Assembly: GCA_964016885.1 (NCBI GenBank)
Contig: OZ024740.1
Span: forward strand, 96,224,001 to 96,288,000
DNA: 64,000 nucleotides
Source: Eledone cirrhosa
Lineage: Eukaryota
Direction of reading: 5' to 3'
In this document: one piece after another, positions 1 through 64,000 of the stretch
Layout: every line of letters starts with the position of its first letter
Position numbering within the stretch: the stretch's first letter is position 1
The notes under the pieces: generated by a model
The model's database searches: none
Seen by the model: the letters and a program-made list of their open reading frames with translations, nothing else
What the model was told of the DNA's origin: nothing
Made by a program: the position numbers and the translations under genes

Positions 1-62
1 TTCTTCTTCTTCTTCTTCTTCTTCTTCTTCTTCTTCTTCTTCTTCTTCTTCTTCTTCTTCTT
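1..62. repeat. (TTC)n microsatellite
   Basis: Pure TTC run abutting the EN-linker region of the minus-strand PLE. Confidence 0.97.
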
Positions 63-63
63 C

Positions 64-1895
64 GCTCGTATGCGTTTGCGGTTGTGATACTGTGATGTGT
101 TTATATTTAGAATGTGGTGCTATGTTGCGCATAGGTGGGGCGGTTTCCCTAAATGTGGTTGATCTTGCGTATATAGGATTCTATATTTGCAGCCGTAGAG
201 TATGAGAGTTTTATAGTTTTTCTATTGAGGATTTTATTATATCTATGTGATATAGGGAGGTGTTTATCTATTAGTTTAAAAAACTAGAAGGCAGTCTAGT
301 TTTACAGAGGAGTTGAAGATTGGATTAAACCACAGGTATTTTCTTTCTCTAAGTCTTCTACAGTTTCTAGGGTTTAAATTATTCGTGTTTGGACCACCTA
401 CTCTAGGTGCTATTTGCCTACCTCTATGTCTAGTCATGTTACCTTTATTTTTCTGTGAGCGGTTGGTGTCAGTGTTAGTGGGTTTGTTTGAGTTGTGCTT
501 ATCTGTTATAAACAGCAGCTTTTATTTGTGTCCGACCCTATGTAATTCCGCGTTATAATAGTTAGCATGCTCATTAAACATGTCTAGGTTTGAGGATAAG
601 CGTGATATTCTAAGGGATATACTACGTGCTATGGATTTGATTATGCATGGATGGTGGTTTAAATTATAACTAATGTAAGCCAAATTTTCCTTATTTTTGT
701 GCAAGGGCTCTATTAATGCCGTATTTAGATTTAGAGTCACATCTAGAAAGTTTGCCTTTTTATGATTCAGTTCGTAGGTAATACTTAGGCCCAGTTTTTT
801 TAAAGAATGTTCTAATGTTTTTTCTTAATCTTTCTATGCTCTAGTTATTTAAGTTCCTAGCTATAAGGAGCGTGTCATCTCCATAAATCCCTGGAGGTTA
901 CTGAATTCTTTATGTAGGTTGTGAGCTATAAATAACCCCACGACGTCAGAGCTGAGTCGTTCGATCCCATTGTGATATCGAAGCTGATTATCCTATTTGT
1001 TCTTACCCAATAGCTATTTTTCAAATTTCAGATAGTCCTTCTAGAAGCTAGTATTATTTCAATTTAATCAGGGTAAGATCGGAGTTATTTTGGGCAAATA
1101 TAAGCGCTCTATCTAGGGTGGCTGGGGATATGGACGCGTAGTAATCGTTTATCTCGAATTGTATGAAGTTACATGTTACTCTATTTCCTATTTTACTGAA
1201 CCATTCAATCGCCTCGTTAGTGTTACCCCATAAATTGATTTCTAGTTTTCCCTTTATTTGTGCGATTACCCTATCTAGAATATTCTTGCTAATGTTACCT
1301 ATATCCGACTTAGATGGGCATATTAATCGGATAGTAGGATTTGCTTCAAATTATTTGTGTGATCCTTAATGTTAAATGTGGGGTTGCATGGGGTTAGAGG
1401 CTCGGTTCAATCGGATATTCCGATTTTATTTACTAACCTAAGACCCTCCCTGTTAATGCTGTTGAGTGTGGATTCATTTTTTTTTTTTTTTGTATTTTTT
1501 GTGTAGTTCACGCTGAATGAAATTATTGTATGTGTTAAGCTCGATAGAATATACGTTTAATGTTTTGTCTGCCTTTACTATGATACCGTTTGTGTCCTTT
1601 AGTTTTCTTAGTAGTGTATTCATGTCATTTTGTAATTTGTTGTGGGGTGTTCCTTTTTTGAATTTCATTCCACTTATCATATTCATGAGGTCCAGCTCGA
1701 AGGCATCGTGCGTGGAGTTGTTTGGAGGGTTTTTGCGGGATTTGAATCCGCCTATTGGCGAGCAGGTGCCTTGATTCGAGACTAGTGTACATGTGTGCGG
1801 TGAACACGGGCAACTCCACTTGGCATTACATTGGATCCAGCTAATTTATTCGAGTATCGTTGGGATTTGTTGGTATTGTCATTATTGCTATTATT
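64..1895 (-). pseudogene. Degraded Penelope-like element RT ORF (Hydra-type)
   Basis: Frameshifted motifs on minus strand: GFKSRKNPP, IIVKADKT.NVY, ICPSKSDIG.ISK.ILDRV, EAIEWF, FIQFEINDYYASISP, FDITMGS, FLDVTLNL, NHHP..IKSI..SI..RISRLSSN, WFNP, IKLSYS. Confidence 0.88.
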
Positions 1896-1960
1896 GTCCT
1901 GATTTTATGCCACTGCTATATATAGAAGCCATGTATTTCCTATGCCTATGTATTTCATTC

Positions 1961-2069
1961 ATTCTCGCATGGTCTGATGAATTGACTGGATATAACAGAG
2001 TATTGGTGATTGATTGACGCGAAAACTGGCGGGTAGCGATCTCTAGACCTACCAGTTCAGAGAAAGAAT
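1961..2069 (+). ncRNA. Type I hammerhead-like motif in inverted pseudo-LTR of the PLE
   Basis: CTGATGA 1974-1980; GAAA 2021-2024; stem III AACTGG..GGT/ACC..CCAGTT; UC site 2057-2058; offset stem I TTCTC/GAGAA; stem II weak. Confidence 0.55.
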
Positions 2070-2086
2070 TGTCATCTTCTTTCTTG

Positions 2087-2156
<70 letters not shown>

Positions 2157-2570
2157 AATTGATGTTGGATGCTTAAAACGTCCGTATGCGGTAGGCCGTT
2201 TGAGCACTCGATGGTGTCACATAGCAGAGTATGATATCACAAAAAGTGAGAATCAGTGTTGCGGCGAATTGAATTTATTGGACATATTACAATCATTTCT
2301 CTTGCGTCCAGCTCGAGGCAGGAACGATGTGATGATCGACCCTGACTCTGAAAATCGCAAGTTCCTCACATACGTGTTGAATCAGATTTCCTAAATGGAA
2401 AATCTCCTTCGTAGAATCAAGGCCAATCTGGAGACGCTGTTGGCCTTGAGCCAAAAGCAGAAACAATTATATAGGGAAAAAAGATGAAATCGAAAACATC
2501 ACTTTCTAATATATATATATACATATATATATATATTATATGTATATATTATATATATATTATATGTATA

Positions 2571-2963
2571 TAGGAGAAAGTATGACGCCGACGGCAGAGC
2601 TGAAGCCGCTTCGACGGTTATTTCTGGACTAAAGTAAGAGTTTTTTTAGTCTGGTAAATAAATAGCCGAACTTTTTAAGGGGTACTCTATCATGGCATGA
2701 TAGACTTTTCTGTTTCTGCTACAAAATTTGACCAATCCTCTTGACAACTAGAATCTTCCCATATAAGGAAATACTCCTTGAAAAGTTCGGCTATTTATTT
2801 AACAAACTAAAACAACTCTTACTTTAGTCCAGAAATAACCGTCGAAATGGTTTTACTTCTGCCATCGGTGTCATAATTTCTCCTATAACCCACAATACTA
2901 CCCTAACTATTGAGTACTCTGGTGCGTTATGGTCCATATGGTTCCTTACCACAACTCCTTCGT

Positions 2964-2965
<2 letters not shown>
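2571..2965. mobile_element. Non-coding foldback element in (TA)n carrying an HHR (family A)
   Basis: Arms ~2571-2690 and ~2765-2886 are reverse complements; right arm continues into an ~80 nt tail also seen at 14205-14280 and 29003-29078. Confidence 0.85.
2772..2872 (+). ncRNA. Hammerhead, U3-A8 core variant (family A)
   Basis: actcc-TTGAAAA(2778-84)-gttcggctattt...aaataaccgtc-GAAA(2844-47)-tggt..gcca-TC(2865-66)-ggtgt. Confidence 0.65.
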
Positions 2966-3005
<40 letters not shown>

Positions 3006-3009
3006 TATA

Positions 3010-3091
<82 letters not shown>

Positions 3092-3781
3092 TAAACAGAA
3101 TAGAAAATGCTGACAAATTGTTCACAGTGAAAAATAGTTTAATTAGGAATAAATGAGAATTAGTAATTGTATTGGTTAGTAATCAGTTTTGGTTATAAGT
3201 TTTACCGGTTGCGCATTTCTAAATGCTTTTCAAAAATAATTTTGAGATAGAGCGTCCGTAATGTTTGCTCTGATCTGATTAGTTTAGGGAATTCTACCTG
3301 TTTTTATCTTAAAAAAGTGGCTCCAGCGCTATTAATATTGGATTTTTGCGCCAATTCTTGTCGCAAAAATTCTTGTGGTCAAAAGAATTTTGATTGGTCG
3401 GTAGAGGTCATGTGAATGTAAAAAAATTGATTTTGCGCCAAGACTGAGAAATGACTCTTTCACAACAAATATGTGTGTGTGTGTGTTTGTGTGTAGTAGT
3501 AGTAGTAGTAAAGTGTTCGTTGTTGTGATAATGGTTAGCAGGGATGTGTGTGCGAACAGCAGCCTGTTGACAGTTCAAATGCCTATTAATACAAGTATGT
3601 GTGTGTGTGTATTGTCTGTGTGTGTGTGTGTGTGGGTGTGTATAGCAGAGTAATTCCTGGTAGAGGGATGGTCAGTAGCAATGTGTCTGTAAGTGAGTGA
3701 GGGATATTATAACATGTTAAAATATATTTTTCAGCTCTTGTCTTATACGGAGAAGTGTGTGTGTGTGTGTGTGTGCGTGTG

Positions 3782-3848
<67 letters not shown>

Positions 3849-4129
3849 TTGTGTGGGTGTGTGTGTAGCAGAGTAATTCGTGGTAGAGGGATGGTCAGTA
3901 GGAATGTATCTGTAAGTGAGTGAGGGATATTTTAACATGTTAAAAGATATTTTTCAACTCTTGTCTTATACGGAGAAGTGTGTATCTGTGTGTGTGTGTG
4001 TGTGTATAAGTTTCTTTGTATGTTAATGTACGCGTGTGTATGTGTGTGTATATATGTGTGTGTGTGTGTGAGAATATGTATGTGTGTGTGTGTGTGTGTG
4101 TGTGTGAGAATGTGTGTTTGTGTATGTTA

Positions 4130-6047
4130 AATAGATTAAAAACCGACAGAAACAATACAATTAAAAAAGCTGATAGAGGGAGTACAGTAGTCCAAATGGA
4201 GACAGAATTCTATATTAACTTAGCGCTCTCCACTTTGGAAAACGAAACACTAATAAAAGGCTGAACACTACAATCAACAGAAAATTATGAGAAACCTAAA
4301 AACTCTAATCAACCAATACAAAGAAGGACTCACTAACAAGGAATTCAGCTTCATCACAGACTTCACAAGTAAATGCAGCCTTTTCTACGGTATCCCTAAA
4401 GTACATAAAAGCGAATTAATAAGTAAGGCATGCAAGGAATCCACAGACATAGTCATCAATGTCCCCTCACCCAATGATCGATCTCAAATTATGACCTATA
4501 ATAGCAGGCCCCGCTTGCTAAACCCAACACCTTAGTAACTTCATTGATACCCTTCTCAAACCCTTTCTCAAACACATCAAAAGCTATATAAGGGACGACC
4601 TAGACATGCTCAATCACCTCCCTAATATGCCACTTTCTGAACAAACCCTACTAGTGACGTTCGATGTAGCCAACCTATACTCCAACAACCCCCACAACCT
4701 AGGAATAGAAGCTATCCAATTCTGGCTGGATAATTACCACAATGAACTCCCACAACGCATCAAAAAAGAATTCGTGATAGAGGGACTCAAAGTTATCTTG
4801 GAGAACAATTACTTCGTTTTCAATAACAAACCCTACATGCAGAGATCTGGGACCACTATGGGAACGAAAACAGCCCGCACTTCTTATGCCAACGTAGTCA
4901 TGGGATACCTGGAAATCACCCTCTACACTAAAGTCCTAAACAAATTTGGAAACACTCTCCACTTAAACATAGAAAGGAACTGGAAGCGATATCTAGACGA
5001 CTGCTTCATCCTTTGGCACGAAAACATCGAACAACTTAAAGAATGTCACACCCTTATAAATGGGCTCAACACGAATATTAACTTCACGATGGAATACAGC
5101 CATCAACAACTCCCCTTCCTCGACATCCTCATTAAGATACATAACACAAAAAATAGAAACAGACATATACTACAAGCCCACAGACTCCAAGCAATATCTT
5201 CCTTTCAACTCTTGCCACACTAGACACGTTAAAATTAATATTCCCTACAAATTAGCCAAGAGAATCTGTACTATAGTCTCCAATAAAAACACCTGCTACT
5301 TACGGCTACAAGAACTAAAGGACACACTCATAGGCAGGGACTACCCTGCATCACTAATTGACAATGGAATACAATGTGCCCTAAAACTCAGTACCCAGGA
5401 CCTTAGACACCCTAAAGTAAATCAACCGAAACTAAAAGCTATTCCACACATCTCCACACAGAACCCCCTCAACAATGAGGCCTTTGACACCATCCTCCAG
5501 AACATCCCTGTGTTGAAAAAGAACCATACAATGAACCAAATCCTACGCACACACGATATCATAAAGAGCAAAAGACAATCTAAGTCAAGAAAAACATCCT
5601 AACACATGCCAAAGTACCACCAACCACAACAACGAAACCCACAGTAAAAAAATGCGATAGACCCAACTGTGGCATTTGCATCAACCTAATAGAGGGTTCG
5701 GAATTCTATTTCAAAGAAGGACAACGTTTTATAGTAAAACACAATTTCACATGTGCATCGGAAAATCTAATATATGTATTAACTTGCTCAGGTTGTCGAG
5801 AACAATACATAGGCCAGACCAAAAACAGCCGCCAAGCATGATTGTCCATAGATCCCAAATTAAAATACGGGAATACAGGAAAATACCACTGAGTGAACAC
5901 ATTTATACCTGTGCCGCCCAAAATCATCCCAACTTCAGAATCTTTCTCCTCTACAAATTTAAAGATAATGCCACCCACACCCAGCGCATCAGCAAGGAAT
6001 CTTACTTTATTAACAAATACAGACCCCGTCTAAACACTTCTCCCTAA
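4130..6047 (+). pseudogene. PLE reverse transcriptase + C-terminal GIY-YIG endonuclease, frameshifted
   Basis: IKKADRGSTVV, FYGIPKVHK, LVTFDVANLY, GTTMG, WKRYLDD, LPFLDI, TDIYYKPTDS, SCH, C.RPNCGIC, NFTCASENLIYVLTCSGCREQYIGQT. Confidence 0.93.
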
Positions 6048-6133
6048 GACAAACCACAACATACACACGTCAACATACATAACCACATATAAACACAATG
6101 ACATACGTAAACACACATGTTCTATGGTGCAAC

Positions 6134-6203
<70 letters not shown>

Positions 6204-6451
6204 AGTGAATATATGTATATATATATATAGTGAATATCATTTCACACCTTTTATTGTTAAGGTTTTTGATATTCAATTGAGAGAATCGATTTTACTGAAA
6301 ATATCGAATAATGTACACCATTTTACCAGGAAAAAAATACTGGTCCACCCACACACACATTCTCACACACACACACACACACACATATATACACACACAC
6401 ATACACACGCGTACAGTAACATACGAAGAGACTTATAGACACTCACACACA

Positions 6452-6516
<65 letters not shown>

Positions 6517-6783
6517 TTCTCCGTATAAGACAAGAGTTGAAAAATAACTTTTAACATGTTAAAATATCCCCCACTCACTTACAGACACATTCCTACTGAC
6601 AACCCCTCTACCACGAATTACTCTGCTACACACACACACACACTTCTCCGTATAAGTCAAGAGCTGAAAAATATATTTTAACATGTTAAAATATCCCCCA
6701 CTCACTTACAGACACATTCCTACTGACGATCCCTCTACCAGGAATTACTCTGCTAGACACACACACACACGCACGCACGCACA

Positions 6784-6860
<77 letters not shown>

Positions 6861-7067
6861 ACACTTGTATTAATAGGCATTTGAACTGTCAACAGGCTGC
6901 TGTCGGACACACATCCCTGCTAACCATTATCACAAGAATTTTTGCAACACGAATTGGCGCAAAAAAAAATTTTAATAGCGCTGGACCCACTTTTTTAACA
7001 TAAAAACAGGTAGAATTCCCCAAACTAATCAGATCAGAGCAAACATCACGTACGCTCTATCTCAAAA

Positions 7068-7110
7068 TTATTTTTGAAAAGCATTTAGAAATGCGCAACC
7101 GGTAAAACTT
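7068..7110 (+). ncRNA. Minimal hammerhead-like motif with U3-A8 core and GCAA instead of GAAA (inverted copy 3199-3240)
   Basis: ttt-TTGAAAA-GCATT.taga.AATGC-GCAA-CCGG-TA-aaa; ACCGGT is palindromic. Confidence 0.55.
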
Positions 7111-8349
7111 ATAACCAAAACTGATTACTAACCAATACCATTACTAATTCTCATTTATTCCTAATTAAACTATTTTTCACTGTGAACAATTTGTCAGCAT
7201 TTTCTATTCCGTTTACCAATATATAATAACTTGTGTGTTACACCTCTATTCTTTTAACTATATATATATATATATATACATATATACATATACATTTATA
7301 TATATACATGTGTGTGTGTGTGTGCGGATGTGTGTGTATATATTTAGAGTTAGAGAGAGAGATACGTAGATATAGATTGGTGGATACTCATATACACACA
7401 CATACACCTATATACATATACACATATATATTCGTGTGTGTGCGTGTGTGTTTATACGTGTCTACATGTATGATGGGCACACTCATATTTACACACATGC
7501 ATACACATATAGGTACAAGTATGTTACCCTTTGATATGTTGATATATGTGACCGTTAACCCGTCATGAGTCTATACGCTTCACAGTTTAGAAAAAGGAAA
7601 TTCTCATCACTCTTTTGTTATTGTAGTTATATTTCCCTACATTTACTTTCCATTTAAATATTCTCTTTTCCATTTTTTTGTCTCATCACCCTCTCCTTTC
7701 TGCCATAGTTTCTAGTTTCTTTTCACCTTAGCATTGTTATTATTTTTGCTTTTTATATCAATCATACTATGGTATGTATTCTTGATGCGAACTGTACATT
7801 TTATTGACAGTTAATTCTTGATACTTAGATTTCATTCAATTTCATATTAACCATTTCGAATGAAATACACATCGCAGGTGCTTGCTGCTAATAAATTAAT
7901 CTATAGGTAGAACTTATATTCTGATTTAATTGAACTGATTGTAGACACAACTGAATATATATATATTTTTATTTTTTTTATTTTTGGAATTCTAGAGGTG
8001 TTGTCACTAGCATCCTACACCAACCGATGTAGCTGAATCGCCAAGATAGACAAGATGAGCTAATACTGTTTTCCAAACACCTTGCGTGAGACCTGCACCT
8101 GGGTCACTGTCGGTTGAGTTTTGTACATAATATCTGTCAAGCGAATCTGTTCTCAGACCTTCTGATCACATGTACTTAGTAATGGACCTGTGATTTAGTC
8201 ATTTGAAGATGACGTGGAGCTACCTGGAACGATTCTCCAATCTCTGAGCTACGCAGGCTATCGAGTAACGTTACTAAAATGATTCTTCGGTGGAATGCTA
8301 TTTCAGCCGCTTGTATTTACGATCGTATTTTTTCTGTCATTACCCAATA

Positions 8350-8540
8350 CTAATTGATTCTACGTTTGGCACAAGGCCAGCGATTACCCAGTGCATTACT
8401 GGTACTTTATTTTATCGACCCCGTAAGGATGAAAGGCAAAGTTAACCCCGGCTGGATTTGAACTCAGAATGGCAAGGGCCATAACTCTATGCGTCAAAGC
8501 ATGGCGTCGGACCCTCTACCGACACAGCCAATCCACCGCC
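8350..8540 (-). mobile_element. tRNA-derived SINE (copy 1)
   Basis: Minus strand has A-box-like TGGCTGTGTCGG, B-box GAGTTCAAATCC and body GCCTTTCATCCTTACGGGGTCGATAAAATAAAGTACCAG. Confidence 0.85.
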
Positions 8541-8557
8541 AATCGATTATCCGATAA

Positions 8558-8750
8558 TAATTGTTTCTACTTTAGGCACAAGGCCAGCAATTACCCAGTG
8601 CATTACTGGTACTTTATTTTATCGACCCCGTAAGGATGAAAGGCAAAGTCAACCTCGGCGGGATTCGAACTCAGATTGTAAAGGGACGTAACTATGCTGT
8701 AAAGCATGGCGTCCGACCCTCTACCGATACTGCCAATCCACCGATAATAA
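8558..8750 (-). mobile_element. tRNA-derived SINE (copy 2, tandem)
   Basis: A-box TGGCAGTATCGG, B-box GAGTTCGAATCCC, same body as copy 1. Confidence 0.88.
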
Positions 8751-9584
8751 TGACCAGACTTAATGTTCGAAACGAATACTAATAAGAAGATAATGAGTTT
8801 TTGTTTGCCACCTAACTCGCTTCTTCTGATGACTGAACGTTTGTACTCGTACTTTGCAGCACCAGCACCTGCAAATCTCGGTCTTAATTCAGCCTCCCAC
8901 CTTCCACCATTTGTTAAGCTTAGTTTCAAGACTCATAGGCATAGGATTATTCGGCTGGAAATTGCAAACGGCTTGGCATTACTTACCTCGTCAGCAGATT
9001 GATCTCTGACAACGACCTGAAAGATTTCCTAGCGAGTGCTGCACGGTAGGATTGCAAATAATTGGTCAGAAGACTGAGACACTCATCCCCTCAAGATAGC
9101 CGGTGCACTGCACTCTACATGGCGATTGATTTCCGCCGAAGCATCAGAAGAATTTCAAATTTATCGTAGCCGTGTTCAAAGTATACAGTCTAAAATAAAA
9201 ATATAACATACAACGATATTGTGGACGTTGTAGATATGATTACAATGTTATAAACATTACAGAACCGATGGATATATCGTAAAATGAGGCACATTTTATT
9301 TTTTAAATAAGAGGAAATTTAAGAGTTTAACAGCAATAAGGAAAATTAACTATCCAATCACATTCAATTATGTGAAATAGTTTAGATTAGACAAATATAA
9401 TTGCTAAGAAGAATTTTGTTAAAAACCTATACGAAATGTGTTAGTGATAGTTATATAGAGATTGAAATGAAAAACAAATGTACAATGTAATGTAAGGAAT
9501 ATATAAATGAATTATAATTATAAATAAAAACCGAGATGAATATAAGCTCGAAGTATATTCATACATACTTATGTATAGAATAGA

Positions 9585-10155
9585 ATTAGAATTTAGCGCC
9601 GATACATAGAAATATGTATTTGAAGTTCGTATTTCTAAAGAAATGGTGTATGCTTATCAATAAACATTTATAAAGCCATAACTATGAATGACAGTGGAAG
9701 CTAACGCCACCAGGTGGTGCTCGGTAGAGGAAGGGGGTGACCATCATCGACACATTTCTAACTTAACTGGTTCTCGTCAGGACAATCTCTTCCGCCCTTA
9801 AAACTGCCGGACTTTGAAAACTGCGAAAATATATCGTTTTCGTCGTCTGTGTAAATGAGCTGATTAATCTCATTTGCATATGAAGCTGTATAAGTGAGCT
9901 CAACTTAATATAGACAAAAATTAGAATTTAGCTTCGAACATAGCGTGTATCTAAAGAATTACGGTATGTTTATAAATAAATATTTAGAAAGCCATAGCTA
10001 TGAATGACACTGTCAGATAACACCATCATGCAGTGCATCGTCGATTTCCCCCCTTGCGTCTCCCGAGAAGCGCTTGGTCGCCTTAGCTGCCAGTGTCATG
10101 TATAGCTATGGCTTTCTAAATTGTTATTGATAAACATACAATATATCTTTATAAA
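9585..10155. repeat. Old direct plus inverted repeat cluster (MITE/foldback-like)
   Basis: ~9632-9712 and ~9948-10020 are direct repeats (AAAGCCATA.CTATGAATGACA); ~10075-10150 is the inverted copy. Confidence 0.6.
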
Positions 10156-10387
10156 TATGAAATTTGATTCCAGGGTCGGGCTAGCTTGATACAGATCGAA
10201 CCTTCAGCTGATCAATAGAGAAACGTGCGTCACTACTTAATAAATGTAATGAAGACATCATGAAATGTCATTTTAATTATTATAATTAAACTCTGCTTAG
10301 TTCTACACCCCTATACCTACTGGAAACTACGCACCGAGTTCTCACTCTGATGAAAATGCCCCCACCCCCACCCCCACACGCACATAC

Positions 10388-10434
<47 letters not shown>

Positions 10435-12619
10435 CGTGTGTGTGTGTGCCTGCGTTTCTCCTTATGAATATATGTGTGAATAAATTCATTGTCCGAATCA
10501 CCTGACTGATTGCTCGAACGATTGAATGAATTATCTCTAAATGAGAGTGTGATTGTTAATGAACAGTTTCTAACGTATTAGAAGAGAAATATATGCAGTA
10601 TCGTGTAAATTACAAATCGCTAAAATACCTATACCGTAATCTAATAGCATTTCGTTGAATACATTATTGCATATAGGATATATCACAAAATGTATAAAAG
10701 GGAAAATACATATAAAAAACTTTCTTCTACATTTTACTGTATGTACCTCAAAGAAAATATGTCATTAGTAATTTGGCAAAAGAAATTTTAATTCACAAGC
10801 ATGTACTAGATTTTAAATTATTTGATATATGAGTAATTATATGTATTATTGTGAATGCATATATTCCTATAATGAATCATTCTTAATGAGGAAACATATT
10901 ATTCTATTCTAGCATCAAATTATATATTTCAATTAAAAGTTATGCTATTTACTTTTTTTGCTTAAATATTCTGAATAGCAAACAACGTATATATTTGAAT
11001 GATATAGCTATATTGTATTCTTTGAAAGGTTTACTAATTGCCATTTGATAATATTTGGCATGAATGGTTTTTCGATATTAAGGCTGTGCTAGACGGTATA
11101 CGCGAGGTACACGCATGATTTCTCAGAACTTTATGTATGTACTTTTTAGTCTGACTTCGACCTGCATTTTCTTTTTCGTTTACCTTCTTCAAAAAAGTAA
11201 ATGTTCTTTTTTACTTAGATTAAATCATTATCTCTATTGAGACAATTCTAATGATATAAAATTGATAATAATTTCATTTAGATTTAATTATATATATCAA
11301 TATCACAAAGACCATTCTAACATTCTATTTTCTAAACTGATGTTTAGTTTGCGTATCTGTAAAGTTTGACGTTTCGTGGTTTCCACTACTTTGCAAGATT
11401 AGGTTAAATGATAATTTCATAATTCATTTGAACAAGTTTCCGAAGTCCTGAAATATGATCATGTGCACTGCTCTTCGCGTATGAATTTAACGGTTTTGTG
11501 TCTTGTCATCACGTTGTTGAAAGATCTAATTAATGAATTTGAAACGTATTGCTACAAGTATAAAAACTAATATTTCGCAGGTTTCCATTTTTTGGTTTAA
11601 TTTAAATATGTCAATATGAGTGAACTTCCTATTCTTCTCGTCGAATTGCAACAGCGTTAATTTTTTTTAGCACTGTGATACAGTACTCTCATTTGTAATT
11701 TACGTAGCTAAAACATTGCTCAATCTAACTTAAAACGTTCCGTTATCTAAAGAAAGAATCGTTTCGCGACCGGACATTAATGGTGAAATAAAGATAAAAT
11801 GGTTAGAATATGGTAAAAATAAAATTAGTCGCTACAAGAAAACATATGTGTATTCTTCAAAACATTACACTGAATATCATTGAGATCAACTATCAAATCC
11901 CTGGAATTACGTTATACAGCAATGCCCAGGTTATATGCAAATCGTAGCTAACATATTCTTCTAATGACAATAATTTTATTTATATTTATATAATTATATA
12001 TTTCGGTCAAAAGAAAGTCAATGTCCATAAAACAAGGTATTGCATCCGTGTCTTGTAGTAAAATAAGACATCCTCAATCCGAAGATATGTCCTAAATATG
12101 CCCATCTGTGTAGACCCGATAAAGAATTTGGAAGACTATGTGATAAACTGATCTGAGGATTATTCTTTCTACGGAAATTAAAAGAAAAACAGCTGGGATG
12201 GAACTGAAGATGGAAAGAAAAAGAAATACTTATTAAATCCAGTGTTGGAAATATTCAACCTGTCTTCTTCACATAAATGATATTTAAACCTATCGGATAG
12301 TATTATTAAAGGCAACAATTAGAATAATAACACAAAGACATTGTGACTGACGCTCTAAAGATTTTCCCAATGAATGATGTTTCCGAAATCGATTCCTCTG
12401 ACACCTAATATATGTATCCTTGTAGCTAAGTTGGAAATACTATTCACGTTACTTATGTTATTGACATGTGGGTAATGTGGAAACGAGTACTTCACAGTTT
12501 AGACGTTCGCCCCGATTTTCAATGATATTACATGAATTTAGTCAAACAACCTACGTCACAAAGGAACAAACTTACTTGAGAAAAAGCTGGTATGGATTTC
12601 GAGAGTCCTCTTGAAACAT

Positions 12620-13400
12620 CTACTCAATCAATCCACCGTTAGCATCATTCACTGCTTCAATACGTTTTTTGCAAGTTTGACATGCGCGAATGAGCTAATC
12701 GCAATCGGTTTCGGACATGTTGTTGATATGGCAGACTTCAAAGATTTCAGGGTGTTATGTCGGTAATGTTTGACTTCCCCCTCGACAAAGCACAATATAT
12801 TGAAATTCAATGGATTCAAATCTGAGGAGCTATAAAACCATGTTTTGCTTGACGTGATCGAGCCGTCTAGGTCATACGAGGAAATGCAGTCTTGTTGGTA
12901 GGAGGGATGTCTTCCTTTACATACGCTCTCTATACAAGAACATACTATCCTCTCCCACACCTCCTTATACGTAACAGCATTACAGCTTAAGCTATGTGGA
13001 AATACAATGAGACATAAAACTTCCCTGGCGGTTATCCGTTGTCTTTGTAGACAAGAATTGACCTCTCGGCATGACAATTATGTGTAACGAAGCTTATCAA
13101 ATCCTATGCCTTGGAACCTTGGACTCCTAAGTAATGGCACTAGAGTACTGTCTGTGTTACCTATCGATAACTATCTGCATATTTTGTACAGATGCTGGGA
13201 TACTGGTGATATTAGCACACTCAAAATTCGTTTGACGTTAGACTACTGCTGTCGAATCCTCTAAGCGGCTTCTAATTCTTTGCAAATGTTGGCAAGGAAC
13301 GACCGTGCAACTTCCAGGAAGAAATCCATCCCTGCATTAATATGCTTTGTCATTACGGGTCAATATTATAGCAAGCATTTTTTATTGTCATGACTATATT
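12620..13400 (-). pseudogene. Tc1/mariner transposase remnant
   Basis: SVCKGRHPSYQQD and SSSDLNPLNF..VEGEV.HYRHNTLKSLKSAI match the FQQD / SPDLNPLD DDE C-terminal motifs. Confidence 0.75.
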
Positions 13401-13657
13401 ATATGCCACATCATATGTTTATAGAGAAATGGTTACCAGAAGAAGTTAGAAAAAGATAGAGCTATTAAAACTCGTGATTTCGAAGAACTCAGCAAACCTG
13501 TAGAGAGAGAAAATGTAGTGAAATTCAATTGATGACCTTTAGCACATACAAATTAACATATAGAATATTTATGATTCAATATTTTTCATAACGAGCAACA
13601 AGTTAGGCTAATGTTCTCTTAAGCCTGATTTGTTTGATTTTGGTGTGTTTTCCATAC

Positions 13658-13759
<102 letters not shown>

Positions 13760-14139
13760 ATCACATTACATTAAGAAAAATGGTTTTCATGGCATATGCA
13801 ATTTCTAGTAAATTTATTTGTAACACATTTCATTTTATGTCTGACAGATGATTCTCTAAATAGTTTTTAAAGTGTTTTCCAATAATTCTCTACTAAATTT
13901 TGTGTATGTTATTGCCAAAAATAAAAAATAAATTTCCTACTATAGAAGTAATTACAAAATAATTTTGACGAGTTGTTAGTTTTATTTCAACTTACTATAT
14001 TTGTTCGTTGGTGGAAAATGTTTTTATATGTATAATTATGAGAAAATTATATCAATTTATTAATAATAGGAAATTGGTCTATATCAGTATTTCTTAAATG
14101 CTATATATTGTCAAATTTAAAGTCATATTCATATATTCA

Positions 14140-14281
14140 TATAGTCCAGAAATAGCCGTCGAAACGGCTTGAGCTGTGCCGTCGGGGTCATACTTTTTCC
14201 TATTTCTCACTCTACTACCTTAAGTATTGTGTACTCTGGTGCGTTATGGTCCATCTGGTTCCTCACCACAATTCCTTTGTT

Positions 14282-14377
<96 letters not shown>

Positions 14378-14585
14378 CGAAGGAAATATGGTAAGGAACC
14401 AGGTGGACCATAACGAACCCAAGTACTCAATACATAGGGTAGTAAAGTTGGTAATAGGAACGAGTAGTACCCCGACGGATGAGCTCAAGCCCTTTCAACG
14501 GCTAATTCTGGACTAAAATCATTTTAGTCCAGAATAGCCGTCGAAACGGCTTGAGCTCAGCCGTCGGGATCCTACTCGTTCCTTT
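14140..14585. mobile_element. Three truncated family-A 3' ends (HHR stem III half plus tail) around (TA)n
   Basis: AGTCCAGAA.TAGCCGTC-GAAA-CGGCTTGAGCTCAGCCG-TC-GGG at 14143 (+), ~14468-14514 (-) and 14527 (+). Confidence 0.85.
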
Positions 14586-14605
14586 ATATATATATATATA
14601 TATAT

Positions 14606-15017
14606 ATTGTTATATTTGGGGAGGGACATATTTGCGTAATATTGCCAGAATTAATAACAGAACACACTCACTGTTTGGTTGGTTTTCGCTTCTCGCTGTC
14701 TTTTATATATATATATCTGCGATCTAACTTACTCGGTCCTCAATGTTGCCATTGACTGACCGGCGGTCAAAAATAAAACAGATACAATATAGACACAAAC
14801 ACATATATATAGTTTACATAGTTAGTTAGATCGAGTAAGTTAGATCGCAGATATATATATATAAAAGACAGCGAGAAGCGAAAACCAACCAAACAGTGAG
14901 TGTGGTCTGTTATTAATTCTGGCAATATTACGCAAATATGACCCTCCCCAAATATAACAATATCTGTTTCGACACACGATTTCATATAAAAAACCTCGCA
15001 AAACTAATTCATCGCCG

Positions 15018-15018
<1 letters not shown>
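14606..15018. mobile_element. Foldback made only of the 3' terminus of the Nematis-like PLE family
   Basis: 14606-14735 is the reverse complement of 14832-14962; near-identical to 61146-61360 and 62485-62684. Confidence 0.88.
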
Positions 15019-15086
<68 letters not shown>

Positions 15087-15914
15087 GGGGGTGGGGGGTA
15101 TGTGTGTGTTTGTATGTGTGTGTGTTGTGTATGAGTGTGTATATGTGCGCGTGTGTGTGTGAACGTGAGTGTCAATGTATGTACGTGAGATTGTGTCGCT
15201 GCATATGTGTTTATTTCTATTTGTCGAGCTATATCAACTAAATTAATGTTTGAGTAGATATATATTTTACCTGATATTGATTTGCCAGAATAAGTCATGA
15301 AGGCACAGAAACGTAAATAAATAAACATTTCAGTTTCAGACGATATTTATATTATGCCAGGTACAAATAGGTAGTATAGGAATAAACGAAGTCGATTTTC
15401 AGGACTTAATAATTGAATGAAAAGAAAAAAAATGGATGTAGTTCACCTTTGTTGCAGTTGTGTATATATGATGATTTATATCAAATTTAGCAAACAGTAA
15501 CATTCTTGAAAGATATAAAACTATGGTTTACAAGAGAATAATCATAAACGCAGTCCAAACTCGTGTCTATCGGCTTCCTAACTTTAGAATTTTCAAAATC
15601 ATCTCTTGTTTTACAATGTTGCTTGGCTTGAGGCACATTCATTTAGACACAACCAACACATTCGTACCTCTAACAACCATGACATATACTGTGTCTAATA
15701 AGCACCAACGTAGTAAGAAAAAGGTGAGATGACTGCACCAGAATATACGAATGTGGTGGAACAAACATCACTTTGTGGCATGCAACATTTATGTGGAGCG
15801 AAATCGCAAACACGATGAACACATCGCATATATGTAAGACAAGGTAATACAATATATGTGCTGCCTCTGCTGAAATAGAAATCTTTCATTCGTAAATAAT
15901 CATCAGCAATGGAA

Positions 15915-15958
15915 TTTCCTGATGAATTTCACGAATGAAATAGCACTAGATCTGAAAG
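15915..15958 (+). ncRNA. Degenerate hammerhead-like motif
   Basis: tttc-CTGATGA-att.tcacg.aat-GAAA-tagcactaga-TC-tgaaa; resembles 56090-56123. Confidence 0.4.
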
Positions 15959-16100
15959 TGTCATTTTTGTAATGAAATAAATATGCCTATACTCTAAGTT
16001 AGTAGAGTATAGGCATATTTACAATGCATGTCACCTCTCTATATATGTCAATAATCCTGGACCTTTCTGTTTCTGCATTGTGATCCCGTCTCTATTCATA

Positions 16101-16135
16101 CTCCTGAAGAAGGGGTTTAAACCCGACACGTCGAA
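16101..16135 (+). ncRNA. Degenerate minimal hammerhead near a PLE-like 3' end
   Basis: ctc-CTGAAGA-aggggtttaaaccc-GACA(for GAAA)-CG-TC-gaa, ~80 nt before (TA)n. Confidence 0.45.
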
Positions 16136-16210
16136 CTTTCTTTCCTTTTACCAATATAGAGCGTGAAGTTAATGATAATTATTGTACCCCTGGTTGTTGT
16201 CTCCTTGAAC

Positions 16211-16275
<65 letters not shown>

Positions 16276-16355
16276 ACATATATACATATATATATGTAGG
16301 AGGTGAGTAATATTGTAGAACAATAAAATATATATATATATGTATATATATATAT

Positions 16356-19300
16356 AAATGAAAGGATTATAAAGGAAAATACAGTATGTTAGAACATCTT
16401 TATACAAAAGCACCTACGGACGTTTCGCCCGAAAATGGATCTCAAGGGCATACAAATCTTGAGAGTGTTCAGTACAGAACCGAGAAGGGATTTTAAGATG
16501 ATAATCACACCGAAGTTCATGTGTGATTCAAATAGACATGGTTATTTTTGTCACAGAGCATGGGTAGTAACTCTGACCGGTGTTTGAATAAATGTCTCCG
16601 TTCACATGATGATTGTTTTTCACTACTATTTTATGGGTGCCACTTTACTACTGCCTACTCGGGCCGGATCTAAGAGGCATAGTTGGTGTACAGATGTTTA
16701 GTTATTCAACCTGACCGCCGGCGCGTTATGGTAAAGTTCCATGAGGCAGAGCTGGCATTTCCTCTTGAAGTTGTAAGGTGTTGCCCTGCTGACAATTTCC
16801 CAGTATGTAGAGAAGCTGATGCTGGAGATGTCTTGTCTCCTTTGAGGAAAACCTGCTCAAGTTGATCAGAAACATTAAGTTTAATAAGAAACGCCGATGC
16901 AGTAATCCATTCTTAACATCCCTTGAAGCGTTCATCACTAAGATCAATAATGACCCACACATCTTCGTTACCTCTGACAAACCAAAGAAGCTGTATAAGT
17001 TGGACGTGAGCAAGTAAAAACAATTCATTTATAACGAAATACACAAAATGTATTAAAAAAAACACCCATTAGTACACTAAATGACATTAATATAATAGGT
17101 AAGGATATAGTGACTAGCTTAGACATAGATAAGTACACTAACCCATATGTCACTATGGCACCTAAATTATCTCTTAAGGATCACGAAGGTAACTTTGATG
17201 AAAGCCCCTCTATTACATTAATATGTCCCTCTACATCAGATATAGGCAGGATCAGCAAAGAGATCCTCGATAGAGTAATACATGAACTTAATAGCAAAGC
17301 TAAGGTTTTTCTCTGGAAGATCGACCAGGTCAAAATTAGTTCACGGAGTTGCCCGATAAGACAGCTCTAAAGTTCATCCAGTGTGACATTGACAGATACT
17401 ATGCTTCTATCTCCCCCATACTCTTAAAAACGGCCCTTGTTTTAGCTAGATCTAACACTAGCCTCACTAAAAATAGTGATAGATATAGTACTAGCAGCGC
17501 GTAGAACTATTATCCAGTTCGAGGGTTCCCATTGAAACAGAACCAACCGTCCTGATAACTTCGATATCACGATGGGGTCTAGTGACTCGGCGCAAGCGAC
17601 CGACCTGGTTTGAACATACCTCCTCCATTCGTTTAGGGACGAGATACCGGTCCTACAAGGAGGTGCATATAGGGACGACGCCCTATTTACCGTTAGGAAC
17701 CATAGCCTACGCAGGATAAAGAAGCTCACTCAGGTTCTTCAAATCATGCGGCTTATCCGTAACTATAGACTTCAACCACCAGATAGTCAACTTCCTAGAC
17801 GTGACCCTGGAGTTGGCTACGAGCCTGTACAAGTAATACCATAAGCCCGGCGATATTCTAGCACATATTAATGATGCATCCAACCACCCTAAGTCTACTC
17901 TCAACTCCATAGTATATAGCATATCCTATAGGATCTCGAGGCTATCCGCCAACGAGGACATCTTCAACGAAGCTGCTGACTACTACAATAAAGCCTTGGT
18001 GGATGCCGGATGTAACCGAATAATCTCCTACCTCCTTAACGCTGACTCTAGTAACCACCCCCAGCATATGTCTAATGTTATAGTAAGCCATACCTATAAC
18101 CAAATACGCAGCGGTCATGATAGAGTCAATAATTATAGTATAGAGAATTGCACTAAGAAACACGGCCGTAGCGTTAACTACTTGGGTGGTGGTGTAGAAG
18201 GACACCCGCATAATAAGGGTCATGATATGGGCAACGGTAGCTGCTGTAACCTACTAGAATTATTCCCTGCCTATAGAATTAACAATAGCGATGGCCTATT
18301 ACCTACACCCTCCAACCGGCGTTTAGCTACACGTAAACGTAACGCAAGGAAGGCGAGTGCATCCGAGCATAAAGCGCTGGGACATGCAGTAGGCTGCAAC
18401 ACATTAGCATCAATAAAAATGGATACCTAGCCAACACGACCCGTAAGAAGCCCACGGCTACGCGTAACCGCCAACGTAATCTTCCTTTCTCCCTACTCTT
18501 GGAGTGTGGCCTCTGATCTACCTAGAATATTCTTCGAAGCCTTAGAGAAGAATTTCCCACCCAACCATAAATACAGGAAAATCCCCAATAAGAACAATAT
18601 TAATATATCCTTCTCAACTACACCTAATCCAGCAGAGATCATAGGGATAATTAATTACAGTATACTCACGAAAACACGGCACAATAGCATAAGTAGGTCT
18701 AGACTTGACAGCAATCCTAATACCCTTAATGTTACCCTAGCAGCACCCGACAATGTTGGTGGTAGCTCCAACAGACGCAACCGACATAACGGCAGTAGAC
18801 TGGGGAGCATGCTGGTGACCTGTACGTGTCTCGAGGCGGCAACAGAAGGCGCTGTGGCGTGTGGGGTAATAATTGTACTACGCCGCGCGCCACAGGATAT
18901 AATAGTACTAACTACGGAGATAGTGGCAGTGGCGTGGATAATAACATAGGTAGTGATAGTTATACCCTTACTTATGGCACAAGGAGCCACTGAAGCTACC
19001 GCGGCCGACACTGCAAATGTCTAGACCAGGGAAGCCCTCCGCTCATGGGAAGTTGCCTGGCAGACAATTTTATTTATAGGTGCACTGTAACTAGCCATAA
19101 TAGCGTCAAGCATAATATAGGTGCCACCTCTAATTCGTCCAAAACTAGATTTCGAACGCGCACCATTCTTTTAGAAACAAGAAGTTAAGGTACTCCACAC
19201 CACAACATTAAAAGACTCCAACATCAGCTTCTCCACATACTGGGAAATTGTCAGCAGAGCAACACCGTACAACTTCAAGAGAAAGTGCCAGCTTTGCCTC

Positions 19301-19960
19301 ATGGAACTTTACCATATCGTAAGAGCACCCCTAGAGCTCATCAACAGCAGAGCAGAATCTGTGATAAAATGCGGACCCAGAATACAGCATTCCTTCTATG
19401 GTTGCATCACGGTTAAGACCTGAACACCATCAACTGGGTCCCACTGCACCAAACCACAACTCGGCGTTGGGCAGGTTGCATAACTAAACAGCTGTACACC
19501 AACTATGCCTCTTAGATCCGGCCTGTCTAGGCAGTAGTAAAGTGGCACCCATAAAATAGTAGTGGAAAACAATCATCATGTGAACGGATAATAGGCCATT
19601 CAGAGACATTTATTCAAAAACCGGTCACAGTTACTCCCCTTGCTCTGTGACACAAATAACCATATATGTTTGAATCAAAAAATAAACTTCGATGAGAATA
19701 TCATCTTAAAACACCTTCTGGGTTCTGTACTGAACACTCTCTAGATGTGTATGCCCTTGAAAATACCTTTTCGGGCGAAACGTACGTAGGTCCTTTTGCA
19801 TAAACACGTTCTAACAGCATGTATTCTCCTTTGTCATCCTTTCATTTGTAACGCTTCTGCTTATTTCCTTGCCCAATAAATATTAACGCTTGCGATATTT
19901 AACCCTATAGGCACTAGTATTGAGCTCAATTGCACCAACTTTTGGCAACTAACTATATGT
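16356..19960 (+). mobile_element. Hydra-like PLE with inverted pseudo-LTR
   Basis: 16356-16835 is the reverse complement of ~19210-19847. Degraded ORF ~16840-19423: SDK..KLYKL, LICPSTSDIGRISKEILDRV, FDITMGSSDSA, GAYRDDAL, FLDVTL, SNHP, KNFPPNHKYRK, YIGAT-like, CQLCLME. Confidence 0.9.
19749..19790 (+). ncRNA. Minimal U3-A8 hammerhead-like motif (inverted copy ~16414-16453)
   Basis: tatg.ccc-TTGAAAA(19757-63)-taccttttcgggc-GAAA-CG-TA-cgta; stem III ACGT cannot close intramolecularly. Confidence 0.55.
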
Positions 19961-20002
19961 ATATCTTATCCCTTTAAACCTCTACTCTCTCACGATACTA
20001 AA

Positions 20003-20889
<887 letters not shown>

Positions 20890-20934
20890 CGTAAAATAAG
20901 AAAATTATAAAATTAACTTACTTAATAAAATATC

Positions 20935-21016
20935 ACTTCCAACTAATTAGTTTCTGGAATGGAATAAATATATTTTCCGAAGAAGATACAGTGAAGCATT
21001 CCGTCGTCAGGGAAGT
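20935..21016 (-). ncRNA. Type I hammerhead ribozyme
   Basis: Reverse complement of the 21834-21915 motif. Confidence 0.85.
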
Positions 21017-21458
21017 CTATTCTCATCTAGGTATCCAGGCAAATCGTGGACACTGGAAACTTATTAAAAAATAATTCAGTGGATAGAAAATAGTAAAGCG
21101 TGGACTGAATTCCTAGCCATTGAGAAAATCACTGCCTCTGCGTCGGTGGCAAATTCAAAAAGAATCAATCACGTGACATCGAGGTCAATCAGTGGAAAGT
21201 GATTTGCTAATAAGACAGCGGCCTGCCTGCTACCATAGCAGCAGTCATGGCCAATATTGCTCGACAAATAATTTGGAGATAATTATAAAGAATAAATATC
21301 TAGTAACATATATATATACATACAGATGCATATCAATGCTAGCAAATATATAGGTTTTGTCTTAGTAATTTTGTGGTTCAATGCATGGGGTTGCAGAACA
21401 ATAATATGAGAGACGTAAAATAAGAAAATTATAAAATTAACTTACTTACTAAAATATC

Positions 21459-21540
21459 ACTTCCAACTAATTAGTTTCTGGAATGGAATAAATATATTAT
21501 CCGAAGAAGATACAGTGAAGCATTCCGTCGTCAGGGAAGT
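21459..21540 (-). ncRNA. Type I hammerhead ribozyme (tandem copy)
   Basis: Same motif, 524 nt from the previous copy. Confidence 0.85.
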
Positions 21541-21833
21541 CTATTCTCATCCAAGTATCCAGGCAAAGCGTGGACACTGGAAACTTATTAACAAATAATT
21601 CAGTGGATAGAAAATAGCAAAGCGTGGACTGAATTCCTAGCCATTAATCACTTTCCACTGATTGACCTCGATGTCACGTGATTGATTCTTTTTGAATTTG
21701 CCACCGACGCAGAGGCAGTAATTTTCACAATGGCTAGGAATTCAGACCACGCTTTGCTATTTTCTATCCACTGAATTATTTTTTAATAAGTTTCCAGTGT
21801 CCACGCTTTGCCTGGATACTTAGATGAGAATAG

Positions 21834-21915
21834 ACTTCCCTGACGACGGAATGCTTCACTGTATCTTCTTCGGAAAATATATTTATTCCATTCCAGAAAC
21901 TAATTAGTTGGAAGT
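21834..21915 (+). ncRNA. Type I hammerhead ribozyme
   Basis: Stem I ACTTCC/GGAAGT; CTGACGA 21840-46; stem II GGAATG/CATTCC; GAAA 21896-99; stem III palindrome ACTAATTAGT; GUU site ending 21909. Confidence 0.88.
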
Positions 21916-22081
21916 GATATTTTAGTAAGTAAGTTAATTTTATAATTTTCTTATTTTACGTCTCTCATATTATTGTTCTGCAACCCCATGCATTGAAACA
22001 CAAAGGTACTAAGACAAAACCTGTATATTTGCTAGCATTGATATGCATCTGTATGTATATATATGTTACTAGATATTAATT

Positions 22082-22122
<41 letters not shown>

Positions 22123-22645
22123 TGCACACACACATACACACACACGCACACACACACATATTTAATATATATACATATATGTGTGTGTGTGTGTATGTGT
22201 GTGTGTGTGTGTATTTTTATATACGATGGTGCACTCTCTGTTAGATACCCTATACAGATATAGCTTCATCGTATACTTCGGCTCCTAGTGCATTTATTAT
22301 TTATCTTAATTAACTACCAACACGAACGCTATTTATATGCAAATAATTACTTCGGTTTCAGAATAGTACAAATAGAGAAATGGTATACATGAATTACATG
22401 AGACATTTTTCCGTTTGGATACCCCCCTTCTGCAGAGAGGCCAATTGATTCCGAAAATGAATTAAACCTGTTCATCATTTTTTCAATGAGCAGAGAAATT
22501 CCTATTTTACATGCGTAATTATCAAATATGTGTATACACGTTAGTGCAGTCTCGGTTATCAATGTTTATCTATAGAGAAATAAACGTATCGTACCTCTGG
22601 TTATACACTTCTTCATACACACACTCGCGCGCGTGAGCGCAGACA

Positions 22646-22687
<42 letters not shown>

Positions 22688-23439
22688 TATATCTGTTAGA
22701 CACCCAGTGACAAACAACAGAGTGTTTTAATTCTGCGTGTTCTGACAAATATACGTAGCTTGTGATTAAAATATTCAAGGGGTTTCGCTGGCCGTGGTGA
22801 TCTCTGCCAAACATCTTTTGTAATGTATCGTCTTATTGGCTAATTTCATTGTCTTATTGGCTAATCAAACAATTAGAGTAATTGTTGTTCAAAAGCATCC
22901 GAAACTTTGTTTGCACGGTTATTTAATATTTCGCTTTCGAATCTTACTCCTGTATTTCGTCTTTAAACATCAAAAGATTTTTTATCGTTTTGATAAGTTA
23001 TATTGTTAATTTATATAAGAGTTTTTAAATTTATATTAACTATTTTTTTCAGTTTGTTATAACATACTTATAATATTGGCTGTATCATATATACTTGTAT
23101 ATTTGTCTATATTATTGTTCGTTTTATGTTAGATTATTTTATTATTATTATATTAGATTATTTGTTTATTATTACGTTAGGCTATTTCTACGTAATATTT
23201 AATTTTTATTAATCAACTATAACAATTATTATGTAAAATATATTTATTTAATATTGATTGTTTTTTGGAGTTGTTTATATTAAAAGTCTGAAAATTGTTA
23301 TACATCTTACAATACTATTTATAAGATCATTTATACAATAACAATTATATAATCTAATTACATTACAACGATAATTTATTATTAATATATATCATGTTTA
23401 ACTAGAGTTATTACAAATGTTGCCTTAAAAATATTAAAC

Positions 23440-23880
23440 TAGACCTGAAAAATGCGCAAGCTCAAAAGAGCCATATAATGTTATAATAAACCTTCAAAAG
23501 TGTGGGACTAGACTTGTTGCTCAATAATATACTAATCATTATCTATCGTACATTCTGTGGCATCCATTTATAAAAAAAGAGACACATAACGAACTCAATA
23601 CGACACGATAATTATTTAAGGGAATTTATAATATAGAATTCGGTTTACGTGCATTTCGCATTAATCATTACTAGACATCTAATATGAGATATTGAACATT
23701 AGCTTAAATAATTATCGTGTCTTCTAGGGTTTGTTATGAGTCTCTTTTTTATAAAAGGATACCACAGTGCGTACGATAGATAATGATTACAATATATTTG
23801 AGCAAACTCTACTCGCACACGTTTGAAGGTTTAAAATAACATTATGTAGCTCTTTTGAGCTTGCGCATTTTTCAATCTAG
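23440..23880. mobile_element. MITE/foldback with ~180 bp inverted repeats
   Basis: 23440-23620 is the reverse complement of 23703-23880; no HHR core seen. Confidence 0.75.
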
Positions 23881-23884
23881 CATA

Positions 23885-23938
<54 letters not shown>

Positions 23939-24082
23939 ACTATAATACTTGAGTGCGTTGGAGTTAAACACACTCGTCGTATTAGAGAAATGACAGTATA
24001 AGATATTGCTCAAAGTAATTCAACAGAGCCGAAGAATTATAAAAAATAAAGAAATAAACCTTCAATACATCAAAAGTATTTA

Positions 24083-24129
24083 TTAGCTGACAGTGTTTCG
24101 TCCCATTAATAGGGACTCATCAGAGCAAG
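24083..24129 (-). ncRNA. Minimal type I hammerhead ribozyme
   Basis: Exact reverse complement of the 26620-26665 core. Confidence 0.9.
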
Positions 24130-26291
24130 GAAAGAGATAAGAAGTATTAACGGCCAGAAGAAGACAAAACTCAGAAGAAGAGGGAATTTATATCTATGAA
24201 AACTTAGGAAAGACATCATGGAAAGATATGCTAAAGCAAAAAGTGTGCATTTGCAAATATAGACTATAGGGCAAGAGAGCGAGTAATATGTCAGACCCAC
24301 GTTGAAAGTACAGTATAAGACAAATACATGAAACACAACATGGTAATACAATGTGAGAATTATAATATGATATAGAATATAATATAATGGATAATAAGAA
24401 ATAAAAAGCTTAATATATGTATATCCATATATATACACATTTACACAAACACATACTAACACTTATTTAAATATTTCAATATAAATATACTTATTATAAT
24501 ATAATAATCATTATAATAGAATAATCACCCTGACAGTGTGCATAAACAATACCAAAAACAATGCAATAATATACTGACATTAAAATATATATAAAACTAC
24601 ATCATACGTATCATTTAAGGTCAACAAATTGTATATAAAGTTGTTCACAGGGTAAGAAAAAATATCATGTAAAAATAAAGTATGGTGAAAAAATATATAT
24701 AAATATATATAATATTGACAATAAATATACAGAGGTATAGGCAGTTCAAATTCATAAAATATTACAAAACAGTACCTCAATATCGGATATATATTTATAA
24801 TTCAATTACATGAAAATAATATGACATATTAATGTTAATATTACAATGGCAGACACACAGAATCAATGGAAAATGCTTAAGACATATTTACGCGATGAAT
24901 ACAAGGAGACATATCAGGAGACAATAACAAATGATAGGAGAACAGACAGCATGTGGTAGTAAAAAAAAATAAAATAAAATAAAACAAAGAACAAAAACAA
25001 AAAGAAGCACAGACACGTAGTTGTTACAAGTCATTAGGTAAATATAGATTATATTACTATTATAAATCAAAGAATTGAATTGAAAACCTTATTAAATTAA
25101 TTAATACTAAAATTGTTTAAAAGACATCATGGGTCACTTCACACGGAACAGAATCCAAGTCATCAAAGTCGAATAAAATCAAGATATTCCAATAAAAAAG
25201 CTAAAAGATCTATCAGGATATATTACTATCCGTGCTGACGAATTACGTTATCAGAGAAAAAAAACTCTAAATAAAACTATGGTAGACCAATGGGAACAGA
25301 AAAAGTGAAACTATGGAGGGTAGGAAGGAGCATAAAAGTAAACATTTATATATAATCAATAAGGTGAATATTAGGTGTAGAAAGGACGAGGTTCATTAGC
25401 CTTAGATGTAGGAGACTAAAATTAAACTATTCAATAAGATACCCTCCAACCAGGGATGAAAATAAAGATAGAAACTTATAAGGCGACAATGGTGAGTAAA
25501 AATTTAATAATGGTTAAGATGATAGATAGGGTAAGATAGCTAAGAAGACTATGAAAACTAAAAACGAAAAACCGTAGAAAACTAATAATGGTATTAATAA
25601 TGAACTAAAACCAAAGAGATAAGGAAATATAGCAGCTAATGGATGCGGTTTAAACTACCAGAGTTTTTAAGTCTATAATAGAAGTGCTTTAGGTCTATAA
25701 TAGAAGTGCTTGTTTTTGTTTTTGTTCTTCGTTTTAGTTTTTTTTTTCTTTTACTACCACATGCTGTCTGTTTTCCTATCATCTGTTATTGCCTCCTGAT
25801 ATGTCTCCTTGTATTCATCGCGTAAATATGTCTTAAGCATTTTCCATTGATTCTGTGTGTCTGCCATTGTAATATTAACATTAATATGTCATATTATTTT
25901 TATGTAATTGAATTATAAATATATGTCCGATATTGAGGTACTGTTTTGTAATATTTTATGAATTTGAACTGCCTATTCCTCTGTATATTTATTGTCAATA
26001 TTATATATATTTATATATATTTTTTCACCATACTTTATTTTCATATGATATTTTTTCTTACCCTGTGAAAAACTTTATATACAATTTGTTGACCTTAAAT
26101 TATACGTATGATGTAGTTTTATATATTTGTTTAATGCCAGTATATCATTCCATTGTTTTTGGTATTGTTTATGCACACCGTCAGGGTGATTATTCTATTA
26201 TAATGATTATTATATTATAACGAGTATATTTATATTTAAATATTTAAATAAGTGTTAGTATGTGTTTGTGTAAGTAAATGTGTATATATAT

Positions 26292-26337
<46 letters not shown>

Positions 26338-26619
26338 GGCTTTTTATTTCTTATTATCCATTATATTGTATTCTATATCATATTATAATTCTCACATTGT
26401 ATTACCATGTTGTGCTTCATGTATTTGTCTTATACTGTACTTTCAACGTGGGTTTGACATATTACTCGCTCTCTTGCCCTATAGTCTATATTTGCAAATG
26501 CACACTTTTAGCTTTAGAATATCTTTCCATGATGTATTTCCTAAGTTTTCATAGATATAAATTCCCTGTTCTTCTGAGTTTTGGATTGTTCTGGCCGTTA
26601 ATACTTCTTGTCTCTTTCC

Positions 26620-26665
26620 TTGCTCTGATGAGTCCCTATTAATGGGACGAAACACTGTCAGCTAA
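26620..26665 (+). ncRNA. Minimal type I hammerhead ribozyme
   Basis: gct-CTGATGA-GTCCC.tattaat.GGGAC-GAAA-CACTG-TC-agc: canonical core and GUC site (26657-59). Confidence 0.92.
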
Positions 26666-26719
26666 TAAAGACTTTTGATGTATTGAATGCTTCTTTGTTT
26701 ATTTTTCATAAGTTTTATA

Positions 26720-26778
<59 letters not shown>

Positions 26779-27074
26779 AGGTAGATTGAGAAATCAGTGA
26801 ATACCTGAGTTACCTAACCTATATATGTGTAATATTTCAACGAGCATATGTAATACGGAAACATGCTTTTTGTCGTCAGCTAGAGAAACAACTACTTTGC
26901 TTGTAAGGATTCCATAACAACTGAGAAATGCCTACTAATAAAAAAGAAGCGTATCATCCAGAGGACACATAATTACTGAGAAATGTAAATTTGAAAAAGT
27001 ACAGGGGACAAAATCATGCTTAACATTCGAGATATTTCTATTTGCAGATGACTATTTAATAATTGTTTCTTTGT

Positions 27075-27290
27075 TAGTCACTAGATCCACAACTTTTGGG
27101 GAGGCGAAAGTCGATTAAATCGAAACCAGTGTATTACTGGTGTTTCATTTTATCAACCACCATAATTATGAAAGGTAAAGTTAAACTCTTCGGGATTTGA
27201 AATAAGATCGTAAAAGCTAGTAAACCTATGCCACATAGAATATTGTCTGACACTCTATTGATACTGCCTATCTACCGCCCAAGCCTACTA
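27075..27290 (-). mobile_element. Old diverged copy of the tRNA-SINE
   Basis: CCAGTGTATTACTGGTG.TTCATTTTATCAACC...ATGAAAGGTAAAGTT...GGGATTTGAA aligns to 8350-8750. Confidence 0.65.
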
Positions 27291-27299
27291 ATTAGCACT

Positions 27300-27600
27300 G
27301 AGGGTAGTTACAGTTGTAGTACGATCTCTAACCATGAGAAATCCAGTTGTTTTAAACGTCACTGCCAAACAGTTCATCCACGGAGAGTATGCTATAATGG
27401 AGATCCTTAAGATATGTTGGAGGATTACTAGATGTCTAAATCACTGGACTGTGTTCAAATATATTAGAGAAATCATTAATGTTAAAGCATCAAGTAGAAG
27501 AACCATATCGATATTTAAGTATGGGCATAAGACATATCTAGAATCAAATAGTTTCGGAAATCTACACATATATCTGACTTGATATACATACAGCTCAATA
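27300..27600 (+). pseudogene. Possible hAT (Charlie/SPIN-like) transposase remnant
   Basis: EKSSCFKRHCQTVHP resembles the K..N..RH..T.H zinc finger; NVKASSRRTIS resembles LSRRTI; very degraded. Confidence 0.3.
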
Positions 27601-28109
27601 GTTCCCCGCTTACATAAACCAGTTAGTTTCTTTCTAATCACAGATGTAAATATCAACTTTAACGTACGATATTATAAGATATTTCATTCAACTTCAATTT
27701 AACTATAAATAATTGTCTGAATGAGCTTTCAATCATATCTAGATTCATCCTTTAGTAAGTGAATGCTTAAATGTATAACCCAGTTCGTAATGTTTAAGAT
27801 GAGAGAGAAACATAAATGTTATTTGTTTAGGGAATGGGAAATATTCATGTGGTCATGCTTAATTTTGATTGATTGGTCTATAACAATATATTATGGATTT
27901 TAGCTACCGTTTAATAACCTGATATAAATTCATGATTATATACTCTCATTCTTGTTCTGTTGACTGGAAGTGTGATGAATATTCTGTACACATTTGGGAT
28001 AGAATTACTATAAACATTATTTATTGAGGTACTGTTCTATTAAGTGCAAATTTCATTATAACTATTGTGTTTCTACTATTATATTAGTTTGCTTTAGAAC
28101 GTCTGTCTC

Positions 28110-28181
<72 letters not shown>

Positions 28182-28881
28182 ATATGCCTCTCTGTCTCTC
28201 TCTGTATATATATATAAGTAAATGTGTTATCTTGAACTACGGGCATTCTGGATCAGGTTTCGAAATCTTATATCGGGATGGATATCTTTACGACTAATGC
28301 TGATTCTCTCCCGATTGGGTTAAATATATTTGATTTGGAAAGGTTTCTCAGACAAGAAAATATAGCGAGCATCCAACGGTAAATGAACAAAGCCTTAAAT
28401 GTAGAGAACTGATGTTGAAGATTAATGTAGAAAATATAAGAGATACATGAACGCAAATATATATAAACGCATGGACACATTAGAAATATATGCATGAATA
28501 CTTTCATATACATTCATATATATATATATATATATAAGGAGACACAAATCAGTATCTGTATAGTAGCGGCTAGCGAATTCTATTCACTCAAATACAGCCT
28601 AAGCAAATGTTATTACCTAAGTTTCAACTTCGCAAGCCGTTTATAACCAAAGCCTGGTTCGTATTTCCCTATTTATATACATATGTATACATGCTATGGT
28701 CACATACATTCTAATCGAATGGAAAGAAGTACGGGTAGCGGTTTGGTGGAATGGTAGCACATTGGTCCGAAAAAGCAAAGATGTGGGGTCTTGTCCTCTA
28801 CGTCAATGCTCATTCTTTTTTCCATTCAGTTAGTTGTGATTTTTAAAATCACAACTAACAGACTAACTACCTAATTAGAAA

Positions 28882-29240
<359 letters not shown>

Positions 29241-29819
29241 AGGGGAGGGGGGGGTTATGTGTGTGTGCATGAAATAATTGTAAATATGTGTCGCTTACGA
29301 ATTATGTCCTTCAACGACATAGTATTTTACGTTGCGTAAGTCCTCATGATGGAAAATTGAGTTCTACCCGTCATTTTCACAGTGTCATCATTCATTATGT
29401 GAGACCACAATAAAAGAATGAGTTAAATGACGACATGTCTTTGTAAACCACAAGCAATCACCTGTTCAATGCACATTTTGGTTTCTCTTTCTTTCAAAAT
29501 ATCTGAATCCCCTAATTGTTGGAAACGAGGTAGAGGACACACACCCATATTAAACACACAACTCTATCTTCCGATATTTATATTTCTGTCCAACAATAAC
29601 ATCTAAGTTACAAATTGATTATTTATATTTCCATTATATATTGTGGCGTTGCCAATAGGGTTATGCACACATACATACATGCATGCTTGAATGTATGTAT
29701 GTATGTATGTATGTATGTATGTATGTATGTATGTATGTATGTATGTATGTATGTATGTATGTATGTTTGTATGTATGTATGTATGTACGCATGTATGTGT
29801 GTATGTTATCCTTTTCGGG

Positions 29820-30960
29820 TAGTGTTTTCGATGCCCTGAGAGTGGGATTGGTCGAGTGCAAGGTCTTCCCCCACTTAATCTAAAAAAGACCAATGTAATG
29901 TTAATCCCATCACCAAGTTTAGCATATGTTGAGCCGAATAAAACGGGGCATGGAACAAGTGTGGCTGTAGTTGATACTCTTTATTCCTGGGTAGTGCATT
30001 ATCAAGGGATGGTCCACTGGATGCAGAACAAGAGCTACGCATTCAAAAGGACTTTGTAGCCTTCTGAAAACTTGAAAAGAACGTGTGGGTGGATCACGCC
30101 ATCAGTATCATGACCAAGCTGAGTGTGTGCAAGGCCTGCATTCTGAGTGCTCTGTTGTACTCTTCGGAAACATGGACAGTACATCGTATACATCTTCGTT
30201 TGCTTGAACACTTTAATCAGAAGAATTTAAAACGAATCACAATCATCAAATTGCAACAACAAATATCTGACACACAAATCCTTATAGATGCTGTTTGCAC
30301 GAGCATTGTATCTACCATATTGTCCTCTGAAATGCGGTGGGTATGTCATGTTGTGTGCAGGAATGAGGAAATACAACCAAAACAATAAGTTGACAGTGAA
30401 TTATACACTGGGAAACGCCTTCAGCACAAACCAAGTAAGAGATTGCATGGAAAGGAAAACAATCTCAAATACCTACAGATTCAAATACAGAACTGGTACG
30501 TGCTTGCTTTAGAGAGGGGAAAATGGAGAAGCCATGTGAAGGAGGGCTGCATAATGTTTGAAGGGAGACGTCTTGTGTCTGGAAACATCAAACGTCAGTT
30601 TCGGAAATGTCACTGTATGAACTCAACATGAATATAAGGAGCTGAGGTTGTAAGATGTGTGGTTGTTTTCTGCTCTCTAATTATGGGTACATGACCCATT
30701 TAAAATCATATAAAAAGCCAACTGTATGAAGCTCTATCCCTCTAATACTAGGTGAGACAACATGTGTGGTGTGCAAAAAGATATGCAAATCAATCCCTGG
30801 TGTTAAAAGGAATATGAGAGTACATAAGGATGACATCACACAATATGACCCAATAAGTCCAATAAAGGGCACATCTTTTATCTGTCACATTTGCTGCAAA
30901 CCGTGAAAATCTAATGCTGGACTGAAAAGAGACCTAAGGGGCCATGGGCAGACGTTGGAC
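29820..30960 (+). pseudogene. RTE-clade LINE 3' remnant
   Basis: TKLSVCKACILSALLYSSETWT, LEHFNQKNLKRI, RWVCHVV..EEIQPKQ, LALERGKWR, then C2H2-like fingers (C.VC.K.C; FICHIC.K). Confidence 0.82.
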
Positions 30961-31164
30961 TGTGTGATGGTTGACGAAGGTTGATAGGGAGAGGGACGGC
31001 AATAATCTGCAAAGATGAAGCAATCACTTTGTATGTATGTGTGTATGTATATATATATATATATGTGTGTGTGTCTAATGGTAGCTAAGATGATTCCATC
31101 GCCGGGGAAACAATTGTAACACACAATAAATTGAGTTCCGATGCATCACTAATTTTTCCTTTTC

Positions 31165-31273
<109 letters not shown>

Positions 31274-31293
31274 CACGCACACACACACACACA

Positions 31294-31349
<56 letters not shown>

Positions 31350-32054
31350 TTATATAGGTAGTATAGTTTGTAAGTAATATTTTTAAAAATATACAAAAAT
31401 ATTTATTAATCCAACAATGTACGATCACAATGTACAGTCAGTATCATATAGCTCTAAACTAATGTATTATATCAAAAACAATGTACCTATAATCTTTAAC
31501 ATATCATAGTTACACCTGTTTACAATATATCACCCAGTTTGGTATTTACTCCGCCAATCGAAATACTTGCATTAACGTGTATATCATATTGTGAACGAAA
31601 CGTAATGCACCTGTCTGCAATACACTTGTATGTAGTATTTTAAGTGGTGAACAATATATTGATATACATTTAATGTTATTTATTTTTGTTTAACCAGACC
31701 TATGTATTAAAACACTACATAGCTTTCCACGTTATATATAACTGTTATTTCATTTTGTTGAATAAAAATCAAAGTGATTTGAAATAAATGTTAACGTATA
31801 TGAATGTAAACAATTGAAAAAAGGGTGCATGTAGGCAAGTGCAGTATCATTAAAAAATAGTAGAAAGTTACGGTTGGAGCTTAGTTAAAAAGAAATTACA
31901 CGGCATCTATTGGAGTACCGTTAAATGGCTTCATACGGTTAAAGTGCCGTTAAAACAAGAAAACAAGTTATTTCGTATAGGCTGTGAGGTCATTAAGCAA
32001 GAAATTAAATGGGCACAATCGGAAACCTTCATGTTATATATATATATATACAGG

Positions 32055-32103
<49 letters not shown>

Positions 32104-32496
32104 AACGTAATCTGAGCGTTTCGAATATGAATAATAACATTTGATTCGTTTGCAATTATTCAAATAAGCCTCAATTGTATAGCCATGCCAGTAGAATGAA
32201 CACTTTATGCTTGCTCTTCTGTTGGTATGTAAACAGAACTCCAGGCACTAATATTTCTGGGTATCACCCTTCATCAGTACAGTTCACTGTTCACCTGCCA
32301 AACTGTCAGAGCTAGTGAAAATATATGCTATTTTCAAAACTACACATTGACTGATCGGCCTCATTTGCATATTAGCAGACTGGCTGACCAGTCAGATGTG
32401 CATATTAGCAGATCCACTGCTCAGCCAGATTTGCATATCAGCAGACTGGCCAGTCAGTTTCCTCTATACGAGCGATAAATGGCCGGCTTTGCCAAA

Positions 32497-34115
32497 TCTT
32501 TATATATATAAAAGCGAGGATGTGTGTGTATGTGTACAACTTTGGAAACCTAAGGCTTTTTACAATTACCAATCGAATTTGACCAAATTTTCTGTGGACG
32601 TTGCACACGTCGCTAAGATGGTCACATCACTAACATTATTCCTATCGACTCACCCTGAGCAATAACAAATCGATATCAAAATTATCGGTAGCAAAATTGA
32701 TGTAAGGGAGACAACCAACTTTATTGACAATCCTTATAAAAGAGTGAGATATGGAGACCTTCGTTTTCAATTTTAAAACAACAATCATCGTCGGACGAAA
32801 TTTCAGAAATATAAACATCAGATTCATTTGAAGATAAATCACTAATATTATCGTTTGTTTCTTGTTTATTCTTTGTTGCACTTTCAAAGTTAAAAAAACA
32901 CTTGTTGTTTTAACTTGTTTCACTATATTATGTGATAATTCACTATATTTTCGCGTTAAAGCCTAATCTCACAGCAGTCTCGAATTGACGAGATTTTGAT
33001 GATGGTTTGTTTATTTTTAAAACAATCGTTATAGGACTTTCGATTCAAACCATTGGGACCTACAACTTTTACATTTTTAAAACTTTCATAAGCCATGTTG
33101 TTACAAAAACAAATTTGTTGCACTTTCAAAGTTAGAAAAACACTTGTTGTTTTAACTTGTTTCACTATATTAAGTGTTAATTTCCACGGTAAGGGCCTAA
33201 TCTCGCAGCAGACTTGAATTAACAAGATTTTGATGAGGTTTTTTTTTATTTTCAGAACAATCCTTATGAAACTTTCCATTCAAAATATTGGGACCTACAG
33301 CTTTTACATTTTTAAAGTAATTCCGTCCATATTTGAGACAGGCATTATCTATGCTTCCAGCTCTATTCGTACACATCAAACATTTCGGCCAATGAAGGAA
33401 CATACTGTACAGGATTCTTCCTGGATGTCGACGGATATATAAATCTATTGATACTGTATGTGATCCACATGATGCGGTCAACTATCCAGTTGAATTTCTA
33501 GATTCTTTAAATCCTCATATTTTACCTCCTAATACATTAGTTCTGAAAGAGGGAACGCCAGTTATTTTGCTGAGAAATATCTCTCCTCCAAAACTATGCA
33601 ATGGTACACGCCTTGTGGTTAAAATCTGTCTTAGTATTGACGCTACCATTCTATCCCGATGTGGAAAAGGCGAGGAAGTGATAATAACAAATATTAGCCT
33701 GACTACATCAGGCGTGGATACTACCTTCTCCTTTCGCCGAACCCAATTTCCCCTTTGTGTTGCCTTTGCGATGTCCATGAACAAGTCGCAAGATCAAAGT
33801 CTGTTCGTCACTGAAATTCACTTGGATGAACCTTAATAATAACATTCGATTCGTTTGCAATTATTCAAACAAGACTCAATTTTATAGCCATGTCAGTAGA
33901 ATGAACACTTTATTCTTGCTCTTGTGTTGGTATGTGAACAGAACTGCAGACACTAATGTTTCTGAGTATCACCCTTCATCAGTACAGCTCACTGTTCACT
34001 TGCCAAACTGTCAGACAAAATATTGGTTGTGTAAAATGGTCCAATAAATTTATGTTAGCAATATTAAGTTCTCCACGCATTTGTATATCTCCAATTCCAT
34101 TCAAGGGAACAGCTA
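32497..34115 (+). mobile_element. Helitron remnant with PIF1-like helicase C-terminus (~33340-33830)
   Basis: YPVEFL.SL, L.LKEGTPVILLRNISPPKLCNGTRL, FRRTQFPLCVAFAMSMNKSQ.QSL; TC-TTTATATATATAAAAG 5'-like end; CTAG at ~34112; 33834-34015 duplicated at 32127-32310. Confidence 0.8.
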
Positions 34116-35031
34116 GATGATGTAAAACGGAGTATAAGAATCAAAATGAAAATCCGAAGTCAAGGTAAAATTTCAATCATTTAATCACGACATATATTTC
34201 AATAAGAGATAGTTCGATTGTGACGCCATGATCGATTATCACTGATCTCATCAATGAAAATGAATTGTCTTCAAACTTTTGTTATGAGGGAGAAAAATAA
34301 CGATGTTCTCTCACAGAATTCATTCCCTCACATGAAGACACACAAGTCAGAGAAACGGCGACTGCTATTAACTTCAGTTGAGGACATATAAGTTGATTTA
34401 TATCGCTGCAAAAGACGCTGGACATCAATCAAATCTGTAGGGATATAGTTAATGTGAGTGGGTACACACACACTCCACACCCACATACATCGGCTCGAGA
34501 TCAAAGAAAAAGATATATACATATATATACACACATCAACACAGTATTAAAAAAAATGTAGAATTATAAAAAGGTCACAGTTAGTGTGGATGGGTACGCA
34601 CACATTCTCACACATACCGAAGCAATGTCAGAGAAAAAAAAAACAAATATAAGAATGTACCAACACAGCATTCACCGAAATTTAGTTCACAAAGCAACAG
34701 AAGCTATGTCGGTCAAATCTCAATTTGACGATGTAAATTGGAAATATTGGGTTAACTAAGTGTGTACACACACACGTACACACACAAGCAAGCAAGTAAG
34801 GTTACCTTCCAAAAATCCTGCGGAATGTTTTCGAGGTTCTATGTTGGCAGTTGCTGACAAAATCAGTTCTCCTATTAATTAATAGGGGACCGCCTCTAAT
34901 AATATTAAAGGTTTCAGCTATACATAAATTGCAGACGACAGTGCTGCCGTTATGAGTTTGGGCTGAGCAAACTATGGACCAGGATAAGGAGTTCTCTATA
35001 TTCTGATGTTTAAGCTTTCAGACTAATATAC

Positions 35032-35062
<31 letters not shown>

Positions 35063-35063
<1 letters not shown>

Positions 35064-35774
35064 CGCTTTAAGCGTTTCTATTGTCCTAATAACTTATTTT
35101 AGTTATTATCGCTCCAACGTGAGGTATATCATTTTTAATGCGATGAAATACCCATCATCGTTATGGTAAATCACTGATGAGGGACTCATTTTATAACATG
35201 TTATCCATGTGCAACCAGCAGTATTCTTCTCACCCATATTTTTCATGTATTTAGCCAAACTGCAATTCTGTGTTTCTCTCTTTCTCTCTTACTGCTCCCT
35301 AGTTATCTCTGTTTCTCTTACTTTCTTTCATCCCCTCTGCCATGTCAGTTAACTCTTTCTCTCTACTGACCTCTTCCTCGCACTCCCACTCACTCAGTCC
35401 CTGTTTCTCCCCTTCTTTCTTCCTCCCGTTCGCTGGGAAAACGGTTTTCATTCTTTCTAACACCGGATTCGATGGCGAAAGGTCTGATTCTGACTCGCTC
35501 ATATATTCACACAGCTTATGCTGAAAGAATAACTATGTTGCTTGTGTTTATTTCCATCTTCGGTTAGCTTCCCCCTGTGTTGTTTACTTGTCTCACTCGC
35601 TTTACGCGATTCTATTGTCCTAATAACTTATTTTAGTTATTATCGCTCCAACGTGAGGTATATGACTTTTAATGCGATGAAATACCCATGATCGTTTGGT
35701 AAATCACTGATGAGGGACTCATTTTATAACATGTTATCCATGTGCAACCAGCAGTATTCTTCTCACCCATATTT

Positions 35775-35777
<3 letters not shown>
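35063..35777. mobile_element. Non-coding 1.3x tandem element (534-nt unit, ~180 bp direct repeats) in (TA)n (family E)
   Basis: 35063-35243 repeated at 35597-35777; diverged relative at ~56255-56495. Confidence 0.85.
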
Positions 35778-36239
<462 letters not shown>

Positions 36240-36274
36240 TAATTATATATATATATATATACATATATATATAA

Positions 36275-36401
<127 letters not shown>

Positions 36402-36407
36402 TAATTA

Positions 36408-37297
<890 letters not shown>

Positions 37298-37571
37298 CAA
37301 ATCAATAACAATGTGTTCAAATATCAGGCGATCATTTACAATGAAATAGCTCGAAGAAAGAGTATTTCTGAGCCGTGTAATATAGGTTAACATAAATCAA
37401 TATATTTGATGAACACAAATATCCTCATATTTATGTTTGTATTGCAAATGATCAAGTTAACTAGATAGAAATATACTAATAATAATATGGTCATTTGCAA
37501 ACATAAATATGAGGATATTTGTGTTCATCAAATATATTGATTTATGTTAACATATATACATATATATATAT

Positions 37572-38559
37572 ATCGGGTCTATCTTCTAACATACAAGTAT
37601 TTAAGGAACACGCCGAGTACTGCGATAACGCCCTTAGTAAAGCAGGCTACCTCAACAAAATAGAGTACATAGATGGGAACAATCAAAACACCCAAAATAA
37701 ATCCCACATAGGTAGATATAATAACACAACACCAAACCACACTTACTACCATAGTATGCACACCAGTAAACCAACAAACAAAACTAATAGAAAGCGATGC
37801 AAAGAGTACTTATGGTATAACCCCGAATACAATAGCTCCATTAGTACAAATTTACCAGTACTCTTCTTTAAAATAATTAAAAGACATTTTCCCACATCAC
37901 ACAAATACCACAAAATCCTAAACCCTACCACTATAAGACGGTCATACTCTACAGCGTTAAACCTTAAACAACACATAAAAAAGATCAATACTAGAAGGTT
38001 AAACGAAAACACTAAGAACTTAAGTACAAAGAACACAAAAAAAACAGTAGACAATACACTACAGAACATAAATAAACCACACCTAAGTTCGTCCGCAATA
38101 CTACTCCAGAGAAAACCCAACGTACACAACTGTAACTGCACCTATCCTGACAACTGCCCCCTCGGCAATAACTGCCTGGAAAAAAATATTATTTATAAGT
38201 GTACCATTAAATCCGGAGGCAACGAGTGGTATTACGTGGGATCAACGGCAACATCGTTTAAATCTCGATTGTATAGGCATTCTTACTCAATAAAACACCA
38301 GAGCCAAAGAAATGTAACAACTTTAGCAGAAAAAGCTTGGACGCTCAGGGATAGCGACCAAAAGTTTACCCTAAAATGGGAAAAATTAGCTAAAACCCAA
38401 AGCTTTTCCAGGAGCCAAAATTTCTGCAAATTGTGTAATCTTGAGATTTATTACATAATCACACACAAGAAGAAACTGCTGAATAACAGAATTGAACGAA
38501 CATTATTCTGCCGTCACAGAACTAAAACCCTTTTTTCCCACTACAAGCCGAACATTTGA
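37572..38559 (+). CDS. 5'-truncated but uninterrupted Hydra-type PLE ORF (RT thumb, linker, GIY-YIG EN)
   Basis: ISGLSSN, ALSKAGY, WYNPEY, RHFPTSHKYHKILN, CNC....CPL...CL, IIYK..YVGST...FKSR, CKLCNLE, LLN.R.E...CRH. The N-terminal ~18 aa of the predicted ORF come from flanking repeat. Confidence 0.88.
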
Positions 38560-38850
38560 AAGAAAGGATACGTACACTTGAAAGAAAAATTTAAGTCTGA
38601 ATGTTAATTAAGTGCAAACACAAAACCAACCACGCATATCTTTACTATCTCTAATCCTTCTATAGATTTAGAAAAATAACCAATAATATATTCTATAAAA
38701 AATGTCAAAACAACAGATGGGAATCTAATTACTCACTGCCACCAAGAATTCTCACTGCTATCGAAAAACCACTCCTTCAACTATTCTTCTAACAACTTCA
38801 CCCCTCCCTCCTAATATTCTTTATAAAAACTAAATAGGTCCTCAGTAATA

Positions 38851-38907
38851 TTATTCTGATGAAATGACAGTAAATAATAACATTGAAATATTGAATGTCT
38901 GCATAAC
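38851..38907 (+). ncRNA. Hammerhead motif in the 3' UTR of the Hydra-type PLE
   Basis: CTGATGA 38856-62; AATG/CATT stem II; GAAA 38885-88; ATAT/ATGT stem III; GUC ending 38899; stem I weak. Confidence 0.65.
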
Positions 38908-39001
38908 TAAAAGTTTGTAGATAGCTGTTTTAGGTTATTTAACTGTTATAGAAACACGTGTCAATAAATTCCTTTCAACTAAACTGTATCCATTCAAATC
39001 T

Positions 39002-39100
<99 letters not shown>

Positions 39101-39104
39101 TAAT

Positions 39105-39168
<64 letters not shown>

Positions 39169-39176
39169 TATATAAT

Positions 39177-39228
<52 letters not shown>

Positions 39229-39236
39229 TATATAAT

Positions 39237-39358
<122 letters not shown>

Positions 39359-39363
39359 CATAC

Positions 39364-39415
<52 letters not shown>

Positions 39416-40316
39416 ACAGATGGGTATGCACGTTCATTGCAAGAGAACGTCTCCATGAACCACCAGCTAACAGAATATTTGTCTACGACTTCATTCATAC
39501 CATAAACGTGGTTTTGTCTTTGCGTGTAATTGTTTTCACCGCTCCAAATAATGACATATTATCTGCGTTTTTCCGTTCTTTGCCAGGGAACGTTTTCACG
39601 AACCAAAGTATCGTCTTTCTGTCTACCTTCGGTGGCAACTCTTTTCGAAATATTAACTTTTGCGTTCACAGATTGATTTTTTTAGTTTCAGAAGATACCG
39701 TTAAGGGTGAAAGCAGCGAATCTTTGCTCCCAATGCAGTTCATAAATAACATCGTCTCTGTTTAATGTATCATAGATTACGTTACTGATTACATAAGACA
39801 GTGTAACGCAGTTTTCGATCAATTTCTGTTTATATTGTCAATGAAGGTTTAATTTGATGTATCATATCTACATGCATATATACTTGCGTATAATATCAAT
39901 ATGCACACTACACACACTAGCAGAAAAAACACCCGAATGGTGGTTTTTATGCTAGTTAAAGTAATAATAATTACATACACACATCATTATACGTACATAC
40001 ACCCGCGTATGTGAAAACACACGCCATGCATGCATAGACATTCACTTACACATAAATGCTCGCACACATACGAATGTATACACCAAATACACATATAAGT
40101 AGTTGTTTATATAATTATATAAACGTATATAGATATATAAATATAACACACATGAATACGTATAAAACGCACGCACACACATTCCTAAAAGTACCAGACG
40201 TACATATACCAAATATCAATTTACACATATACACACCTTACATACGTGCAAACACGCATACACGCATACACACACAAAAACGAAACAATCATGTACACAT
40301 AACCCATATACACACA

Positions 40317-40755
40317 TAACAGTATATATAATATATACACCTGTAACAAATACAATCTTATATACGTACGAGAAAGTATATGTACATCCAATAAACATAC
40401 GGTAAGGTATACTTACCTATACAAATAAGTAATGGTAAAAACATAAAATATACTTAGCTACCAGATCTAGACGTAAATTATCCGCGTATCTCCATGGCAT
40501 CTGCGGCGCAATATATGGTATTTTATTTCGGTTACACGATGTAGTCTGATCTAGGATCTCCCAGTGTAACCTATATTGGGTGTGGTTGCCTTTTAGACCC
40601 CAGATATAAACAGAAGGTGAAGTCATATTCCTTCTTACAGGATTAAGATAATAATTTGTATAGGTAAGTATACCTTACCCGTATACTTTGTGGAGGAACG
40701 TATACTTTCTTGTATTTGTTATAGGTGTATATGTTATATATACTGGTATGTGATG
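40317..40755 (-). pseudogene. Old Hydra-type PLE EN C-terminus with short inverted arms
   Basis: SVYIWGLK....L.WEILDQTTSCN...NLRLDLVAK; ~40317-40420 inverted versus ~40660-40750. Confidence 0.6.
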
Positions 40756-41151
40756 TGTGTATATAATAATGTTCAACACATTTATTTACATTATTCTTAA
40801 CTGCGAAGCCGAGGACCATTCGGTTTCTTAACTAGAATATTAGTCGAACGACACCATTATACCATAAACAGGGTTTTGCCTTTGTATGTAAGTTTTCTCT
40901 TCGCTCCACATAACGACGTATTTCCTTTGCTTTTTTCTGTCATCTTCCTGTTTTCCTTCTGTTGCAACGTTTTTCGAAATATTCACTTCTGCTCTCACAG
41001 ATTGATATTTTTTTTAGTTTCAGCAGATCTCGTTAAGTCTTAAAATCTAATGTTATTTTAATAAATATTTCCACTATGGTTGTTATATATTTGATATATA
41101 TGTATCCTTATCGCGCGCTCTTTGTATTTTAGTATTCACATTTATTATTAT

Positions 41152-41199
<48 letters not shown>

Positions 41200-41202
<3 letters not shown>

Positions 41203-43170
41203 AACGAGTAGGACCCCGACGTCTGAACTCAACCCGTTTCGACGGCTAATTCTGGACTAAATGAACATGTTTATCCCGGTATATGAATAGCAGAGGTTAT
41301 CAGGGGGTAATTCCATATATGATAAAAGTGATTGTCACAAGGATTAGTTAAAAGTTTGTTGTTGAGACACATAATTCTATCATGGCAATTTATGGAAGGT
41401 AGGGGTAGCTGAAATTGCCAGTAGAAGAAATAGGGAGAGGGTGTGGAGGAAACCCAGTCGTGCGTTGATAGTGCCAACTACAACAGGGCAGGAGGTCAAG
41501 CAAGTATACTAGGGAGGGGGAGGAAGTCGAAACAATAAGTAAATCAATATGGAGTAAATATATAGAAGAATACCAAGAATGTTAAAAAGATAAAAAAAAC
41601 AATTTTGGTTACTATTCCCTAACCAGAGTCACCAAGTCTCTCGCTGGTACTGCTATACTATAGAAAAGTTTACTAGGTGGGACGGAATTGTAGTGAGACC
41701 ATTTTAAATGTTAGTAGTAATCAACCGAGTATATCTTACGGTGACAGGTCAACAAGTGGGGGCCAAAATACTAAATAAACTACCACGAAATAATAATTCA
41801 GAGTCCCGATACTAATACGACATAATTGTTTCTTCCCTAGGCACAAGGGCAGCAACCACCCAATGCAAAAAGAAACTAATACGAAATAATAATTCAGAAT
41901 CCCCAAAATGAATACTAATAATATCTCTAAGTGTGCCGCTACGATACAAACATTCTAGTGCAAACTAGATAAATGCTCGTACGAAGTATATGAAAAATTT
42001 GATACGGAAAATTAATTCAGAATACCCCAACACTCCCCACCCCCCAAAAATAAATACCGATATACGAGAAATTAAAGCAGAGATACCACTAAGAAATGTA
42101 GAAAGGACGGAAATGGGGCAGCAATCGGATAAGAAAGCAAGTATCTGGGGTCTATCACATCTGCTGTAAAAAGCGGAGTCTGCCAATTCTATCACAGAAT
42201 AGGGGATGGGGGTGGGGGTACTGAGGCTACAAAGGACCGAGAGGCTGCCTCGGGTGGGCGAGAAAGTGAAGAGGTCGACTACAAAGAAGGAGGACTGGGG
42301 TGGAAGGACTAGCAAGGGATGGGGGAAGAAGGAAATATATAGGAAACGATAAAAAGATATAAAAGAACATCTTACGTCTACCTTTGCAAGCAGGGGTTAC
42401 CCATTACAAAGTCGGCACGTGGGGTGTTACAGCCCTTGTCTACCCCACGCGTCATTGTGGGGTTTGAAGGGGCGGTAAGTCCTACGCAATCTGTGTTTGC
42501 ATGCAGTTACCAGTTACTAGGGTAGAAACCATTCTTTCGTATTAGTATCGGGACGGTGAATTATTATTTCGTAGTAGTTTCTTTAGTATTTTGGCCCCCC
42601 ACTTGTTGACCCGTCACCGTAAGATATATTCGGTGGATTACTAATACCCCTTAACAGGGTCTCATTATAATTCCGTCCCACCTAGTAAACCTTTCTTTAG
42701 TCTAACAGTACCAGTTAGAGACTTGATGGCTGTCCTTCGGTTATAGTAACCAGAAATTGTTTTTTATGTTTAATTGTTTTTTTAACATTCTCCGTATTTT
42801 TCTATATATTTACCCCATACTGTTTTACTTATTGTTACGACTTCCTCCGCCTCCCCCTCGCTAGTATACTCCCTTGACCTCTTGCCCTGTTGCAGTTGGC
42901 ACTATCAACGCACGACTGGGTTTCCTCCACCGCATCTGCCTCTTTCTTCTACTGGCAGGTTCAGCTACCCCTTCCTTCCACAAATTGCCATGTTAAAATT
43001 ATGTGTCTCAACAACAAACTTTTGACCAATCCTTGTGACAATCACTTTTACCATATATGAAATTACCCTCTGAGAAGCTCGGCTATTCATATGCCAGTAT
43101 AAACATTTTCATTTAGTCCAGAATTAGCCGTCGAAACGGCTTGAGCTCAGCCATCGGGGTCCTAATCGTT

Positions 43171-43172
<2 letters not shown>
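41200..43172. mobile_element. 2 kb family-A foldback in (TA)n with outward HHRs
   Basis: Arms ~41200-41820 and ~42538-43172; HHR-like motifs at 41208-41312 (-) and 43062-43166 (+); SINE 3' fragment at ~41821-41867. Confidence 0.9.
43062..43166 (+). ncRNA. Type I hammerhead-like motif with long stem II (family A)
   Basis: accct-CTGAGAA-gctCGGCTAttc...gaatTAGCCGtc-GAAA(43133-36)-cggct.tgagctc.agcca-TC-ggggt. Confidence 0.65.
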
Positions 43173-43206
<34 letters not shown>

Positions 43207-43221
43207 CATATATATATATAT

Positions 43222-43255
<34 letters not shown>

Positions 43256-43270
43256 CATATATATATATAT

Positions 43271-43348
<78 letters not shown>

Positions 43349-43360
43349 CATATATATATA

Positions 43361-44085
43361 TAGTTATAGCTCTGATTTATCCAATTATTGAGCCCTCTGC
43401 CACTCATATCGGATATTGTTTAACGTTAATTCGTGAGCTGATTTTCCGATACCCGATTATTCTATTATATTTAGCTCTAGACCTAGATATTTACCAGTTC
43501 ATTTTATTGATCATTTTTTGGCGATTCTATTGACTGATGAATAGCTCCTGTTTATTTTAACATGTCTATTGAGCACTTTGATTCGATATATGATATTTTG
43601 TATTCTTACATGATTTCTACATTACCGAAAATGTTTTCGCTAATATAGAGGTTATCTCCCTTGCTGGGCACCATGTGCGTGTCTGGCTAAAGGTCACTTC
43701 TTTATTATCGGGCGGAACCCGTTTATAAAGCTCTTCCGGTCCACTCCTTCCCTAGAAGTCTTATATATTTTTCCGTGGGCTGATAGTGAACGGATTAAGG
43801 AATTGCAGAAACCCAAGAAGCTAGATTTAACACCCTTCTAGCGGGTCCGGGTAAGTTTTTTTACATTCATTTAAATTATTGACTTATTGATATTTTATTT
43901 GAGTGACCCGAATCTTCTTGGTCGTTCTTTTTCGGTTGCACGGTTGATTTTAGGCATAATCTCTGTGTTGGTAATTTAACGATAGTTATAGCTCTGATTT
44001 ATCCAAATTATTGAGCCCTCTGCCACTCATATCGGATATTGTTTATCGTTAATTCGTGAGCTGATTTTCCGATACTTGAATATTC

Positions 44086-44090
<5 letters not shown>
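43361..44090 (+). mobile_element. Non-coding ~622-nt unit with ~110 bp direct repeats and an internal HHR-like motif (family F)
   Basis: 43361-43470 repeated at 43983-44090. Motif 43769-43854: ttccg.tggg-CTGATAG-tgaa...ttgca-GAAA-CCC..GCTAGA/TCTAGC.GGG-TC-cggg. Confidence 0.75.
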
Positions 44091-44131
<41 letters not shown>

Positions 44132-44135
<4 letters not shown>

Positions 44136-44602
44136 CAATTTAAAAAAATATATGATCAACACTAATGTGTTTTTTTTTGCAAAATGACAATAATTTTTTA
44201 ACCAGATAGAAATACCTTAATTCAAGTACATATAGTCCGTCTGTATCGATCTAGAAAATATTAAATATTAAATCCATACTTACAGACTTAAAATGGCAAC
44301 TGCCATTTTACGTCTGTTGTATATATATATATATAGGAACGATTAGGACCCCGACGGCTGAGCTCAAGCCGTTTCGACGGCTAATTTTGGACGAAATGAA
44401 AATGTTTATACTGGCATATGAATAGCCGAGCTTCAGTTGCCATTTTACGTCTGTAAGTATAGATTTAATATTTATATTTTCTAGATCGATACAGACGGAC
44501 TATATGTACTTGAATTAACGTAATTCTATCTGGCTAAAAAATTATTGTCATTTTGCAAACAAAACACATTAGTGTTGATCATATATTTTTTTAAATTGTA
44601 AT
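44132..44602. repeat. 170 bp inverted repeat enclosing a truncated family-A end
   Basis: 44132-44301 is the reverse complement of 44434-44602; family-A fragment at 44335-44433. Confidence 0.85.
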
Positions 44603-44659
44603 GTAATGCTCAGAAGTATCTTTCTTAGAGCTTAATATTTGTAACTGACTACTAAACTG

Positions 44660-46416
<1,757 letters not shown>

Positions 46417-46483
46417 AACGTAAAATAAGAACAATTTAAAAGAAACATTTTTTTTAAAATTAACTTACTTACTAAAATGTTCA

Positions 46484-46563
46484 CTCCAACTAATTAGTTT
46501 CTGCAATGGGATAAAGACAGTTACGTAATGAACTGTTGAGAATTTCAGTGCGTCATCAGGGAG
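46484..46563 (-). ncRNA. Type I hammerhead ribozyme
   Basis: Reverse complement reads ctcc-CTGATGA-cgcactg...cattgca-GAAA-CTAATTAG-TT-ggag. Confidence 0.82.
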
Positions 46564-47034
46564 GTCTATTCTCAGCCAAGTCTCCAGGCAATTCGCGGAC
46601 ACTGGGGACTCATATAAAAATAATAATAATTCGGTAAATGGAACAGCTATCGGGGACTGGATTCCAAGTACTGAAATCCTCGCTGCCACAGGTCAAATGG
46701 CCGATTCTAAAGAATCAATCACGTGACACTGAGGCTAGTCGGTAGGAGTGGGATGGTAAGATGACAGACGCCTACTAACACACCAAAAATTTAGTAGTGG
46801 TTTTGGCAGGTTTGCTCGACAAATCAGTGATTTGGAGATCAATATAGATAATTTAATATATCTACTAACATAAGCGCACAGATGTACGCCAATGCCAGCA
46901 AATACACAGGTTATGTCATAGTACCTAGGTGGTTCAATGCAGGAGGGTGCAGAACAATAGTATAAAGAACGTAAAATAAGAAAATTAAAAAAAAAAAAAA
47001 TGTTTAAAAATTAACTTACTTACTAAAAATTTCA

Positions 47035-47114
47035 CTCCAACTAATTAGTTTCTGCAATGGGATAAAGACAGTTACGTAATGAACTGTTGAGAATGTCATT
47101 GCGTCATCAGGGAG
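47035..47114 (-). ncRNA. Type I hammerhead ribozyme (tandem copy)
   Basis: Reverse complement reads ctcc-CTGATGA-cGCAATG...CATTGCa-GAAA-CTAATTAG-TT-ggag. Confidence 0.87.
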
Positions 47115-47302
47115 GTCTATTCTCAGCCAAGTCTCCAGGCAATGCGCGGACACTGGGAACTCATATACTTATTGTTCTGCACCCTCATATATTATTGTTC
47201 TGAACCATCCTGCATTGAACCACCTAGGTACTATGACATAACCTTTGTATTTGCTGGCATTGGCGTACATCTGTGCGCTTATGTTAGTAGACATATTAAA
47301 TT

Positions 47303-47438
<136 letters not shown>

Positions 47439-47439
47439 T

Positions 47440-47990
47440 TACTAAAAGATGACCCAAGAATGAACAAAATCCTCCAAACCCCAAACATCATAAAGAGCAA
47501 AAGACAATCTAAATCCATAAAAAAAGTCCTCACACAAGCCAAAATACAACCACCTCTCAAAATGAAACTTACAGTAAAAAAATGCCGAAGGCCCAAATGT
47601 TGCATCTGCAGAAATCTAATAGAAAATTCAACATTCCATTTTAAACAAGGACAATATTTCACAGTTAAATACAACTTTAAATGTCCATCTGAAAACATAA
47701 TCTAAGTTTTGACCTGCTCAGGTTGTCGAGAGCACTACATAGGATGGACAAATAACACCCTCCGACAACATATGATTATCCATAGATCACAAATCAAAAT
47801 ACAGGAATACAAAAAGATTGCTTTTATTGAACATATCGCCAATTGTGCACCTAACTAACAATCAAACTTTAACATTTTCCCCATTTAAAATTCATAGTCA
47901 ACGTTCCTTTCATCAATCGTACCAATAAGGAAACGTACTTGATTAACAAATGCCAGCCTCTACATTATGGACTAAACTTCGGATTAAACT
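47440..47990 (+). pseudogene. Neptune-like GIY-YIG endonuclease remnant (second subfamily)
   Basis: [52 protein letters not shown]. Confidence 0.82.
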
Positions 47991-48428
47991 AAAACTGGAA
48001 CGAACAATGAACCAAAACCAAATTCCTATGTACTCTAAAGAGAACAACCTACCTAAACCCATTTCTTAAATAAATAAATTACCTCCTGTCATTTCGCTCT
48101 CCCCCATTTCTCTCTCACTGACCATCCTGAATTACCTCCGCCTGCATATTAACTCTCTAAAAAGGGAAATCATATCAAATCCCAGACTACCGTTTGCCTC
48201 CATCGTGGATCGACTAAGCACACTTGCCATAATAACACATTTTGAACTGCTTATCTTCAAGAACTATGCCTGTAAATTATATTATTCTTTCTTTAACATT
48301 ACCTTATTATGTCCCACATTACCTCCCTTCTTTTTCTTTTCTCATTTCGCTTCAAAAACCTTGTTTGTAAATAATACAGTTTGTAAAAAAAACAGTTCTC
48401 TGGCTTAAATCAGAGAGATAGAATCAGA

Positions 48429-49184
48429 GTGTATAGAGGAGCCAGAACCAAATGGGAAAAAATGGTAAATAATGACATAAATGGGACCTGCCCCTTGTAC
48501 AGGAGCAAATTTTGGAATATAATAGAAAGAACTAGGAACAAGGCCAATAGAATAAACTCATGGTATGATAGCAATAAATACCAGAGTGTAATGTTCATCA
48601 ATACAACCCATAGAGGCGAACTAGCCTACAAATTTAGAGGGGCCCTAAATAAACATAAACTCAATATTAAGATAGTAGAAAGACCAGGTACCTCCGTAAA
48701 AACACTTATTAGCAAGACATACCCGTTCCAAAGACCCTCATGTATAGATAAGAAATGTATAACCTGTAAAATAAGACCCCATATTAACTGTAAAACTAGA
48801 AATGTAGTGTATAGCATAAGATGTACTGAAGGACAATGTAGAAACAAAAATATAGTGTACATAGGTGAGACAGCTCGTAGTATAGGGGAACGGATAAATG
48901 AACACTGGCGAGACCTTCAAGATAATAAAGAATCATCTGTACTCTACCAACATGCTAAGATAGAACACAAGGGTAAATTAGAGAACATAGAAATAAAAAT
49001 AGAATCCACACACAGAAAAGATGCAATGTTTAGGCAAATTACAGAGGCAGTAAGCATAAAAGAATTACAACCAAAATTAAATAGAAAATATGAGTGGAAC
49101 AGCAACATCACAACTTACAATTCAGGACAAAATGAAAACACACACACACATAGAACAAACAGCCAACCAACAACATGTAAATAA
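48429..49184 (+). CDS. 5'-truncated PLE ORF C-terminus with GIY-YIG EN (tentatively Nematis-type); element runs to ~49536
   Basis: PLYRSK.W, SVMF, IVERPG, CxxC cluster, RNVVYSI.C...YIGETARS..ER..EH, RQITEA, LNRK.EWN. Confidence 0.85.
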   Translation: MYRGARTKWEKMVNNDINGTCPLYRSKFWNIIERTRNKANRINSWYDSNKYQSVMFINTTHRGELAYKFRGALNKHKLNIKIVERPGTSVKTLISKTYPFQRPSCIDKKCITCKIRPHINCKTRNVVYSIRCTEGQCRNKNIVYIGETARSIGERINEHWRDLQDNKESSVLYQHAKIEHKGKLENIEIKIESTHRKDAMFRQITEAVSIKELQPKLNRKYEWNSNITTYNSGQNENTHTHRTNSQPTTCK

Positions 49185-49327
49185 ATAAACAAATAGATAA
49201 ATGAACACAAACACACACAGACACCCGGATGTGGCGCATGCGCAAACTGAGCACACAACACACACACAGAAACAAAATGGCGTAGAACAGAAGAAAGGAA
49301 AGGCACAGAAACAAAGAAAGGAATCCC

Positions 49328-49372
49328 AGTCACTGAAGAGGTCGCAGAGTGTGTGACGAAAGGACTATGACT
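49328..49372 (+). ncRNA. Minimal type I hammerhead ribozyme
   Basis: AGTCA-CTGAAGA-g.GTCGCA.gagtg.TGTGAC-GAAA-GGAC-TA-TGACT. Confidence 0.88.
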
Positions 49373-49547
49373 ATATATAAACAACTATCTGGTTGTGGAA
49401 CCAACCAACCAACCAGAAATTTATAAGTTTGTAGATTTGTAAATTTATAAGTTTATAAATATATAATAAATTGAAGTGAAAGAAACTGGTGCGTATGTTT
49501 CTTATTGGCAACATGACCCTCCCAAAGTATAACAATATATATATATA

Positions 49548-49599
<52 letters not shown>

Positions 49600-49659
49600 T
49601 AAAATAATGAATAAACAAAGAAACAGTTCCTTATATTAAATATATATATATATATATAT

Positions 49660-50650
49660 ATAGAATTCACAATAATCAAAGATATGTTCAAAGCATTTAT
49701 TCACTTAAAATTGTTTCATCCAAACCTAGGCTTGGAAGTCTTCGGACCATTTGTCAATGTTTGTACACATAATTGACCTCTTTCCAACGCAAGCGACATA
49801 CCGATACTTATATATATATATCGATGTACAGTGGAGTGACATATTTTATACTATATTATTTCTGTATAGCAATTCAAATTCAAAATAAAATTCAAAATTA
49901 AAATTAAAACAAAATTAAAACTAAATTAAATTACATTCGGCAGTTAACACAGATAATGCAAGAGGATAGTTTGTTAGTCAGATGTAGTAGTTAGTGTATT
50001 CGTTAGTTACACGTGTGGCATGCAAGTGTGTCTCATTTATATATGATTATTGTGTGGCAGTCTGTTACATGTAATACAATCACTTTAAGCCGGTAAGTAA
50101 GAGTATTGTGGTGTTTGTAGTGGTAAGGTATGTTTTGTATAGAACAAAAAAGTATGCCTGCAGAAAAATAAAAATAAAAAGGAGAAACAAAAGAAAGTTA
50201 TGGTTTTCGTATCCACCATCATTTCACATTCAGGAAAAGAAATACAGTGTTTTTACATCCAACACATAAGTAACGATGATTACATATTGGATGTTTGATG
50301 CATTAAATTAAATTATTTTAGCTTATTGCGTCTAACAAACTATCCTCTTGCATTATCTGTGTTAACTGCCGAATGTATTTTAATTTTGTTTTAATTTTCT
50401 TTCAATTTTAATTTTGATTTTGATTTTGAATTTGAATTGGTATACTGAAATAATATAGAATAATGTATGTCACTCCACTGTACATCAATGTATATATATA
50501 TGTATGTGTATGTCTCTTGCGTTGGAAAGGAGGTCAATTATGTGTACAAACATTGAAAAATGGTCCGAAGACTTCCAAGCCTAGGTTTGGATGAAACAAT
50601 TGTAAGTGAATAAATGATTTGAACATAGATTTGAATCTTGTGAATTCTAT
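49660..50650. mobile_element. 1 kb non-coding foldback with outward HHR-like motifs (family G)
   Basis: ~49660-49980 is the reverse complement of ~50330-50650; motifs at 49701-49760 (-) and 50551-50612 (+). Confidence 0.87.
50551..50612 (+). ncRNA. Hammerhead-like motif, U4C core
   Basis: atggt-CCGAAGA-ctTCCAAGC.ctag.GTTTGGAt-GAAA-CAATTG-TA; stem I weak or offset. Confidence 0.62.
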
Positions 50651-50803
50651 ATAACTGCTCTGTAGAACAACTGATGTTATTACATTGAGCTATTTATCTT
50701 ACTGGTAATAAGGTAGTAATACATTACTGACCTTCATGTTTAGGGTTTAAAATAAACATAACTACAAAAAGTTTTAGTATATACGTAACTATAAATACTA
50801 TCC

Positions 50804-50902
<99 letters not shown>

Positions 50903-53748
50903 ACAATGGGGGTGTTTCTTTTTAAATTAAATAAACGAGATGTTCTATACCAGTCAAAGTATAAGAGAAAACAATAGAAAATGCAACTGGAGTCCTTTTA
51001 GGTATATTATTTTTTCTTTCAAAGGTACAAGTAATATCAAGACTTTGCTTGACAAAGATTACATGATTATATTATTATATTTAAACAAAACATCGATTGC
51101 AACAATTGAAAATAGCATTGAGCATTATCAGCAAATGTGTGAGTCTGCATGTGTGTGTATTCTTTGTAATGTAAGTATCCTACAGAAATAAGAGATCATT
51201 TAAATAACTAACAGACTTGGAAAATTCGTGCTGACAAAATTATCGACTAGATAAATACCTTTATTCTCTTCGGGATTGCAGTCCAATGAACGGTGTCAAT
51301 CATAAGACACCGACAAACTCGTATGCTGATAATGTGTTATTGTATTTTCGACGATAATTCTGATGTTCCCACGTTAGGTAATTATTTAATTTTTTAGATA
51401 TTTTGTCATATCACAATTTTACTCGACATGAATATACTCACCCACTATCTGTTATTTCTAGCAGGTTGAATCGGTCATTATTTAATGTTATATTTATATG
51501 AGTGGGTTCATTTGAATGGTGTCTATGTGTGTGTTTTATGTTTTTTTCTTCCTGATATTTCTAGGAGTTATAGTAGTTATTTATATAGTCTCTTGCGTAA
51601 TCGTGTTTGTCATAAAGTTTTTATGTATGTGTGCACCTCTTTATGTATATGTACATGTTTATCTCTAATGATTCCGCATAATGTCAGCGTCTGTATTGAT
51701 TTATGTAATAAAATGCAATATTTACATGCAAGCGGTGTAGTGTATTAAATTTAGGGCACTGTATATTACGCAAAAGTTCATGTGTTTTAGAATAAACAAT
51801 TGGAGTAATGTACATGTAAAATAGATTATTCTTGCATAAACGATGTCACATGCGAAACTTCAAAGAGAGAACTTAGTTTTATAGATATAGGCACACACTA
51901 AGACATGTAATATTGTATGTCTGCCTGTAAAATGTTACCGAGATTTCACTGCTTTGACACAATTTATATTTTCCTAGATGCCAAATAATAAAGCTAAACG
52001 CAGCAAACTGCTACCTACAAGGTAGTCTGACTTACAACGAAAACTGACACTTCGAAGCATAATTTTCTAACTATGGCTCTAAGCATATAGAACACCTGAA
52101 TTATTTCATTCCACTCCACTAGAGTCAGCACCACACACTCACATGAGAACAATATGAACAGTACTTTGTTATCCGCAACGAAATTCATTGATATTATTGT
52201 GTACCGTCCAAGGTGCACTAGAATTTATTAACCTTGAAAAAGTTAACCTTTAAAATGTTAACCTACATTTAGTCGTATAAAACAAATCTATATCACCTAT
52301 TTCTATCTACCTCCCTCTCGCTGTCTCTCCAGTGACGGAGCCCCACTCCATCATAAATATTTAGGGTATACGCAGAAAGAAAGCCCCTACTGACAAAAGT
52401 ATTCATCACTCCATGGAACTCCCTTGTCTCTTACATTCATGGACACAATTTAACAACGCCTTGAGTCATTTTCCTTCCACCTTTATATCTGCATTTATGC
52501 GCACACACATGGAAGTGATTTTATGACAGCCATGTTTTCTTCAGCAGCGTCAGGGAAGATTATCGGCTGCCAAAATGTACTCGTACAAGCTTCAATGAAC
52601 AATCAAAACCTGTATAAGAAGCTTCATTTTGGATTGCATTTTATCTAGTTTGCCTGAGTGAGATCTGGCTTATATTCGTGCATATCTGTGTTATTTCAAG
52701 TACTCTGTTTTCTCTTTAACACCTGACAATTTCCGATAGCAATTTTCCAAAATGATATCATTACAGACCCTTATATTAATATCAAGCAAGATATATGAAA
52801 TAGGTTAAGTGCTTAGTATAATTTACATAATGTGCATTCATTCGCCTGCGTAATTCATTAAATAATATGTGTTTATGCATACGAGCGTATATTCGAAGAT
52901 TTAAGATAAATTTAATGTTTGTTTAGTATTCTTTCAAAGAAAAATGAACTCACATTTGATTCTTTATTATGTAAAGTGAATATTAGAAATGTTGTCTCTT
53001 AAACCTCATAATACATACCATGTATCCATATGCATGCTTATAAGTATATCAGTAAATATACGCTAACATGCACACATTAATAAGGAAGCTAAATTTATAG
53101 GTAAATTACTGCCAAGCTAAGCTAAATACTGTTAGCTCGTACTCTTATGATATTGCAGGTTATTTGCTAAGTTTAACATTGAATTCCACAACTTCCTTTA
53201 ATTAGAATTTCATCTATTTTGTGTCAGGAATAAATAGTTTATTGGCATGATATATATTTTGTATCATTATTTGATCTTTATTTGTTTGTGTGAGATAGGC
53301 TTATTACATTTCTTAATCGTTTTGCTTAATATTTGACACTGTGGTGTAAATAGCTACTAAATATAACCAGTAAACCAGTAAATCTTGCCATGTCAGTGAG
53401 TAACCCTTTGAAGAATATAGATTGTAGCAGAGCTAATAAAAGCTGCCCAATATAACTACACCTACTGAAATACTTGCTGTCAATGAGTGAATTCTTTGAA
53501 GTTGAAAGGCAGGGAGAGCGAGCTACAAAAGCAATACCATATACGCGGTTATAGTTGTAAATCACGTTGTCGAGGAATAAACTATTTGAGCAACATTACT
53601 GTTGGTACAATCACTAAAACAAGAAATATAAAATTATTATTTCTATAAATCTCTAAATTTACGTGCATATCTTTGTTACAGCTATTTTAGGTTCAACGGC
53701 TGCTTTGGTAACACATTGTATTATACACACATACACACACATACATAC

Positions 53749-53780
<32 letters not shown>

Positions 53781-54229
53781 GGGGGGGAGCGTGTGTGTGA
53801 GTATGTGTGTGTTTGTGTGTGTGTATCTCTGTCTTTGTGCATGTCTTCTCTGGGGCGGCTTTACGTGTGTTTGTATGTATATGAGCTGGTAATTATATAG
53901 CAGTACGATTTTCTATGAGGGAACTGATAATTTAGTAGAAAAATACACTAATTCCTTTATTATTCACAAATGGATGCCACGAATAAAACATTAAATAGCA
54001 TACAAGGCTGTGGAATTTTTCGCCATGTAATATGTGGGATGAGCAAACCACGAACCATGTAATAATTGAAATAAATATATTCACCAATAGAAGAACATTA
54101 GGACGATCGCTCTCGGAGAAAGTCTAAAATAACCACGCCTACCATGATCGCTAGGGCATGCGCCACTTCCAAGTTGATTCCACTCAAATGAACAGGCATA
54201 TGTTTTAACATACTGACTTGAGTCAAGTA

Positions 54230-55750
54230 GTTCCCTTCCATGCCTGGTTTTGCAAGCGAATTTTAAGAAATTTAAGAAAAGATTTACCTAAGAGGGAAGC
54301 TTCTGTCCTTAACAATTTCGCACAGGATGACAACACAATCTGTTTCGCCAAAACCACCAGGTAGATGAGAACTGATTACTCATCCCGAAATAAGGAAGAT
54401 CTGGGGAGTAATATATTTTTTCAGAGAAGCTGCTCTTACCTAGGACTGTTTCATATGAGGGGTGAATTGCACACTACAAAGGTTTGCTTTGCTAGAAACT
54501 AGGTTAGCTAGTCTATGGCTGGTATATTCTTATGAAGGTTTTGAGAAGTGGATGACAATTATATTTATGTATATACCTGAGTTTTAACTTGGCTTGTGAA
54601 AGGAGCTCTCTGATTGTCTGTGTTCGCCTGCGCGTGATTGGTAGAAATGGTAATCATTAAATCTAGAATGCTAAAGGTTGGGATTAAATTATTTTTATAT
54701 ATGTCGACGCCATGCCCGCCTTTACGCCTCGATAGGGCCAGAGGAATGTCACGGTATAGAGCCCTGCGGAAATCCTGGAGTTGCTAATGTCGGGTCTTTA
54801 AGATAATTACACCCACCAAATTGCATACGTCAGTACTGTCGACTGAACCCATAGGGACATTGAATAGATCATCGCTAGTTGATTTTTACCTGAACGATCC
54901 CAATATTAAAGATAATCATATTTCTAAAGTGGGATACAAATAAGCGATCTAAATCATATATATTAATGAACTTTCTTGCGAAATAAAATAATTTATTGAG
55001 AAACGTCCGGGAAATCGAAGTACAAATGTCCATTACATTAAACTGCGTATAATCTATTAGTTTGTATGAGGGAGATAATGCAATTAATTATATTTGACTA
55101 TTTGCCAACTTGTTACTTTTGGAATGTTGTATAAGAGTATTATGAATATTCCAAATTATATTATTACTTAATAGTCCTAATACATTTTTGGCAGGATTTC
55201 TGGATGCTCCTCCGTTGTTTTCATAATTATTTTTGTATTAGGTCCCTCTAGCAGATCATTCTAGTTGTTATATCCTTTAATGTGGTCGATATGTGTTTAG
55301 CCTCATCATTGATAGTACGCTAGGTAGGAGGGTCAGATATCTTATATGTAGATTATATGGTCTTGTTCAGTATATGGTTGTAGGTAACAATCAGATTAAT
55401 AATGATTATTAGTTTTATCTGATAAGAGGAAGGATTTATAAGAGGATCTTTAAATTTTATATATCTACTTAATTTATTCTGAAAGTGTTTAGAGTGTGTG
55501 TGCAGAAGGAAATTCTAGCTACTAGATTATGAAGGTCGGTTTCGAAAGTAGCATAAATATTTACTTCAGATAGGTAATTCATGAATTTTAGATTGAACAT
55601 ATCGGCTGAATCTCTTAGTTTTCCGACAATGATAGTGCCCAGCATTGGAACCGTTTGGCCACATATTTATATTTCCGAAGAAGGATATTCGAATAAGCGG
55701 TGTTGGATGGTGTCGGAATAGTTTTAAAAGGAGTAATCAATTATGCAGAT
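54230..55750 (-). pseudogene. Heavily degraded Hydra-type PLE
   Basis: Minus strand ~54740-54870 reads FNVPMGSVDSTDVCNLVG and GLYRD; outer limits approximate. Confidence 0.55.
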
Positions 55751-55940
55751 GTCCAAGTTTTCGTTGTGTAAGTTACTCAGATATATAGGTAAAACTTGAT
55801 TGCTAATCATACACGTGTATAGGAAACTGCAGGGGACGTTGTGAATCTGGAGTTGATTATTGTAGTAGAGCCTTGAGAAAAAATGCCCATTGGGCCAGAG
55901 CACTCAGTGTGTGGAGGAATATACATATAGGAATGTGCGT

Positions 55941-56052
<112 letters not shown>

Positions 56053-56068
56053 ACATATATATATATAT

Positions 56069-56150
56069 AGTTTTAATATAGATGAGATTCTGATGATTTC
56101 TAAAGAATGAAATAGTTCTAGTCCTGTAGAATCTCATCTATATTAAAACT
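56069..56150 (+). ncRNA. Hammerhead-like core closed by a 23-bp inverted repeat
   Basis: CTGATGA 56090-96; tTTC.taaa.GAAt; GAAA 56109-12; tagttctag-TC; arms AGTTTTAATATAGATGAGATTCT/AGAATCTCATCTATATTAAAACT. Confidence 0.55.
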
Positions 56151-56216
56151 TTTATACTCTGCTATGTATTGGGTACCTTACTTACTGTGGTTACCTCCGA
56201 TTCAACCCGGAATAAC

Positions 56217-56258
<42 letters not shown>

Positions 56259-56497
56259 TCTCTCGTCCACGATTTCACAGAACCTATATTCATCGATTTC
56301 ATGGACTTAACTCCTTCTTCCTCACTTTTCGTTGCATTACCATCTTTGATTGTTTACAGACTCGCTCGTTCCCCTTATTTACGTGTCCCAACGACTTTCT
56401 TTACCTGTTGCTCGCACCAACCGGAGGTATATGGTCTTTAAAGCGATGAAATACCAATGAAGGTTGGCAGATCACTGATGAAGGACTAAGTTTACTC

Positions 56498-56584
<87 letters not shown>

Positions 56585-57822
56585 GCATATACTAATGCGG
56601 GTGTTGTCTATGTGTGCACATTTTTATATGTTTTCTATTCTAATGTAAAGCCTGCTCTGGTTGTCCTATAAAAAATCATTTATTTCAAAGATTTACATGT
56701 TCTATCTATTGTTTACGAAAAAAAAATAGTGATTTGTTAATGCCTTGAACAGATTGATTTAAAATGAGTATATGATATTTCGTATTACCTTGTGCTTTTT
56801 AATTTGATTCATACTTCTATTTCGGGGTGGGGTTGTTTGAGTTTATATATGTTTAGAAAAGTACAACATTTTACATGTAATAAAACAGCTGTGAACACAG
56901 CATTGAAAATCGGTTAATATATCCCCAAAGACAGAAGAATATATACATATATTAATGAATGTCTCTATGTATTTATGAATGTATATGCTTACGTGTGCAT
57001 GTAATGTATATCGCTATCGTAGTATCTAACAAGGCGTATACAAATTGATATATATATTTAAGTCGATGAGGCACTACAATCAACCGAAAAAAATAACAAA
57101 TACAACATATTAATTGCTTATATAAATATACTTTTCTCTCAAAATACCTAGTTATCTTTTCGCAAATTTATAAACATAACAATCAAAGCATCGTGGAAAA
57201 AACATACAATTGTAGTAAACGTTTATCTAAGTTTGGAATGTGGAGATTTAACAGAGAAAATCAGGGAAAAACAATTACAAAGTCTCCCATGAAACAACGA
57301 ATATGCATTAACTAGGTAAGCATATATGAAGAAAAGATTACACGGACACACGAGTGCTAGAGTTATCAAATAATAATTTTTTTAAACATATACTAGTGTG
57401 GTTAAAAGGAGTAGTTATATATCAGATATTATCATCCTAGGAACACTAATCCTCAGAGTAGCAGCGGTATGGGTGGAAATCAGTCAATATAGAACTGCTA
57501 GTCTGGTGATAGAAATAACAAGGACATACAAAGCACACGTTAAGAAATAATAAATATTAACTAAATCAAATATAGTTACGTTCGAAACAGAAACTTTCTT
57601 TCATTGATTCTACATTGATTCTACATTAATTTCTCTCGACCAATAAACTAAATTAATAAAACTGTTCAGTAAGTCAGTATACAGAATAATCATATCCTGC
57701 AGAACCAATATACAAAATTATTGAAAAACGCTAGTTCTAACTATATTTTCAGACAGATACATAAACACACACCATACTTACACACACACACACACACACA
57801 TACATACCTTATCTCCCTCTTT

Positions 57823-57925
<103 letters not shown>

Positions 57926-58000
57926 TTATATATATATATATATATGTATGTACGTGCGTGTGTGTCACACACACACACACATCCACACACACACACGCAC

Positions 58001-58035
<35 letters not shown>

Positions 58036-58489
58036 ACTGTGTTTGCGTGCTTTCGAGAAATGTCAAGCCACGTTATGTCCATCTCCATCTATAAATATTT
58101 GAAGTAGATTGGATAGACGATGTGAATTATGTTACTGATTCTAATGAGAGCTAATGGAGAATATCTCCAGAAGTGTTTTTTTTATATTTCTTGAAGTTTA
58201 TGCTATACTTTCTTAAACGTTTGTTTTATAACGTTAGAATACATTCTATAATCATGTGTCTGTTGATTTTCATTGTACGGTGGCCATGCTATAACCTTCC
58301 CTTCAATTGATGATCCACGGTAACACTAGTACTGGTCTGTCACAGGATTTATAAAATCAGCAATTGATTTTAAGACCTGTAGACGTAAATACCCTCATGG
58401 AAATAAAGACCAACACACACAGACACCCACCCACACATATATACATATATATATGTTTAAGCATATATACTCCGACCACACCATTAGAC

Positions 58490-58900
58490 TATAAACATCA
58501 AGCTCAAAATTACAATAGAAGAAGAAAAATAATCTGTTTGGCGCCCCCTTTCTCACTAAATGTAATAACATATATAGGTAAGACATTCTTAGACATGATA
58601 GACAAGCGCATTAACCCCCGCCACATATATTGTAATATCTTCAATTGACGTAGAGTGAGCATTTTCTATCCTTGCGCCCCATATAAGAAATCGAAAATAA
58701 ATTCAACGAGCAAACGAAATGTATACCCAGGATGCTCTTGCATGAAGACGGATGACAGACTATTACAGCAACACTGTAATGTTAAATCAATACTTATGAA
58801 GCACAGAGCATGCTTGAAAACGCAGCAATATATAAAAACGTATGCAAAATATGTTCGCACTGCCTAAGTGAGAAATTTATGAATTTACCGAGTCTATACT
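58490..58900 (+). pseudogene. Hydra-type PLE linker remnant (another, weaker, at ~60030-60400)
   Basis: RRRKIICLAPPFSLNVITYIGKTFLDMIDKRINPRHIYCNIFN matches WFNPPFS.NV.TNIG..FL.LIDKHFP. Confidence 0.7.
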
Positions 58901-59209
58901 CACCGGATGTTTACCTAAACTCAAACATTGAAAGTTCAGATTATGCTTGCATCAAAATACCTCATATTTTCCAAACTAGAAGCCCGCACAGCACGACAGT
59001 ATCTCAGTATCTCCACGGACCTCTTGAACTCCACATGGCTCATATTGAGCAATTCACGAAAGAGACATCGAAATTAAAACATCACACTGCATCCAACAAT
59101 CTCACAGAGAGGCAAACTCCTCTTGCATCTCGGATCTTAAAATTGCTGAATCCCCAATAAAAACACACATTTTGAGTAAACATATGTATATATATATATA
59201 TATACATAT

Positions 59210-59617
59210 ATATTAATAGAAGGAATTCGAACTTTGTCTGATCTACTCGTTTTATTTACGATCCTTTAACATTTATAATGGTATTATAATGACATAGTAT
59301 GGTAGAATATTCAATGTTAAGTGTTAATTGAACAAGTACTTTCATACTTTCACAATCTTAAGGTTCACATTCTATGGTGACAGTCAAGTTTGCAATTTTC
59401 AACTGAATACAGTTTAATTTTTCAACTTAAAATTGCAAACTTGATTGTCATCACCGAATATAAACCTGAAGATTGCGAAAGCATGAAAGTACTTGTTCAA
59501 TTAACACTTAACATTTAATATTCTACCATGCTATTTCATTCTAATACAATTATAAATGTTAAAGGATTGTAAATAAAACGAGTAAATCAGACAAAGTTCG
59601 AATTCCTTTTATTAATA
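59210..59617. mobile_element. 400 bp foldback with outward minimal HHRs (family H)
   Basis: 59210-59398 is the reverse complement of 59430-59617. Confidence 0.87.
59461..59499 (+). ncRNA. Minimal type I hammerhead (degraded inverted copy 59329-59367)
   Basis: taAAC-CTGAAGA-tTGC.gaaa.GCAt-GAAA-GTAC-TT-GTTca; AGTACT palindrome. Confidence 0.82.
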
Positions 59618-59714
59618 TAATCTTCTATACACAATCATATACACCCGTGTATATTTATCTATATATATATACACATATATATATATATATACATATATAC
59701 ATATATATAAATAT

Positions 59715-59812
<98 letters not shown>

Positions 59813-61025
59813 TATGTGTGTGTGTATGTGTATGTGCATGCATCGTGTCCGTGTATATATGCATGCATGTACACATATATAAATCGCTTCTACTGGACTC
59901 GGACTGTTTCATTCGTATGGAGACATCAGAATATTCCTCGTGATTTCATGCGAATGAAACACTTCTCATATTGTATAAGTCGTTTCTATATATAAAAATG
60001 ATAGCTAATACACTATCATTTTTCATGTGAAAAACCTTCAAGGATCTCAAGTATATCAGCAGCTCTAGAGATTGCCGATAATTCTGCGCTTTCCTACAAC
60101 CAAACCCTCCTAGATAGTATTATTAAGGACAGCATAAAGTACACGCCCAAATATTCCCAGCCGAACCATAATAACAATGCTAACAACAAAAGAAGAAAAA
60201 TAAGACGTATCGTGTACGCACACCATTTCCTTTAAGTAACAGCTAATGTAGGTAAGAAATATTGACATTTAATTCAGATATTTCCCACCACAACATTGAT
60301 AGAGTAAAATATGTAATCGCAATTCCTTTATGATGTCCAATACATATGGCCGTATATTTACTGTAATTAATATGCCCAAAATAAATCTAAGCTCCTCTTG
60401 TAGGATTAAAATAACTGCCTTCCCCAGCAAAAATGTAATATAACATGCGTTGTGTGCGAGGCAGAGATTGCACACAATACCACAAACAATTATGTCGTTA
60501 CCGAAAGATACGTCGGTATGGTTCAATATGATGTTTGCATGCGTATGTGTGTGTTTCTGTGTTTGTTTATGTGGGTGAGTGTATCAGAGTGTATCTATTT
60601 TGGAATGTAAGGAAACAATATGGGAAGATGATACATCAGAAAATTCAAGAAATTATTAAAATAATTAAATATATTCTTCAGTAGCTCACATCAAATATGG
60701 ACATGGCGAAATGTTGCTCAAGAACATGTTTCCCCATGATATTTTCGGGGGTAAATCAGCATTCTTGTTTGGATATCAGTATTTTGCTCCTCAACACAGA
60801 TGTTCTCAAACAGGAACGCAAAGGCCATTACTGATACATACAGGTCAACGTGCAGCCCATTGCTGTGGAACTGACTGGATTGAGGCTACATTAATTACAA
60901 TGTGTGGCTTAGTTACAAAATGCATCATCCAGACCGAAATGTGGATTGTGAGTACAAATATACAAATACCAACACAAGCGCCATATAATATAAAAGCATA
61001 AGTGGACACTCAAACATACATGCAC

Positions 61026-61068
<43 letters not shown>

Positions 61069-61102
61069 TGTGTATACTCACACACACACACACACACATA
61101 TA

Positions 61103-61145
<43 letters not shown>

Positions 61146-61149
<4 letters not shown>

Positions 61150-62685
61150 TTGCGAGGTTTTTTATATGAAATCGTGTGTCGAAGCAAATATTGTTATACT
61201 TGGGGAGGATCATATTTGTGTAATATTGACAGAAATAATAACACACTCACTGTTTGGTTGGTTTTCGCTTCTCGCTGTCTTTTATATCGGTAATCTAACT
61301 TACTCGGTCCTCAATGTTGCCATTGACTGACCGACGGTCAAAAAATAATACAGATACAATGTGATGAAGAATGTTTCCCACATGTGCGACCCAACAGAAA
61401 TGGAAAAACACATCCAACACTTCATCAACCGCATGCAGTTCTCTGGCTACAAGCAAAGAGACAGAGGCAGAGTATACGAAGGAGCCATGGAAACGTATAA
61501 GAACCTCATAGAACTGGACATGAAAGGAATTTGCCCATTATACAGGAGCAAATCATGGAATAGCTTAGATAGGGCTAGACATAAGATAGGGAAAGCCACC
61601 TAATGGTACGACAACCAGAGATACCAGAGTGTCATGTTTGTGGACGCCACCCCTGGAGGGAAATTAGCTAACGAATGTAGAAAGGCCCTGAGAAAGACCC
61701 ACTTAAAAATAAAGGTGGTAGAAAAGCCACGAACCACCATAAAATCCCTGATCAGCAAAACCTACCCTTTGAAGAAAACCCACTGTACCAATAGGAAATG
61801 TATCATATGTAAGGTGAACCCCCGGATAAACTGTAAAACTAGAAACGTAGTCCATAGCATAAGATGTACAGAGGGTACTTGCAAAAACATGACAACAACA
61901 TACATAGTTGAGATAGCTCGTAGCATAGGTGAAAGGATAGACCAACACTGAGGGGAACTAAAAGGACCAAAAAACGGGTCAGTACTATACGAACATGCTA
62001 GACAACAACATGACGGTAACATAGACAACATAGAAATTAGAATAATATCTAAACATAGAAATGACCCAGCAGATAGGCAAATCAGAGAGGCCAGTGAAAT
62101 AGAAATTAGAAGACCAAAGCTAAACAGAAAGAATGAATGGAATAACAACAACACCCAAACAAACAACACTGACCTAAGATAAGTATAAATAAGTAAATAA
62201 AATAAGATAAATAAATAAATAAATAAATAAATAAATGTATACACAAGCACAATAACAACAAGCACATAAACACACACTAGTCACCCATCACACAACAAAC
62301 ATAACACTATACACACACGCAAACGCATGCGCAAAGAAAACAAAATAAAATAAACAAACAAGCAAATAAATAAATAAATATATAGACAGACTGAATAAAA
62401 ATGGCGTAGACATACAACACAACAGGAGGAAAATATAACACCACTGACGATGTTGCAGATGTGCAACGAAAGATTTATGATAAACTATATATATGTGTTT
62501 GTGTGTATATTGTATCTGTATTATTTTTTGACCGTCGGTCAGTCAATGGCAACATTGAGGACCGAGTAAGTTAGATTACCGATATAAAAGACAGCGAGAA
62601 GCAAAAACCAACCAAACAGTGAGTGTGTTCTGTTATTAATTCTGGCAATATTACACAAATATGACCCTCCCCAAGTATAACAATA

Positions 62686-62686
<1 letters not shown>
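61146..62686 (+). mobile_element. 5'-truncated Nematis-like PLE with inverted pseudo-LTR in (TA)n
   Basis: ORF remnant 61361-62180 (RMQFSGY, PLYRSK.W, MFVDATPGG.LA, RNVV..I.C) with stops; 61188-61360 inverted versus 62509-62684. Confidence 0.88.
62440..62482 (+). ncRNA. Minimal type I hammerhead
   Basis: ca-CTGACGA-t.GTTGCA.gatg.TGCAAC-GAAA-GATT-TA-tg; same position as the 49328 motif in the related element. Confidence 0.8.
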
Positions 62687-62723
<37 letters not shown>

Positions 62724-63002
62724 TGCGCGTGTGTGTCTGTTTTTCTGTTCGTTAAACTATTGGTCCGAAATTAACTGACTCTGTTGTTTTTGTAAGAAAA
62801 GCATGGTGCTTTGAAGGATAGATAAACATTTCAAATTTGAAAACATCTATAAATTTAATAACTTTAATAAAGTCATACCGTTGCTTCAAATTATAAATAT
62901 GTCTATGGTCCAGAATATTCAGGCAACAAGATTCATGTGTTTGTGTGTTTGTGTTTGTTTGTCTATGTGGGGGGATGGTGTATGTGTGCGTGTGTGCATG
63001 TG

Positions 63003-63095
<93 letters not shown>

Positions 63096-63575
63096 TTGTG
63101 TTTGTGTGTGTGCATGTGGCTTGGGAATACTTATTGCATTGTTATTTAACAGTTTACTAATTTACGTACAATTGCCTTGTTTAAATGTGTTTTAAGTACA
63201 AGCAACCATGCTCGAAGCTCAGCCATTTTAGACATACATACCCGTAAGTTTCGGTTGAGATTAGCGAGAGACAGGTAGATCGAAAGGTAGACAGATATAA
63301 GAAAAAAACATTTTAAGCACATTTGCTTATGTTCATTATTTCGTTTATTAAAGATTATATGTTCCACACGTGATTCAATAGTTTGCTTACTCGGGTTTAT
63401 GAAATTGTGTCATTCTATAATCCTGAGCCTCACACTGCCTGATAATAATTGAAAACGTATATTTATATAATTTTCAGTCTCCTATTTACTCCCTTTATTA
63501 TACCATTTTTCTAACTCCTTATTTTCTCTATTCTCTTTATGTTTTTCTATAATTCAACAAAATATTTTCTTACGT

Positions 63576-63636
63576 TTTGAAGATGACCTGAAGAACTTAA
63601 CATCGATAATCATGAAAACGCTTAGTGTTATTTAAG
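63576..63636 (+). ncRNA. Degenerate hammerhead-like motif
   Basis: CTGAAGA 63588-94; GAAA 63614-17; stem III AACGC.tta.GTGTT; UA site; stem II poor. Confidence 0.38.
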
Positions 63637-64000
63637 CTACCCTTCTTTCTATTAATCTCTGCTTGATTAGTCATATAACCTCCATTCTAAAACGTTTTAT
63701 TCCTGGATAATGATCGTTTATTCTGTATCTCTTTGGCATCTAATGTGGTGGAAACTTTTGTAGTAATGATAATAAGCTGCACTGCGGAGCGAAAGAGGTG
63801 TTTTTGGTGTCGAAATCTTTTTCCAAAAAGAAATTTGCGAATGTGAATGCATGAGGTGTAATTTGTCCATGCTCTTCACAAGTTTCAGATGTTTCCCTTC
63901 CAAGATCTCCCGTAGGAGTTTTGAAAAAGTTAGGTGGATAATAAATTAAGCATAATATTTTGAAGTGATACTACTTCGGTCTGAACGACCAAATGCTATG

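Follow-up and report, generated by a model that had tools for sequence, protein, structure and literature searches.

A 2.8-kb foldback with a hammerhead motif in each arm, most likely an ordinary inverted insertion of a Penelope-like element

The window, a 64-kb stretch of DNA, is AT-rich and eukaryote-like, with many (TA)n, (CA)n and (CT)n runs. Within it, blastn matches two arms to each other in inverted orientation (24037-25010 against 25706-26711, 92% over 1009 columns), with a spacer of ~695 nt between them. A first-pass annotation had described a 2.8-kb foldback with a hammerhead ribozyme on each ~1 kb arm, and this description holds, as the blastn match is joined in each arm by a hit to the Rfam model RF00163 (19.6 bits) and to a structural descriptor. 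Across the ungapped columns the arms differ by 43 substitutions in 971 (4.4%; identity 95.6%), 23 of them transitions and 20 transversions, and the 38 gap columns lie mostly in a (TA)n expansion of the right arm near 26290-26333. Two identical runs longer than that of the hammerhead, of 108 and 64 nt, are both situated away from it. The features of the locus are as follows.

23882..23937, unstranded: (TA)n microsatellite of the left flank, the likely target (sequence)
23944..25684, minus strand: longer copy, 1.74 kb, with its 3' end at 23944 and 5'-truncated at 25684, comprising the left arm and the whole spacer
23944..24031, minus strand: ~90-nt 3' extension in the left copy only, a possible PLE 'tail' (the arm alignment ends at 24032-24037)
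24037..25010, minus strand: left arm (blastn, alignment)
24083..24129, minus strand: type I hammerhead of the left copy (RF00163 19.6 bits, descriptor), predicted cut between 24089 and 24088
25011..25684, minus strand: the 'spacer', which continues the longer copy upstream and is non-coding in every test
25668..25711, unstranded: head-to-head junction, with a 22-nt tandem duplication and 1-nt microhomology (sequence)
25706..26716, plus strand: shorter copy, 1.0 kb, forming the right arm, with its 5' truncation at the position corresponding to 25010
26619..26665, plus strand: type I hammerhead of the right copy (RF00163 19.6 bits, descriptor), predicted cut after 26659
26622-24/26660-62, 26625-31, 26632-36/26644-48 and 26649-52, plus strand: helix I, core, helix II and GAAA of the right hammerhead
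26720..26762, unstranded: (TA)n microsatellite of the right flank (sequence)

The two copies are not symmetric. The outer end of the family, which had been placed at 23935, lies at 23944, and the left copy extends ~90 nt beyond the right one at its outer end. At the inner side, an inverted 5'-truncated copy adjoins the 5' end of the longer copy, head to head, as is characteristic of insertions by Penelope-like elements (PLEs); the junction carries the tandem duplication 25668-25689 and 25690-25711, with one mismatch. The (TA)n runs on both sides, which are also found beside 23944 in other copies, fit the bias of PLEs towards AT-rich/(TA)n targets, and a target-site duplication is unreadable within (TA)n. 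To the left of the foldback, and separated from it by only a (TA)n run, is a 467-nt imperfect palindrome (23426-23892, 77%) with no hammerhead and no second copy in the window. A short AT-rich piece between two (TA)n runs (49549-49640) is similar to the right outer end (26674-26768) at 84% over 96 nt, microsatellite making up much of the match, and is possibly a tiny 3'-end fragment of a related family.

Both hammerheads lie ~50-90 nt inside the outer end of their arm and read outwards. Their score is under the RF00163 gathering score of 34, and no Rfam match anywhere in the 64-kb window attains a gathering score. The structural descriptor, which demands the core, a helix II of at least 4 bp and a helix I of at least 3 bp, finds three sites in the 64 kb (the two foldback hammerheads and one at 49333) and none in 60 block-shuffled windows, and the motif is therefore real. 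The earlier word 'textbook' overstates it, given the 3 bp of helix I and a helix III of 2 bp and a loop of 3 nt, set within a near-palindromic 7-mer whose self-duplex is worth -1.6 kcal/mol; helix II consists of 5 bp and a loop of 7 nt. A type I hammerhead with a minimal or palindromic helix III near the 3' end is a further mark of a PLE-type insertion. In the folding model, the forced monomer fold comes to -5.9 kcal/mol against minimum-energy folds of -14.0 (right) and -10.6 kcal/mol (left), and among single stretches that were folded, none but 26590-26700 (z=-2.65) gave a significant hammerhead fold.

The hammerhead probably needs a same-strand partner, which is absent at this locus, and is predicted to be inactive as a monomer. 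The available text of PMC4209133 states that the minimal hammerheads of PLE repeats need a second copy on the same strand, a single minimal motif being without cleavage, and that of PMC11167929 that a PLE hammerhead cleaved only with the PLE protein and was dispensable for insertion in vitro. It had further been proposed that a read-through transcript would carry one sense hammerhead and its own antisense mask; the geometry is as proposed, and is true of any inverted PLE insertion, but the mask explains nothing that needs explaining. Since a transcript through the locus would carry one sense hammerhead only, inactivity would be expected without it. The first-pass annotation also noted that the core is identical in both arms while neighbouring bases have diverged. 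This stands locally (0/47 mismatches in the hammerhead against 10/96 in its 50-nt flanks, p=0.016, with a flank width of our own choosing) but not against the whole arm (0/47 against 43/924, p=0.11), and 12.8% of all 47-column windows of the arm are free of mismatches. We regard the identical core as weak evidence of selection, which is not significant on the wider comparison. In the family to which the arms belong, the commonest letter at 24112 converts the closing C-G pair of helix II to U-G.

Long inversions are common in this DNA, with 20 inverted alignments of at least 200 nt within 5 kb in the window, at ~15 places by our own grouping. One neighbour is a PLE at ~17 kb from the foldback:

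3089-7218: decayed PLE with RT and GIY-YIG and a CX4CxxC linker (Neptune/Nematis-type)

It retains an ORF relic (4124-6047), with relatives up to 62% identical, most of which have RT or GIY-YIG Pfam domains. Behind the relic comes a non-coding 3' end of 1.17 kb, of which a truncated copy lies inverted at 3089-4123; the outer 289 nt of the inverted 3' ends are 95.5% identical, and the ends are TA-rich. A second copy (44765-46316) has the same long 3' end. Neptune/Nematis-type clades are said to carry a hammerhead. The descriptor finds none in PLE 3089-7218, which we therefore treat as an analogue of the foldback family and not as a relative.

The window has several further elements. At 16353-19850, PLE relics (17035-19400) stand between inverted arms of ~400 nt, the outer parts of the arms bearing a decayed hammerhead-like motif for which the fold test is not significant. 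A second foldback of the same shape (41155-43222) has 700-nt arms that are 86.5% identical, a 677-nt spacer and (TA)n outside; its terminal motif of ~65 nt, a GAAA-containing hairpin with a doubtful hammerhead-like core, recurs at 10 places in the window, often as inverted pairs (sites include 2567-2887, 14133-14588, 29081-29215, 41195, 43040 and 44330). Two 3' fragments of another PLE family, comprising the GIY-YIG end, are located at 48387-49540 and 61436-62500; the first has the intact type I hammerhead at 49333, ~150 nt past the stop, and a decayed counterpart lies at 62444. Searches turned up no full-length relative of either PLE relic, 48387 or 37513. A 1077-nt direct repeat (35026-36102 and 36509-37573, 96%) lies just upstream of the PLE relic 37513-38559, and a Pif1 helicase 2B-domain fragment (33396-33836; PF21530, E=5e-14) is probably a Helitron relic. 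Further palindromes or inverted elements, 0.35-1.4 kb long and bordered by (TA)n on one side or both, are found at 20039-22122, 49657-50653, 59209-59619, 44129-44605 and 14604-14963.

The foldback had been reported to be ORF-less and to have no RT/EN trace, and our searches bear this out. Its longest stop-to-stop frame has 122 codons. Open frames of 118/122 codons that end in the hammerhead were considered as a gene and rejected because the arms, compared over the last 98 codons, differ by 9 non-synonymous codons and 1 synonymous codon. We built a 754-position PLE profile, which covers one clade best, on the 55 proteins of 650-830 aa among 87 relatives of the neighbouring PLE, and ran it against the six-frame translation of the whole window, stops being replaced by X; it finds nothing at E<=1 in the six frames of 23900-26800. 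Elsewhere in the window the profile is positive at that neighbouring PLE, at its relatives 44765-45150 and 47430-47894, and at six more distant relics:

441-794, 1447-1719, 17753-17971, 37774-38328, 48756-49088 and 61799-62131: distant PLE relics by profile

The 87 PLE proteins give no tblastn match to the foldback at E<0.05. Pfam gives 0 matches in 6/6 foldback frames, a result that by itself says little because Pfam also missed all the decayed PLE fragments of the window. One plus-strand frame of the spacer has 13 stops against 24 and 28 in the others (P=0.095, shuffle), and 12 listed family variants show no clear synonymous bias in any frame. A spacer frame with weak resemblance to the PLE 'ADK' motif (E=0.47) has 0 matches among 1.84 billion proteins, this being the one of the six frames searched. 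Downstream of the hammerhead, where the pLTR plus tail of a PLE would contain the start of the ORF, there is again no match to the PLE profile; the N-terminal parts of PLE proteins show little conservation, and an intron might lie in between. An autonomous EN+ PLE has a single ORF with telomerase-like RT and GIY-YIG; no such ORF was found at the foldback locus, and for this reason we do not file the locus as one. The matches to miRNAs proved to be (TA)n/(TG)n runs.

Public reads allow the locus to be compared with other copies. Four of the seven public runs listed match part of the stretch, all from one study, with a best share of 0.27 of sampled words; among the runs listed there are no matching RNA data. 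We aligned four of the seven to 23940-25800 at 85% likeness, namely contigs from one sample (X1 and X2, 634 and 533 records), a smaller set of 50 records (X4) and 2286 RAD reads (X5). Most records are only 90-95% alike or less, and they therefore represent other copies of the family. The contig comparison rests on 24 of 1243 pieces, 24 of 292 loose ends and 40 of 262 variant rows among the matches listed. Diverged contigs cover 23944-25684 over its whole length, and single contigs link arm to spacer (24766 to 25059, 24912 to 25034): arm and spacer are one dispersed multi-copy family. Since (TA)n-like loose ends occur before 23944 in all four runs, 23944 is the family's common end.

Summed contig depth, which is a rough guide only and not a copy number, is very uneven along the element. 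Its median over the three terminal bins (23940-24128) is 36.9k in X1 and 22.6k in X2, compared with 863 (X1) and 526 (X2) for the arm body and, in the same order, 490 and 443 for the spacer; the hammerhead end is thus at ~40 times the depth of the arm body in X1 and X2, an excess that we also give as 20- to 40-fold, and in X1 the depth steps from 20.8k at 24007 to 37.6k at 24014. The ratio of arm to spacer medians is 1.8 in X1 and 1.2 in X2, and the means are about equal (915 and 1091 in X1; 725 and 699 in X2). The copies share their 3' end and are 5'-truncated, as in PLE-type insertions. Among the RAD reads, 181 diverge behind 24109 and 539 behind 24127, so that the terminal module 23944-24128 is shared with other upstream sequences. 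Exact-pattern scans for the family continuation and the hammerhead end gave 0 matches in metagenome contigs, and a scan of viral contigs also gave 0; little animal DNA is expected in either.

At the inner end of the longer copy, the family continues past 25684: at least two contigs of X1 and at least four of X2 carry on beyond this point with sequence absent from the window. Among the matches listed, no contig crosses the junction into the right arm, although one may exist among the remainder of the 1243 pieces. It follows from these two observations that the left copy has been truncated, and the inversion appears to be specific to this site; the earlier treatment of the 2.8-kb foldback as the element itself is not upheld.

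If the foldback were nonetheless the mobile unit, of foldback or MITE-like type and with terminal inverted repeats of 1 kb, or if it had been kept in order to produce a hairpin RNA masking its own ribozyme, its long inverted arms and TA-rich flanks would be accounted for, as would the X1 median ratio of 1.8 and the locally more conserved core. A foldback or MITE-type DNA transposon has symmetric terminal inverted repeats and is multi-copy as a whole unit, including its internal junction. Here the ends differ by ~90 nt, and the listed contigs leave the window sequence at 25684 instead of entering the right arm. The excess at the hammerhead end fits 5' truncation, the conservation of the core is not significant against the whole arm, and long inversions of this kind are, as counted above, common in the window. 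We therefore consider either version very improbable.

The letters of the arms bear on their origin. Of 40 listed variant rows we kept 33, the seven dropped having an X1 share of <=5%, and 18 are comparable in both arms. At 9/9 listed sites where the arms differ, the right arm carries the family-majority letter, so those changes are private to the left arm. Of the nine listed sites with matching arms, five show a letter other than that of the family majority, the X1 share of the letter found in both arms being 0% at 24227, 6% at 24112, 22% at 24608, 36% at 24592 and 49% at 24581. These shared minority letters fit a single template, from which two copies of one source would have been made and then decayed separately.

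A fold-back chimera of the assembly is barely credible in view of these differences. It is true that at 25664 and 25670 all aligned X1/X2 depth differs from the letter of the window, the contigs concerned ending by 25685, so that no aligned X1/X2 contig has the letters of the locus there, and that the matching runs share so few of their sampled words with the stretch. A chimera would leave its arms near-identical, however, and these differ at 43 sites and by a microsatellite expansion, with the left-arm differences private relative to the family. A later inverted duplication, at the DNA level, of part of a single older copy would also give arms that share minority variants, and the small tandem duplication at the junction would suit it. 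We judge it quite improbable, given that the right arm stops at the element's own 3' end by (TA)n with no flanking DNA of the left copy, that both breakpoints lie inside the element, and that other PLE loci of the window show this layout too.

Because arm and spacer form one family, the hammerhead end is in excess and other copies continue past 25684, we read the locus as a pair of truncated copies, and we put at about 85% the probability of one PLE-type insertion in which a 1.74-kb copy and an inverted 1.0-kb copy, both 5'-truncated, were joined head to head. The foldback is genuine, and a type of insertion already known accounts for it; most likely it is an ordinary one, in a layout on record for PLEs. 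According to PMC8557442, 5'-truncated inverted copies are common in PLEs, with an optional tail of 30-40 nt at one end; the available text of PMC3846280 gives head-to-head as the most frequent inverted form and favours self-priming, and that of PMC11167929 describes cleavage and extension of both strands, with two initiation sites accounting for a one-sided tail.

Starting from the observed geometry, the single dispersed family, its continuation past 25684 and the shared minority variants, we infer the steps of insertion from the anatomy of the locus and the literature. The endonuclease would have nicked a (TA)n target, and reverse transcription would have begun downstream of the hammerhead, copied 1.74 kb and stopped early. 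A second early stop would have given the 1.0-kb copy on the plus strand, joined 5' end to 5' end with the first; the inverted arm may have arisen when the first cDNA folded back on itself, or both nicked strands may have primed two RNAs from one source locus. After insertion the arms would have drifted apart by 4.4%. The hammerheads would be passengers of the family's 3' terminal repeat, and the foldback would have no function of its own. Counting against this reading are the failure of every search to link RT/EN sequence to the foldback family, the X1 median arm/spacer ratio of 1.8, which is also expected of a two-armed unit, the one-sided extension of ~90 nt in place of 30-40, the lack of a descriptor hit in the long-UTR neighbour 3089-7218, and the 1.55-kb gap from hammerhead to truncation, which far exceeds the ~0.15 kb between ORF and hammerhead in PLE 48387-49370.

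What kind of element was the source? The first-pass annotation was right both to link the locus to PLEs and to pose the alternative of an unusually long 3' UTR or a long non-autonomous element, which concerns the at least 1.55 kb of non-coding sequence that the family has upstream of its hammerhead. We lean slightly towards a source family that encodes RT/EN further upstream, behind a long 3' UTR. Since the family runs past 25684, an ORF may lie further up; a real PLE ORF in the window precedes a 1.17-kb non-coding 3' end in two copies, and in the available text of PMC3846280 Pen1_Av has 0.9-1.5 kb between ORF and pLTR.

The same insertion mechanism could have acted on a long (>1.74 kb) non-autonomous element, a sub-case of the preferred explanation that we hold to be possible though unlikely. 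Such an element would consist of a captured non-coding body and a terminal hammerhead module, mobilised in trans by a PLE. The missing coding trace over 1.55 kb upstream of the ribozyme agrees with it, as do the roughly flat depth of the body with a steep drop at the hammerhead and just upstream of it, and the occurrence of the terminal module on several bodies, suggested by the X5 divergence behind 24109 and 24127. Capture between pLTRs (PMC3846280, available text) and non-autonomous PLE derivatives (PMC8557442; bioRxiv 10.64898/2026.07.22.740005, the latter in its available text) are on record. We give about the same probability to the full proposal of a dispersed protein-free retroelement of more than 1.74 kb, moved by PLEs and sharing its module with unrelated bodies, as a long non-tandem counterpart of animal retrozymes. 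Among the papers listed by our searches, which cover few subscription papers and not Repbase, no title or abstract opening describes a kilobase-long, dispersed, non-tandem, PLE-mobilised hammerhead element of animals.

As an ordinary truncated inverted insertion of PLE type, the foldback is of minor importance, except as a clean case where a single template accounts for both arms and the two truncation points are legible. Should the family prove never to be joined to an ORF, the non-autonomous hammerhead elements of animals would extend from short tandem retrozymes to kilobase-long dispersed ones, and a terminal ribozyme module would be shown to suffice for mobilisation in trans. If, further, the protein-free proposal is true, inverted double insertions would be ready-made 1-kb hairpin loci, which could give rise to small RNAs directed at all the elements using the module.

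Non-LTR retrozymes (bioRxiv 10.64898/2026.07.22.740005; PMC7229834) are, in the available text, non-coding like the foldback and carry a type I hammerhead, with a proposed origin from PLE pLTRs. They are arranged as head-to-tail tandems with a hammerhead in each unit, whereas the foldback has its ribozymes on opposite strands, one same-strand hammerhead in each direction and no tandem copy in the window. Because head-to-tail units are required, it is not a retrozyme by the definition in the available part of the preprint. In Schistosoma mansoni, Cercyon (PMC4209133, available text) likewise has two type I hammerheads on opposite strands with an unstable, near-palindromic helix III, and these dual minimal hammerheads are read by the authors as truncated PLEs. 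They differ in being 100-700 bp apart with a helix II of 7-8 bp, compared with 2.5 kb and 5 bp in the foldback. Pen1_Av of Adineta vaga (PMC3846280, available text) resembles the foldback family in its long non-coding stretch, of 0.9-1.5 kb from the ORF to the 3' pLTR; each of its copies has a spacer of its own, made up of captured host DNA, and its pLTRs are mostly direct, whereas the body of the foldback family is common to many copies. The closest parallel is provided by the inverted insertions of EN+ PLEs such as Penelope/Poseidon, Neptune and Nematis (PMC8557442; PMC3846280, available text). The foldback departs from them in that its locus has no ORF, its hammerhead is preceded by at least 1.55 kb of non-coding sequence, its arms measure 1 kb instead of ~0.2 kb and its extension is ~90 nt instead of 30-40 nt. 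It shares with them 5'-truncated copies placed head to head, a hammerhead near each outer end, an extension at one end only, a (TA)n target and a strong excess of the terminal piece.
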